Shown here in pieces: positions 1 to 50,427 of a stretch of DNA of 50,427 nucleotides (positions are counted from its first letter, which is position 1; each line of letters opens with the position of its first letter). Where the stretch lies: NCBI GenBank assembly GCA_021780535.1, contig JAJXYN010000004.1, positions 1 through 50,427 of the forward strand. Direction: 5' to 3'. Below the pieces are notes generated by a model that was given only the letters and a program-made list of their open reading frames with translations, ran no database searches and had not been told where the DNA came from. A program made the position numbers and the translations under genes. Origin of the DNA: a bacterium (GTDB taxonomy: Bacteria > Patescibacteriota > Patescibacteriia > JAGPKW01).

Positions 1-3000
1 GGTAATCTTTTATTTGGACAAAATTTTGTTGGGTCATATTCTATAAATGTTATAGTTACTGATGATTATAATCTTGGATTGCAAAGTACTACAAATCCAC
101 ATAATTCATCTGCTTCTTATGATATTGGTTTTGATATTGGTCCTGGCTGTGGTGATAGAATTGTACAAAAAAACTTAGGAGAAACTTGTGAACTTAAGCC
201 AAATGAAAGTGTGAAAAATATTTATATGGATTGGGGTACATATACTAATTCTGTTATTAATACGGATTTTAAACAACCCGATGGCTCTGGCGATTGTGTT
301 GCATATAAATTTATAGAGAATTCTTTTGATTGGAAAGGGAAATTAGATGATATACCTTGTTTAGAAAATCATTATGGTCTTTGTGAGAGAAGATCTTCTT
401 TTGGTTGTGATGGGTGGATAGCTGGTCCTAATGATAATTGTTATTTGATTACTAAAAGTTCTGGAGATTATGATACGGAAAAAAGTGAATGTGAATCTTA
501 CAATGCAGAACTTGTAGTTGTTGATGATGCTAATGAAGAAAAATCTATTAATGCAAATAGTTTGATTGCTGCAAAGGGAGTGTTATGGACTGGTTATAGA
601 AAAGAAAATGGATATTTTTATTCTGTAAGGGGTGGAAGATGGTCTGATGCTTCATCTTTAAATAATTATGATATTTATAGAGATAATATTTATGGTTCTG
701 GGACTGGAGTATCGGCTGCTTCTGCTTATGCTTGTGGTCTCCCTTGGGAAAATGATGCTTGTCGTCAAGTTAAAGGTTATTGTGGTGATGGAGTTTATTC
801 TTCTCTTTTTGAAGAATGTGATAAAACTGATAAAACAAGTTATGGAAAAGGTTATGATATAAATAACCAATACGGGTGTGGTATTGGTGATGGAGTAAAT
901 GATAATAACCCAAACAATAATACATGCAGGCAACAAGAAGGTTGGTGCGGAGATTCTTCTTTTAATCCAACATATGAACATTGTGATCCTACTGTGAGAA
1001 TTACAGCATCAGAATCTTCTTCTGCTACTTTTGGTATTACAAATGGTGCTCATCAATATTCTTGTCAGCCAAAGACAAAGAATAATGAAATGACGTATTT
1101 GGATTATTCTGATTTTGAAGCAAACAAAAATGTTCCAGCTGATGTGATGTGTAGAAAATCTTTTGGTGGATATTGTGGAGATGGCCAAATTCAAATGTTT
1201 TATTCTATTGATAGTAATGGTAATTATTATATTTCTAGTGACGATGTTGGTTCTCAAGATGGCACTAATCAAAAATGGAAGGGTATTGTTTTTGATGTAA
1301 ATTCTAAAAAATACAAATACAATAATGCTGATATGACGTCTGATCAATTGAATAATATTATAGAAGAATGTGATCCTACTAATTATCCATGTGATCCTAA
1401 TAGTAAAGAGGGTTCTTGTCGTTTCCCTAAAAATTCTTCTGAAATTGCTCAATATGGTGGTTGTGGACAGGTTTCTACTTCTTTAGCAAAATCTCCAGTT
1501 GTTTTATCTTGTTTTGTTTACAAGGATCTTTCTAATAATATTATTGATTGTGCTGGTTCATGTACGTTTAATAGTACTACTAAAGTTTGTGATAAAAAAA
1601 ATAATGATAATAATGTTTGTACTATATACTACCAAAAAAAGAATGGTGGTTATGGAATGGTAAATTATACTGGGGAATGTGGTTGCAAGAAGATATATGG
1701 TGGATATTGCGGTGATAGTATCGTTCAAGACCAATTCAATGAAGAGTGCGATTCTAATCAAGTAGATTCAGCTGGTTTTAGTGTTTATGATAGTGGTAAA
1801 CTTACAAAAGGTAATCTTACTACAATATCTCAATACTCTGATGTTAATAAACAATATCTTTGTGGTCAAACTGTCGCTTATTCTGAAAATATAGCAGATT
1901 TGAATAAGAGAGATGCTAGTGGTGCTGTTGTTTCTAATGCTTTTACAGCAAATTATGCTAATGTTAATAATAATGAAATGGCTTGTAATATACTAGGTGG
2001 ATATTGTGGAGATGGTGTTATTCAATCTGATTATGTAACTTTAAAATCTCAATCTGATCAATCTTGGCTTTATGCTAATCAAGGTACATTGGAAGAATGT
2101 GATCCGAAAGGTGTATCTGTTGTTGCTAAGTATTCTTCCCCTAATAATACTTATACTTGTGGTTCTGTAAATACAGCAAGAGCGTGTCGTGATTTAAGCT
2201 ATAATGAACAAGACTCTAATAATAAATATGGTGGCTATTGTGGAGATTCTTTTGTTCAATATAATTTAACAGATCCCGGTGTTCCAAATAATCCTGCTAA
2301 TTATTCTATTTTTAGAAATACTACTGGCGGTAATCCAGAACAATGCGACCCTGTTGGGCATAATACATTACCAAATCAATCTAATCTAAATAATCAATAT
2401 TCTTGCGGACTTACTCCAAACGATAATGCCTGTACTAATATTGGTGGATATTGTGGGGATGGAGTTGTAAATGCTTATAGAAATTTTTCAACCAATGAAC
2501 CAAGTGGTAATGGAGATTGTGTTACTTTGAAAACCGGTATTGGTTGGAATGGGAAATGGGATGATGTTCCTTGTACTGATCCTTATGAATATGTCTGTGA
2601 ACAAGAAAACCCTTCAAAAAATGTTTGTCCTAGTGGTTTTGTTAGATTTGATAATGGTAATTATAATTGTTATAGCATTTCTTCTATTTCCTCTAATTTT
2701 TCTTCTATAAATTGTCCAATTGGAAGCCATTTAGCTGTTATAAACTCTCAAGAAGAGAATGATTTTATTGCATCATTAGCTGATTCTAATTCTATTCTTT
2801 ATATTGGCTTAAATGATATTGATAGAGAGGGCGAATTTGTTTGGTCTGGTAATACTGGGTTTGCTGAAGAATGTGATCCAAATTCTACAGATTATAAATC
2901 TGGAGCTACTTCTAAAATACTTGTTGGAGTTGCCCCTGCTTCTAATGTTAATAAACAATATTTATGTGGTTCTACTGGTGTTTGGACTACTGTTCCAAAT

Positions 3001-6000
3001 GATACTCATAAGTATGATGTAAATGGAAATTATATTTCTTCTTTTGCTTTTGATAATAAAAATCAAGGAAATAATTCTTGTATGACTTTTGGTGGATATT
3101 GTGGTGATGGAGTAATACAATATGATTTTAGTACTACAAAAAACCAATCTGATCAGATTTTCTTTTATGGAAATCCTAATGGTTCATTGGAACAATGTGA
3201 CCCAAACGGCCACTCTGTTATGACAAGAAATTCTTCTGTATCTAATCAATACGGATGTGGTTCTAGTGGTGCTGCTGATGCTTGTCAAAATAAAGATGGA
3301 TATTGTGGTGATGGAGTAAAACAAATAAATGAAGAATGTGATTTTGCTTCCAAAGCGGGTAATGATTATTCCGGTACTAATTTAATTGCAAATGGTAAAT
3401 CTAGTGTTACACAGAATTCTTCTTATACTCAACAATATAGATGTGGTAAACCTCAGAAGTTTGTAACTCTTCCTGGTATAAAGACTAAATATGCTTCTTC
3501 TGGAAGTATAATTGGTACATTTACTGATGCTGATCTTTCTTCTGAAAACAATACATCCTCTTGTGTTACTTTTGGTGGATATTGCGGAGATGGTGTTATC
3601 CAAATTACTGCAGATTCTGAAAAAACTCAATCTGACCAATCTTGGTTTTATTCAAACCATGGAACATTAGAAGAGTGTGATCCTAAAGGACATTCTGTTA
3701 TTGCTCAATATTCTTCTGCTTCTAATTCATATACTTGTGGTTCTGTTAACACTAGCGATGCTTGTACTAATCTTGATTATACTCAGAAAGATTCAAATAA
3801 TAATTATGGTGGATATTGTGGAGATGGATATGTTCAATATTCTTTAACATCACCTGCTCTTGCAAATAGTAATTCTTCAAATAATGCAACTTTTCAAAGT
3901 ACAGTTGGAGGTAACCCTGAAGAATGTGATCCTTTTAATCATAGTGTTTCTGCTTTTTATTCCAGTCCTAATAATACTTATCTTTGTGGAGCTATCAATA
4001 CTGCTAGTGCTTGTCAGGATTTATTATATGCAGATAATAATAGTAGTGGATATTGTGGTGATGGTAAGATTCAATATGATCTAACAAAACCTGCAGCAAG
4101 TCAGGGGGATGCTGCTGAAAAAGGTGTTATAAATATTACTAATAATTCTCCAGAACAATGTGATCCAGTTGGTCATAGTGTTCTAGCTAAAGATTCTTCT
4201 GCTAATAATACATATTATTGTGGATCTGTTGTTGACGAACAAACAAATGGGAAACCTTATTCTTGTAGGGATATTGGTTATGCAACTACAGATGCTGTTA
4301 CTAAACAAGGTGGATATTGTGGTGATGGATTTACACAAAATGGTACAAATGGTACTCAAAACAAAGAAGAATGTGATCCTTCTTCTGTTGATTATTTGAA
4401 TGGAATTTTAATCTCTGGGAGAACAACTTCTAGTGCTTCTAAACAATATTTATGTTCTTCTACTGGTGTATGGTCTAGTAATCCTGCTGATACAACTAAA
4501 TATAAGGCTGATGGTACTAGTGATCCAACTTTTGTATATAATAATGTAAATAATAGTGATAATTCTTGTAGAACTTTTGGTGGATATTGTGGTGACGGTG
4601 TTGTACAAGTTTCTTTTAGTGTTAAGAAAAATCAAACAACTGATCAGCCCTGGTTTTATTCTAATTTAGGAACCTTAGAACAATGCGATCCTAAAGGACA
4701 TTCTGTTGTTACTCAATATTCTTCTGCTTCTAATTCATATACTTGTGGTTCTGTTGGTACTGCCAATTCTTGTTCTAACCTTGATTATACCCAAAAAGAT
4801 TCTAATAATAATTATGGTGGATATTGTGGGGATGGATATGTCCAGTATTCTTTAACAGCTACTCCTTTACAAAATATTGCTGCTAATTATCCTATATTTC
4901 AAACTACTGCAAATGGTGATCCTGAACAGTGTGATCCTTTAAATCATAGTACATCAGCAGCTTATTCTAGCCCAAGTAACACATATGCTTGTGGATCTAG
5001 TGGTACTGTAAATGCTTGTAAAGATTTAACTGCTGTTCAACAAGATTCTTCTTTGAAGTATGGTGGATATTGTGGAGATGGAGTAATCCAATATGATTTA
5101 ACAAAGCCAGCCGCTAACCAAGGAGATATTAATGAAACTTCCCCTATTGTTGTAACTGCTAATAGTCCAGAACAGTGTGATCCTGGTACTGGTAATAGTC
5201 ATATTGTTTTGGCTAAAAATTCATCCCCAGATAATACATATTATTGCGGATCTGTTACTGATGGTGCTGCTTATGCGTGTCGTGATGTCCTTTATGCTAC
5301 GACTAATAATATAACGAAACAGGGTGGATATTGTGGAGATGGTATTATTCAAGATGGAACAAATGGAACACAAAACAAAGAACAATGTGATTATGCTAGT
5401 TATGTTCCTCCTACGCCACAGACATCTTCTATTACAAAAACTTATGTATGTGGAGATAAAGTTACTGTTTATCCGAACGATCCAAATCATGATTTGGCAT
5501 GTAAGCTTGTGGATGCTTCACATGGTGGTGGATATTGTGGAGATGGTTCAGTTCAATTTTGTAAAGGGTCTGATGGTATTATAAAAACTAACCATACAGA
5601 TTGTTGGGATTCTAATAATATTGCTTTAAATGGTGTTACCCCACTTGAACAGTGTGATCCTGTAAATTATAATGTTACACCTGCTGTATCTTCAAAAATA
5701 AATAGATATATTTGTGGTTTGCAAACAGCTGGAGATGCATGTATGGATAAGGGTGGATATTGTGGAGATGGTACTATTAATATGTCATTAAATATTGATG
5801 GTCTAAATCGTAGAATTTCTACAAATGATTATGTCGCGACGAATTATAATTATGATACTTCTGCTACTCTTGAAAAATGTGATCCAGCTTATACACCAAC
5901 AATTACAGAAACAAATAATGTATTTGCTAATGGAGTTAAGCTTCCTAATATTTATATTCATTCAGCTGGACTTGAAGATTCTTCTGGTGTAACTGATCAT

Positions 6001-9000
6001 TCGTTAATTATTAACGGTGTTGCTAAAAATGTTGTTGGCAGAAGTTGGGCTGTCCATGTTTTTGATGCTAATTGGAATTATATAGAATCGCAAGATTACG
6101 ATGTTTATGTTAGTCAACTCGGTTCTTGTGCTAGCGCTGATCCTACTAGTTGTGCTAATGCTATGAATACTTATTTGAATTCTTTAGGAACTGATAAATA
6201 TGTTATATTTTCTACATATGATGAACCTAGGGGTAATATTGGTATTATATGGAATACTTTGAAAAATTTTGGTGCTAATGAAGATACTTTATCTCATTTA
6301 ATAACTGATTTTAGAGGTGCTTATTTGATGGTTGGTAAAAAAGGAATAGGTGCTGATAATAATTTTTTTGAAAGTTATACTCCTCATTATGGTACTGGTG
6401 TTACATTCACAACTAAAGATTTGAATGATAACTTTTTAGCTATTAATAATACATCTCAATCTGGTACAACAATATCTGATGCTATACATTATAATTGTAA
6501 AAATGATTGTACTTTTACCAATACTGCTACTGATTTTTGTGGAGACGGAATTACTCAGTCTGCAAATGGTGAACAGTGTGATCCTAAGAATTATGTTGTT
6601 CCTACAAATACAGCTTCTTCAAGTTCTAATCAATATGGTTGTTCATTGCTTTGTAAAGATACATCAGGATATTGTGGAGATGGTATAGTTGAAACTGCTT
6701 ATGGAGAAGAGTGTGATCCTTTGAATTATGTTGTTCCAAATGCTAAACAATCTGGAACTAATAGTACTTATAATTGTGGTTCTGTTGGTACTGCGAAAGC
6801 TTGTAAAAGATTATATTATTCTGATCTAGATGTTCCAACTGCTAAATATGGTGGATATTGTGGAGATTCTAAGGTTCAATATAATTTAGCAAGTGCTTCT
6901 GGAAGTCAAACGGATTCTACTTGGAAAACTGCTGTTACTATTGATTTAACTCATCCTGAACAATGTGATTATAATGGTTATATAATACCATTGCCTTCAC
7001 AATCTACAGTTAATTATCAATATTCTTGTACGGATGCTTCTACTCCTATTCCTTGTTCTAAAACCGGTGGATATTGTGGAGATTCTATAATTCAATCAGC
7101 TTATGAGGAGTGTGATTATGCTAATTATGTTCAACCTACTCCAGCACAATCTTCTGTATCTAGGATGTATTCTTGTGGAAATACCACTAAAGGTACTTAT
7201 GCTTGTTTTATGCTAGATAAAAATAACGGTGGGGGATATTGTGGAGATAATGTTTTACAAAATTCATTTGGAGAGATTTGTGAAAATACTTCTACTAATT
7301 CTAGTTTATCTGCTTGGTTAAATTTTGAAGGGGATAATAATGATTCTTCTTTAAATGGTAAAAATGGTGTATATACAGGGACTGGTTCTATGGAATATCT
7401 TCAAGGAAAAAATGGCCAGTCAGCAAATTTAAATGGGGATGATACGGTAACTATAAATAATGTTAATGTTAATACTAATGCTGGCGCTAAAAACACAGTA
7501 TCTTTTTGGATGTATTGGGGTGGTGGAAATGGTATGATGCCTATATCTTTTGGTAATAGTTATGATTTGTATCTTGTTAATAATTTTTTTGGATTTAATA
7601 CTGGTTTAGGAGATGATTTTGGAATAGATTTTTCTCCATCTACTTATGCTAATAAATGGGTACATGTTGTTGCTACTGTTTATAATGGTGTTCCAGATGC
7701 AACAAACAATGAATTATATATAAATGGTGTTAAGCAAGTAATCTCTCAAAAACTTGGTGTTAGTAATTCTTATAGAATGATTTCTAATTCTATAATTATT
7801 GGTGGTTGGATAAATGATGGCGGGTATAGATTTAATGGGATGTTAGATGACGTTAGGGTTTATAATAGACAATTAACTCAAACTGAAATTAATAGTATTT
7901 ATAACGCTTCTGGTTTCTCTAACTATTTATATAATGTAAATGATGGTGGTACTATAAGGAATGATTTATCTAATACAACATGTACTGCTAGTTGTGGTAC
8001 TACTGGTGATGGTTGGACTTGTGATACTGGTTATTATTGGAATATTGTTAATTATGGAGTTGGTACGTTTAATGTTTGTCGTGCTGTACCTTCTAATTCT
8101 GTTAGAATAGCTGGCTTGCATGGTGGTAATGATTATAGATGTAATGATGGTTTTGAAAAAGATGGTTCTGGTGGATGTAAGACTTGTGATCCAGGATATT
8201 ATTCTAATGGTGGTGGTTCTTGTTTAGCTTGCACGGCTATTGCTAATAGTAATTGGACTACAAAAGGTACACTTGCTAATAACTGTGGATTTAATTGTAA
8301 TGCAAGTTATCAATATGATGGAATTGCTAGAACTTGTACTTCATGTGCTACTGGAACTTGGACAGCTAATGCAAATCAATCTGCAACATGTTCTGCTTGT
8401 ACTGCGATTACTAATGCTAATGCTTTCACAACAAATGGTACTTCTGCAAATACTTGTGGATTTAATTGTAATGGAGCTTATTATTATAATGGTATTAATA
8501 GAACTTGTACTTCATGTGCTACTGGAACTTGGACAGCTAATGCAAATCAATCTAATTCTTGTTCTTCTTGTACAAATAAAGCTGGTAATGAGATATATAC
8601 ATCAAACGCTACTTCTGCTACGGGTTGTGCTGTTAATGGTTGTGCAGTAGGCCAATATCCTTTAACAAATACTTCTTGTACTTCTTGTACTGCAATTGCT
8701 AACGCTAATGCTTTTACAACAAATGGTACTTCTGCAAATACTTGTGGATTTAATTGTAATGCAAGTTATCAATATGATGGAATTGCTAGAACTTGTACTT
8801 CATGTGCTACTGGAACTTGGACAGCTAATGCAAATCAATCTACAACATGCTCTGCTTGTACAAACAAAGCTACTACTCAAATTTATACTTCTAATGCTAC
8901 TTCTATCACTGGTTGTACGGTAAGTGATTGTCCTATTGGTCAATATCCTTCTTCTAATGTGACTTGTTCTGTTTGTACTGCAATTTCTGGTGCGAATATG

Positions 9001-10869
9001 TTTATTACAAATGGATCTTCTGCTGTAACTTGTGGATTTAATTGTGTTGGCGGTTATTACTATAATGGTACTAATAGAACTTGTACTATTTGTGGTGCTA
9101 ATACTTGGGCACCTAGCGCTAATCAATATACTTCTTGTGCTGCTTGTGCCACTGAAACTTGGTCTTCTGCTGGAGCATCTTCTTGTACAGCTTGTGGTTA
9201 TTCTGGATGGAGTAATACTACATGTAATACTGGAAATACTTGGAATGCAACAAGGATTATAACATCTGGCAATACTACTCAATGTACAGCTCTTTCTACT
9301 ACAAACAATGGAGCTTGCTCATATTGTACTGGTACTCAAAGCCAAAGTCAGGCTTGTTCTATAGCTAATGGTACTGGAACGCAAAGTCAGAGTAGGACTT
9401 GTACAAATAATAACTATGATTCTTGGGGATCTTGGGGAACTTGTACTGTGGTAAGTTGTAATGATAATTATTACAAATCAAGTGCTACGGTTTGTTCTGC
9501 TTGTGCTGCTGAAACATGGTCTTCTGCTGGAGCATCTTCTTGTACGGCTTGCGGTTATTCTGGATGGAGTAATACTACATGTAATACTGGTAATACTTGG
9601 AATGCAACAAGAACTATAACATCTGGTAATACTACTCAATGTAAAACTATTTCTACTATAAATAACGGAGCTTGCTCGTATTGTACTGGTACTCAAAATC
9701 AAAGTCAGGCTTGTTCTATAGCTAATGGTACTGGAACGCAAAGTCAGAGTAGAACTTGTACAAATAATAACTATGATGCTTGGAGTGCTTGGAGTGGTTG
9801 TACTTTAACAAGTTGTAATACTGATTATGTTGCTTCTGGAAATTCTTGCGTACTTAGAACTTGTACTTTCCCGGATGATTATAACGCTGATCACCAAGCT
9901 TGCATAAGTAATAATTTCTATGATGTTTATTATGTGAAGAAAACTACTTCTAATTGTACTGTACCTTATAAATATGATTATAATCCATATAATAGTACTT
10001 ATGGTGCTAATGATATTTTATGGTGTAATAGTGGTAATCTTCCAGCTGGTATAGATTGTGCTTTAGTTGGTGATATAGCTGGTCATGCTTGCTCATATTG
10101 TACTGGTACTCAAAGTCAAAGTCAGGCTTGTACTATAACTAATGGTACTGGTACTCAAAGTCAGAGTAGAACTTGTACTAATAATAACTATGATGCTTGG
10201 AGTGCTTGGAGTACTTGTAGTGTTACAAGTTGTAATTCTGGATATTATGGTTCTGGAACATCTACTTGTAATGCTTGTGGATATAGTGGATGGAGTAATA
10301 TTGATTGTCAAAGTAATTCTACTTGGTATGCTACTAGAACGATAACTGCTGGTAATCCTACGGAATGTAATGCATCTTTAACTAATAGTAATAATGGCTC
10401 TTGTTGGTATTGTGGTAGTGGTTCAGCATCTTATACAACTCCTAATTCTGGAGATTGTAATAGTAGAGGAACTGCTACTTATTCTATGAATTGTAATACA
10501 TCTAATCATACATGGCCTGGTTGGGGATTTTCTTCTTGTTCTTGTAATGCTGATTATTATGGATCTCGTTGTGAAGCGACTTGTGCTTATAATAATTTAT
10601 GGACTCAGTATCAAGTAGATTGCCAAACTAATAATTTGTTTTATAGGTGGTATTATATGGACGCCTCTTCTGGAAGTAATTGTTCGAGACACTATGCCTC
10701 TGGTTATAGTGATGGTTGTACTTATTGTGCTTCACCAGGTGCTGATAATGGTAGTTGTGCTTATAGTTGTAATCCACATAATTGCAATTGTAATTGGAGT
10801 GGTGCATATTGTAGTACTTGTTATGATACTTGTTATTATACTTGTGATACTGCTCATTATTGTAGATAA
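1..10869 (+). CDS. Giant secreted/surface cysteine-rich repeat protein, 5' end outside the window (>3,596 aa). Mosaic of DUF4215/Myxococcus-type Cys-rich repeats, C-type-lectin-like, ILEI-like, LamG, ephrin-receptor-like Cys repeats and WSxWS modules.
   Basis: Frame 1 has no stop from nt 1 to the TAA at 10867-10869, and the track start at 79 is only an internal TTG. About 24 copies of GGYCGDG(x)Q...E(E/Q)CD are present. The first 26 codons (GSYSINVIVTDDYNLG) look like the end of an Ig/cadherin-like repeat. A strong terminator follows. Confidence 0.9.
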   Translation, partial: GNLLFGQNFVGSYSINVIVTDDYNLGLQSTTNPHNSSASYDIGFDIGPGCGDRIVQKNLGETCELKPNESVKNIYMDWGTYTNSVINTDFKQPDGSGDCVAYKFIENSFDWKGKLDDIPCLENHYGLCERRSSFGCDGWIAGPNDNCYLITKSSGDYDTEKSECESYNAELVVVDDANEEKSINANSLIAAKGVLWTGYRKENGYFYSVRGGRWSDASSLNNYDIYRDNIYGSGTGVSAASAYACGLPWENDACRQVKGYCGDGVYSSLFEECDKTDKTSYGKGYDINNQYGCGIGDGVNDNNPNNNTCRQQEGWCGDSSFNPTYEHCDPTVRITASESSSATFGITNGAHQYSCQPKTKNNEMTYLDYSDFEANKNVPADVMCRKSFGGYCGDGQIQMFYSIDSNGNYYISSDDVGSQDGTNQKWKGIVFDVNSKKYKYNNADMTSDQLNNIIEECDPTNYPCDPNSKEGSCRFPKNSSEIAQYGGCGQVSTSLAKSPVVLSCFVYKDLSNNIIDCAGSCTFNSTTKVCDKKNNDNNVCTIYYQKKNGGYGMVNYTGECGCKKIYGGYCGDSIVQDQFNEECDSNQVDSAGFSVYDSGKLTKGNLTTISQYSDVNKQYLCGQTVAYSENIADLNKRDASGAVVSNAFTANYANVNNNEMACNILGGYCGDGVIQSDYVTLKSQSDQSWLYANQGTLEECDPKGVSVVAKYSSPNNTYTCGSVNTARACRDLSYNEQDSNNKYGGYCGDSFVQYNLTDPGVPNNPANYSIFRNTTGGNPEQCDPVGHNTLPNQSNLNNQYSCGLTPNDNACTNIGGYCGDGVVNAYRNFSTNEPSGNGDCVTLKTGIGWNGKWDDVPCTDPYEYVCEQENPSKNVCPSGFVRFDNGNYNCYSISSISSNFSSINCPIGSHLAVINSQEENDFIASLADSNSILYIGLNDIDREGEFVWSGNTGFAEECDPNSTDYKSGATSKILVGVAPASNVNKQYLCGSTGVWTTVPNDTHKYDVNGNYISSFAFDNKNQGNNSCMTFGGYCGDGVIQYDFSTTKNQSDQIFFYGNPNGSLEQCDPNGHSVMTRNSSVSNQYGCGSSGAADACQNKDGYCGDGVKQINEECDFASKAGNDYSGTNLIANGKSSVTQNSSYTQQYRCGKPQKFVTLPGIKTKYASSGSIIGTFTDADLSSENNTSSCVTFGGYCGDGVIQITADSEKTQSDQSWFYSNHGTLEECDPKGHSVIAQYSSASNSYTCGSVNTSDACTNLDYTQKDSNNNYGGYCGDGYVQYSLTSPALANSNSSNNATFQSTVGGNPEECDPFNHSVSAFYSSPNNTYLCGAINTASACQDLLYADNNSSGYCGDGKIQYDLTKPAASQGDAAEKGVINITNNSPEQCDPVGHSVLAKDSSANNTYYCGSVVDEQTNGKPYSCRDIGYATTDAVTKQGGYCGDGFTQNGTNGTQNKEECDPSSVDYLNGILISGRTTSSASKQYLCSSTGVWSSNPADTTKYKADGTSDPTFVYNNVNNSDNSCRTFGGYCGDGVVQVSFSVKKNQTTDQPWFYSNLGTLEQCDPKGHSVVTQYSSASNSYTCGSVGTANSCSNLDYTQKDSNNNYGGYCGDGYVQYSLTATPLQNIAANYPIFQTTANGDPEQCDPLNHSTSAAYSSPSNTYACGSSGTVNACKDLTAVQQDSSLKYGGYCGDGVIQYDLTKPAANQGDINETSPIVVTANSPEQCDPGTGNSHIVLAKNSSPDNTYYCGSVTDGAAYACRDVLYATTNNITKQGGYCGDGIIQDGTNGTQNKEQCDYASYVPPTPQTSSITKTYVCGDKVTVYPNDPNHDLACKLVDASHGGGYCGDGSVQFCKGSDGIIKTNHTDCWDSNNIALNGVTPLEQCDPVNYNVTPAVSSKINRYICGLQTAGDACMDKGGYCGDGTINMSLNIDGLNRRISTNDYVATNYNYDTSATLEKCDPAYTPTITETNNVFANGVKLPNIYIHSAGLEDSSGVTDHSLIINGVAKNVVGRSWAVHVFDANWNYIESQDYDVYVSQLGSCASADPTSCANAMNTYLNSLGTDKYVIFSTYDEPRGNIGIIWNTLKNFGANEDTLSHLITDFRGAYLMVGKKGIGADNNFFESYTPHYGTGVTFTTKDLNDNFLAINNTSQSGTTISDAIHYNCKNDCTFTNTATDFCGDGITQSANGEQCDPKNYVVPTNTASSSSNQYGCSLLCKDTSGYCGDGIVETAYGEECDPLNYVVPNAKQSGTNSTYNCGSVGTAKACKRLYYSDLDVPTAKYGGYCGDSKVQYNLASASGSQTDSTWKTAVTIDLTHPEQCDYNGYIIPLPSQSTVNYQYSCTDASTPIPCSKTGGYCGDSIIQSAYEECDYANYVQPTPAQSSVSRMYSCGNTTKGTYACFMLDKNNGGGYCGDNVLQNSFGEICENTSTNSSLSAWLNFEGDNNDSSLNGKNGVYTGTGSMEYLQGKNGQSANLNGDDTVTINNVNVNTNAGAKNTVSFWMYWGGGNGMMPISFGNSYDLYLVNNFFGFNTGLGDDFGIDFSPSTYANKWVHVVATVYNGVPDATNNELYINGVKQVISQKLGVSNSYRMISNSIIIGGWINDGGYRFNGMLDDVRVYNRQLTQTEINSIYNASGFSNYLYNVNDGGTIRNDLSNTTCTASCGTTGDGWTCDTGYYWNIVNYGVGTFNVCRAVPSNSVRIAGLHGGNDYRCNDGFEKDGSGGCKTCDPGYYSNGGGSCLACTAIANSNWTTKGTLANNCGFNCNASYQYDGIARTCTSCATGTWTANANQSATCSACTAITNANAFTTNGTSANTCGFNCNGAYYYNGINRTCTSCATGTWTANANQSNSCSSCTNKAGNEIYTSNATSATGCAVNGCAVGQYPLTNTSCTSCTAIANANAFTTNGTSANTCGFNCNASYQYDGIARTCTSCATGTWTANANQSTTCSACTNKATTQIYTSNATSITGCTVSDCPIGQYPSSNVTCSVCTAISGANMFITNGSSAVTCGFNCVGGYYYNGTNRTCTICGANTWAPSANQYTSCAACATETWSSAGASSCTACGYSGWSNTTCNTGNTWNATRIITSGNTTQCTALSTTNNGACSYCTGTQSQSQACSIANGTGTQSQSRTCTNNNYDSWGSWGTCTVVSCNDNYYKSSATVCSACAAETWSSAGASSCTACGYSGWSNTTCNTGNTWNATRTITSGNTTQCKTISTINNGACSYCTGTQNQSQACSIANGTGTQSQSRTCTNNNYDAWSAWSGCTLTSCNTDYVASGNSCVLRTCTFPDDYNADHQACISNNFYDVYYVKKTTSNCTVPYKYDYNPYNSTYGANDILWCNSGNLPAGIDCALVGDIAGHACSYCTGTQSQSQACTITNGTGTQSQSRTCTNNNYDAWSAWSTCSVTSCNSGYYGSGTSTCNACGYSGWSNIDCQSNSTWYATRTITAGNPTECNASLTNSNNGSCWYCGSGSASYTTPNSGDCNSRGTATYSMNCNTSNHTWPGWGFSSCSCNADYYGSRCEATCAYNNLWTQYQVDCQTNNLFYRWYYMDASSGSNCSRHYASGYSDGCTYCASPGADNGSCAYSCNPHNCNCNWSGAYCSTCYDTCYYTCDTAHYCR
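217..650 (+). other. C-type-lectin-like domain 1 inside the giant CDS, with the C-terminal half encoded before the N-terminal half
   Basis: ...QPDGSGDCVAYKF..WKGKLDDIPCLENHYGLCE matches the CTLD C-half (CV..W.D..C..f.CE). It is followed by GCDGWIAGPNDNCYLI....CESYNAELVVVDDANEEKSI....VLWTGYRK, which matches the CTLD N-half (C..GW...CY, WIGL-like). Confidence 0.5.
2470..2865 (+). other. C-type-lectin-like domain 2 inside the giant CDS, same permuted order, inserted between the CGDG and EECD halves of one Cys-rich repeat
   Basis: NAYRNFSTNEPSGNGDCVTLKTGIGWNGKWDDVPCTDPYEYVCE is followed by CPSGFVRFDNGNYNCYSI...CPIGSHLAVINSQEENDFIASL...LYIGLNDIDREGEFVWSGNTGF. Confidence 0.55.
5930..6420 (+). other. 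ILEI/FAM3-like (GG-type lectin-like) domain inside the giant CDS
   Basis: This Cys-poor island reads SLIINGVAKNVVGRSWAVHVFDANWNYIESQDYDVY...MNTYLNSLGTDKYVIFSTYDEPRGN...LKNFGANE..LITDFRGAYLMVGKKG. It resembles the ILEI/PANDER pattern as recalled from memory. No HMM was run. Confidence 0.4.
7306..7910 (+). other. LamG / concanavalin-A-like (Laminin_G_3) domain inside the giant CDS
   Basis: LSAWLNFEGDNNDSSLNGKNGVYTG...SANLNGDDTVTI...NTVSFWMYW...WVHVVATVYNG...NELYINGVKQ...IIIGGW...FNGMLDDVRVYNRQLTQTEINSIYN is the classic Laminin_G_3 motif series. Confidence 0.75.
7975..9130 (+). repeat. Tandem ephrin-receptor-like / GCC2_GCC3-type cysteine repeats with near-identical DNA copies
   Basis: CTSCATGTWTANANQSxTCSAC and NAFTTNGTSANTCGFNCN(A/G)xYxY(D/N)GIxRTC each recur 3-4 times. 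About 120 nt at 8281-8400 is almost identical to 8741-8860, and 8401-8470 to 8691-8760. Confidence 0.7.
9130..10260 (+). repeat. Three ~115-aa modules containing G.G.Q.Q.R.C and W(S/G)xW(S/G)xC motifs (thrombospondin-type-1-like, tentative)
   Basis: CAACA(T/A)ETWSSAGASSCTACGYSGWSNTTCNTGNTWNATR.ITSGNTTQC...ACSYCTGTQ.QSQACSIANGTGTQSQSRTCTNNNYD.W..W..C occurs at ~9130-9470 and ~9480-9800 with near-identical DNA. A diverged third copy sits at ~10085-10260. Confidence 0.6.
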
Positions 10870-10873
10870 ATAT

Positions 10874-10906
10874 AAAAAGAACATGTTTCTAACATGTTCT
10901 TTTTTT
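10874..10906 (+). terminator. Rho-independent terminator of the giant gene
   Basis: The stem is AGAACATGT (10878-10886) / ACATGTTCT (10892-10900) with a 5-nt loop. An A-run flanks it on the left and TTTTTT follows at 10901-10906. Confidence 0.8.
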
Positions 10907-10921
10907 GTTATACTTGTTTTT

Positions 10922-11902
10922 ATGAGAAGTTTTTTATTGAATATTTATAATAAAATAGAAAACAATAAATTTAAAATTTTATTTTTAACTTTATTTTTTG
11001 TTTTTATTGTTTTTATGAGAAGTTTTTTAGAAATAATTTTATCATCTTGGTATTATAATGATTTTTTTACTTTGAAAAATATATTTAATAGAGTTGGATT
11101 TTTGTTATTGCATTGGTTGTTTTGGTATTTTTCAGCTTTTTTGATAGTTTTTATTATATTTAAATATTTTTTAAAAGCAGAAATGGATAAAATTGTTTAT
11201 TTATCGATATCTTCTTTGATTATATTATTGCCGATGGCTTATGCTGTAATTTTGAACAATAAAATAGATTTATCTTATTTGGACTTCTCTAATGTAAACA
11301 ATTCTATCAAAAATATTTTAACTCTTTTTTATTTTGATAGTAAAAACTATGTTTTTTTCCCTGAGATGGTTTTTATTTTACTTGGAGGTTTTGTTTTTTC
11401 ATTTTTATATTCTAAAAAAATTATAAAATCTATTATAAATACTCTAATTTCGTATCTTTCTATAGGTTTGTTTATTGGTTTTGTTTATATTTGTTCAGCT
11501 TCTTTTTGTTTGATAAACACATATTCAAATATTCTTGATTCATATTTTGTTTTTTATTGGATATGTTTCTCATTTGTTTTACTTTTTGTTTTACTTTTTA
11601 AGGAAATAATATTATTTTTTAAAAATAATAAATTTTTAAATAAAACAAATTTAATAATATATTTTTTATCTACTTTTTTTGTTTTAATGTCAGTTATTTT
11701 TAAAAGTATTTATTTGATTGATTGGTTTTTAGTTTGTTTTTCTTATTCTATTTTATATTTTATTTTTATCTTTATTATAAAATATATAAAAAATAGTCAA
11801 TATTTTAGATTGATTACATTTTTTATTGTTTATGGTATTTTTATATTTTTATCTTTAGTATTATTTTATTTACGTTTTTATATCTTTAATAATATTTTTT
11901 AG
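10922..11902 (+). CDS. Polytopic integral membrane protein, function unknown
   Basis: The sequence is hydrophobic throughout, with roughly 8 or more predicted helices. The track start at 10694 overlaps the giant CDS, and the ATG at 10883 lies inside the terminator stem. ATGs at 10922 and 11015 are both preceded by the same exact 23-nt repeat TTGTTTTTATGAGAAGTTTTTTA (10914-10936 and 11007-11029), so the start is uncertain. The TAG stop overlaps the stop of the convergent gene. Confidence 0.6.
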   Translation: MRSFLLNIYNKIENNKFKILFLTLFFVFIVFMRSFLEIILSSWYYNDFFTLKNIFNRVGFLLLHWLFWYFSAFLIVFIIFKYFLKAEMDKIVYLSISSLIILLPMAYAVILNNKIDLSYLDFSNVNNSIKNILTLFYFDSKNYVFFPEMVFILLGGFVFSFLYSKKIIKSIINTLISYLSIGLFIGFVYICSASFCLINTYSNILDSYFVFYWICFSFVLLFVLLFKEIILFFKNNKFLNKTNLIIYFLSTFFVLMSVIFKSIYLIDWFLVCFSYSILYFIFIFIIKYIKNSQYFRLITFFIVYGIFIFLSLVLFYLRFYIFNNIF

Positions 11903-12960
11903 TTATTTTTTAATGCTATTAAGTTTATAGAAGTAGTTATTATTGAATTTGTATAGGTTTCCCAAGAATCTTCTTTTGATAATCTAAATTTCCAAAATAC
12001 TTCATTTGAATCCCAAGACCCATCTTTATTTTGATTTTCTAATATTATTTTACTAGCCTTCTCATTATCTACCCCACATGTTTTTAGTGATGCTAGTGCT
12101 AATGCTGTTTCGTAATTATTTCCAAAACCATTACCCCATGATCCATTTATATTTTGTGATTTTTGTATGAAATTTATAGCTTTATTTTTTATTTCATCAA
12201 GCCCTACATCTTTATACTCACATAAAAACTTTAAAAACATATATGTAGAATAGTATTTTGAAGGGTAGAAATAGCTTTTAAATGATCCATCTTCGTTTTG
12301 GCTATTTTTTATTAAATTTTTATTAATTTCAAAATTATTTCTTTGTTTTGTTTCTAGTAATAGATTGTATATATTTGCATTTACTTCTGAGTGAGATTTA
12401 TAATTTTCTTTTGAATCTTGCATCAATTGGTTTTCTCTAAAAGATGAAAAATCTTTTGTATCTTTATTATAGAAAAATTCTATATCATTTAATTTATAAT
12501 CTATTTTTAACTTTTCTAATGTTCTCATAGCAAAAGCTGTATCATCTGAATCGTTCCATTCTTTAATTTTTTCTTTAGTTTCGTAGCCCCACAAAGATTC
12601 TCCCGGAGTGTTTATATTTCTTAATAGTGTATTTATTTCATTTTTATCTAATCTTTCTCCTATTGCTTGTGATATGAAAAATCCGTAAATAATGGACCCC
12701 GTGTATGGATTCATACAGTTTGGACATTTTTTTACATCTCCTTTTGCTATGCTTTTCATAGAAAATGGTTGTTTAGAATCTATTTTATTCTTTAAGTATC
12801 TTGTACCTTTTTCTATAGCTTCTTTATTGCTTGTGTTATTATTCATTGATTTTTTTGTATTTTTTGATCCTTGATTTTGTGTTGATAAAAAAAATAAAAA
12901 TAAAATAGATGCTATTATCATGATGGTTATTACTAATATAATATTTATTTTTTTTGTCAT
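11899..12960 (-). CDS. Membrane-anchored protein with prenyltransferase / squalene-cyclase-type alpha-alpha toroid repeats
   Basis: An N-terminal TM helix (ILVITIMIIASILFLFFL) is followed by repeats of the Q.xDGSW type: SQNEDGSFKSYFY, SQNINGSWGNGFGNNYETALALASL and NQNKDGSWDS. Confidence 0.6.
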   Translation of the reverse strand: MTKKINIILVITIMIIASILFLFFLSTQNQGSKNTKKSMNNNTSNKEAIEKGTRYLKNKIDSKQPFSMKSIAKGDVKKCPNCMNPYTGSIIYGFFISQAIGERLDKNEINTLLRNINTPGESLWGYETKEKIKEWNDSDDTAFAMRTLEKLKIDYKLNDIEFFYNKDTKDFSSFRENQLMQDSKENYKSHSEVNANIYNLLLETKQRNNFEINKNLIKNSQNEDGSFKSYFYPSKYYSTYMFLKFLCEYKDVGLDEIKNKAINFIQKSQNINGSWGNGFGNNYETALALASLKTCGVDNEKASKIILENQNKDGSWDSNEVFWKFRLSKEDSWETYTNSIITTSINLIALKNN

Positions 12961-13024
12961 TTATTTTTTTATTTTATGTTACAATGTTATTAATTATACA
13001 ATAAAAATTCATAATTAAGAATTC

Positions 13025-13888
13025 ATGTTTTTTAAAAAAATATTAGGATTTATAAATTTATACAGACTAGATATTGCTTTTATAACAGTTCTTTTATATT
13101 TGTTCGGATCTTTTTTTGTTATTGGGTTTAAATCTTTCAATGTAATTAATTTTTTGATGTCATTTTTGATTTCTTTTGTTTCTGTTAATTTTATATATTC
13201 TTTAAATTCTTGGTTTGATGCTGATATTGATAAAATAAATAAACCTACTAGACCAATTCCTGCTGGAATTATTACTAAAAAAGAAGCATATATTTATTCA
13301 ATTTGTTTATTACTAGTATCTATTGTTTATCCTATATTTTTTATTAATATTTCTAATTTTATATTATTAGTTTATATTTTTCCGATTATTGGTATTTTAT
13401 ATTCAAATAAAATTTTTAGCTTTAAAAAAAATAAATATTTGGCTTTGTTTGCTATTACTTTTTCTCTTGTTATGGTTTTTGCCATTAGTTTTTTAATTAA
13501 TGGTGGAATTATTAATAATAATTTTATTTTAACGACTATTTCTTTTTGGTTTTTAACTATTGCCATCGTTATTTTTAAAGATTTATCTGATATAGAAGGG
13601 GATAAAAAATACGGATCTGAAAATTGGTTTGTTGTATTATCTAAAAATAAAGTTTTGGCTATTTCGTTTATTTTTATATTATTATCTTTTATATTTTCTT
13701 TTTTTATGGATAATATTTTTATTAAAATTATTACTATTATACAATTATCTTCTATTTTATTTCTACTTTTTATATTTTCCATTTTTAAAATTAATTTTGA
13801 TAAATTTTATAATTCTCTTCTTAAGTTTCTTATTATTAATGGATTTATTTATATTATTATTTATTCCTGTGTTAAATTATTTTTATAA
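13025..13888 (+). CDS. UbiA-family aromatic/isoprenoid prenyltransferase
   Basis: The first Asp-rich motif is NSWFDADIDKINKPTRPIPAG and the second is KDLSDIEGDKKYG. The protein has about 8-9 TM helices and is 287 aa. It is divergent from the toroid-repeat gene across a 64-bp spacer. Confidence 0.8.
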   Translation: MFFKKILGFINLYRLDIAFITVLLYLFGSFFVIGFKSFNVINFLMSFLISFVSVNFIYSLNSWFDADIDKINKPTRPIPAGIITKKEAYIYSICLLLVSIVYPIFFINISNFILLVYIFPIIGILYSNKIFSFKKNKYLALFAITFSLVMVFAISFLINGGIINNNFILTTISFWFLTIAIVIFKDLSDIEGDKKYGSENWFVVLSKNKVLAISFIFILLSFIFSFFMDNIFIKIITIIQLSSILFLLFIFSIFKINFDKFYNSLLKFLIINGFIYIIIYSCVKLFL

Positions 13889-13935
13889 GTGATAAAATAT
13901 ATGTAATGCAATAATTAGTTAATGATTTAATAATT

Positions 13936-14427
13936 ATGAAAAAAATTATCTTTATATTATCTTTGTTTTTATTATCTTTGTTTTTATCTGGGTGTGTTTC
14001 TGTAGATAACGTAAAAAAAAGTAATTCCAATAGTAAAATTAATACAAAAGTAGAGAATAATGAATTGCCAATAAAGGATCCTGTCATTATAGAAAAATGT
14101 CTTACATCTGATTGCTTTTTAGATAAGTTTGAAAAATGCTCTCCTGTCCAATATTTTTGGCATGAAAATAAAACAAAAAAAATAAGTTTTTTAGTTGTTT
14201 TTGGTGAAGTTAATGGAAAATGTAATGTAATGCTTAATAAAGATGACTTGACTAATAATTTACAGTGTTTTCTTTCATCTGATTATTTAACTAAAAAAAC
14301 TTTTGATCAATTAGTTAATAAGGATTTTTCTAAAAAATCTGAAATAGATACTATATGTTCTGTTGTTAATGTTATTGAAAATAATAAGGGTAATGATGCT
14401 AAAGTAGATTTTAAAAAAATAAAATAG
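13936..14427 (+). CDS. Cys-rich lipoprotein, function unknown
   Basis: The signal peptide carries a lipobox (LFLSGC). The mature part contains six further Cys residues. Confidence 0.65.
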   Translation: MKKIIFILSLFLLSLFLSGCVSVDNVKKSNSNSKINTKVENNELPIKDPVIIEKCLTSDCFLDKFEKCSPVQYFWHENKTKKISFLVVFGEVNGKCNVMLNKDDLTNNLQCFLSSDYLTKKTFDQLVNKDFSKKSEIDTICSVVNVIENNKGNDAKVDFKKIK

Positions 14428-14449
14428 GTTAAATCCTATTTTTATTTTT
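14421..14449 (+). terminator. Rho-independent terminator
   Basis: AAAATAGG / CCTATTTT stem with loop TTAAAT, followed by a T-rich tail. Confidence 0.55.
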
Positions 14450-14525
14450 GTTGATAATATTCTATTAAAATATTTATTATTGTTGTATAATGTGATTACT
14501 AGAAGCTAAGTAATTATTATTTAAT

Positions 14526-16751
14526 ATGGCTCGTAAAAAAAATACGAAAAAACAAAGAGATATTGATGAAATTATAGAAGAAAAATTGCCTTCAGGTGGA
14601 ATAGATGAAGCTAAAACTAAAAATATAGTTTTAATATTGTTATTACTTTTTATTGTTATTTCGTTTCTAAGTTTATTTAATATCGCTGGCCAATTTGGTA
14701 TTGTTTTTGATAAAATTTTAACTTTTATTTTTGGTTTTGGTAAATGGTTTTTCCCAATTATTTTGACTTTTTTATTCGTATTTTATCTTACAAGTAAATC
14801 TATCCATAAGATTGTTGCTTTTGGTGCATTGCTTGTTTTCGTGTCTTTTTTATCATTTTTTGAATTATTTCATTTATTTGAAACTCTTAATTACGGTGGA
14901 ATTATAGGTAAATATTTTTTATTTCCATTTATTAAATTAACCGGGCCTATTGCTTCTTTTTTTATAATGTTTGCATTGTTTCTTATAGGTTCTATTTTTA
15001 TTACAGATATTCATGTTAATGAATTATTGCTTAAAGTATATACGTGGATTAGTTCTTTATTTAATAAAAATAAAGAGAATAATTCTCTTAATGAATTATC
15101 TAATGGCACTATTGAATTAGAACAAGGTGTGGATCCTAAAAAAGTTTTTGAAAAAATAGCAAATCCATTAAATCCTATTACTCCTTCGTATAAAATTGAA
15201 GATTCTAATGTTGTTGTAAATAATGATAAAAAATCAAATGCTCCTTCTGGTGGAGATATAAGCACTTCTTCTGCTATGAAAAAACTTCATGTTCCAAAAA
15301 GAGAGTTGTATTTACCTATGGATTTATTAGAGGATAGAGTTAGTACTGCTAATGCTGGGGATGTTAATACTAACACTTTGATAATCCAAAGAACTTTGGC
15401 TAATTTTGGAATTAATATTACAATGGATTCTGTTAAAGTTGGACCGTCTGTGGCTCAATATGCTTTTAAACCACAAGAAGGTGTTAAGCTTTCTAGAATT
15501 TCTGCTTTACAAAATGATCTTGCTTTAGCACTTGCTGCTAATTCTTTGCGTATGGAAGCTCCTATCCCTGGTAAATCTCTTGTTGGTATTGAGGTTCCAA
15601 ATAGGGTTGGGGCTATTGTTTCTATGAAAGAAATGATTGCTAGTGAAGAATTTAAAAATAGAAAATCAAATCTTAGTTTACTTTTGGGTAAAGATGTTTC
15701 TGGGAAAACATATATAGCTGATCTTGCTAAAATGCCACATTTACTTATTGCTGGAGCTACTGGTACTGGTAAATCTGTTTGTATTCATGGGGTTATAGCA
15801 TCTCTTATGTTTCAAAGTTCGCCAGATGATTTAAAATTTATTATGATAGATCCGAAGAGGGTTGAAATGACTTTGTATAATGGGATTCCTTATCTTTTAA
15901 CACCTCCAGTTACTGATCCTAAAAAAATAGTGAATGCCTTGAAATGGGCTGTTGCTGAAATGGATAGAAGATATCAAATTTTAGCTGAAGCTAAAAAAAT
16001 TAATTTAGTTTCTTATAATGAATCTGTTGCGGAAGATCAAAAGATGCCTTATATTGTTATTGTTATTGATGAATTAGCTGATTTAATGATGCTTTCTAGA
16101 CAAGAGGTTGAGCCTTGTATTATTAGAATAGCTCAACTTGCTCGTGCTGTTGGTATTCATTTGATATTAGCTACTCAGAGGCCATCAGTGAATGTTATTA
16201 CCGGTCTTATAAAAGCTAATGTTCCTACTCGTATTGCATTTTCTGTTGCTTCTTCTATAGATTCTAGAACTGTTCTTGATGAATCTGGTGCTGAAAGATT
16301 AATCGGTAAAGGTGATATGTTATATTCAGCTTCTGATACCCCAAAACCTGTTAGATTGCAGGGTGCTTATGTTTCTGACGATGAAATTAGAAAATTAGTG
16401 TTACATTTAAAAACTTTAGATTATAATGTTGATTATGATGATTCTATTGTTGAAAAGAAATCTTTGATAACAAATGGTGGTGTAACCGCGAGTGGCTTTA
16501 ATGCTGATGATGATCTTTTTGAAGAAGCTGTTGCTGAGATTTCTAAATCTAGAAAAGCATCTACATCATTATTGCAGAGAAAATTTAGTATTGGTTATGC
16601 AAGAGCTGCTAGACTTATGGATTTACTTGAAGAGGCTGGAATGATTGGTCCTTCTAATGGTGCTAAGGCTAGAGAAGTTTATCTTACTGATAGTGATGAA
16701 TCTGATGATGAATCTTCTTCTGGAGAAAATCAAAATAACCAACTTATTTAA
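14526..16751 (+). CDS. ftsK: DNA translocase FtsK/SpoIIIE
   Basis: N-terminal TM helices are present. The Walker A motif is LIAGATGTGKSV and the Walker B motif is VIVIDELADL. The protein also has RPSVNVITGLIKAN and a C-terminal gamma winged-helix region (LLQRKFSIGYARAARLMDLLEEAGMIGP). Confidence 0.95.
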   Translation: MARKKNTKKQRDIDEIIEEKLPSGGIDEAKTKNIVLILLLLFIVISFLSLFNIAGQFGIVFDKILTFIFGFGKWFFPIILTFLFVFYLTSKSIHKIVAFGALLVFVSFLSFFELFHLFETLNYGGIIGKYFLFPFIKLTGPIASFFIMFALFLIGSIFITDIHVNELLLKVYTWISSLFNKNKENNSLNELSNGTIELEQGVDPKKVFEKIANPLNPITPSYKIEDSNVVVNNDKKSNAPSGGDISTSSAMKKLHVPKRELYLPMDLLEDRVSTANAGDVNTNTLIIQRTLANFGINITMDSVKVGPSVAQYAFKPQEGVKLSRISALQNDLALALAANSLRMEAPIPGKSLVGIEVPNRVGAIVSMKEMIASEEFKNRKSNLSLLLGKDVSGKTYIADLAKMPHLLIAGATGTGKSVCIHGVIASLMFQSSPDDLKFIMIDPKRVEMTLYNGIPYLLTPPVTDPKKIVNALKWAVAEMDRRYQILAEAKKINLVSYNESVAEDQKMPYIVIVIDELADLMMLSRQEVEPCIIRIAQLARAVGIHLILATQRPSVNVITGLIKANVPTRIAFSVASSIDSRTVLDESGAERLIGKGDMLYSASDTPKPVRLQGAYVSDDEIRKLVLHLKTLDYNVDYDDSIVEKKSLITNGGVTASGFNADDDLFEEAVAEISKSRKASTSLLQRKFSIGYARAARLMDLLEEAGMIGPSNGAKAREVYLTDSDESDDESSSGENQNNQLI

Positions 16752-16794
16752 TAAAACATTTTTTTGTAAAATCGTATTAATAATTGATAATATT

Positions 16795-17187
16795 ATGAAA
16801 AGGCTAGCTAAATTTATTTTCTTATTTATTTTCTTGTTTGTCCTATTTTCAAACAATGTATCAAATGCAGCTCCTATTAGTGATTATGTTAACCCTATAG
16901 GTAGTAATATAGATGTAAGTTTTGGAACAACTGATGTTGTTGCACAAAATGTTTTTGGTTCTATTGCTTATAGTCTTATATCAAAAGTAATGGGGATAAT
17001 AGGTATTCTTGTTTTGTGCATGTTTGTGTGGGCTGGTTTGCAATATATTATGGCCAGAGGTGATTCCTCAAAAGTAAAAAAGGCAAATGAAGTTATGAAA
17101 TGGTCTGTTATAGGTCTTACTATAGTTTTTACTTCTTATGTTATTATAAATTTTATATTTACTATTATAGGCAATCTTAGACAATAA
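16795..17187 (+). CDS. Small TrbC/VirB2-like (T4SS-type) pilin family membrane protein
   Basis: The start was moved to the ATG at 16795 (MKRLAKFIFLF...), because the track start overlaps ftsK. A signal peptide ending NVSNA is followed by two TM helices flanking ARGDSSKVKKANE. This is typical of the pilin-like family seen in CPR genomes, recalled from memory. Confidence 0.55.
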   Translation: MKRLAKFIFLFIFLFVLFSNNVSNAAPISDYVNPIGSNIDVSFGTTDVVAQNVFGSIAYSLISKVMGIIGILVLCMFVWAGLQYIMARGDSSKVKKANEVMKWSVIGLTIVFTSYVIINFIFTIIGNLRQ

Positions 17188-17281
17188 ATAATAATATAAG
17201 CTATACTATTCTAATATATGATATTATTAATCGTTTATGTTTATATAATATCTAATGTTTAATATTTAATTTATTTATATT

Positions 17282-18544
17282 ATGAAATTTGATTATAAAA
17301 ATAATAAAAATATAAATTTTGTATTTCAAATTGTGTTTATTGTGTTTGTGTTTGGTTTTGGTGTGATATCTTTTGTTTTTGGTAAAAACTTTAATATTGC
17401 TTTGGGTGAAAATAAAACCACAAATTTAAGTAATTCTATTACTACCAATACTGCACCTGTTGTTAAACAAGAAGTTATAGATGAAGAATCTGCTGTTATA
17501 AATTCTGTTGCTAATTCTGCAGAATCGGTTGTCTCAATAGTTATATCAAAAAATGTTCCAAAGTATAATACTATAAACACTAATCCTTTTGGTTCTGATC
17601 CTTTTGGTTTTGGGCAAGATTTTGGTTTTACCCAACAAGTTCCTACCGGAGAAACTCAAAAACAAGAAATTGGTGGTGGCAGTGGTTTTATAGTTTCTGA
17701 TGATGGACTTGTTGTGACTAACAGACATGTTGTTGATGATACAACTGCTACTTATTCAGTTGTTTTAAATAATGGCAAAACATATGATCTAGATGTTCTT
17801 GCTCGTGATTCTTACAATGATATTGCTTTATGCAAAATTAAAGATTTGAAAGATAAATTAAAACCTTTAAATTTGGCAGATTCTGATAATGTTAAATTGG
17901 GGCAGACTGTTATTGCTATAGGAAATGCTTTGGCAGAGTATAAAAATACTGTTACTAAGGGTATTATTTCTGGGATAGGTAGAAAAATAACTGCTGGTGA
18001 TAGTTATCAAGGTGGTTCTACTGAAACCTTAGAAGGTATATTGCAAACAGATGCCGCTATTAACCCTGGTAATTCTGGTGGCCCTCTTATAAATTTATCT
18101 GGTGAAGTTGTTGGTATTAATACTGCAGTTAGTTCACAGGGCCAAAATATAGGATTTGCTATTCCTATTAATTCTGTTAAAGATGATATAAATAGTGTAA
18201 TTAAAAATGGTAAAATAGTGAGACCTTATATCGGTATTAGATATGTTCAATTAGATGAATTATCTGCAAAACAAAATAATTTACCTTATAATTATGGTAT
18301 CGTGGTTTTGAGAGGAAGTAACCCAGAAGATTTGGCTGTTGTGAAAGATAGTCCTGCTGATAAGGCTGGTATTAAAGAAAATGATATTATTTTAGAAATT
18401 AATAGTGTTAAATTGGATTCGGATCATCCTTTTATTAAAGAAATATCAAAACTAAAACCTAATGATAAAATAAAATTGAAAATTTATAGAAATAGTAAAA
18501 TTATTGATGTTGATGTAACCTTGGGAGAAAGGGATGATAAATAA
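17282..18544 (+). CDS. HtrA/DegP-family trypsin-like serine protease with PDZ domain
   Basis: Motifs TNRHVV, DIAL and GNSGGPL form the catalytic triad context. A C-terminal PDZ region (SPADKAGIKENDIILEINS) and an N-terminal TM anchor are present. Confidence 0.9.
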   Translation: MKFDYKNNKNINFVFQIVFIVFVFGFGVISFVFGKNFNIALGENKTTNLSNSITTNTAPVVKQEVIDEESAVINSVANSAESVVSIVISKNVPKYNTINTNPFGSDPFGFGQDFGFTQQVPTGETQKQEIGGGSGFIVSDDGLVVTNRHVVDDTTATYSVVLNNGKTYDLDVLARDSYNDIALCKIKDLKDKLKPLNLADSDNVKLGQTVIAIGNALAEYKNTVTKGIISGIGRKITAGDSYQGGSTETLEGILQTDAAINPGNSGGPLINLSGEVVGINTAVSSQGQNIGFAIPINSVKDDINSVIKNGKIVRPYIGIRYVQLDELSAKQNNLPYNYGIVVLRGSNPEDLAVVKDSPADKAGIKENDIILEINSVKLDSDHPFIKEISKLKPNDKIKLKIYRNSKIIDVDVTLGERDDK

Positions 18545-18584
18545 AGAAAGAGAAAGAAATTAAAAATTAAGAGTTATGATTTAG

Positions 18585-19691
18585 ATGGAGCTTAGAGAAA
18601 TTATTAATAAAATAGATGAATTAAAAATACGTGCTCAAAATGCAGCACGTATTTTAGATATAGAGAATAAAAGAATTAAAATAAAAAGTCTTGAATTTGA
18701 AATAAATGACGAAGGCTTTTGGAACGATACTATTCGTGCTCAAAATATATCTAAAGAGCTAGCTTTTTTAAAGGAGCATGTATTTTTTTGGGATAATTTA
18801 AATAAGGATATTGATAATTTAAAAGAAATTGCATTAGATGATATTGTTTCAAAGGATGTAAATTTATTAGATGATGTAAAAAATACTTATTTTAGGATAT
18901 TAAAAGATTTTGAGAAAGAAGAGTTTTTTGTTTTATTTAATAATAAATATGACAACTCTAATATTGTTTTATCAATTCATGCTGGTGCTGGTGGTGATGA
19001 TGCTCAAGATTTTGCAGCTATTTTACTTAGGATGTATCTTAGATTTTGTGAAAAAAAAGGTTTTGAAACTATTATTGTTGACGAAACAAAAGGTGGTGAA
19101 GTTGGTTTTAAAAGTGTTACTGTTTTGGTTAAAGGACCTTATGCTTATGGATATTTTAGAAGTGAATATGGTGTTCATAGAGTTATAAGAATATCGCCGT
19201 ATGATGCTGATCATGCAAGACATACTTCTTTTGTTTCAGTTGAAATTTTACCAGAATTGGATGATGTTAAAAAAATTGAATTGAATGATGAAGATTTAAG
19301 AATTGATACTTTTATGTCATCTGGAGCTGGAGGTCAATCTGTGAATACTACATATTCTGCTGTTAGGATTGTTCACATTCCGACTGGCATTTCTGTTTCT
19401 TGTCAAAATGAAAGAAGTCAAACTCAAAATAAAGAAACGGCTATAAAAATATTAAAATCAAAATTATTAGAATTGAAACAAAGGGAATTGCTTGATGAAA
19501 AAAATCAATTGAAAGGTGAATATAAAAGTATAGAATGGGGATCTCAAATTAGAACTTATGTTTTTCACCCGTATAAACAAGTTAGAGATCACAGAAGTGG
19601 TTATGAAACTTCTAATGTTGATAATGTTATTGATGGGGATTTAGATGAATTAATTGAAAGTTATTTGAGATTGGGAGAAATTAAGAATTAA
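18585..19691 (+). CDS. prfB: Peptide chain release factor 2, encoded without a frameshift
   Basis: The GGQ motif is SGAGGQSVNTT. The RF2-type region is RISPYDADHARHTSFVSV. The ORF is a single contiguous 368 aa. Confidence 0.9.
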   Translation: MELREIINKIDELKIRAQNAARILDIENKRIKIKSLEFEINDEGFWNDTIRAQNISKELAFLKEHVFFWDNLNKDIDNLKEIALDDIVSKDVNLLDDVKNTYFRILKDFEKEEFFVLFNNKYDNSNIVLSIHAGAGGDDAQDFAAILLRMYLRFCEKKGFETIIVDETKGGEVGFKSVTVLVKGPYAYGYFRSEYGVHRVIRISPYDADHARHTSFVSVEILPELDDVKKIELNDEDLRIDTFMSSGAGGQSVNTTYSAVRIVHIPTGISVSCQNERSQTQNKETAIKILKSKLLELKQRELLDEKNQLKGEYKSIEWGSQIRTYVFHPYKQVRDHRSGYETSNVDNVIDGDLDELIESYLRLGEIKN

Positions 19692-19712
19692 GAAAAAGGT
19701 TTATACACAGTT

Positions 19713-19750
19713 AAAATAATGTTTTATATAAGGCATTATTTTTTATTTTT
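19713..19750 (+). terminator. Rho-independent terminator after prfB
   Basis: AAAATAATG / CATTATTTT stem followed by a T-run. Confidence 0.5.
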
Positions 19751-19810
19751 AATATTAAATTAATATATTTTTTAACTTTGAATTTTATAAGATATTTGTA
19801 TGATTTAATT

Positions 19811-19912
19811 AAAATAAATCTAATTGTAATATTTTCTTTTCCTGGTATTCCGCTCAATTAGGATATCGTAAGAGCTTCATAAAGAAACGAAAATATTATA
19901 ATTAGATTTATT
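19811..19912 (+). repeat. Copy 1 of a ~100-nt hairpin-flanked repeat element (element X), either MITE-like or a structured sRNA
   Basis: The 24-nt terminal arms AATAAATCTAATTGTAATATTTTC / GAAAATATTATAATTAGATTTATT pair with one G-T position. They flank the core TTTTCCTGGTATTCCGCTCAATTAGGATATCGTAAGAGCTTCATAAAGAAAC. The element is related to 47874-47971 and to the reverse complement of 34261-34355. Confidence 0.7.
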
Positions 19913-20013
19913 GTTACAAAAAAATCAATTAACTTTTTAATTATTAATCTTTAATTTTTCTGTCAAATTTTTTTTTATTTTTTATAATTTTATTTTTTAT
20001 TTTTATTGGAATT

Positions 20014-21147
20014 TTGACTTCTGATAAGAATTTTAGTTTGGTTAATTGTAATGATTCTAAGAATATTTGTTTTTATAATGGGAAAAACGAAGATTTGGAA
20101 GGCTTTATTGTATCTGAAATTAATGATAAAAATGGGAGAAAAGAATTTATTATTGAAAATAAAAAAAATGGAAATAATAGAATTTTAATTTCCGTTTATT
20201 CTAAGAGTGATTTATTTTATGGTGATTATTTATATATTAATTGTGATTTGGCTTTCCCAAATAATTCTAAAAATTCTAAATTTAATTACATTAGATATTT
20301 ACAATTAAAAAATGTTTATTCTGTTTGTAATAATATTAAAATATCAAAATATGAAAATATGAAAAAATTTGATTTGTATTATTATATTTTAAAGTTAAAA
20401 TATTTTGTAAAAAATAGGGTGGACGAGATATATGAGAAGCCCTATAGTGGGTTGATTTTTGGTGTTCTTTTTGGTGGTAATTTTTTGGATAAAGATTTAT
20501 CTAATTTGTTTTCTAAAGCTGGTATATCACATATTACCGCTGTTTCTGGTTATAATGTATCTATAATAGTATCTATTTTGTCCGGAGTATTTTTAAAAAT
20601 TGGTGTGAATAGATTTAAAATATTTTATTTTTTGTTAATTTTTTTATTTTTATTTGTATTATTTACTGGAGCTACTGCTTCTGTTATAAGAGCTGCTATT
20701 ATGGGTGCTTGTTCTTTGATGGCTTTACAATTTGGTAGGATTTCAAGTGGGGTTTTACTATTGTTTTTTGTAGGTTTTGTAATGGTCTTATCTAATCCTC
20801 TTATTTTGATTTATGATGTTGGTTTTGAGCTTTCATTTTTAGCCACTTTTGGTATTTTGTTTTTTAAGCCAATATTAGATAATGTATTTATTAAATTTAA
20901 TAATTTTTTAAATATAAAAGATTCTTTTAATACTACTATTTCTGCCTTTGTTTGCACATTTCCTGTTATTTTTATTAATTTTGGTTCGTTTAATTTATTG
21001 TCTATAATTATTAATTTATTAGTTTTGCAATATATTCCATTTTTGATGTTTTTTGGTTTTGTGTCTATTTTTTTATCAAAATTCGTGTCATTTTTTGCTG
21101 TTTTTATTATGAAATATATTATTTTTATATGTCAGGTTTTTACTTAG
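20014..21147 (+). CDS. comEC: ComEC/Rec2-family DNA internalisation channel, core only, no metallo-beta-lactamase domain
   Basis: An OB-fold-like N-terminal region is followed by the competence domain (GISHITAVSGYNVSII, ASVIRAAIMG). The annotated start is a TTG. The frame is open back to 19948 and encodes a hydrophobic helix there with no ATG, so the start is uncertain. Confidence 0.75.
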   Translation: MTSDKNFSLVNCNDSKNICFYNGKNEDLEGFIVSEINDKNGRKEFIIENKKNGNNRILISVYSKSDLFYGDYLYINCDLAFPNNSKNSKFNYIRYLQLKNVYSVCNNIKISKYENMKKFDLYYYILKLKYFVKNRVDEIYEKPYSGLIFGVLFGGNFLDKDLSNLFSKAGISHITAVSGYNVSIIVSILSGVFLKIGVNRFKIFYFLLIFLFLFVLFTGATASVIRAAIMGACSLMALQFGRISSGVLLLFFVGFVMVLSNPLILIYDVGFELSFLATFGILFFKPILDNVFIKFNNFLNIKDSFNTTISAFVCTFPVIFINFGSFNLLSIIINLLVLQYIPFLMFFGFVSIFLSKFVSFFAVFIMKYIIFICQVFT

Positions 21148-21194
21148 TTTACGTCTAGCGGGTAGATAATATTTTGTGGTATAATTTAGAAAGC

Positions 21195-21291
21195 AAAAAT
21201 ATTAAAATATATAAATATGGAAAAGTTTTGACCTAATATTTTTATATTTTACTTTTTGATATTTTTATATTTTACTTTTTAATTTATTATA
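21195..21291 (+). promoter_or_regulatory. AT-rich palindromic upstream element (family E, copy E1) plus a perfect 22-nt tandem duplication
   Basis: An imperfect palindrome is centred on GGAAAAGTTTTGACC. ATATTTTTATATTTTACTTTTT occurs twice in tandem (21236-21258 and 21259-21281) and ends 10 nt before the ATG at 21292. Confidence 0.55.
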
Positions 21292-23286
21292 ATGAAAAAG
21301 GTTGTTATTGTTTTAATGTTACTATCTTTGTTTATATCAAACTCCGTCTTTGCTTTATTTACTAATGATCCATATTTAGATAAACAATGGTATTTGGATA
21401 GTGCTAATGTTTATAATGCGTGGGATTTGAGTGCTGGTTCCTCAGATGTTATAGTTGCTGTTATTGATTCCGGAGTTGATATAAATCACCCAGATTTGAA
21501 AGACAATATTTGGACAAACCCAAAACATAATGATGACAATAGTGAATATCCTAATGATATTCATGGATGGAATTTTATTGATAATAATAATGATGTTGTT
21601 CCAGAAATTGATGTTAGTTGTTTGGCGGAGAAAAAATGTTCTCTTGAAGGTATAAATCATGGAACTGTTGTTGCTGGTGTTATAGCAGCTGTTGCTAACA
21701 ATAAAGAGGGTATAGCGGGTATAGCTTATAAAACTAAAATAATGCCACTAAAGGTACTTGGACCAAATGGTGGAGGAAATGTTGATGATGTTGTTAATGC
21801 TATTAATTATGCTGTTGACAACGGTGCATCTGTTATTAATATGAGTTTTGTTGGAGATACTAATAGTGCTATTCTTAAAAAAACTATAGAGAATGCTGTT
21901 AGTAATGGTGTTGTTTTTGTTGTTGCTTCTGGCAATAACATAGAAAAGGGTGGAGTTGATTTAGATAAAACACCTATGTATCCTGTTTGTTCTGAAGAAG
22001 AAAATGTTGATGATTCTATTATTGGTGTTTCTGCTATTGACAACCAAGATAATAGAGCTATTTTTGCTAATTATGGTACGAAGTGTGTTGATGTTTCTGC
22101 TCCTGGTGTTAAAATATTTAGTACTACTGTTTATAAGCCACAACATTCAAGTTTTAATAATTATTATAATGGATATTGGTCTGGGACTTCTGTTGCCGCC
22201 CCTATTGTTAGTGCTACTGCTGCTATTATAAAATCTATTAATAAAAATTTTACCCCAAAACAAATTAAAGATATTATTGTTGAATCAGGAACTGACTTAA
22301 AAGATAAGACTTTGGGTAAAAAAATTAATGTATATGAAGCTGTGAAACTTGCTATTGCTAAATCAAAAGAGAAGGATAGATATTTTAATATAATATCTGG
22401 CGCTGGTTTTGGTGATTCTCCGATGGTTAAAGTTTTGAGAGATAATGGATATGAAGAAGCGAATTTTTTGGCTTATGACAAAAATTTTAGAGGAGGTGTT
22501 AATGTTGCTTATGGAGATGTATTTGGTGATTCTAATAAATATATAATTACAACACCAGCTTCTTTTGGTGGACCTCATTTGAGGATATTTGATAAAACTG
22601 GGAAACTTAGAAAAGAATTTTTTGTTTTTGATAAAAAATATACTGGTGGTGTTAATGTGGCTATATTGAATAATTTTACCCCATTTGCTGGTTTTGATAT
22701 TATTGTGTCTCAAGCGTCTGGCGGATCTAATGTTAAAGTTTTTGGTTCTGACGGGATTTTAAAATCATCTTTTTATCCATACGGGACTAATTTTAAAGGT
22801 GGTGTGAATATAACTTCTTGTAATTTAGATGGTGGTGAAGATTTTGATATAATTACTTCTGCGTCTTCAGCTCATGATTCTACTGTTAAGATTTTTAATA
22901 ATAAGGGAGAGTTTGTAAGAGAATTTTTAGCTTTTGACAAAAAATATACTGGTGGTGTTTCAATAGGTTGTTTAGATTATGATTTAGATGGAAAACAAGA
23001 AATAGCAACATCTGTTATATATAATAATAAACCTTATATTAGGATTTTAGATAAAAATGGAAATTTTATTAAACAATTTGTTATTAATGATCAAAAAGTA
23101 AAATCCACAATAAATATATCCGGCTTTTATTCACCAGATTTTCCTAGATATAGAATGGTTGTATCCCCAAAGAATTCTGGCGAACCAAAGATAAGAATTT
23201 TTGATTTAAATGGTGGAATTACTGATGAATTTTATGCTTATAACAAAACACTTGGTGGCGGAGTAAATTTTGCCTTAGGTGAATAA
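21292..23286 (+). CDS. Secreted S8 subtilisin-family serine peptidase fused to an FG-GAP-like beta-propeller
   Basis: A signal peptide is present. The catalytic motifs are VAVIDSGVD (Asp), HGTVVAGVIAA (His) and GTSVAAPIVSA (Ser). The C-terminal half has about 6-7 repeats of F.(A/V)(Y/F)DK.(F/Y).GGVN(V/I)...D(x)DG..(D/E)I. Confidence 0.85.
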   Translation: MKKVVIVLMLLSLFISNSVFALFTNDPYLDKQWYLDSANVYNAWDLSAGSSDVIVAVIDSGVDINHPDLKDNIWTNPKHNDDNSEYPNDIHGWNFIDNNNDVVPEIDVSCLAEKKCSLEGINHGTVVAGVIAAVANNKEGIAGIAYKTKIMPLKVLGPNGGGNVDDVVNAINYAVDNGASVINMSFVGDTNSAILKKTIENAVSNGVVFVVASGNNIEKGGVDLDKTPMYPVCSEEENVDDSIIGVSAIDNQDNRAIFANYGTKCVDVSAPGVKIFSTTVYKPQHSSFNNYYNGYWSGTSVAAPIVSATAAIIKSINKNFTPKQIKDIIVESGTDLKDKTLGKKINVYEAVKLAIAKSKEKDRYFNIISGAGFGDSPMVKVLRDNGYEEANFLAYDKNFRGGVNVAYGDVFGDSNKYIITTPASFGGPHLRIFDKTGKLRKEFFVFDKKYTGGVNVAILNNFTPFAGFDIIVSQASGGSNVKVFGSDGILKSSFYPYGTNFKGGVNITSCNLDGGEDFDIITSASSAHDSTVKIFNNKGEFVREFLAFDKKYTGGVSIGCLDYDLDGKQEIATSVIYNNKPYIRILDKNGNFIKQFVINDQKVKSTINISGFYSPDFPRYRMVVSPKNSGEPKIRIFDLNGGITDEFYAYNKTLGGGVNFALGE

Positions 23287-23301
23287 TTAATTAAAAAATA
23301 T

Positions 23302-24396
23302 ATGTCTAATACTAAAACAAAAAATATAATAGTTGCTGGTGGGGCTGGTTTTATTGGCTCTAATTTGTGTGAAGAACTTGTAAAAAGAGGTAATAATGTG
23401 CTTTGTATAGATAATTTTTCAACTGGTAATCAAAAAAACATAGATCATCTTTTGCAATCTACGAATTTTGAACTTATAAACCATGATCTTACAGAACCTA
23501 TTAATTTGGAAGATTATAGAGAAGCTAAAAAATTTAAAGTTGAATTTTATGGTATTTCTGAAATTTATGATTTAGCTTGCCCAAATTCTTCAAAAGATTC
23601 AGTTAAACTTGCTTCTGATACTGCTTTTGCTAATTCTCATGCTACGAAAACATTGTTAGATATAGCTATAAAGTATAATTCTAAATTTTTATTTACTTCT
23701 TCATCTTCTGTTTATGGTGTTCCTAGTGATAGTAATTATCTTGTTGATGAAAAATATATAGGAAGAGTTGATAATTTGTCAGAAGCTGCTTGTTATGACG
23801 AGGGCAAGAGGTTTGCTGAGACTATTTGTGATATTTATAATAGAAATAAAAATTTAGATGTTAAGGTTGTGAGAGTTTTCCCTACTTATGGTCCTAGAAT
23901 GAGACTTGATAGTGGAGTTTTTATAGCAGACGCTATTATTAAAGCTGTTAATAATGAAGACATGACAGTTGATTATTCAAAAGAAGAACATGCTTCTTTT
24001 TGTTATGTGAAAGATTTAGTTGAAGGTATGATACTTATTATGGATAATGGTAAGTTTGGTCCTTATAATATTGGTAATCCAGAAGCTGTTAAAATATCAG
24101 AAGTTGTTGATATTATTAAAAAAATAGTTTCATCTGTTTCTCTCATTGATTATAAGGACAGTGGTAAAAAGAAAATTATCCCTAATATTGATTTGGTTAA
24201 AGAAAAATTTGGTTGGTTTCCTTTAACTCTTTTGGAGGAAGCGTTAAGAGACACTATTGATTATATGAAAGCTGCTAAAAATAGTTTTAATGCTAGCGAT
24301 ATGTTTAAAGAGGGTGAAGAAGATATTTTAAAAGTATCAAAAGATAATTTAAAGAAACAAAAAAATAGTATTTTTGGTATGATATTTAAAGAATAA
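23302..24396 (+). CDS. NAD-dependent sugar-nucleotide epimerase/dehydratase, UDP-glucuronate decarboxylase-like
   Basis: The Rossmann motif is GGAGFIGSNL and the catalytic motif is YDEGKRFAE (YxxxK). A roughly 40-aa Lys/Glu-rich C-terminal tail follows. Confidence 0.8.
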   Translation: MSNTKTKNIIVAGGAGFIGSNLCEELVKRGNNVLCIDNFSTGNQKNIDHLLQSTNFELINHDLTEPINLEDYREAKKFKVEFYGISEIYDLACPNSSKDSVKLASDTAFANSHATKTLLDIAIKYNSKFLFTSSSSVYGVPSDSNYLVDEKYIGRVDNLSEAACYDEGKRFAETICDIYNRNKNLDVKVVRVFPTYGPRMRLDSGVFIADAIIKAVNNEDMTVDYSKEEHASFCYVKDLVEGMILIMDNGKFGPYNIGNPEAVKISEVVDIIKKIVSSVSLIDYKDSGKKKIIPNIDLVKEKFGWFPLTLLEEALRDTIDYMKAAKNSFNASDMFKEGEEDILKVSKDNLKKQKNSIFGMIFKE

Positions 24397-24461
24397 AGAA
24401 GAAAAAATAGAAAAAATACAAAACAAAAAAATACAAAAGAGAAAAAACTAAAAAACTAAAA

Positions 24462-25007
24462 ATGTTTACATTGCTTGCTACCAATTTAGTTACTAGTGCT
24501 TCACAAGCATTAAATAAAGTTAATTTTTCTAATCCAACTTGGGATATTTTTTTAGTGTTGTTTTTTATTACTTTCGCTTTTTTGTATGGAATTTTTTTAG
24601 GAAGAGATAAAATAGTTAGTTTAATTATTGTAATTTTTTTTTCTTATATATTAACTATTAATTTGAATTTTTTATCTAAAATATTAAAAAATTTAACAGC
24701 ATCTCAATTTTCTATTTTAAGTTTGGTATTGTTTATATTATTTTTATTTGTGTTATTTTTTTTAATTGTTAAAAAATCTATTCTTTCTTCAATATCCAAC
24801 CATGCACCTGCTTGGTGGCATGTATTGCTTTATAGTATTATTCACACAGGACTTTTAATATCACTTTCTTTAAGTTTGTTGAGTGGTGAACTACTCAGTG
24901 TTTTTGGTAAAAATATAAAAATTGTATTTATATATCCTCAATCTGTGTTCGTGTGGGTTTTGTTATCTGTTTTATCGTTGGTTTTTTTGAAAAATTCAGA
25001 AGAGTAA
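24462..25007 (+). CDS. Integral membrane protein, function unknown
   Basis: The ORF has 4-5 hydrophobic helices. It is preceded by a ~65-nt almost pure A/purine leader (24397-24461). Confidence 0.55.
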   Translation: MFTLLATNLVTSASQALNKVNFSNPTWDIFLVLFFITFAFLYGIFLGRDKIVSLIIVIFFSYILTINLNFLSKILKNLTASQFSILSLVLFILFLFVLFFLIVKKSILSSISNHAPAWWHVLLYSIIHTGLLISLSLSLLSGELLSVFGKNIKIVFIYPQSVFVWVLLSVLSLVFLKNSEE

Positions 25008-25131
25008 TTTTTATTAAATATGCTTACAACATAATACTATTGACTATTTATAAAAAAAGTGTTACTTTAGTAGAAACAAATTTTCCGCTTGTTATATCTT
25101 AGTTGTGAATATTGGGAAATTTATTTAATAT

Positions 25132-26274
25132 ATGAAGAAAAATACTACAGTACAACTTGATAACCATGATTTAGACGAGAAAGGTGGTCCGTCAATGTCT
25201 TCTTTGATTGAAGATATATTTTCATATTTGTCTGAACAAGAAGTGGATATTACAAAAAAAAGATTTGGAATCTTTGAAAGAAAACACACTCTTGAAGAAA
25301 TTGGTAAGACTTATGGTGTTACTAGAGAAAGAATAAGACAGATAGAAGGGTCTATTGTTAAAAAAATTGTTAGTCTTAATCAAAAAAATGAAAAACTTAA
25401 AGAATTAAAAACCTCTATTATTCAATTTGTTAAAGAATATGGTGGAATTGTTGAAGAATATTTTTTGATTGAAAATTTTTTTAAAGAATTAAATGAAAAT
25501 GAAAGAAGTTTTGTTGAATTCTTATTGTCAAAAATTTTAATTGAAGATTTGGTTCAAGAAAAAACAGATGGTGGAAATAAAGTTTTTTATAGATTAAATG
25601 GTTTTGCTTCTAATTCATTAGAAAAAATAATTAAAGAAGTCGTTGATATACTTGAAGAAGTGAAGGAACCTTTAAATATTGACGATATATTAGAAAGATT
25701 AAGCATAAAGAAAACTATTGAAAATATTGATGATAAATTGTTAGAAATTTATAATAGTTTAGATGTTGATAATAGTATTCTTTTTAAGAAAACTGTTGAA
25801 TCTTATTTACATGTTTCTAGTGTGGTTAAAAAAAATGTTTTTGGTTTGTGGGGTACTAAGTCTTGGAAGACTGTGTCTCCAAAGAGAATGAGTGATAAAA
25901 TTTATTTAGTTTTGAATAAAGCTGGAAAACCTTTACATTTTAAGGATATTACAAAAATGATTAATGAAAGTGGTTTTGATAAAAAAGCAGCAAGAGATGT
26001 TACTGTTCATAACGAGCTTATTATAGATGATAGATATGTTCTTGTTGGAAGAGGTATATATGCTTTAAAATCTTGGGGATATAGAAGTGGTGCTGTCGCT
26101 GATATTATTGAAGAGATTATTAGAGAAAAAGGAATTGCTATGACAAAATCTGAAATATTAGAGGAAGTTAGCAAACAAAGAATGGTAAAAGATTCTACGG
26201 TTTATCTTTCACTTACAAATGATAAAAGGTTTAATAAGATATCTGCTGGTAAGTATGATTTAGCAAAGAAATAA
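25132..26274 (+). CDS. DNA-binding protein with an N-terminal sigma-70 region-4 HTH and a C-terminal HARE-HTH domain. It has no sigma region 2.
   Basis: KKRFGIFERKHTLEEIGKTYGVTRERIRQIEGSIVKKI is sigma region 4. MSDKIYLVLNKAGKPLHFKDITKMINE...RYVLVGRGIYALKSWGY is HARE-HTH/RpoE-N-like. Confidence 0.65.
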   Translation: MKKNTTVQLDNHDLDEKGGPSMSSLIEDIFSYLSEQEVDITKKRFGIFERKHTLEEIGKTYGVTRERIRQIEGSIVKKIVSLNQKNEKLKELKTSIIQFVKEYGGIVEEYFLIENFFKELNENERSFVEFLLSKILIEDLVQEKTDGGNKVFYRLNGFASNSLEKIIKEVVDILEEVKEPLNIDDILERLSIKKTIENIDDKLLEIYNSLDVDNSILFKKTVESYLHVSSVVKKNVFGLWGTKSWKTVSPKRMSDKIYLVLNKAGKPLHFKDITKMINESGFDKKAARDVTVHNELIIDDRYVLVGRGIYALKSWGYRSGAVADIIEEIIREKGIAMTKSEILEEVSKQRMVKDSTVYLSLTNDKRFNKISAGKYDLAKK

Positions 26275-26326
26275 AAATTCGGGTTATCCCGTTTTTTTAT
26301 TTATATGGAAATGATATAATGAATGT

Positions 26327-26374
26327 GTAGAAATATGTAAAAGCTTTTCTATATTTTAATGTTTTAATATTGTT
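26327..26374 (+). promoter_or_regulatory. AT-rich palindromic upstream element (family E, copy E2)
   Basis: AGAAATATGTAAAAGC / GCTTTTCTATATTT is an imperfect palindrome. It is followed by TAATGTTTTAATATTGTT directly abutting the ATG. Confidence 0.5.
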
Positions 26375-27760
26375 ATGTTCCCAATTGAATATTTGTCACA
26401 AATCTTACAAAGTTTTAATTGGTCTGCTGTGGTGGATTATCTAAATAAGCCTTTTTACGTGCTTTTTTGGGTATTTTTTGTTAATGGTGGTTTTATATTG
26501 TTTATTTTAGTCCTGTTGTGGTGTGTTTATAAAATTTACATGGATACAGCAATGGGTATTTTTATATCCAAAACAAAAAAAGTTTGTATTTCTATTGATA
26601 TACCAAAGAATAATATGCAAACGCCAAAAAGTATTGAATCTCTTTTTATACAGCTTTTAGGTACTTATGTTAAACCTAACCTTAAAGAAAAATATTTTGC
26701 AGGTAAGGTTCCGGTTGAAACTACTGCTTTTGAGATAGTTAGCTTGGATGGCTATATTCAATTTATAATTCATTTAACTGCTTCTTTGAGAGATGTTGTT
26801 GAGAGTGCTATTTTTGCTCAATATCCTGATGCTGAAATTATGGAAGTTCCTGATTATGTTCAAAATTTCCCAGATCATTTCCCATCTGATGATTGGGATA
26901 TGTGGGGAACTGAGTTAACTTTAAAAAGTAAAATAAAAGATAAGGATTATCTTCCTATAAAAACTTATGATGATTTTATAGATGAAGATGCTGAAGAATT
27001 TAGATATAAAGATCCACTTGCCGGAGTTCTTGAGATTATGAGTAAATTAAAAGAGGGAGAGAATCTTTGTTTGCAGATTAGTGTAAGAGGAAGACATTCT
27101 GATGCAACATCTGCATGGGAGGCTGATGTTAGAAAGGAAATGGATAAAATAATGGGGATAAAAGAAGCCCCAGCAACAGCAAAGACGAGTCCTGTTTATG
27201 CTGTATTTTCTCCATTCATTACTATATTTAAAGATATTTTTAGTCAATTATTAACCACAGAAATATCTGCTGACGCTGAAGTAAAAAAAGAAGAAAAAGT
27301 AGAGCTTACAAACTGGGCTAGTAAGTTAAAACCAGATCAAAAAATTACTATGGAACTTTTAGAAAAAAAACTTTCTAAAAAGACTCTTGAAACGAAAATT
27401 AGAATTATGTATATAGCAAAAAAGCAAGTAATGAATAGGGCTAAGGGAGTTTCTGGTATTATGGGAACAATAACCCAATTTAATAATCCTAATGGATCTT
27501 CTCTTGCTCCTGTTGGTGATGTTGGTACTGCTGGAGCTAAGTATTTTAGAGTTGCGCAAAGAACAGCTAAAAAACAAAATTTATTTATTAAAGCATATAA
27601 GGCTAGAAGTATGTTTAGGGGTGGTGGTACTTTTGCTATGAATATTGAAGAGCTTGCTTCTATGTTTCATTTTCCAAATATATCTGTTAAGGCACCTATG
27701 ATTAACAAGGTTGAAAGTAAGAAAGTTGAACCACCGATGGATCTTCCAACTTTAGAATAA
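26375..27760 (+). CDS. Membrane-anchored conserved hypothetical protein
   Basis: N-terminal TM helices are followed by a soluble domain (FEIVSLDGYIQFIIHLTASLRDVVESAIFAQYPDAEIMEVPDY...). From memory, similar proteins sit near T4SS-like ATPases in CPR genomes. No ATPase motif is present here. Confidence 0.6.
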   Translation: MFPIEYLSQILQSFNWSAVVDYLNKPFYVLFWVFFVNGGFILFILVLLWCVYKIYMDTAMGIFISKTKKVCISIDIPKNNMQTPKSIESLFIQLLGTYVKPNLKEKYFAGKVPVETTAFEIVSLDGYIQFIIHLTASLRDVVESAIFAQYPDAEIMEVPDYVQNFPDHFPSDDWDMWGTELTLKSKIKDKDYLPIKTYDDFIDEDAEEFRYKDPLAGVLEIMSKLKEGENLCLQISVRGRHSDATSAWEADVRKEMDKIMGIKEAPATAKTSPVYAVFSPFITIFKDIFSQLLTTEISADAEVKKEEKVELTNWASKLKPDQKITMELLEKKLSKKTLETKIRIMYIAKKQVMNRAKGVSGIMGTITQFNNPNGSSLAPVGDVGTAGAKYFRVAQRTAKKQNLFIKAYKARSMFRGGGTFAMNIEELASMFHFPNISVKAPMINKVESKKVEPPMDLPTLE

Positions 27761-27895
27761 TAATTAATACATGATCCAAATAAGATAATAATATTCGCTA
27801 TTGCTCATTTATTATCTAATGGATCTTCCAACTTTAGAATAATAATATTCGCTATTGCTCATTTATTATCTAATGGATCTTCCAACGCTAGAATA
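27737..27895 (+). repeat. Three direct copies of ATGGATCTTCCAAC(TT/GC)TAGAATA. The first copy is the 3' end of the CDS. Two embedded hairpins share a conserved 17-nt loop.
   Basis: Copies start at 27737, 27819 and 27873, giving spacings of 82 and 54 nt. The first hairpin is GATAATAA-TATTCGCTATTGCTCAT-TTATTATC at 27784-27816. The second lies at about 27837-27870. Confidence 0.8.
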
Positions 27896-27943
27896 GTATT
27901 TACAAATTTCATGAAATAATATATAATGGTTTCATTGAAATTT

Positions 27944-28017
27944 TGCCAGCGTAGCTCAGTTGGTAGAGCTGCAGTTTTGTAAACTGTCGGTCGGGGGTTC
28001 GAGTCCCTTCGCTGGCT
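27944..28017 (+). tRNA. tRNA-Thr (anticodon UGU), CCA not encoded
   Basis: The acceptor stem is GCCAGCG/CGCTGGC and the D arm is GCTC-AGTTGGTA-GAGC. The anticodon stem is GCAGT/ACTGT with loop TT-TGT-AA. The T arm is GGGGG-TTCGAGT-CCCTT. Confidence 0.85.
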
Positions 28018-28053
28018 CCGTCCTTCGCCTTTCAGGCTTCGGCCGGCAAGGCC
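28017..28053 (+). repeat. GC-rich ~35-nt hairpin element (family G, copy 1), directly abutting the tRNA 3' end
   Basis: TCCGTCCTTCGCCTTTCAGGCTTCGGCCGGCAAGGCC shares the blocks CCTTCGCC, GCTTCGGC and CAAGG with 34872-34904. It contains a GGC-TTCG-GCC tetraloop hairpin. Confidence 0.65.
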
Positions 28054-28110
28054 ATCTTAAAGAAGTTTGTAGATGGTAAGCCTATTAGTAAGAAAATTAA
28101 TTAAAAGAAT

Positions 28111-28266
28111 ATGTCACAAGATAATTTAATAGTTTTGGCTTGTACTGATTGTAAGTCTGTTAACTATCATTCAAATAAAAACAAAAAAATTCTAAAAAAT
28201 AGACTAGAAATGCAAAAATATTGTAAAGCTTGTAGAAAACATACTTTACATAAAGAAAGTAAATAA
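28111..28266 (+). CDS. rpmG: 50S ribosomal protein L33 (51 aa), absent from the ORF track
   Basis: Manual translation gives [51 protein letters not shown]. It has the CxxC...CxxC zinc-ribbon form of L33, and a terminator follows. Confidence 0.8.
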
Positions 28267-28267
28267 C

Positions 28268-28296
28268 AAAAGTCCTAGAAATAGGATTTTTATTAT
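28268..28296 (+). terminator. Rho-independent terminator after rpmG
   Basis: AAAGTCCTA-GAAA-TAGGATTTT hairpin with a T-rich tail. Confidence 0.65.
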
Positions 28297-28345
28297 TGTG
28301 ATTGATTTTGGTAAGGAAATGTAATAAAATTAAATCTATGTAAGC

Positions 28346-28444
28346 TAAAATATAGAAATATTAAAATATAAAAAAGATAAACACTTTAATGTTTTAATAT
28401 TTGAACTTTTCTATGTTTTAATATTTAATATTTTAATATTTGTT
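28346..28444 (+). promoter_or_regulatory. AT-rich palindromic upstream element (family E, copy E3)
   Basis: It contains the exact 12-mer ATATAGAAATAT (28350-28361) and the right-arm motif TTTTCTATGTTTTAATATTTAATATTTTAATATT, which runs up to the glyQS ATG. Confidence 0.55.
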
Positions 28445-29854
28445 ATGTCTGAAAATTCAATGGATTATATTATCTCTTATTGCAAAAGACGTGGTTTTGT
28501 TTTCCCTTCATCTGAAATTTATGGTGGTATGGCAGCTATTTATGATTATGGTCATTATGGTATTTTATTAAAAGAAAATATTAAAAATGCTTGGATGAAA
28601 CATATGATTCAGTATAGAGATGATGTTTTAGCTCTTGATAGTGCTATTTTTATGCACCCTAAGACATGGGTTGCTTCTGGACATGTTGGCGGTTTTAATG
28701 ATCCTCAAGTTGATTGTAAAACTTGTAAAGCTAGGATGAGAGCGGATCATTTACTTGAAAAATTTGGTATTAATGCTGATAAACAAACTATTGAATTTAT
28801 TAATGAAGAATTAAATAAAATTAAAGCAACAGGAAAACTTGTTTGTCAAAATTGTGGAGGTAAGGACTTAACTGAAGCTAGAGTGTTTTCTCTTATGGTT
28901 AAATCTAATATTGGTTCTCCGACTGATGCTTTAACTGAAGAAAACGTGGTATATTTGAGACCGGAAACTTGTGGTGGTATTTATTTAGAATATAAAAATA
29001 CCGTTGATAGTATTCATCCAAAAATGCCTTTTGGTATTGCTCAGGTTGGTAAAGCTTTTAGAAATGAAATAGTTGCTAGACAATTTATTTTTAGAACTAG
29101 AGAATTTGAACAAATGGAAATGCAATATTTCCACCATCCAAAAGATACTAAAGAATTATTTGAAAATTGGAAACAAACAAGATGGAATTGGTATTTGCAA
29201 TATGGAATTTTAGAAAATAATATTAGATGGTATAAACATGAAAAGCTAGCTCATTATGCTAGTGATGCTTACGATATAGAATATAATTATAAATCTTTGG
29301 GTGGTTTTAAAGAAGTGGAAGGTGTTCATGCAAGAGGTAATTGGGATTTGTCACAACATTCTAAATTTTCTGGAGAAAACCTTGATTATTTTGATCAAAC
29401 TACTGGAGAAAGATATATACCTCATATAATGGAAACATCAGTTGGTCTTGGTAGATTGTTTCTAATGTTTTTGGATAATGCTTTAGTTGAGGAAAAAATT
29501 GTTTCCGAAGAAGGTAAGGAAGATGTTAGAACCGTTCTTAAAATTCATAAAGATTTAGCTCCTATTAAAATTGCTATTTTTCCATTATTGAAAAATAAAG
29601 AAGAATTGCAAAGTGGCGCTAGAAAAATTTATAATATTTTGAAAAGAAATTGGATGTGTGAATTTGATGATAATGGTAATGTAGGAAAGAGATATAGAAG
29701 ACAAGATGAGATCGGGACTCCTTACTGTATTACTTTTGATTTTGACTCACTTGAGGATGGTACTGTGACTGTTAGAGATAGAGACACTATGAAGCAAGAG
29801 AGAATTAAAATTGACGAACTTGCAAAATATTTTGCGGAAAAATTTGAATATTAA
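28445..29854 (+). CDS. glyQS: Glycine--tRNA ligase, class II alpha2 (GlyQS) type
   Basis: Motifs seen are RRGFVFPSSEIYGG, LRPETCGGI, FRNEI..R.FIFRTREFEQMEMQYF and the C-terminal anticodon-binding region GKRYRRQDEIGTPYCITFD. Confidence 0.95.
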   Translation: MSENSMDYIISYCKRRGFVFPSSEIYGGMAAIYDYGHYGILLKENIKNAWMKHMIQYRDDVLALDSAIFMHPKTWVASGHVGGFNDPQVDCKTCKARMRADHLLEKFGINADKQTIEFINEELNKIKATGKLVCQNCGGKDLTEARVFSLMVKSNIGSPTDALTEENVVYLRPETCGGIYLEYKNTVDSIHPKMPFGIAQVGKAFRNEIVARQFIFRTREFEQMEMQYFHHPKDTKELFENWKQTRWNWYLQYGILENNIRWYKHEKLAHYASDAYDIEYNYKSLGGFKEVEGVHARGNWDLSQHSKFSGENLDYFDQTTGERYIPHIMETSVGLGRLFLMFLDNALVEEKIVSEEGKEDVRTVLKIHKDLAPIKIAIFPLLKNKEELQSGARKIYNILKRNWMCEFDDNGNVGKRYRRQDEIGTPYCITFDFDSLEDGTVTVRDRDTMKQERIKIDELAKYFAEKFEY

Positions 29855-29905
29855 AAAATAGGTTGTAAAAGACTTATTTTGTATTGAATAAATTAATTAT
29901 ATTTT

Positions 29906-31201
29906 ATGTCTAATGACTACAAAATCCAGAAACTTGAAAATGGATTAAATCTTATTACTGTCAAAGTTGATAATGTTAACACTGTTAATACTATTGTTTA
30001 TTTTCCCGTTGGTTCTAGATATGAATCTAGTGCTGATAATGGTATATCTCATTTTATTGAGCACATGATGTTTAAAGGGACTATTAATCGCCCAAATACA
30101 CTTGTTTTGAGTACGGAACTTGATAGTATGGGAGCTATCTATAATGCTTATACCTCTAAAGATATGACAGCTTATTATATTAAGAGTAGCAAGGGGGATG
30201 TTAAAAAAAATATAGAAATTCTTGGTGATATGATCTGTAATTCTAAATTTGATATTGATGAAATTAATAAAGAAAGAGGTGTCATCATACAAGAAATGAA
30301 AAAATATGAAGATCTTCCAGAATATTATGTTGAAGATATTTTTGAACAATTAGTTTTTGGTGAAAAAGATAAGCTTGGCCAATTAATTATTGGGAATGAA
30401 AATAATTTAAAATCTTTTACAAGAGATCAATTTATTAATTATAAAAACACTCATTATTTTGGATCTAATGCTTTTGTTTGTATTGTTGGAAATTTTGATG
30501 ATAATGAGGTAACTGAATTGGTAAAAAATAATTTTAAATTTCAAATAAATGGTGAGAGAGATGGAGAAGTTGAAAAATTGAGAACGAATGAGAAAAGGAT
30601 TTTAGAACAATTTGAACCTAAATTGAAGATGTTATACAAGGATATTGAACAAGCTCATTTAAAGCTTGGTTTCCCAGCTTTTTCATATTTTGATAAAGAA
30701 ACTTTTGCCTTGTCTTTATTTTCTGCTGTTTTTGGTGAATGTATGAGTTCTAGACTTTTTATAAACATTAGAGAAAAAGAAGGGCTTTGTTATAATATTT
30801 ATTCTTCTATGGATAGATACCAAGATTGTGGATTATTTTCTATAAATTCTGGACTTGATAAAACAAGAATTTATGAGGCTATTGATTTAATTAAGAAAGA
30901 ATTAAATGAGGTGTTGAAAAACGGTATTACTCTAGATGAATTAAATAAAGCAAAGTCTATAATTCTTGGCAGAATGGATGTGGCGCTAGAGGATACTTCT
31001 AATGTTGCTGAATTTTATGGCAGACAATATTTATTACAAAATAAAATTATAACCCCAGATGAAAAAAAAGATATTATAAAAAAAGTTACATTAGATGAAA
31101 TTAATGATATAATAAAGAAAGTGATTGATTTTAATAAAATCAATATGGCTATAATTGGACCATATAAAGATAGTGCTAAGTTTGAGGAATTATTAAAATA
31201 A
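29906..31201 (+). CDS. M16 (pitrilysin/insulinase) family zinc peptidase
   Basis: The inverted zinc motif HFIEH is present in GISHFIEHMMFKGT, with a downstream Glu in the ERGVIIQEM region. The size is typical for the family. Confidence 0.85.
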   Translation: MSNDYKIQKLENGLNLITVKVDNVNTVNTIVYFPVGSRYESSADNGISHFIEHMMFKGTINRPNTLVLSTELDSMGAIYNAYTSKDMTAYYIKSSKGDVKKNIEILGDMICNSKFDIDEINKERGVIIQEMKKYEDLPEYYVEDIFEQLVFGEKDKLGQLIIGNENNLKSFTRDQFINYKNTHYFGSNAFVCIVGNFDDNEVTELVKNNFKFQINGERDGEVEKLRTNEKRILEQFEPKLKMLYKDIEQAHLKLGFPAFSYFDKETFALSLFSAVFGECMSSRLFINIREKEGLCYNIYSSMDRYQDCGLFSINSGLDKTRIYEAIDLIKKELNEVLKNGITLDELNKAKSIILGRMDVALEDTSNVAEFYGRQYLLQNKIITPDEKKDIIKKVTLDEINDIIKKVIDFNKINMAIIGPYKDSAKFEELLK

Positions 31202-31208
31202 ATTAATT

Positions 31209-31276
31209 GAAATATAGAAATATTGAAAAATTAAAAAGTTTTTATATTTTCATGTTTAAATGTTTAAATATTTTAT
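31209..31276 (+). promoter_or_regulatory. AT-rich palindromic upstream element (family E, copy E4)
   Basis: The exact 12-mer ATATAGAAATAT is at 31212-31223, the centre is AAAAAGTTTTT, and the right motif TTTTCATGTTT is at 31247-31257. The element ends at the ATG. Confidence 0.55.
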
Positions 31277-32383
31277 ATGTTCGGTGAAAAAGAAAATAAT
31301 AGTGTTATTAAAATAGATATTTCCTATAGTCTTATACTAAAAGCAGTTTTATTTATTTTTGGGTTTGTATTTTTGTTTTTAATAAGAGATATAATTGGTA
31401 TTCTTCTTGTTTCTATATTACTTACGACTGCGATAGGCCCATTTGTTGATCTTATCCATAAAAAAAAGAAACTACCAAGATGGGTTGGTGTTCTTATTGT
31501 TTACGTTGGTATTATAGGCATATTTGTTTTAGTTACCGGAATGTTGTTCCCAGCTATAATTAATGAATTTAAAACATTAGTTGATAAGTTGCCATATTTT
31601 TATCAAGAGCTAGCTTCTAAGTTTGATTCTATTAAATCTGTTGCAATGCAGGATGCTCTAAAAGAGTATTTTTTGGGATTTGCAAAAGGTACTATAACCA
31701 AACTTCAAACTGGTGGTGGGGATATATTTAAATCGTTTACAAATATAGTTTCTGGATTCGCATTCTTTTTTATAACTTTAGTTATAACTTTCTATATGAC
31801 AATGGAAGAAGATGGTCCAACTAGATTAGTAAAAGCTTTAGTACCAAAAAAATGGCATCATTATGCTTTAAATTTGATGACAAAAATTCAAAATACTGTT
31901 GTTGGGTGGCTTAAAGGACAACTATCTTTAAGTCTTATTGTTGGCTCAATGTCATATGTGGCTTTGATTATAATGGGAATTAATTATTCTTTGTTGCTTG
32001 CTATATTTGCTGGAATTACTGAAATAATACCATATATAGGACCTACTATTGGTGCTATACCTGCTGTTTTTATAGCATTAACACAGTCTCCTATAAAAGG
32101 TTTGGCTATTTTGATTATTTATCTTTTGATCCAACAAATAGAAAATCATTTTATCGTTCCTAAGGTTATGAAAAAATCTGTTGGTCTCAATCCTATTATA
32201 GTTATAATTGTTATTATGATTGGTGTTAAACTTGCTGGATTTGCTGGAGCTTTGCTTGCTGTTCCTTTTACCGCGATAATACAAGTTGTGGCTAATGAAC
32301 TTTTCCATTTAGAACAAGACGGCATATTTAAACAAGAAGAAGAAAATAAAGAAGAAATAAAAATTATGGGAGAGGACAAATAA
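31277..32383 (+). CDS. AI-2E family transporter (PerM/UPF0118)
   Basis: About 8 TM helices are present. The characteristic C-terminal region reads EIIPYIGPTIGAIPAVFIAL...LIQQIENHFIVPKVM. Confidence 0.8.
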   Translation: MFGEKENNSVIKIDISYSLILKAVLFIFGFVFLFLIRDIIGILLVSILLTTAIGPFVDLIHKKKKLPRWVGVLIVYVGIIGIFVLVTGMLFPAIINEFKTLVDKLPYFYQELASKFDSIKSVAMQDALKEYFLGFAKGTITKLQTGGGDIFKSFTNIVSGFAFFFITLVITFYMTMEEDGPTRLVKALVPKKWHHYALNLMTKIQNTVVGWLKGQLSLSLIVGSMSYVALIIMGINYSLLLAIFAGITEIIPYIGPTIGAIPAVFIALTQSPIKGLAILIIYLLIQQIENHFIVPKVMKKSVGLNPIIVIIVIMIGVKLAGFAGALLAVPFTAIIQVVANELFHLEQDGIFKQEEENKEEIKIMGEDK

Positions 32384-32385
32384 TT

Positions 32386-33075
32386 ATGTTATATATTGTA
32401 GCCACTCCTATTGGAAATCTTGATGATATAACTATGCGGGCTTTAAGTATTTTAAAGTCTGTTTCTTGTATTCTTTGTGAAGATACTAGACATACTCAGA
32501 TTTTACTTTCCCATTATGGTATTAAAAATAAATTAATCAGCTATCATCAACATAGCAATCTTGTTAAAGTTGATGAAATTATTGAAAAGCTTGAAAATGG
32601 TGAGGATTTAGCACTTGTTACTGATGCTGGTACTCCTTGCATCTCTGATCCAGGATTTGTATTAATTAATAAGATTCGTGAAGAATTACCAGATATAAAG
32701 ATATTTCCTATCCCTGGCGCTTCTGCTGTTATTTCTGCTTTATCTGTTTCTGGTTTTAATCTTTCTAGTTTTACCTTTCTTGGTTTTATTCCTAATAAAA
32801 ATGGAAGAGAAAAATTTATAAAAAATATTTGTGATAGTTCTGATTCTGTTTTTTGTTTTTACGAATCTTGTTATAGAGTTGAAAAATTATTGGATCAGAT
32901 TGAAAAAATTTTTATTAATAGAGGTCAAGAGAATAGAAAGATTTTTATTGCTAGGGAATTGACTAAAATGTTTGAAAGTTATTATTATGGTAATGTTAAA
33001 GAAGTAAGAGAAAAATTATTGAAGGATCCTATTAAAGGAGAATTTGTAGTCGTTATTAATAGATTTAAAGAATAA
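32386..33075 (+). CDS. rsmI: 16S rRNA (cytidine1402-2'-O)-methyltransferase RsmI
   Basis: MLYIVATPIGNLDDITMRAL...CEDTRHT...VTDAGTPCISDPG is the tetrapyrrole-methylase-fold RsmI signature. Confidence 0.85.
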   Translation: MLYIVATPIGNLDDITMRALSILKSVSCILCEDTRHTQILLSHYGIKNKLISYHQHSNLVKVDEIIEKLENGEDLALVTDAGTPCISDPGFVLINKIREELPDIKIFPIPGASAVISALSVSGFNLSSFTFLGFIPNKNGREKFIKNICDSSDSVFCFYESCYRVEKLLDQIEKIFINRGQENRKIFIARELTKMFESYYYGNVKEVREKLLKDPIKGEFVVVINRFKE

Positions 33076-33125
33076 AACATATTTACTTTGATTTATGACT
33101 TGCTAAATCTTAAAGATTGCAGTGA

Positions 33126-33195
33126 TTTTTCTATCTTCATTTTTTTTGACTCTGCGATGTATTCTCGAATCAAAAAATAATGAAGCATAGAAAAA
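33126..33195. repeat. Long AT-rich imperfect hairpin with a GC-richer 20-nt loop, possibly a distant relative of element X
   Basis: The arms are TTTTTCTATCTTCATTTTTTTTGA / TCAAAAAATAATGAAGCATAGAAAAA and the loop is CTCTGCGATGTATTCTCGAA. It shares TTTTTCTAT and GTATTC with the reverse complement of element X copy 3. Confidence 0.4.
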
Positions 33196-33246
33196 CACTA
33201 TTTAAGTATTGTATTAAAACTAATTAATCTAATTAAACTATTTTCT

Positions 33247-34002
33247 ATGATTGATTCGCACTGTCATTTGGACTTTGAAGATTTTGATAAAGATAGGGAT
33301 GATATTGTTAAATCAGCTTTGGATGCTGGTGTTTTTAAGATTATTAATCCTTGTTCTCATTTTCCTTCTAATTTTAAAGTTATTGAACTTGCTAAGAGAT
33401 ATGATAATTATTATTTTTCTATTGGCTTGCATCCTGATGAGGCTAGTAAGTTAAATGGAAATGAACTTGTTGAAATTGAAAAATTAATTTTTAATGATAA
33501 ATGTATTGCTGTTGGTGAAATTGGCCTTGATTATCATTATCCTGATTTTGATAAACAAAAACAAGTGGATTTATTTATTGCTCAATTGGAGTTGGCTAAA
33601 AAATATAATAAACCAGTTATTATTCATAATAGAGATGCTGTTACTGATATTTATGATATTTTAAAGACATATAATCTTAAGGGTGTTATTCATTGTTATT
33701 CTGAAAATGTGGAATGGGCAAAGAAATTTTTAGACCTTGGCTTTTTTATTTCTTTTACTGGTATTATTACTTTTAAGAATTGTGGCCAGGAATTATTAGA
33801 TGTTGTTAAATTTATTCCTTTGGAAAAAATATTAATTGAAACTGATGCTCCTTTTTTAGCACCAGTGCCATTTAGAGGGAAATTAAATAAACCGGAATAT
33901 GTTAAATATGTTGCAGAAAAAGTTGCTGAAATTAAAAACATTGTTGTTGAAGATGTTATAAAAACTACGGATAAAAATGTGTTTAATTTGTTTGGGATAT
34001 AA
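33247..34002 (+). CDS. tatD: TatD-family metal-dependent hydrolase/DNase
   Basis: Motifs seen are IDSHCHL, GEIGLDYHY, VIIHNRDA, GVIHCYS and ETDAPFL. Confidence 0.9.
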   Translation: MIDSHCHLDFEDFDKDRDDIVKSALDAGVFKIINPCSHFPSNFKVIELAKRYDNYYFSIGLHPDEASKLNGNELVEIEKLIFNDKCIAVGEIGLDYHYPDFDKQKQVDLFIAQLELAKKYNKPVIIHNRDAVTDIYDILKTYNLKGVIHCYSENVEWAKKFLDLGFFISFTGIITFKNCGQELLDVVKFIPLEKILIETDAPFLAPVPFRGKLNKPEYVKYVAEKVAEIKNIVVEDVIKTTDKNVFNLFGI

Positions 34003-34012
34003 AAAATGATTG

Positions 34013-34045
34013 TAAGTTGCAAGATATATTTGCAACTTATTTTTT
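34013..34045 (+). terminator. Rho-independent terminator after tatD
   Basis: TAAGTTGCAA / TTGCAACTTA is a 10-bp stem with a 7-nt loop, followed by TTTTTT. Confidence 0.8.
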
Positions 34046-34108
34046 AAAATTGTAGAAAAAAAATAATTAATGTATTATTAATTTGTAATTAATATTTTTG
34101 TAATTTAT

Positions 34109-34294
34109 ATGAAGTATATAGATGCAATAACTGTTTTTTCTCATTGCATAGATTATGTCTTGTCTGATTTGCCTGATTTATGTGCAGATAGAATTGATTA
34201 TTCTTTTAAACATTTTACTGAATATTGTGGTTTAAACTTAGAAAGGGTGGGTTATTGTTTAAATAAGTTAGAAAATGTTTTCGTTTCGTTGTGA
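34109..34294 (+). pseudogene. Possible remnant of an HD-domain phosphohydrolase gene (61-aa ORF)
   Basis: ...DLCADRIDYSFKHF... resembles the ADRLDY(L)LRD motif near the C-terminal part of HD-superfamily hydrolases. The ORF is far too short for a full domain, and its 3' end runs into element X copy 3. Confidence 0.3.
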
Positions 34295-34355
34295 AGCTCC
34301 TTTGAATACCCAATAAAGCGGAACATAGAAAAAGAAAATACTTATATTATTTACT
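34261..34355 (-). repeat. Copy 3 of element X, inverted orientation, with degenerate arms
   Basis: The reverse complement reads ...GTATTTTCTTTTTCTATGTTCCGCTTTATTGGGTATTCAAAGGAGCTTCACAACGAAACGAAAACATT... It aligns to the cores of copies 1 and 2 through the blocks TTTTC, TTCCGCT, ATT, GAGCTTCA and GAAAC. Confidence 0.6.
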
Positions 34356-34365
34356 AAAAATATTG

Positions 34366-37311
34366 ATGAATATAAATTTATTAGAAAATTTGAATGAAGA
34401 ACAAAAACAAGCCGTCACTTTTGAAGGTGGTCCTCTTATGATTGTTGCTGGTGCTGGTACCGGTAAGACTACTGTTCTTACAAAGAGAATGGCTTATTTG
34501 ATCTTGGAAAAGGGAATTAAGCCTGATGAAGTTTTGGCTCTAACTTTTACTGAAAAAGCTGCAAGAGAGATGGAAGAAAGAATTGATTTGCTTTTACCTA
34601 TGGGGTTTGTTGATCTTTGGGTTACAACTTTTCATTCTTTTTGTGATAAAATTTTAAAACAACATGCGCTTGATATTGGTCTATCTAATGATTATCAATT
34701 ACTTACTGAAACTGATCAATGGATTTTGATTAGAAAAAATTTTGATAAATTTGATTTTCTTAAATATTATAAACCTATTGGTAATCCAACAAAATTTATA
34801 TCAGCCATGATAAAGCATTTTAGTAGATTGAAAGATGAGGGAATAAACCCTGAGCAATATTTAGAGTATTCTTCCGCCTTCGCCAAAGCTTCGGCGGACA
34901 AGGATGAGATTTCAAGAATTCAAGAAATTGCTAAGTCTTATGAACTCTATGAAAAAATTTTGGCTGACAATAATTTAATGGATTTTGGTGGTCTTATTAA
35001 TAATACTTTGAAATTATTTCAAACCAGGCCTTTTATTTTGAATAAATATAGAAATAAATTTAAATATATTCTTGTTGACGAGTTTCAGGATACTAATTTC
35101 AATCAATACCAATTAATTAAAATATTAGCATCTCCTAATAATAATATTACTGTTGTTGGTGATGATGATCAGGCTATTTATAAATTTAGGGGTGCTTCTC
35201 TTTCTAATATTTTAAATTTTAAAAATGATTATCCAGAATCAAAAGAAATTTTATTAACTAAAAATTATAGATCTTCTCAAGACATATTAGACTTATCGTA
35301 TGGTTTTATAAAACAAAACAATCCAAATAGATTAGAGTATAAAATTAATTTATCTAAAAAATTAATCTCTAAAAGTCTTGATGTTGCTACAATAGAGCAT
35401 ATTCATTCCCTTACTTTAGAAAATGAAGTTAAAAGTGTTATTAATAGAATTTTTGAAATTAAAACAAAAAATCCTGATTTAACTTATGGTGATTTTGTTA
35501 TACTTGTTAGATCTAATTCTTCGGCAAAAATTTTTAATAATTTATTATCTATAAATGGCGTGCCTAATGAATTCATGGCATCAACTGGTCTTTATTCTAA
35601 AGATATAATTTTAGACTTACTTGCATACTTAAAAATTTTGGATAAAAATTTTGATAATGCTTCTATGTATAGGGTTTTGTCTATGCCGATTTTTGGAATT
35701 GATAAAAAAGATATTATCAATATTTTATTTAATGCTAATAAATATTCTAAATCAATTTTTGCTATTTGTAAGAGCGCTTCTGGCATGAATTTTCCTTTAT
35801 TACTGAAAGAAAAATTAGGAAAAATAATCTCTTTAATGGAAAAGCATACTAATTTATCTACTAGAGAAAGTGTAAGATCTATTATAAAATATTTTCTTGT
35901 TGATTATAATATTGCTACTGATTTAACAAAGAAAAATGACCAAAAACAAATTTCTTATATTAATAAATTTGCGAGTTTAGTTGAGAAGTTTGAAGATAAT
36001 AATTATGACATTACTTTACCTCATTTTTTGGAATATATTGAATTGATTTTAGAATCTGGTGATCAGGGTGCTCTTGCAACAGAAGAACAGGATCCTGACA
36101 CTGTTAAAATTATGACAATTCATTCTGCTAAAGGATTAGAATTCCAATATGTTTTTGTTGTAAATATGGTAGATAAAAAATTTCCAGTCATAGGGAAAAG
36201 TGATCCTATAGAGATCCCAGTTGATCTTATAAAAGAAAAAGAAGTAATAGGAGATGGAGATCCTCATTTAGAAGAAGAAAGAAGGCTTTTTTATGTTGCT
36301 ATGACTAGAGCTAAAAAAGGTCTTGTTTTTACAAGTAGTGATGATTATGGTGGAAAACAGAAAAAGAAATTATCTAGTTTTATGTTAGAATTAAAAGAAG
36401 TAGAGAATGGTATTATAAACCATAAACAAGATAATTCTATTACTGATAAACTTGGTATTAAGTTTTTATCTTTTGATAATATTGCAAAAGAAAATAAAGA
36501 TAAAATAAATTATTATCATTATGACAAGTATTCTTTTACACAGCTTGAGGGTTATAAAAATTGTCCATTGCAATATAAATTTCAATATATTTTAAGAATC
36601 CCTATGTCCACTGGAAGGCCTGTATTTAGCTATGGCCAAAGTATGCATAGTACACTGGAGGAATTTTATAAGAGAATGAAAGACAGAGCAGAGAAGAAGC
36701 AAATTGGATTATTTTCCGCTTCCGCTGAAGCTATGATGGACGAAGGAAATTCAGAATTAGAATCCCTTATTTCTCAACGCGAGTTATTAAAGATTTATGA
36801 TGAGAAATTTATTGATGAATGGTATGATGACGAAAAGCAAAAATTAGAATATTATGAAAAGGGTAAAAATTCTATTAAAGTTTTTTATTCTGAATTAAAA
36901 GATAATTTTATTATTCCTCATTCTTTAGAAAAAGGCTTTAATATTAGAATTGGAGATTATTTTATGAAGGGTAAGATAGATAGAGTTGATATATTATCTG
37001 ATGGCACTTGTGAAATTATTGATTATAAAACTGGTACTGGCAAGGATATAAAAGATGTTAAAAAAGACCAGCTTATGATTTATCAAATTGCAGCTACTGA
37101 AGTTTTGGGTTTAAAGCCTTCTAAGCTTACATTTTATTATCTTGATGATAATTCTAAAGTTTCTTTTCTTGGTACTGATGAACAAATTGATAAATTAAAA
37201 CAAAATATTGTTACTTGGATAGAAGAAATTAGGGAAAATAATTTTGAACCGAAACCAAGCCCTCTTTGTAAGTTTTGTGATTATCGCGATATTTGTGAAT
37301 TTAAGGAGTAA
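34366..37311 (+). CDS. UvrD/PcrA-type superfamily-1 helicase fused to a C-terminal PD-(D/E)XK nuclease with a Cas4/AddB-like Cys cluster
   Basis: The Walker A motif is AGAGTGKTT and the DExx motif is VDEFQDTN. Other helicase motifs are VGDDDQAIYKFRGA, TIHSAKGLEF and VAMTRAK. The nuclease motifs are GKIDRVD...EIIDYKTG. The Cys pattern is C(PLQY)...C-x2-C-x5-C (CKFCDYRDIC). A TTG at 34363 is an alternative start. Confidence 0.85.
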   Translation: MNINLLENLNEEQKQAVTFEGGPLMIVAGAGTGKTTVLTKRMAYLILEKGIKPDEVLALTFTEKAAREMEERIDLLLPMGFVDLWVTTFHSFCDKILKQHALDIGLSNDYQLLTETDQWILIRKNFDKFDFLKYYKPIGNPTKFISAMIKHFSRLKDEGINPEQYLEYSSAFAKASADKDEISRIQEIAKSYELYEKILADNNLMDFGGLINNTLKLFQTRPFILNKYRNKFKYILVDEFQDTNFNQYQLIKILASPNNNITVVGDDDQAIYKFRGASLSNILNFKNDYPESKEILLTKNYRSSQDILDLSYGFIKQNNPNRLEYKINLSKKLISKSLDVATIEHIHSLTLENEVKSVINRIFEIKTKNPDLTYGDFVILVRSNSSAKIFNNLLSINGVPNEFMASTGLYSKDIILDLLAYLKILDKNFDNASMYRVLSMPIFGIDKKDIINILFNANKYSKSIFAICKSASGMNFPLLLKEKLGKIISLMEKHTNLSTRESVRSIIKYFLVDYNIATDLTKKNDQKQISYINKFASLVEKFEDNNYDITLPHFLEYIELILESGDQGALATEEQDPDTVKIMTIHSAKGLEFQYVFVVNMVDKKFPVIGKSDPIEIPVDLIKEKEVIGDGDPHLEEERRLFYVAMTRAKKGLVFTSSDDYGGKQKKKLSSFMLELKEVENGIINHKQDNSITDKLGIKFLSFDNIAKENKDKINYYHYDKYSFTQLEGYKNCPLQYKFQYILRIPMSTGRPVFSYGQSMHSTLEEFYKRMKDRAEKKQIGLFSASAEAMMDEGNSELESLISQRELLKIYDEKFIDEWYDDEKQKLEYYEKGKNSIKVFYSELKDNFIIPHSLEKGFNIRIGDYFMKGKIDRVDILSDGTCEIIDYKTGTGKDIKDVKKDQLMIYQIAATEVLGLKPSKLTFYYLDDNSKVSFLGTDEQIDKLKQNIVTWIEEIRENNFEPKPSPLCKFCDYRDICEFKE
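34872..34904 (+). repeat. GC-rich element family G, copy 2, in frame inside the helicase CDS
   Basis: TTCCGCCTTCGCCAAAGCTTCGGCGGACAAGGA forms a CGCC/GGCG hairpin and encodes SAFAKASADKD. Confidence 0.6.
36714..36748 (+). repeat. GC-rich element family G, copy 3 (diverged), in frame inside the helicase CDS
   Basis: TTCCGCTTCCGCTGAAGCTATGATGGACGAAGGAA encodes SASAEAMMDEG, with the same block order as copy 2. Confidence 0.45.
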
Positions 37312-37348
37312 AATTTATAAATTTAGTTTAAGGAATAATTAATAGAAT

Positions 37349-37388
37349 AAAAAACAGCGAAGATTAAGATTTCTCTTAATGTTCGCTG
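37349..37388 (-). terminator. Rho-independent terminator of the minus-strand gene 37395-37814
   Basis: CAGCGAA-G-ATTAAGA / TCTTAAT-G-TTCGCTG gives a ~15-bp stem with a TTTC loop. The minus strand reads a T-run after it (AAAAA at 37349-37354 on the + strand). Confidence 0.8.
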
Positions 37389-37394
37389 TGGTGG

Positions 37395-37814
37395 CTAATG
37401 TGTAGTGTCGTACTCTGACGACTTTTCATTCACCCATTTATTTGCGTTTTCCATGGCTTCTTTTGAGCCCATGATCAACGCCTTTGTTGACTTTTCTCCA
37501 AAACGGCCTATTTTTAGACCGAGTTTTGCGAATGTACTTACGCAAAACTTTGATGCCCCATAAACCGTTGCTTCATAATCTTCTGGTGTCATCCAACCGG
37601 CAGACTGGTTTATTGTTGCGCCTTCTTGTATTTTATAATTTCTGCGCACCATACTGTAAACGAAATAATATTGTGCTAATTCTATTTCGTTTTCGGTTAA
37701 ATTTCTACCAACTTTGGTTTGGACATCTGCCAAAAAATGTCTTTTTGGCATTGGCGCTGCAAATATTCCTCCTATTGCTACAACAATTATCAGTGCTAGA
37801 AAAATCTTCTTCAT
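37395..37814 (-). CDS. Small secreted or membrane-anchored protein of unknown function, in a higher-GC island
   Basis: It has an N-terminal signal/anchor (MKKIFLALIIVVAIGGIFAAP), a strong SD (GAGGAGGA, 4 nt before the ATG) and its own terminator. G+C is visibly higher than the flanks. The overlapping + strand ORF 37484-37873 looks like noise. Confidence 0.65.
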   Translation of the reverse strand: MKKIFLALIIVVAIGGIFAAPMPKRHFLADVQTKVGRNLTENEIELAQYYFVYSMVRRNYKIQEGATINQSAGWMTPEDYEATVYGASKFCVSTFAKLGLKIGRFGEKSTKALIMGSKEAMENANKWVNEKSSEYDTTH

Positions 37815-37935
37815 ATAATCCTCCTCGTGTTCTCTTTGGATATGTTTTCATATTATACGACATTTATTATTAAAAGTCAAATATTTTTTAGTTTAATAAC
37901 AGTTACGTATGCGTAGTTTTTATGATATAATTTAG

Positions 37936-38029
37936 GAAATGAAAATATAGAAATATAAAAATATCCAAAAGTTTTTGAGTATTTTCATGTTTTCATATTT
38001 TAATATTTTAATATTTTAATATTCTTGCT
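37936..38029 (+). promoter_or_regulatory. AT-rich palindromic upstream element (family E, copy E5) with (ATATTTTA)x3
   Basis: The exact 12-mer ATATAGAAATAT is at 37945-37956, the centre is CCAAAAGTTTTTGAG, and TTTTCATGTTT is at 37982-37992. An 8-nt-period ATATTTTA x3 then runs up to the ATG. Confidence 0.55.
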
Positions 38030-38419
38030 ATGTCTTTCAAAAAATATATAATTGTGATGGTAATTGCTACTATTTTTGCTCTTGCTGGTTTTGGGTTTGT
38101 TCTTTTTAATATTGATCCTTACGAAACTGGCGCTTTGGGTTTTATATTATTTTATTCTACTTTGTTTTTTTCTTCCGTTGGTATGTTATCTCTTATTATG
38201 TTTGTTTTTAGATGGATTTTTAATAAGAGTCAACCTATATTTACTTTAATTATTAAATCTTTTAGACATGGTATTTTATTGTCTATTTTAATGGCTGTTT
38301 TTCTTGTTTTACAACAATTAGAATTACTTACTTGGTGGAATATGAGTCTTATTATTGCTGTTGTTATTACCGTTGAATTCTTTTTTGCCTCTCATAAACC
38401 TGGTCGTAAACTAATTTAA
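38030..38419 (+). CDS. Small integral membrane protein (about 4 TM), function unknown
   Basis: Hydrophobic helices run throughout the 129-aa ORF. Confidence 0.55.
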   Translation: MSFKKYIIVMVIATIFALAGFGFVLFNIDPYETGALGFILFYSTLFFSSVGMLSLIMFVFRWIFNKSQPIFTLIIKSFRHGILLSILMAVFLVLQQLELLTWWNMSLIIAVVITVEFFFASHKPGRKLI

Positions 38420-38500
38420 AATTGGTTTATATTGAGAGTCATTGTATTTTGTATTTATTTATATTAATATTGTGCTAACTAAATTTTTAAGTTCTTTTTT

Positions 38501-39520
38501 ATGATGAAAAAACTAGAACAATTAAGAAAAATTGCTACTGATGATATATCTCGTGCTAACGATTCTAAAACTATTGAAGATTTAGAAATTAAATATTTTG
38601 GTAAGAAATCTGAACTTTCTGAAATTCTTAAATCAATAGTTTCTTTGTCTAATGATGAAAAACGTGAGATTGGCCCTGCTGTTAATTCTTTAAAATTGGA
38701 ATTATTTTCTTTTATTGAAAATAAAAAAAATGAAATTTTAAAGTCAGAGCTTGAGATTAAAATGAAAAAAGAATATATTGATCCAACTATTGATTTGAAA
38801 AATGAAAAAATTGGTCATTTGCACCCAGCTACCCAACTTAGATATAGATTGGAAGATATTTTTAAATCTATGGGTTTTGTTATTTATGATGGTCCTCAAA
38901 TAGAAACAGATTTTTTTAATTTTGAAGCTTTAAATATTCCAAAGAACCATCCTGCAAGAGATATGCAAGATACTTTTTATGTTAAAGATGATGTTGTACT
39001 TAGAACACATACTTCCAACTGTCAGGTGAGAGCTTTGAAAGAATTAGGAGTCTCTTTAAAAGCTGTTGTTCCAGGAAGGGTTTTTAGAAATGAAGCTAGT
39101 GATGCTACTCATGAACATACTTTTAATCAAATAGAATGTATTGTTGTTGATGAGAATATCTCTATTGCTAATTTAATTTCTACTGTTGATGGATTTGTTA
39201 AAAAGATTTTTGGAGATAATGTAAAAATAAGATTAAGACCTGGATATTTTCCATTTGTTGAACCTGGTTTTGAACTTGACATTTCTTGTCTTGTTTGTGG
39301 TGGTAAAAAATGTCCTGCATGTAAACATACTGGTTGGCTTGAACTTGGTGGTACTGGAATGATTCACCCAAATGTTTTGAAGTCTGCTGATATTGACTCT
39401 TCTCACTATTCTGGTTTTGCTTTTGGTTTTGGTATTGATAGAATGATGATGCAAAAATATAAGATTGAAGATATCAGATGGTCTATGAGTGGTGATCTTA
39501 GGTTTGTTAATCAATTTTAA
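38501..39520 (+). CDS. pheS: Phenylalanine--tRNA ligase alpha subunit
   Basis: Motifs seen are HPARDMQDTFY, LRTHTS, GRVFRNE, FPFVEPG and GFAFGFGIDRMMM. Confidence 0.95.
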   Translation: MMKKLEQLRKIATDDISRANDSKTIEDLEIKYFGKKSELSEILKSIVSLSNDEKREIGPAVNSLKLELFSFIENKKNEILKSELEIKMKKEYIDPTIDLKNEKIGHLHPATQLRYRLEDIFKSMGFVIYDGPQIETDFFNFEALNIPKNHPARDMQDTFYVKDDVVLRTHTSNCQVRALKELGVSLKAVVPGRVFRNEASDATHEHTFNQIECIVVDENISIANLISTVDGFVKKIFGDNVKIRLRPGYFPFVEPGFELDISCLVCGGKKCPACKHTGWLELGGTGMIHPNVLKSADIDSSHYSGFAFGFGIDRMMMQKYKIEDIRWSMSGDLRFVNQF

Positions 39521-39529
39521 TATAAATTT

Positions 39530-41989
39530 ATGTTGGTATCATTGGATATATTAAAAAAATTTGTTGATCTTGAAGGTGTTGATCCTAAAGAAATTGCTGA
39601 TAAAATTACTGAGCATTCTTTTGAGGTTGATAATTGTTTAAATAAAGCTTCTGCATTTTCTAATATTGTTGTTGGTAAAATATCAAAAGTTGAAAATCAT
39701 CCTACTGCTGATAAGCTTAGAATTTGTGATGTTGTTATTTCTAAAACTGGTGGATTACTTAATAAAAAAGAAAAAACAGTGAAAATTGTTTGTGGTGGAA
39801 CGAACCTTGAAAAAGGAATGTTTGTTGTTGTGGCTCTTCCTGGATCTTTTGTTAAATGGCACGGAGAAGGTGAATTGGTAGAAATTAAAGAAACTGAACT
39901 TCGTGGAGTTTCTAGTTATGGTATGATTTGTGCAAGTGACGAAATTGATTTATCTGATATTTTTCCTTCAAAATCAGAAAAAGAAATTATTGATTTATCA
40001 TTGTTTAAAAATAAAATAAAAGAAGAAATTAAAATTGGAGAAAATATTGCTAATTTATTAAAACTTAATGACGTTTCTTTTGATATTGATAATATTGCTG
40101 TTACTCATAGGCCTGATTTATGGGGTCATTATGGTATTGCTAGAGAACTTTCCGTTATTTATAAAAAAGATTTGAAACCTTTAGAATTGGATGATTTATC
40201 AAATACTACGCACACGCAACTAAAAATTGAAATTTTAAATGATTCTATTTGTAAAAATTATAATGCTGTTAAAATTAATAATATAAAAATAGAACAATCT
40301 CCAGAATGGCTTGCTAGTGCTATGATTTCTACTGGACATAATTCTATTAATAATATAGTAGATCTTACAAACTATATTATGATTGAATTGGGACAACCAT
40401 TGCATGCTTTTGATGCATCAAAAATTTCTAATAAAATATTTGTTAGAGATGGTAAGGTTGGAGAAAAAATAAAAACTTTAGACGGTAGAGAAGTTGAGCT
40501 TGATGAATCTGTTTTGATTATATCTGATTCTATAAGACCAATAGGTATTGCTGGTGTTATGGGCGGTTTTGAATCTTGTATATCTGATTCTACTAATTCT
40601 ATAGTTATAGAATCTGCAAATTTTGATGGTATTTCTATTAGAAAAACTATGCAAAAAATGGGCATTAGAACAGATGCTGGAGTTAGGTATGAAAAACAAA
40701 TAGACCCAGAATTTGCAAATATTGCACTTGCTAGATTTATTTTCTTATTAAAACAAATTTGTCCTAAGGTTGTTGTAGAAAGTGTTCAAAAACATTCTAA
40801 TTATAACAATTCTCAAAAAACTATTTCTATAAGTTTTGATTTTGTGAGATCTAGGATTGGTGTTGATATTCCTAATTTAGAAATAATTTCTATATTAAAA
40901 AAATTGGGCTTTGGTGTTAATGAATTTGAAGATGATTTTATTAATGTTGATATTCCTTACTTTAGAAATAAAGATATAAATATTAAAGAGGATTTAATTG
41001 AAGAAATAGCGCGTATTTATGGATATAATAATATAACTCCTGCACGTCTTTTGCCTTCTTTTGATATTGGTAGAGATAATGGGCTTAGAAAATTTGAAAG
41101 AAGAATAAAAGATATAATGATTGATAATGGATTTTCTGAAGTTTTGAATTATTCTTTTATTTCTGGTAATGATCAAAAAGAATTTGATTTTAATGATAAT
41201 GAGGTTATAAAATTATTGAATTCATTATCTGTTGATCAGGATAGAATGAGACCTATTTTAGCTATTAATTTATTGAAAAATATAAAAAGTAATTTAAAAA
41301 ATGTTGATAATATAAAAATATTTGAAATAGAAAGAATATTTAAAGCAGATGCTGTATCTGATAAATTTAGCGAACTGCCTTTCCAAAATTATCATTTCTC
41401 AGCCTTTTTAACTGAAAATGGTAATAATATTCCTTTTTATAATTTAAAAAATTATTTAGAAAAAATATTTTCTTTATTTAAACTAGATATTGAATATGGC
41501 GTTATGGATGAAGTTGTTCCTGCTTATTGCCATTCTGCTAGATTTGCTAAAATATTTTCAAATGAAATAGATGTTGGATTTATTTCTGAAATAAACCCAA
41601 TGTTAACTTTGAAAGATAAGATAAAACAAAGAATTTCTTTTTTTGAGATTGACTTTGAAAAACTTTATGAATCTTGTAAAGAAAAAATTAATTATGAATC
41701 TATTTCTAAATTTCAAGGTTCATACATGGATATTAGCATGATTATTAATAAGAATATTTTGTGGCAAAATATTAAAAATGACGTATTAAATATTTCTCCT
41801 TTTATAGCAGAAGTAGAATTATTTGATGTATATGAAGGTGAAAATATTGGCGATGATAAAATTTCATTAGCGTTTAAAATATCTTTAATAGATAAAGAAA
41901 AAACTATAACAAGTACTATTATAGAAAATACTTATAAGAATATTGTGGATGTTCTAAAAAATAAATTTAATGCAGAAATAAGGCAATAA
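39530..41989 (+). CDS. pheT: Phenylalanine--tRNA ligase beta subunit
   Basis: It has an N-terminal tRNA-binding OB domain (HPTADKLRICDV), B3/4 and B5 regions and a C-terminal FDX-ACB-like domain. It follows pheS by 9 nt. Confidence 0.9.
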   Translation: MLVSLDILKKFVDLEGVDPKEIADKITEHSFEVDNCLNKASAFSNIVVGKISKVENHPTADKLRICDVVISKTGGLLNKKEKTVKIVCGGTNLEKGMFVVVALPGSFVKWHGEGELVEIKETELRGVSSYGMICASDEIDLSDIFPSKSEKEIIDLSLFKNKIKEEIKIGENIANLLKLNDVSFDIDNIAVTHRPDLWGHYGIARELSVIYKKDLKPLELDDLSNTTHTQLKIEILNDSICKNYNAVKINNIKIEQSPEWLASAMISTGHNSINNIVDLTNYIMIELGQPLHAFDASKISNKIFVRDGKVGEKIKTLDGREVELDESVLIISDSIRPIGIAGVMGGFESCISDSTNSIVIESANFDGISIRKTMQKMGIRTDAGVRYEKQIDPEFANIALARFIFLLKQICPKVVVESVQKHSNYNNSQKTISISFDFVRSRIGVDIPNLEIISILKKLGFGVNEFEDDFINVDIPYFRNKDINIKEDLIEEIARIYGYNNITPARLLPSFDIGRDNGLRKFERRIKDIMIDNGFSEVLNYSFISGNDQKEFDFNDNEVIKLLNSLSVDQDRMRPILAINLLKNIKSNLKNVDNIKIFEIERIFKADAVSDKFSELPFQNYHFSAFLTENGNNIPFYNLKNYLEKIFSLFKLDIEYGVMDEVVPAYCHSARFAKIFSNEIDVGFISEINPMLTLKDKIKQRISFFEIDFEKLYESCKEKINYESISKFQGSYMDISMIINKNILWQNIKNDVLNISPFIAEVELFDVYEGENIGDDKISLAFKISLIDKEKTITSTIIENTYKNIVDVLKNKFNAEIRQ

Positions 41990-41995
41990 TATAAG

Positions 41996-42028
41996 AAAAC
42001 AAGATGTTAAAAAATGTCTTGTTTTTTT
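41996..42028 (+). terminator. Rho-independent terminator after pheT
   Basis: AAAACAAGAT / GTCTTGTTTT stem followed by a T-run. Confidence 0.65.
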
Positions 42029-42078
42029 GTTTGTTTTGTGATATAAATATTAAATCTTAGTTCCTGGGAGGGATATTT

Positions 42079-42501
42079 ATGGCATTGGATGTTACTGTTA
42101 CATGCGAAGACCTGATCACTTTGGCTGAGGCCATGGGCTATGATCCGAACAATATCTATGACCCATATAAAAAAGTGCGCGATCTTCTTGCGAAGCATAG
42201 CGGGCTTCTGTATTACAAAAATAAAAATTTTTTTTACAAGCAATCAGAAGACAAAAAATCAATCGTGATTGCATCGCCTTGCCTGTCGGAATTTGAGATA
42301 GAATCTTTTGTCCTAATGAAATTTGAGGTATTAGACAATGGAATTGTTAAAATATCCTTTGATGATAATGATGGTCAAAGGATTGAGAGCTATTCTTGGC
42401 ATGACAAGGATCTTGCTCTCGCTATGGAATACTACGGTATATCCATAAGTGTTTTTAACAATATTGTCATTGGGTTTCGGCTAGATTTTTTAGAGATCTA
42501 A
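42079..42501 (+). CDS. Cytoplasmic hypothetical protein in a higher-GC island
   Basis: A strong SD (GGGAGGG) lies 6 nt upstream of the ATG, and the gene has its own terminator. G+C is clearly above the flanks. I recognise no motif. Confidence 0.6.
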   Translation: MALDVTVTCEDLITLAEAMGYDPNNIYDPYKKVRDLLAKHSGLLYYKNKNFFYKQSEDKKSIVIASPCLSEFEIESFVLMKFEVLDNGIVKISFDDNDGQRIESYSWHDKDLALAMEYYGISISVFNNIVIGFRLDFLEI

Positions 42502-42516
42502 CCAAACCTAATACAT

Positions 42517-42556
42517 AGCTCCTGATGGTTGATTCCACGGGAGCTTTTTTATTTTT
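42517..42556 (+). terminator. Rho-independent terminator
   Basis: AGCTCC ... GGAGCT stem followed by TTTTTTATTTTT. Confidence 0.7.
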
Positions 42557-42589
42557 ACTTGTGTATAAAGGCTTTATTAAATTTGTTAT

Positions 42590-42772
42590 ATGCTGTAAAA
42601 TACCACAGAACAATCAAATTTTAAAACTGAAAAATTCAAATTTAAAAACAATTTTAAATTTTAAAATCTAAATTTTAAAACTTTAATTATTTGCGTTTTG
42701 TTTTTAAATTTAAAATTTATATGTTTTAAAATTGTTTTGGATTTTTAAATTTTAAATTTTAAATTTCTGATT
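42590..42772. repeat. About 180 nt of AAATTTTAAA-type palindromic repeats immediately upstream of gyrB
   Basis: Many copies and variants of AAATTTTAAA / TTTAAATTT form a large imperfect dyad, for example AAAACAATTTTAAA on both arms. The array ends with TTTTTAAATTTTAAATTTTAAATTT just before the gyrB ATG. Confidence 0.7.
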
Positions 42773-44704
42773 ATGTCTGATGAATTAGATAAAAAAAATA
42801 ATGATAAATATGACGCTTCGTCAATCCAAGTATTAGAAGGTTTGGAACCGGTTAGAAAAAGACCCGGCATGTATATTGGTAATACTGCTGGTGAAGGGTT
42901 ACATCATTTAATTTGGGAAATAGTTGATAACTCTATTGATGAGGCTATTGCTGGTCATTGTAATAAAATAGACGTTACATTACAAAGTGATGGTTATGTT
43001 GCTATTTCTGATAATGGTAGAGGTATTCCTACGGAAAAACATCCTAAGACTGGTAAATCTACCCTTGAAACTGTGTTAACAGTTCTTCATGCTGGAGGAA
43101 AATTTGAAAGAGGTGCTGGATATAAAGTCGCTGGTGGTCTTCATGGTGTTGGAGCTTCTGTTGTTAATGCTTTATCTACTCATTTAAAAGCTATTTCTTG
43201 CTTTAATGGTAAAGAATATGAGCAAGAATTTCATATTGGTGTTCCTGCTTATGATGCTAAAGAAGTTGGCAAAACTGATAAACATGGTACTACTATTATC
43301 TTTAAACCAGATAATACAATATTTTCTACTACGGAGTTTAGGTTAAAAAAAATATTAGCTCATTTAAGGCAACAATGTTATCTTACAAAAAAAATAAGAA
43401 TGGTTGTTAATGATTTTAGAGACGAGGAAAATAAATATACTTATGAATTTTATTTTGAGGGTGGTATAAAATCTTATGTTAAGTATATGAATAGGAGTAA
43501 AATTGTTGTTCAAAATGAAAATTTTTATTTTGAAAAAGCTGCAGATGATATAAATGTTGAAGTTTCTTTGCAATATAGCGACGATTATGATGAGACTGTA
43601 TTAGCTTTTGCTAATAATATTTATAACCCAGAGGGCGGATCTCACGTTGTTGGTTTTAGAACTGGACTAACAAAAGTTATTAATACTTATGCAAGAGCAA
43701 GAGGATTTCTAAAAGAAAAAGAAGAAAATTTAACAGGTGATGACGTAAAAGAAGGCTTGACTGCTGTTGTTTCTGTTAAAATACCGGAACCACAATTTGA
43801 AGGACAAACAAAGGCTAAACTTGGAAATATTGAAGTAAAGGGTGTCGTTGATACTTTATTTAGGGAAGCCTTTACTATGTTTCTAGAAGAGCATCCAAAA
43901 GATGGGGAAGAAATAATAAAAAAATGTATTTTATCTTCTCAAGCTAGAAATGCAGCTCGTGCAGCTCGTGATACTATATTGAGAAAGAGCGCTATGGAGG
44001 GGTTTACTCTCCCTGGTAAACTTGCCGACTGTTCTTCTCGTAATGTTGAAGAAACTGAGTTATTTATAGTAGAGGGAGATTCTGCTGGAGGTTCTGCAAA
44101 ACAAGGTAGAGATAGAAAATTTCAAGCTATTTTACCTATGTGGGGTAAGATGATTAATGTGGAGAAAACTAGAATTGATAAGGTACTAAAATCAGAAAAA
44201 TTAATTCCTTTAATTATTGCTATAGGTACTAATGTTGGGGATAATTTTGATCTTACAAAACTAAGATATGGCAAAATTGTTTGTATGACTGATGCGGATG
44301 TTGATGGAGCTCATATTAACACATTGCTTTTGACTTTCTTTTTTAGATATTTTAGACCACTTATTGAACAGGGACATATATTTTTAGCGCAACCACCTTT
44401 ATATAAAGTGCAAGTTGGAAAAAATATAAAATATTTATATACTGATGATGAATTAACGGCAGAAATGCTCTCTCTTGGTGATCAAAAATTTGACATTCAA
44501 AGATATAAAGGTCTTGGAGAAATGAATCCAGAACAACTTTGGGAAACAACAATGAATCCTGAAACTAGACTTATTAAAAGAGTTGAACTTGAAGATGCTC
44601 AAAAGGCTGATACTGTATTTGATATGTTGATGGGATCAGAGGTTAGCCCTCGTAAGACTTTTATAGAAACACATGCAAAATCTGTTAAAAATTTAGACGT
44701 TTAA
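42773..44704 (+). CDS. gyrB: DNA gyrase subunit B
   Basis: Motifs seen are GLEPVRKRPGMYIG, GLHHLIWEIVDNSIDEA, the Toprim EGDSAGGSAKQGRDR, and PLYK. No gyrA follows. Confidence 0.95.
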   Translation: MSDELDKKNNDKYDASSIQVLEGLEPVRKRPGMYIGNTAGEGLHHLIWEIVDNSIDEAIAGHCNKIDVTLQSDGYVAISDNGRGIPTEKHPKTGKSTLETVLTVLHAGGKFERGAGYKVAGGLHGVGASVVNALSTHLKAISCFNGKEYEQEFHIGVPAYDAKEVGKTDKHGTTIIFKPDNTIFSTTEFRLKKILAHLRQQCYLTKKIRMVVNDFRDEENKYTYEFYFEGGIKSYVKYMNRSKIVVQNENFYFEKAADDINVEVSLQYSDDYDETVLAFANNIYNPEGGSHVVGFRTGLTKVINTYARARGFLKEKEENLTGDDVKEGLTAVVSVKIPEPQFEGQTKAKLGNIEVKGVVDTLFREAFTMFLEEHPKDGEEIIKKCILSSQARNAARAARDTILRKSAMEGFTLPGKLADCSSRNVEETELFIVEGDSAGGSAKQGRDRKFQAILPMWGKMINVEKTRIDKVLKSEKLIPLIIAIGTNVGDNFDLTKLRYGKIVCMTDADVDGAHINTLLLTFFFRYFRPLIEQGHIFLAQPPLYKVQVGKNIKYLYTDDELTAEMLSLGDQKFDIQRYKGLGEMNPEQLWETTMNPETRLIKRVELEDAQKADTVFDMLMGSEVSPRKTFIETHAKSVKNLDV

Positions 44705-44725
44705 GTTTAAAATATGCAATTAAAT

Positions 44726-44755
44726 AAAAAATCATCTAAAATTAGGTGATTTTTT
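44726..44755 (+). terminator. Rho-independent terminator after gyrB
   Basis: AAAAAATCATC / GGTGATTTTTT stem with one G-T pair, followed by a T-run. Confidence 0.6.
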
Positions 44756-44806
44756 ATTTAATATAAAATGTGGAAAACTTTATATCCCGGTTGTGCCATG
44801 GGGCTA

Positions 44807-44835
44807 TTGACTTATTTTTATGTTTTGTATATAAT
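44807..44835 (+). promoter_or_regulatory. Near-consensus sigma-70 promoter of the 16S rRNA gene
   Basis: TTGACT (44807-44812), a 17-nt spacer, then TATAAT (44830-44835). It lies about 130 nt upstream of the mature 16S 5' end. Confidence 0.7.
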
Positions 44836-44843
44836 GTATTTAC

Positions 44844-44890
44844 GTTGAATTTTTGGAAAGCAACTTTACAACTTAATAAATGGTAGAGAG
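44844..44890 (+). other. 5' arm of the 16S precursor processing stem (RNase III-type)
   Basis: GTTGAATTT[13-nt bulge]TTACAACTTAATAAATGGTAGAGAG is complementary to 46551-46582 (CTCTCTACCATTTATTAGGTTGTAAATTCAAC), with one G-U position. Confidence 0.75.
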
Positions 44891-44962
44891 AATTTTGTGT
44901 ACAATACAAATGCAAAATTGGTAAGAAAGTCAATTTCTTTTACATTATATGTAAATTCATTT

Positions 44963-46445
<1,483 letters not shown>

Positions 46446-46550
46446 TAGGGAGATAAATCGTTTCACTTTTTGGTGAAACACTAGTCGACATCAAAACGGT
46501 ATATCGCAAGATAGACCCTTGATGGTTTTTTAAGAATTTTCTTATCTTTA

Positions 46551-46582
46551 CTCTCTACCATTTATTAGGTTGTAAATTCAAC
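46551..46582 (+). other. 3' arm of the 16S processing stem
   Basis: This arm is the complement of 44844-44890, as described for that feature. Confidence 0.75.
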
Positions 46583-46585
46583 ACT

Positions 46586-46623
46586 AAAAATACATCTTTT
46601 GTTAGATGTATTTTTTGTTTTTT
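46586..46623 (+). terminator. Rho-independent terminator of the 16S transcription unit
   Basis: AAAAATACATCT / AGATGTATTTTT is a 12-bp stem with loop TTTGTT and a long T-run. Confidence 0.8.
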
Positions 46624-46691
46624 AAAATAAGTTGTTTTTTTTATATTTTTGTGTTATTTTGAATAAAATTTCTTTATTGGAGGTGCTTAAT

Positions 46692-47222
46692 ATGAAACGT
46701 TTCTTGTTTGTTTTTTTTGTTTTTTTCTTGTTTGTGTCTTTTGTTTTTGCGCAGGATGATAAACCTTTTGCGAGATCTACTTTACCGCCGGATAATTTAA
46801 AAGATGTTTTCTTGGAAGTTACAGATGTGCATTTTGTTCTTTATTATGATGCATATATTCGTAATTCCGATGGGGTTGTTTATAAAAAGTTTGCAGAGGC
46901 ATTTTATGATATTAGTGTCCCTAGAACTGTAAATTTTAATGATATTGATAAAAACAGTCTTATTGGGACACTAAAGGCTGTTGACCCGTCTTCATTAAGG
47001 ATTTGGATAAAAAGCAAAGATAAAATTGAACCTTATACTATTTCTGGTCCTAAAATTACAACAAATGAAGGACCTGATGCGAATAGATTGTATTTGAGGA
47101 TTATTGGGTTGCCGGAAAATTTCTATAGATTAATTGTTATAGCTAATTATAGTGTCCAAGGACAGTCTGCTATTAGGGTTTTAACACTTAGCGTTACTCA
47201 TCCTATTGAGGATAAAAAATGA
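46692..47222 (+). CDS. Secreted protein of unknown function
   Basis: The start was moved to the ATG at 46692, which is preceded by GGAGG 7 nt upstream. The signal peptide is MKRFLFVFFVFFLFVSFVFAQ. The gene ends in TGA and overlaps the next ATG (ATGA). Confidence 0.65.
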   Translation: MKRFLFVFFVFFLFVSFVFAQDDKPFARSTLPPDNLKDVFLEVTDVHFVLYYDAYIRNSDGVVYKKFAEAFYDISVPRTVNFNDIDKNSLIGTLKAVDPSSLRIWIKSKDKIEPYTISGPKITTNEGPDANRLYLRIIGLPENFYRLIVIANYSVQGQSAIRVLTLSVTHPIEDKK

Positions 47223-47758
47223 AGAAGTTTATTTTCTTAGACTTGTTATTTTTCATTTATATTTGTGTTTTTGCGGAATCTTTTCAAGTTCCTTTTGTAA
47301 ATTTGCCGAAAACATCAGAGGATAAGAATGTAGAATTTGTTAAGGTTTTAGATAAAAAATATAATACATTGCAAGATGGAAGAACATATATAGATTATAT
47401 AATTTTTGTTTCTAAAAATAATATTAAAGATTTATTTGTTGAAAATATATTTAATAATAATTATGTTTTTTACGTTAACGATAATGATTTAGGGCGATTA
47501 TCAAATCAGAAAGAAAGAAATGATGTAATCTTTTCTGTTACAAAAGATATAGATGGGAATTTTATCATGGTTTTAAAAAATTTATCAAATAAAGTTTTTC
47601 GTTTAGATATTGATGTGGGTGTAGTTTTTAAAGGAATAAAGTTGACTACTATTTTGGAATTAATGGATTATGAAGCTTTTCCTAGTAAACCGGTTAATGA
47701 ATCTTCTTTTTTTGATAAAAAAGATTTTTCTATTGGAAAAATGATTATTATAGAATGA
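47219..47758 (+). CDS. Secreted protein of unknown function, translationally coupled to the preceding gene
   Basis: It has a signal-peptide-like N-terminus, a GAGGA 6 nt upstream of the ATG, a 4-nt overlap with the previous gene and a TGA stop. Confidence 0.6.
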   Translation: MKKFIFLDLLFFIYICVFAESFQVPFVNLPKTSEDKNVEFVKVLDKKYNTLQDGRTYIDYIIFVSKNNIKDLFVENIFNNNYVFYVNDNDLGRLSNQKERNDVIFSVTKDIDGNFIMVLKNLSNKVFRLDIDVGVVFKGIKLTTILELMDYEAFPSKPVNESSFFDKKDFSIGKMIIIE

Positions 47759-47770
47759 CAAAAAAGTTGT

Positions 47771-47804
47771 GCCAAGCTATTTTTTAAAATGCTTGGCTTT
47801 TTTT
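47771..47804 (+). terminator. Rho-independent terminator
   Basis: GCCAAGC / GCTTGGC stem followed by TTTTTTT. Confidence 0.75.
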
Positions 47805-47873
47805 ATAGACAATAATGCTTTTGTGTGTTATAATTTTTTTACTAATTAAAGACATTTTTTTAATATAAATTAC

Positions 47874-47971
47874 AAAATAAATTAATTATAATATTTTCTT
47901 TTCATGGTGTCCTGTCCAATTAATTTTAGAGGAGCTCACAAATAAATGAAAACATTACAACTAAATTTATT
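47874..47971 (+). repeat. Copy 2 of element X
   Basis: The arms AAAATAAATTAATTATAATATTTTC / GAAAACATTACAACTAAATTTATT flank the core TTTTCATGGTGTCCTGTCCAATTAATTTTAGAGGAGCTCACAAATAAAT. The element ends about 30 nt upstream of the RluA-family gene. Confidence 0.65.
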
Positions 47972-48000
47972 ATTTATAAAGATAATGAAAAATTATTACA

Positions 48001-48723
48001 ATGGAAGAAATATATAAAAAGGTTAAAATTATTCATGAAACTCCTGATTATTTAATAGTTTATAAACCTTACAATCTTACTGTTCATAAACCGAATGCTA
48101 ATTATCCATTTCCAACTTTGGCTGATTTTTTGGTCACTAAATATCCAGAAATTAAAAATGTTGGTGATGATCCTGTTTTACGTCCCGGCATTGTTCATAG
48201 ACTTGATAAGGAAACATCTGGCATTATGGTTGTTTGTAGAAATCAAGAAGCTTTTGAATATTTTAAGAGTTTGTTTAAAAAGAGAACTATTCATAAGAAA
48301 TATTATGTTTTGGTTCATGGCCAATTATTTAATGACCTAATTATTAATAAACCTATTGTTAGATCTAAAACCGACGGCTCTAAATTTTGTGTTTCTGTTG
48401 GAAAGACAGCTAGTGATAAGGCAAAACAAGCTATTACAAAAATAGAGGTTTTAAAAATTTATAAAGACTTTACACTTATTTCTGCAGAGCCAAAAACCGG
48501 AAGAACACACCAAATTAGAGTCCATTTACAATCTATTTCAAGAATAGTTGCTGGAGATGACTTTTATAAGCCAAAGAGGTTTAAAACTCCTAATAAACTA
48601 GGAAGATTGTTTTTACATGCATATTACTTGAAATTTAAAGATAAAAATGGAGATAAACAAGAATTTAAAATTGGTTTACCAAAGGATTTACATGATTTTT
48701 TGAAAACGTTGATAGAGAAATAA
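48001..48723 (+). CDS. RluA-family pseudouridine synthase, no N-terminal S4 domain
   Basis: GIVHRLDKETSGIMVV contains the catalytic Asp. TGRTHQIRVH and LHAY are also present. Confidence 0.85.
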   Translation: MEEIYKKVKIIHETPDYLIVYKPYNLTVHKPNANYPFPTLADFLVTKYPEIKNVGDDPVLRPGIVHRLDKETSGIMVVCRNQEAFEYFKSLFKKRTIHKKYYVLVHGQLFNDLIINKPIVRSKTDGSKFCVSVGKTASDKAKQAITKIEVLKIYKDFTLISAEPKTGRTHQIRVHLQSISRIVAGDDFYKPKRFKTPNKLGRLFLHAYYLKFKDKNGDKQEFKIGLPKDLHDFLKTLIEK

Positions 48724-48732
48724 ATTTTAATT

Positions 48733-49356
48733 ATGAATAAAAATATTATTACAATTTCTGGAAAACCGGGTTGTGGTAAATCAACTATTGCTAAAATATT
48801 ATCAAAAGAATTAAATTATAAACTCATTTCTTCTGGAGATAAATTTAGAGAAATAGCTCGTGAAAATGACTTAAATATTGTTGATTTTGTGTCTGAATAT
48901 TTACCAAAACACCCAGAAGTAGATATTGAGATTGATCAATATTTTATTGATTATGCTAAAAATAATAATAATTTAATTATTCCAACAAGAATAATTGGTC
49001 ATTTATTAGATTTAAATAAAATTAATAATTTTAAAGTTTATTTATACGCTGATTTTGATGTTAGGGTTTTAAGAATATCTAATAGAGAAAATGATATTAA
49101 TATAAATAATATAAAAAAAGATTTGGAAAAGAGAGAAGTGTCTGAATGTAATAATTTTATTAGACTTTATAACATTGACATAAATGATTTAACAATGTAT
49201 AATTTGGTGATATATACGCATTTTATACCTTCTAACCCTGGTTTGATACAAATTAGGTTTAATAACAAAGTAGAATATATAAAATCCGATAATACTCTAC
49301 CAGAAATTATATCTAGTATTATTATTGAGAAGTATAATGAATTTTTAGATAATTAA
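48733..49356 (+). CDS. P-loop nucleoside-monophosphate kinase, cytidylate-kinase-like (archaeal-type cmk family)
   Basis: The P-loop ITISGKPGCGKSTIAK sits at the N-terminus. The protein is 207 aa. The family assignment is tentative. Confidence 0.55.
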   Translation: MNKNIITISGKPGCGKSTIAKILSKELNYKLISSGDKFREIARENDLNIVDFVSEYLPKHPEVDIEIDQYFIDYAKNNNNLIIPTRIIGHLLDLNKINNFKVYLYADFDVRVLRISNRENDININNIKKDLEKREVSECNNFIRLYNIDINDLTMYNLVIYTHFIPSNPGLIQIRFNNKVEYIKSDNTLPEIISSIIIEKYNEFLDN

Positions 49357-49380
49357 TAAGCGATAGCGAATATAATTATC
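49348..49380 (-). repeat. Third, inverted copy of the conserved-loop hairpin seen at 27784-27816
   Basis: The minus strand reads GATAATTA-TATTCGCTATCGCTTAT-TAATTATC. The stem differs from GATAATAA/TTATTATC by a compensated pair, and the loop matches at 15 of 17 positions. The cmk-like stop codon lies in the stem. Confidence 0.65.
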
Positions 49381-49419
49381 TTATAATGAAATAAGAATCT
49401 AAATTTTAAGTAAAATTAA

Positions 49420-49929
49420 ATGTCAGAAGAAATCAAAAAATCATCCGATGCTGAAGCTATGGATGTAAAGGAAGAAACTACAGAAGTTGATAATAATGGA
49501 ACAACAAACGAAGTTGTTGATGTTGAAATTGATAAAGAAATAGAACAAGAAGCTGCAAAAGTTAATAATGTTGTTGAGGATATTAAGATTGATGAAAAAA
49601 GCAAAAAGATTATTAAAGCTGATGATATTAAGCCAGGAATGTATTTAAAAATTTACCAAAGAATCACAGAAAAAGGCTCTAAAGGTGAAGATAAATCAAG
49701 ATTACAAATGTTTGAGGGTTTGTGTCTTGCAAGAAAACATGGTAACCAAAACGGTGCTACATTTACTGTTAGAAAAGTTACAAAAACTGGTCATATAGTT
49801 GAAAAAATATATCCTATATTTTTGCCAACACTTGAAAAAATTGAATTATATAAAACATTTAGAACGGTAAAATCTAAATTGTATTTTGTAAGAAAACCTA
49901 ATGCTAGAAAATTAAAAGCTGCTAAATAA
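49420..49929 (+). CDS. rplS: 50S ribosomal protein L19 with a ~60-aa acidic N-terminal extension
   Basis: IKPGMYLKIYQRITEKGSKGEDKSRLQMFEGLCLARKHGNQNGATFTVRKV..G..VEKIYPIFLP matches the L19 core. The preceding 60 or so residues are rich in Glu, Asp, Val and Asn. Confidence 0.85.
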   Translation: MSEEIKKSSDAEAMDVKEETTEVDNNGTTNEVVDVEIDKEIEQEAAKVNNVVEDIKIDEKSKKIIKADDIKPGMYLKIYQRITEKGSKGEDKSRLQMFEGLCLARKHGNQNGATFTVRKVTKTGHIVEKIYPIFLPTLEKIELYKTFRTVKSKLYFVRKPNARKLKAAK

Positions 49930-49978
49930 AAAAATGAAGTAAGTGTTTTGCATATACGACACTTACTTCATTTTTATT
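49930..49978 (+). terminator. Rho-independent terminator after rplS
   Basis: AAAAATGAAGTAAGTGT / ACACTTACTTCATTTTT is a 17-bp stem with a T-run. Confidence 0.85.
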
Positions 49979-50001
49979 TGTTTTATTATATAATATAAGT
50001 T

Positions 50002-50427
50002 ATGAAATTATATGAAAATGATAAGAAATTTATAAATTCTATACTTGAATCCGTTAGGGAATATAGAGTTTCTCATAAATGGAATAATAATGAAGTTGTT
50101 CTTATTAGCTTTGATTTTTTATTTAATAAAATATTAATAGATAATGAAAAAATAAAATTTTGCAAAAAAATTTTATCTATAAACCCATTAAAATATGGTT
50201 TTAATGGAGTTTTGTATAATGAAAATAAAAATGAAATAGAACCGAGATTATTTAAAATATTATCTGGACAAAAATTAAAAAATAATACAAAAATACAGGC
50301 ACAATATGTTTTAAAAGATGTTTATGCTAAATTTAAAAGAATGAATAATTTTTTAAAAAAAGATATTGGTGTTGGTGTTATTATTCAGTCTGGTTATAGA
50401 TCCCCAGCTTATCAGTTGATTAGATCG
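50002..50427 (+). CDS. Partial CDS (3' end off-window), likely an M15/VanY-like D-Ala-D-Ala carboxypeptidase
   Basis: Manual translation from the ATG at 50002 is open to the window end (142 codons). It ends ...GVIIQSGYRSPAYQLIRS, which resembles the SGYRS..Q motif of the VanY/M15B family. Confidence 0.5.
   Translation, partial: MKLYENDKKFINSILESVREYRVSHKWNNNEVVLISFDFLFNKILIDNEKIKFCKKILSINPLKYGFNGVLYNENKNEIEPRLFKILSGQKLKNNTKIQAQYVLKDVYAKFKRMNNFLKKDIGVGVIIQSGYRSPAYQLIRS

Follow-up and report, generated by a model that had tools for sequence, protein, structure and literature searches.

What kind of protein is encoded by an open reading frame that fills a fifth of a 50,427-nucleotide stretch of a Patescibacteria (CPR) genome (contig JAJXYN010000004.1, hereafter the window), which also holds housekeeping genes? 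As the original prediction had stated, the ORF is already open at nt 1; frame 1 runs stop-free to a TAA at 10867-10869, which gives 3,622 codons and has a chance of about 1e-126 given the base composition of the window. The description of the genome as minimal is fair, since it belongs to the Patescibacteria. An alternative genetic code was ruled out: TGA is the stop in 2 of 29 neighbouring ORFs, and under table 11 the housekeeping proteins come out at full length. No match was returned by an exact search for the 3,622-aa product, and the alignment to full-length relatives, in which aa 2 of the window pairs with aa 507 of P0002, places about 510 N-terminal residues outside the window. The features recognised in the ORF and directly behind it are as follows.

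1..10869, + strand: giant ORF, cut at its 5′ end by the edge of the window, 3,622 codons and a TAA stop
136..768, + strand: repeat unit 1 (aa 46-256), with CTLD1 placed after its E-x-C-E and before its Y-x-C-G element
238..648, + strand: C-type lectin-like domain CTLD1, circularly permuted, inside unit 1 (Lectin_C)
769..7284, + strand: 23 further 4-Cys units (aa 257-2428), GGYCGDG-x-Q...E(E/Q)CD...Y-x-CG...AC
2449..2871, + strand: CTLD2, circularly permuted, in unit 8 after its CGDG and before its EECD (PDB phmmer, Lectin_C)
6049..6345, + strand: ILEI/FAM3-like domain (aa 2017-2115), in unit 20 between EKCD and Y-N-C (PF15711)
6526..7284, + strand: units 21-25 (aa 2176-2428), short and near-canonical TIGR02232/DUF4215 (TIGR02232 and PF13948 scores)
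7432..7893, + strand: Laminin_G_3/concanavalin-A-like lectin domain (aa 2478-2631), after E-I-C-E of unit 25 (PF13385)
7960..9132, + strand: CxxC-rich TNFR/ephrin-receptor-like repeats (aa 2654-3044), period 96 aa (sub-threshold HMM matches)
9133..9846, + strand: two 119-aa modules (aa 3045-3282), each with an X (YSGWS...ATRxIT) and a Y (GTGTQSQSRTC...WSAWS...SCN) sub-module
9847..10092, + strand: conserved Cys-containing domain of unknown fold (aa 3283-3364, CVLRTC...GHAC), no Pfam match
10093..10866, + strand: more Y/X sub-modules (aa 3365-3576), then a Cys-dense tail (aa 3577-3622) with neither TM segment nor sorting motif
10874..10904, + strand: terminator-like hairpin 5 nt past the stop codon, 14-bp stem and T-run (0.0 expected in shuffles)

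The giant protein contains 25 CGD[GSNR] and 24 [EQ]xC[DE] motifs, and we counted 25 CGD(G/S)...E-x-C-D units where about 24 GGYCGDG(x)Q...E(E/Q)CD units had been proposed. The four supermodules placed near 1850, 2950, 3430 and 4440 coincide with KQYLCG/QQYRCG markers at nt 1852, 2956, 3430 and 4444, and the motifs quoted for them, QSDQxWFY and GTLE(E/Q)CDPKG, are present. The assignment of the units to TIGR02232/DUF4215 holds directly for the short ones, with aa 2170-2450 passing TIGR02232 (36.1 bits against a cut-off of 20.8) and the short units passing PF13948 (29.7 bits against 27), whereas the long units, searched as the piece aa 1030-1530, gave no match to either HMM. A profile of the long units nevertheless aligns to that of the short units with an hhalign probability of 99.2% (E=6e-20) and differs from it by a 22-residue insertion in loop 1; on this alignment the two kinds of unit are homologous. 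Among 1.84 billion representative proteins, the long variant finds a match in only 21. With the proteins of the TIGR02232/PF13948 'Myxococcus cysteine-rich repeat' the window units share the core CG(D/N)G...E-x-C-D...C...C and its four Cys, but most of them carry a 20-25-residue insertion in loop 1 and escape the models, DP...Y-x-CG stands in place of the canonical DDGN...DGC element, and whole folded domains are housed in loops of the array. About 25 copies of this TIGR02232/DUF4215-related 4-Cys unit would form an extended stalk.

The first two of the housed domains are C-type lectin-like, and both exceed the gathering cut-off of Lectin_C (PF00059, 22.6 bits), CTLD2 with 53-54 bits and CTLD1 with 28 bits. 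In neither of them are the PF00059 elements found in the canonical N-to-C order, because the C-terminal third comes first. In CTLD1, aa 80-131 correspond to the canonical C-terminal third (QPD...LDD) and aa 132-216 to the N-terminal two-thirds; when the domain is un-permuted in silico its score rises from 28.5 bits in native order to 37.6 bits in one stretch (model positions 6-107). In CTLD2, the C-terminal third (aa 817-870, EPS...WDD) resembles residues 90-144 of lithostathine in a phmmer search of the PDB, the N-terminal two-thirds (aa 871-957) resemble residues 14-100 of Mincle, and un-permuting turns 54.1 bits in two stretches into 69.4 bits in a single one that reaches the end of the model. 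The permutation opens the canonical domain after the W-x-W-S-D-G segment and before the Y-x-N-W..EPN loop, with a linker of 6-8 residues bridging the old termini. By these profile matches both CTLDs are members of the C-type lectin fold family with a permuted topology, and this circular permutation, as read from the order of the matched elements, is new relative to the original prediction. A targeted literature search on circular permutation and C-type lectins found no report of a permuted CTLD in paper titles or abstracts.

The best sequence matches in the PDB are animal C-type lectin receptors (Mincle, DC-SIGN, MBP, lithostathine; E down to 4e-8), and the QPD/EPS and WND-like motifs are placed as in those receptors, from which the window CTLDs differ in being permuted and housed in the loop of another repeat. 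The putative Ca2+/sugar sites (QPD...LDD in CTLD1, EPS...WDD in CTLD2) keep the animal Ca2+ ligands only in part, with EPS for EPN, WDD or LDD for WND, and no Glu ahead of the DC-V element; several relatives retain QPD or EPS/EPN motifs. No ORF of at least 100 aa in the window matched a reverse transcriptase, and there is thus no sign of a DGR reverse transcriptase near the lectin domains.

An ILEI-like and a LamG domain had also been proposed, and both pass their Pfam thresholds when the protein is scanned piecewise, as do the two Lectin_C domains. For PF15711 the call is borderline, since its 31.3 bits in the piecewise scan (cut-off 27) fall to 26.4 bits in the whole-protein scan, whereas PF13385 reaches 67 bits, above its gathering cut-off, over model positions 2-151 of 151. 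The ILEI-like domain has tblastn matches of 31-34% in Klebsiella and Acinetobacter phages, with one of the matched Klebsiella genes annotated as a tail fiber protein; the LamG domain, 60% identical to that of P0001, likewise has phage homologues. Resemblance to eukaryotic modules was correctly noted, but the phage homologues of these two domains and the native codon usage speak against a eukaryotic origin. Indeed a recent eukaryotic transfer is unlikely, the giant gene having a GC3 of 11% against 16% in the neighbouring genes and both preferring identical AT-rich codons. The array does hold these domains amid its repeats, yet it is not simply interrupted by them: lectin, ILEI and LamG domains alike sit within loops of the 4-Cys units. 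All three inter-cysteine loops of the unit tolerate insertions, and they would display two permuted CTLDs (QPD, EPS), an ILEI/phage-tail-fibre-like domain and a LamG lectin-fold domain.

The modules at the far end, which would consist of TNFR/ephrin-receptor-like CxxC repeats and WSxWS-containing Cys modules, are less readily named. On the window repeats TNFR_ELAPOR1_6th scores 31 bits (cut-off 33.2) and PF07699 (Ephrin_rec_like) 17.7 bits on the window unit (cut-off 23.1), so that the ephrin-receptor-like identity proposed for them is clear only in the paralogue P0001, which passes both PF07699 (45.3 bits) and PF00020 (40.5 bits). Although near the thresholds of the PF07699/PF00020/ELAPOR1 CxxC-rich repeat proteins, the window repeats differ from these in their 96-aa composite period. 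The announced WSxWS motifs occur three times (aa 3142, 3261 and 3400), but they have to be treated as a motif only, since the TSP1 model PF00090 scores 7.9 bits (E=5) and the TSP1 identity was rejected. When the window protein is compared with P0001, the domain of aa 3283-3364 is one of the two stretches with the highest conservation.

There are good grounds in the sequence to place the giant protein outside the cell: the N-termini of the relatives look like signal peptides, and the protein is rich in Cys (6.1% of its residues, compared with 0.97% for neighbouring genes). All full-length relatives open with such a segment, recognised by eye, which is followed by a conserved domain, and a Sec-type signal peptide and this N-terminal domain of about 150 aa would be expected just upstream of the window. 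In agreement with the original prediction, no C-terminal TM segment or sorting motif was found: the highest Kyte-Doolittle value of any 19-residue window in the giant protein is 1.09, and it contains neither an LPxTG motif nor an SLH domain.

The family is very rare, with about a dozen relatives, the full-length ones being about 1,150-2,370 aa long and often occurring as tandem pairs. An initial search of genome contigs gave no relatives, the whole-protein homology search returned P0001 as its sole match, and we found no description of this giant-protein family in the literature. The giant gene lies just upstream of ftsK, and in relatives the family gene lies downstream of ftsA-ftsZ. Its upstream neighbour is ftsZ in L008 and L016 but fused rpoBC in L001, L004 and L015; in L017 it is directly upstream of ftsK and has an X-type module, similar to that of the window, near its C-terminal end. 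In GCA_964532735.1 the flanking genes are 62-88% identical and their order is kept, in stark contrast to the family gene at the same place, which is 24-28% identical and carries other C-terminal modules. Such strong divergence of the ftsK-adjacent family gene between related genomes would fit a role in partner specificity, and makes that specificity testable.

The giant protein of this Patescibacteria (CPR) bacterium is probably a modular adhesin or recognition protein, exported and stabilised by disulfides. Glycans on a host or partner cell surface would be the most likely ligands of the domains it displays, this being the cell that the reduced-genome bacterium depends on. The same giant, repetitive, Cys-rich and exported build would suit a structural fibre equally well, its lectin-fold domains could bind glycans of the cell's own wall or free polysaccharide, and no anchor or partner was identified, all of which could point to a structural role in the envelope or matrix (as part of a coat, fibre or biofilm, or as a device for capturing environmental polysaccharide) instead of partner-cell recognition. 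We consider this structural role unlikely, given that the family gene at the syntenic place has changed far more than the genes beside it and has exchanged C-terminal modules, as is likelier for a recognition than for a structural protein, that several distinct binding-type domains are displayed, and that the ILEI-like domain matches phage genes, the tail fiber gene among them. The predicted structures were too poor for use (pLDDT 37.8 for the CTLD2 unit and 62 for a repeat unit), and Foldseek against the PDB gave no usable match from these low-pLDDT models.

The adhesin or recognition reading may be taken one step further, albeit tentatively: in this lineage of Patescibacteria the disulfide-bonded 4-Cys repeat could possibly serve as a general display scaffold, onto which binding domains including permuted CTLDs are grafted and whose cargo is exchanged between close relatives. 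If true, this would make the scaffold a bacterial counterpart of the modular animal adhesion receptors, and the protein a candidate determinant of partner cell choice by an episymbiont. Recognition of and attachment to partners by the ultra-small, partner-dependent Patescibacteria are largely unknown outside a few cultured Saccharibacteria, and the locus offers candidate binding modules that can be expressed separately, namely two CTLDs (QPD, EPS), the ILEI-like domain with its phage homologues and the LamG domain. Protein evolution and engineering are further fields to which the permuted, loop-nested CTLDs are of interest.

A parallel logic is found in RTX adhesins like MpIBP, in which a long repetitive extender of Ca2+-rigidified Ig-like repeats carries lectin-like cargo modules towards its far end, and which leave the cell by type I secretion and have an outer-membrane plug at the N-terminus. 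By comparison, the window repeats are disulfide-rich, export would be of the Sec type, and the cargo is placed in the repeat loops as well as at the end. Among CPR bacteria, the report on the predator Vampirococcus lugosii (PMC8080830) describes giant surface proteins of 1,392-4,163 aa with an inferred role in host attachment, which resemble the window protein in their thousands of residues, reduced genome, partner dependence and inferred attachment. Compared by description only, the WD40, TPR and PKD domains given there for Vampirococcus do not occur in the window protein, and the membrane localisation inferred for the Vampirococcus proteins (PMC8080830) differs from the situation here, where we found no anchor and where a Cys-repeat scaffold is combined with lectin domains.

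The size of the ORF could also have been produced by the assembly, through an in-frame join or collapse of at least two tandem paralogues of about 1,150-2,370 aa across similar units. The relatives are of that size, often come in tandem pairs and have an N-terminus each; furthermore, aa 2-1358 of the window are colinear with A-type genes (P0002, L005), and towards its C-terminus the window protein resembles the B-type gene P0001. Nt 8471-10869 recur in three further assemblies of this organism, with at most one mismatch in the gene, and all three break within it, leaving nt 1-8470 with the window assembly as sole support. These breaks, however, all fall in the C-terminal repeats, where the longest exact DNA repeat (99 nt, at 8284 and 8743, within the CxxC-rich repeats) is located and where the window agrees with the other assemblies, whereas in nt 1-8200 the sole exact repeat of at least 28 nt measures 44 nt, which is too short to have misled a large-k assembly. 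The order of the units is internally consistent as well, since Y-type units come after W-type units at three separate places, one of them inside the A-colinear part. In addition, the region holds the ILEI domain and a second supermodule, both absent from the A-type and B-type relatives, and composition and codon use are uniform. On this evidence an assembly artefact is quite improbable, and a single giant gene remains the preferred reading. As this case shows, short-read assemblies break systematically in genes of this kind, and the family is probably under-counted.

Very improbable, finally, is a pilus-associated tip adhesin, presented on type IV or T2SS-like pili, in which the conserved N-terminal domain of the family would derive from a pseudopilin, as the sole PDB match of the domain profile, PulG/GspG over helix alpha-1 including DL..L..A...Y..N..YP..E.G, is non-significant (E=1.9), none of six relatives has the prepilin cleavage motif G|F-x-x-x-E and G|F(T)LIE is absent, no Pfam pilin model matches and no pilus genes lie beside the giant gene, even though type IV pili were inferred to act in host attachment of the CPR bacterium Vampirococcus (PMC8080830). 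On these grounds a pilin or pseudopilin reading of the domain finds no support. The N-terminal hydrophobic stretch of the relatives resembles instead a Sec signal peptide, and the conserved domain is soluble, since small homologues carry it internally, behind another domain.

The giant gene is real and unusual. On the forward strand it stays free of stop codons in frame 1 from nt 1 to a TAA at 10867-10869 (3,622 codons; probability ~1e-126 given the local base composition), which bears out the single open ORF over nt 1-10869 of the original prediction, and a 14-bp hairpin with a T-run lies 5 bases past the stop. Cysteine makes up 6.1% of the protein vs 0.97% in 29 neighbouring ORFs, and the codon usage is native (GC3 of 11% vs 16% in the neighbouring ORFs). 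Supermodule markers at nt 1852, 2956, 3430 and 4444 coincide with the starts predicted near 1850, 2950, 3430 and 4440, and the expected 24 or so repeat units were recovered as 25 CGD[GSNR] and 24 [EQ]xC[DE] motifs. A scan of the window part of the protein (aa 1-3622) found neither a TM-like segment nor an LPxTG motif, in line with the original reading that its C-terminus lacks both kinds of signal.

Three further assemblies from this organism confirm the portion at nt 8471-10869, and nt 1-8470 is supported by one, that of the window. Since the ORF resembles the N-terminal part of an A-type and the C-terminal part of a B-type gene, as found in the tandem pairs of relatives, it could be an assembly join; however, this is improbable, given that the unit order is internally consistent, that nt 1-8200 hold a single exact repeat of at least 28 nt (44 nt long) and that the other assemblies agree on the 3′ portion. 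The sequence shows an intact giant ORF, in which a repeat scaffold carries nested binding-type domains. The three further assemblies, which are independent short-read ones, stop at window nt 8575, 8471 and 10161, all within C-terminal DNA repeats (8284-8840 and 9135-10391) that include a 99-nt exact repeat. Genes of this family are probably split systematically in metagenome protein sets, and their number underestimated.

An alignment of 19 four-cysteine units from the window and its B-type paralogue P0001 shows nine invariant positions (C-G-D, E-x-C-D, Y-x-C and C). The short units (aa 2170-2450) exceed the cut-offs of TIGR02232 (36.1 bits, cut-off 20.8) and PF13948 (29.7 bits, cut-off 27), scans of the long units with HMMs of this type gave no match, and the long-unit and short-unit profiles match each other (hhalign probability 99.2%, E=6e-20). 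The proposed TIGR02232/DUF4215 assignment therefore stands; most units belong to a divergent long form, in which 22 extra residues lie between CGDG and ECD. This long form is rare: among 1.84 billion representative proteins, only 21 match the unit profile at E<=1e-3, and four do so at E<=1e-30.

Scanning the protein in pieces against Pfam gave matches to all three predicted kinds of inserted domain, C-type-lectin-like, ILEI-like and LamG; their placement, foreseen as interrupting the repeat array, is nested within units.

Pfam domains inserted in the giant protein
aa ~80-216, Lectin_C (CTLD1), E=4e-6
aa ~817-957, Lectin_C (CTLD2), E=6e-14
aa 2017-2115, ILEI, 31.3 bits (cut-off 27)
aa 2478-2631, Laminin_G_3, 67 bits

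CTLD2 lies inside unit 8 between CGDG and EECD, CTLD1 and ILEI are each nested between E-x-C-D and Y-x-C of their units, LamG comes after E-I-C-E of unit 25, and KQYLCG segments enlarge the third loop. Both C-type lectin domains are circularly permuted. In a PDB search, aa 817-870 of CTLD2 matched the C-terminal third of lithostathine and MBP-C, and aa 871-957 matched Mincle residues 14-100. CTLD2, which scores 54.1 bits against Lectin_C in two stretches, reaches 69.4 bits as a single stretch extending to the end of the model once its halves are re-ordered in silico; the same treatment lifts CTLD1 from 28.5 to 37.6 bits. The cut falls between the W-x-W-S-D-G segment and the Y-x-N-W..EPN loop, and 6-8 residues bridge the former termini. 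CTLD1 has the motifs QPD...LDD and CTLD2 EPS...WDD; QPD or EPS/EPN is retained in several relatives. With tblastn, the ILEI-like domain (window 6010-6408) matched Klebsiella and Acinetobacter phages at 31-34%, one of the matches being in a gene annotated as a tail fiber protein, and LamG (window 7501-7890) shares 41% identity with Brevibacillus phage proteins.

As for the ephrin-receptor-like repeats expected towards the C-terminus, the window's own CxxC repeats come near the cut-offs but stay below them (Ephrin_rec_like 17.7 vs 23.1 bits; TNFR_ELAPOR1_6th 31 vs 33.2 bits); P0001 passes (Ephrin_rec_like 45.3 bits; TNFR_c6 40.5 bits). WSxWS-type motifs occur at aa 3142, 3261 and 3400, and these modules are not established as thrombospondin repeats, since TSP_1 reaches only 7.9 bits (E=5). 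The conserved domain at aa 3283-3364 matched no domain model.

Relatives were found in ENA, JGI and GTDB contigs (P0001 and loci L001, L004-L008 and L015-L017). A word-indexed search with the whole protein returned P0001 only and missed much closer relatives in the same collections (P0002 and L001 gene A, ~51% identical over 1,400 residues), so its negatives should not be taken as absence. Full-length relatives measure ~1,150-2,370 aa, commonly in tandem pairs, and every one begins with a hydrophobic signal-peptide-like segment (c-regions by eye, e.g. HSA|T and IYA|A) followed by a conserved Cys-containing domain. We read this domain as soluble rather than as a pilin anchor, because its match to PulG is insignificant (E=1.9) and it sits internally in small Patescibacteria proteins. 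Residue 2 of the giant protein aligns to residue 507 of the A-type P0002 (51% identity, ~1,400 columns), which implies that ~510 N-terminal residues are absent from the window and that the whole protein would be ~4,100 aa.

Judging from the relatives' N-termini and the cysteine content, the giant protein would be exported; its repeats may build a disulfide-stiffened stalk, and the lectin-type modules probably bind glycans, as suggested by the QPD/EPS motifs, by the LamG fold and by the homology of the ILEI-like domain to phage proteins. It probably recognises or attaches to a partner cell. Of the attachment device originally predicted, the lectin-type architecture is supported, export is likely and the partner-cell role is inferred, in agreement with what has been suggested for the giant surface proteins of Vampirococcus, a CPR bacterium (PMC8080830). 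Giant adhesin-like CPR proteins and TIGR02232-type repeats are already known; new are the long-unit variant, the use of the repeat as a scaffold whose three loops all carry grafted domains, and the circular permutation of the C-type lectin domains. The literature searched held no description of the family, and one search on circular permutation and C-type lectins found no title or abstract reporting a permuted CTLD.

The window is bacterial (GC ~28%, 16S and housekeeping genes); its RF2 shares 80% identity with a protein labelled 'Patescibacteria group bacterium' and ~51% with proteins of Magasanikbacteria and Parcubacteria. In GCA_964532735.1 the order is Big_5 giant, FtsA, FtsZ, family gene (2,327 aa), FtsK, T4SS-pilin-like, HtrA, RF2, ComEC, S8 peptidase and epimerase, and the window has the same order from FtsK on. 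Flanking proteins are 51-88% identical (11 compared, nine of them at 66-88%), and the family genes only 24-28% over alignable parts, with different C-terminal modules: the place is conserved and the family gene in it strongly divergent. At L017 the gene directly upstream of FtsK belongs to the family and has, near its C-terminus, an X module like that of the window; at L008 FtsZ is directly upstream of a family gene. GCA_964532735.1 is a public MAG (CAZHKK01; L015, L016, L018) titled 'uncultured Gammaproteobacteria bacterium', a label that is probably wrong given the gene order and the 62-88% protein identity it has in common with the Patescibacteria window. In the window, four additional genes that this syntenic relative lacks at the corresponding place separate the giant gene from ftsK (window 10883-14427).

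Genes between the giant gene and ftsK
339-aa polytopic membrane protein, without family match
SQHop_cyclase_C/prenyltransferase-like, minus strand
UbiA prenyltransferase
163-aa protein, weak, sub-threshold lipoprotein-type matches

Every assembly of this organism has the gene for the 339-aa membrane protein next to the giant gene. Between ftsK and htrA (16645-17187), a small protein with a T4SS_pilin domain (PF18895) is encoded that is kept in the syntenic relative, and the same domain forms the N-terminus of P0004, a distant repeat-bearing giant. Directly upstream of a family gene in L001 (1-3875), L004 (2643-9854) and L015 (2678-9889), rpoB and rpoC are fused into one 2,403-aa ORF combining Rpb2_* (beta) and Rpb1_* (beta') RNA polymerase domains. 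A complete bacterial 16S rRNA gene (44963-46444) is followed by protein-coding ORFs; no 23S was found in the 4 kb remaining past it, so the rRNA genes are apparently unlinked. Almost all plausible genes are on the plus strand (clear exception, 11899-12960) and, of 25 windows of 2 kb, 24 have a positive GC skew, which would fit a single replichore arm.

Follow-up and report, generated by a model that had tools for sequence, protein, structure and literature searches.

Element X, an approximately 100-nt hairpin found three times in the 50,427-nt stretch of DNA analysed here (the window), is a real and previously uncatalogued repeat family of a general kind that is already familiar in bacteria. 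Its members are probably non-coding, non-autonomous mobile hairpin repeats that have dispersed through a clade of Patescibacteria (CPR) at the level of a genus or family. Copies arise by intergenic insertion in either orientation, mostly into the short zone between promoter and start codon; some of them later decay (copies 2 and 3 of the window), and an orthologous copy has stayed nearly the same in at least one case. CPR bacteria have tiny genomes, in which mobile DNA is generally considered scarce. The window holds at least three small hairpin repeat families, and its own MAG carries four copies of Element X in the ~80 kb sampled (the window plus locus L201), i.e. about one per 20 kb, just ahead of the start codons of housekeeping genes. 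We found no description of Element X in the literature on CPR MITEs or structured intergenic RNAs. The family is of value because it shows small mobile hairpins to be active in reduced CPR genomes, and because its architecture, a conserved core carried between covarying arms, is unusual.

An nhmmer profile built from the three loci recovered the same three in the 50,427-nt window (E = 1.6e-24, 5.9e-21 and 1.5e-20) and no fourth site with E < 0.1, the next forward-strand match having an E of 0.18. The initial annotation had proposed these loci as copies of one repeat, and the match of all three to a single profile (E 1e-20 to 1e-24) shows that they are. Its coordinates agree to within 2-4 nt with those placed by our covariance model (outer stem plus core; Table 1), and the architecture that it described, ~24-nt inverted arms around a ~50-nt core, was measured as arms of 24 nt and a core of 49-52 nt. 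The sequence blocks that it listed as conserved (ATTTTCTTTT, TTCCGC, CAATT, GAGCT, CAYAA and GAAAAYAT) proved invariant or nearly so over 11 copies. Arm complementarity was likewise as described, being nearly perfect in copy 1 (24/24 paired, with one G.T) and degraded in copies 2 and 3, where 13/18 and 10/18 outer positions, respectively, remain paired. Also borne out was the placement of copies 1 and 2 upstream of comEC (~100 nt before the ComEC ORF) and of the RluA-family gene, and that of copy 3 as an inverted copy overlapping a gene remnant, a 61-codon ORF that runs into it. Because Element X is palindromic, the reverse strands of copies 1 and 2 gave weak profile scores. A weak partial profile match at 33223-33293 (E 0.18) looks like a solo 5' arm adjoining the start of tatD.

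Table 1. Element X copies and associated features. Coordinates without a locus label are those of the window; window copies are placed by the covariance model, and metagenome copies (L118 to L160) were found by pattern scan plus profile scoring.
Feature	Location	Strand	Score (bits)	Gap to next start codon	Description
Copy 1	19813-19912	+	95 (E 3e-18)	~101 nt, start codon uncertain	Intact hairpin; 5' arm 19813-19836, core 19837-19888, 3' arm 19889-19912; flanked by prfA and ComEC-family ORF
prfA	18585-19691
ComEC-family ORF	20014-21147
Copy 2	47875-47971	+	58.8	29 nt	Partly degraded; 5' arm 47875-47898, core 47899-47947, 3' arm 47948-47971; flanked by a hypothetical gene, then the RluA-family gene (ATG 48001)
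Promoter-like site	47806-47834	+			TAGACA-17-TATAAT plus TG extension, upstream of copy 2; 11/12 consensus positions
Copy 3	34259-34357	-	71.1	8 nt	Degraded arms; in element sense 5' arm 34334-34357, core 34283-34333, 3' arm 34259-34282; flanked by tatD and a UvrD/PD-(D/E)XK helicase-nuclease gene (ATG 34366)
Remnant ORF, 61 codons	34109-34294	+			Between tatD and the helicase gene; frame enters copy 3
Intact gene, 331 aa	L196, 12420-13415				In the tatD-helicase interval
Copy 4	L201, 15227-15324		76	23 nt	Between two TPM-phosphatase genes
Metagenome copy	L118			25 nt
Metagenome copy	L183			324 nt
Metagenome copy	L182			24 nt
Metagenome copy	L099			26 nt
Metagenome copy	L165			43 nt
Metagenome copy	L195			27 nt
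Metagenome copy	L160			15 nt

The window has a GC content of ~28%, a lone 16S rRNA gene and one tRNA, with nearly all of its genes on the + strand, and the named homologues of its RluA-family and DUF8128 proteins come from MAGs of the Patescibacteria/Parcubacteria group. The RluA-family protein is unchanged in GCA_027355865.1, GCA_021833805.1, a 178-kb ENA contig and a Logan assembly, and the sequence of copy 2 is identical across four assemblies (L001-L004). In total we recovered 11 copies of Element X at 10 independent loci, eight of the copies lying beyond the window. One of these, copy 4, is in locus L201, which represents 21.8 kb more of the window's genome (GCA_027355865.1); the others were found when metagenome contigs were scanned with a degenerate pattern of three conserved blocks, 7 of the 117 matches being true relatives (E 1e-8 to 1e-15). 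Four metagenome matches come from a single assembly (JACCEE01), L182 and L195 lie ~100 kb apart on the same 581-kb contig, and named proteins at two of the metagenome loci are annotated as Patescibacteria. As DnaG from the window's MAG and DnaG from L099 share 88% identity, we take the hosts of the metagenome copies to be relatives of the window organism. No copy was present in 13 loci of the nearest sister species (~230 kb, with some overlap). The same kind of pattern scan gave 66 matches in GTDB species genomes, all of them chance by profile scoring; of two patterns run against viral contigs, one had two matches, both due to chance, and the other had no match. Phages gave no match by blastn, and plasmids gave only an arm-only, AT-rich match attributable to chance. 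The window species itself is apparently without exact-pattern copies among the GTDB species genomes.

All copies share one rod-like hairpin, in which a 24-bp AT-rich outer stem (P1) surrounds a 52-nt core whose interior forms three short helices. These are P2 (5 bp, UUCAU/AUGAA in most copies), P3 (3 bp) and P4 (4 bp, GC(N)UC/GAGC), with a conserved 3x3 internal loop (UYC/UYC) and a conserved 16-nt apical loop (AAUUNAGAUAUCNNAR). In intact copies pairing runs outward from ATTTTC/GAAAA for 23-24 bp and then ends abruptly. Copy 1 folds with a minimum free energy of -32.4 kcal/mol (z -7.2), whereas copies 2 and 3 fold far less well on the strand given in the initial annotation (z -0.3 and -0.9), which matches the arm degradation pictured there.

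In a model alignment of the 11 sequences, standard pairs occupy 86% of the cells as against 73% in column shuffles, and 18 pairs have changed on both sides, a number reached in none of 500 shuffles; controls in which the partners were slid by 1-3 columns gave 40-49% pairing and 6-10 pairs with two-sided change. Compensation extends into the core, columns 30-73 being A-U in seven copies and C-G in four, columns 29-74 U-A in one and C-G in seven, and columns 35-69 A-U in one and G-C in nine. RNAalifold independently finds P1, P2 and P4. The outer 18 bp of the arms share 58-61% identity between copies, near the expectation for unrelated AT-rich sequences, as against 78-81% over the inner 66 columns, yet outer-arm pairing in the nine intact copies is 14-18 out of 18 (16-18 in eight of them). 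An A.C mismatch at columns 19-83, which on the opposite strand is a G.U pair, is kept in 9 of the 11 copies. Counts of G.U versus A.C (6 versus 16) showed no clear bias towards either strand, 8 of the 16 coming from one conserved column. This covariation supports the view that Element X would fold as a structured single strand. The compensatory changes are mostly A-U/U-A flips or transversion pairs. Arm complementarity that owes much to such flips may alternatively result from arm-to-arm conversion, in a hairpin or cruciform, with no selection acting on individual bases. Copying of the arms from the target site was rejected: copy 1 and L118 have near-identical arms in unrelated contexts, and empty sites lack arm sequence.

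Insertion polymorphism was found at all five orthologous sites examined (the RluA leader, prfA-comEC, tatD-helicase, the dnaG leader and map-ruvX). The RluA leader lacks Element X in L071, L073, L075 and L077, whose proteins share 88, 86, 73 and 71% amino-acid identity, respectively, with that of the window. In the two closest (L071 and L073) the terminator and the -35/-10 arrangement are those of the window and the ATG comes 26-28 nt later, whereas the window leader has ~140 extra nt, including copy 2, between its conserved start and the ATG. The prfA-comEC spacer measures 322 nt in the window versus 118 nt in L197, which has no copy; blocks common to both precede the insertion point and similar sequence resumes beyond it. 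The dnaG leader is filled in L099 and L195 but empty in the genome of the window (L201) as well as in L203, L204 and L206 (DnaG identities among the empty relatives being 89, 85 and 76%), and the map-ruvX site is filled in L160 but empty in L207 and L208, whose Map falls in the same 90%-identity cluster. At that site L207 and L208 carry a different small hairpin repeat instead. Within flanks that are AT-rich and of low complexity we found neither a consistent direct repeat that would represent a target-site duplication, the empty sites being too diverged for exact junctions, nor a target motif common to all copies.

The fifth site, between tatD and the helicase gene, is empty in both L196 and L197. 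In L196 the interval is occupied by an intact gene for a 331-aa protein, which in a tblastn comparison matched the remnant ORF of the window over residues 144-179 (22/36 identical, 61%; E 2e-13). The remnant is a 61-codon mosaic of this protein that combines its N-terminus (MKY..D.I matches) with residues ~86-100 and 144-179. Because the remnant frame runs straight into copy 3, this copy marks the deletion or truncation junction of the decayed 331-aa gene.

The copies at the orthologous dnaG site of L099 and L195 differ at only 4 of 100 positions, as against 32-37% of the fourfold-degenerate sites of the flanking genes, and a neighbouring segment of the spacer is unalignable, with a 31-nt indel. 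Other functional-looking parts of this spacer (a terminator and a promoter-like block) are similarly conserved between the two. The comparison points to purifying selection on this copy, the alternative being recent exchange between the two lineages. Not every copy of Element X is maintained in this way, since copies 2 and 3 of the window are decaying.

With respect to genes, the copies occur in both orientations, six independent copies having the same sense as the flanking genes and three loci the opposite sense. At 8 of the 10 loci the end of the element lies 8-43 nt before a start codon, and in five of these at 23-29 nt, in either orientation (Table 1). In six cases the spacer is long enough for the position to be judged, and in four of these the copy falls in the fifth nearest to the start codon, which is no more than suggestive. 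The downstream genes are unrelated and encode RluA, ComEC, a helicase, DnaG, CysS, ThrS, RuvX, an MBL hydrolase and a TPM phosphatase.

Taken together, these features best fit the bacterial interspersed palindromic repeats (ERIC, RUP, Correia/MITE, REPIN and bcr1), because the copies are dispersed and in both orientations, the insertions are lineage-specific, some copies decay, one is associated with a gene truncation, and the hairpin is kept through sequence change. ERIC or IRU sequences are the enterobacterial repetitive intergenic consensus of ~127 bp, and RUP, BOX and the Bacillus bcr1 are similar transcribed palindromic repeats. Like these, as generally known, Element X is an imperfect palindrome in the range of 100-130 nt that forms a single long hairpin with a conserved central part, is intergenic, probably within transcribed regions, in either orientation, has a patchy copy number in related species and encodes no transposase. 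The likeness to ERIC is one of architecture only and the host phylum, Patescibacteria, is a different one, and Element X departs from this type in that the outer 18 bp of each arm are nearly sequence-free yet strictly complementary, and in the clustering of its copies ~25 nt upstream of start codons. REPINs, which are REP doublets mobilized by RAYT tyrosine/HUH transposases, are also hairpin units of ~100 nt with compensatory stem change, implying a single-stranded intermediate and structure-dependent recognition; a target-site duplication is not expected in REPINs and, given the AT-rich flanks, is not recognizable for Element X. A REPIN, however, has conserved REP arms around a variable spacer, whereas Element X has variable arms around a conserved 52-nt centre, and REPINs number hundreds per genome, as against about one copy per 20 kb here. 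The Correia elements of Neisseria and MITEs share with Element X a short non-coding unit, terminal inverted repeats, insertion polymorphism and a position near promoters or leaders where transcription or RNA processing can change. Correia hairpins are substrates of RNase III. These elements, in contrast, have conserved termini and a defined duplication (TA); in Element X the termini vary, the core is the conserved part, and no duplication could be recognized in the AT-rich flanks.

The suggestion in the initial annotation of a MITE- or PATE-type mobile remnant was supported as to mobility, given that the copies are dispersed in both orientations, that orthologous sites are empty and that two window copies are decaying, although neither label fits well. 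PATEs are palindrome-associated elements derived from IS200/IS605 and resemble Element X in being small, non-autonomous and dependent on DNA hairpins, with no target-site duplication seen, but they have distinct left and right subterminal hairpins, lack a terminal inverted repeat and insert beside a fixed motif of four or five nucleotides; Element X forms one symmetric hairpin from inverted arms, and no motif is common to its flanks. As to MITEs, Element X is likewise a non-coding unit of ~100 nt whose intact copies all carry inverted arms of 24 bp, and it shows presence/absence polymorphism at five orthologous sites; its termini, however, are its least conserved part (~60% versus ~80% for the centre), whereas MITE termini are conserved. 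It is rather improbable that Element X is an ordinary MITE, that is, an internally deleted IS whose duplex termini are bound by a DDE transposase and whose arm covariation reflects subfamilies each matched to its own transposase. The ~24-bp terminal inverted repeats, the small size and the insertion polymorphism at AT-rich intergenic targets would all suit such an element, as would the arms that are near-identical between genomes (copy 1 and L118), but conservation across subfamilies is then expected at the termini rather than the centre, the compensatory changes reach the inner helices, and no target-site duplication was recognizable in the AT-rich, low-complexity flanks. Nor did we find a parent IS with the same ends, or a transposase, in the window, in ~300 kb of related loci or in phage, plasmid and viral collections. 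No transposase-like Pfam domain was present among the part of the window genes covered (eight scanned directly, others through the Pfam lists of L001 and of orthologues), and no HUH/RAYT gene, reverse-transcriptase gene or full-length parent element was seen in ~300 kb of relevant sequence. For the mobile hairpin repeats that we favour, the propagation machinery would read the folded single strand and the conserved core rather than a terminal sequence, since the termini are sequence-free and the centre is conserved. Mobility would then be closer to hairpin-dependent systems (REPIN/RAYT-like, or a structure-specific enzyme acting in trans) than to a DDE transposase that binds terminal repeats. 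Arm complementarity could nevertheless persist through arm-to-arm gene conversion or through co-evolution of terminal inverted repeats and transposase, with no single-stranded intermediate.

The other possibility raised at the outset, a family of small structured RNA genes, fared in a similarly divided way: the structured single strand is upheld by the covariation and by one constrained orthologous copy, but independent RNA genes are not, given the mixed orientation and the lack of a conserved promoter or terminator. A family of independently transcribed small structured RNAs, trans-acting or protein-binding, with a covarying closing stem, functional loops and new copies made by duplication, would account for covariation through all helices together with invariant loops, for an orthologous copy conserved far beyond neutral sites, for the A.C position retained at columns 19-83 (G.U on the opposite strand) and for an orientation independent of the neighbouring genes. 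We nonetheless consider it unlikely: no promoter or terminator is conserved at a fixed distance and there is no U-tract, copies are non-syntenic even between relatives at ~88% protein identity, decay is visible in two of the three copies in the window, no Rfam family proved related, and the changes are mostly A-U/U-A flips or transversions and not the G.U-mediated paths typical of RNA evolution. In line with the earlier statement that Element X matches no recognizable RNA family, neither Rfam nor ARAGORN assigned one at these sites. At gathering thresholds Rfam returned only the 16S rRNA and a tRNA-Thr in the whole window and nothing at the Element X sites; a permissive scan (E <= 10) of copy 1, L118 and L099, copies 2 and 3 being covered by the gathering-threshold scan, gave only miRNA and snoRNA hairpin models, which scored 13-25 bits where their cut-offs are 43-180, and ARAGORN found no tRNA or tmRNA at the window copies. 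Compared by eye, hammerhead and twister cores did not match, and likeness of the core to an IHF site or DnaA box was only partial. Far less probable than an RNA family is a duplex-DNA module or cruciform bound by, e.g., a dimeric regulator or nucleoid protein at the hexamers GATATC and GAGCTC. Both palindromic hexamers are conserved (GATATC becoming AATATT in L160, with the dyad kept) and independence of orientation suits a DNA site, yet a DNA site needs neither a covarying outer stem of 24 bp nor inner helices with compensatory changes, dyad symmetry does not extend over the core as a whole, and insertion polymorphism is left unaccounted for. A cis-regulatory leader RNA (riboswitch, attenuator or protein-binding leader) serving the downstream gene is highly improbable, even though most copies end 8-43 nt from a start codon and copy 2 follows a strong promoter-like site, since a copy may point towards or away from the gene that follows it, these genes are unrelated to one another and the same leaders are empty in close relatives. 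Finally, Element X almost certainly does not hold a small-peptide gene, whether type I toxin-like or a leader peptide, in its core. A minus-sense ORF, MFSF(I/R)C..., with its ATG from the conserved C of GAAAACAT, occurs in 9 of the 11 copies, and a plus-sense GGAG-N8-ATG (MNENII...) in six, but stops fall at varying positions (9 to 24 codons), the ATG is missing in two intact copies, the minus-sense ORF has no ribosome-binding site, the plus-sense ATG is absent from all four own-genome copies, and L099 and L118 differ by 5 non-synonymous versus 2 synonymous changes; neither strand of the 11 copies contains a conserved ORF.

That the core is strongly conserved in different hosts, and the copy in L099 and L195 likewise, would be explained no less well by an RNA or DNA site that benefits the host than by a selfish element. 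With its conserved core and covarying arms, Element X could, as a minority possibility, be a functional structured RNA or depend on a new mechanism of structure-guided mobility. That the 52-nt core on its sequence-free, obligatorily paired stem represents a functional module of a new class, either a structured leader RNA (protein-binding or catalytic) or the recognition module of an undescribed structure-guided mobilization, seems to us quite unlikely, and the idea is kept alive because the orthologous copy has diverged by 4% as against ~35% at neutral sites and because the A.C/G.U position is retained. On either account, a conserved core on sequence-free arms makes Element X a tractable case for learning what a structure-dependent mobile element needs, and the family offers a ready marker of recent genome change among closely related CPR species.

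Because some copies sit in leaders downstream of promoter-like sites, they are predicted to be co-transcribed as parts of mRNA leaders, and this is likely. A perfect 24-bp duplex ~25 nt before a start codon would then be a candidate RNase III target or modifier of mRNA stability, and an effect of this kind could explain why some copies are retained. If transcribed, Element X would be a lineage-specific addition to leader structure, with possible effects on the processing or stability of mRNA in organisms where very few regulators are known. No intrinsic terminator was found around copies 1 and 2, the stems being AT-rich with no T-run after them, and a conserved outward promoter was rejected, -10-like hexamers in the arms being variable. 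The best promoter-like site of the copy 2 region (47806-47834) lies upstream of the element, with its -35/-10 arrangement matched in the element-free L071 and L073, and copy 2 would be transcribed as part of the RluA leader if this candidate promoter is used; for copy 1 the best such site is downstream of the element.

We detected a second hairpin repeat, unrelated to Element X, in the 171-nt spacer that separates the TP_methylase (RsmI-like) gene from tatD (Table), two genes that overlap or abut in the relatives L196 and L197. A counterpart in a sister species (L073) is 74% identical and lies at a non-orthologous site; the hairpin appears to represent a further family of mobile hairpins. The window also contains a third small repeat with short inverted arms of its own, AGATAAT(A/T)ATATTCGCTAT(T/C)G(C/T)T(C/T)ATT(T/A)ATTATCTAA, which is found ahead of tRNA-Thr and between cmk and rplS. 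Another copy of it sits in the map-ruvX spacer of a relative (L207), at the exact site occupied by Element X in the metagenome locus L160.

The exact 18-19-mer ACTAATTAATCTAATTAA, similar to the 5' arm of Element X (nhmmer E 0.18), was found again upstream of dnaG in relatives, where it lies among arrayed CTAATTAAT/CCAATTAAT-like units, and also adjoins the Element X copy of L099, a metagenome locus carrying the element in the dnaG leader. It showed no enrichment within the window (2 matches vs 3.5 expected).

The ComEC-family ORF has TTG as its start codon and falls 20 amino acids short of its L197 orthologue, in which a DUF4131 N-terminal match is also present; insertion of Element X may have shifted this start, or the start may be miscalled. 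The gene in the tatD-helicase interval is reduced to a 61-codon mosaic remnant, the counterpart of which in L196 is 331 amino acids in length and has no Pfam domain. This decay is a recent gene loss in the lineage of the window.

Coordinates of repeats, genes and related features in the window (unless a locus is named)
Feature	Position	Remarks
Very large ORF	1-10869	extends past the left end
ComEC-family start	19913-20016 region	
Promoter-like site CTGTCA-17-TATAAT	19960-19988	between Element X copy 1 and the ComEC-family ORF
ATTTTAATATT/TTTTCATATTTT-like runs	20332-20375, 28356-28441, 31229-31272, 37969-38026	
Third small repeat	27780-27873	two units in tandem
Third small repeat	~49340-49385	inverted
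Third small repeat	L207:10800-10838	
TP_methylase-tatD spacer	33076-33246	
Second hairpin	33123-33197	~75 nt, arms ~24 bp, -26.8 kcal/mol
Counterpart of second hairpin	L073:17264-17395	
18-19-mer	33218-33236	immediately upstream of tatD
18-19-mer in array	L204:~7240-7370	
18-19-mer by Element X	L099:2485-2515	
Gene remnant	34003-34362	
16S rRNA gene	44963-46444	complete
Recombinase region	L075/L076:13106-20741	

Runs of ATTTTAATATT/TTTTCATATTTT-like units lie mostly immediately upstream of start codons, with one within comEC, and form inverted repeats between loci (85-94%). A leader or promoter motif is one possible explanation, simple low-complexity sequence another.

The rRNA genes are unlinked, since no 23S or 5S gene was found within 4 kb after the 16S rRNA gene, which is directly followed by protein-coding genes. 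Downstream of rplS, a relative (73% RluA identity) encodes a serine recombinase (Resolvase and Recombinase domains) beside genes with SLATT_4 and DUF3892 domains, a region that is missing from the window and has the appearance of an integrated element or a defence island. The very large ORF at the left end of the window (> 3,596 amino acids) is composed of dozens of cysteine-rich repeats (motif GGYCGDG), also holds several longer internal repeat families (177-300 nt) and probably encodes a giant surface protein.
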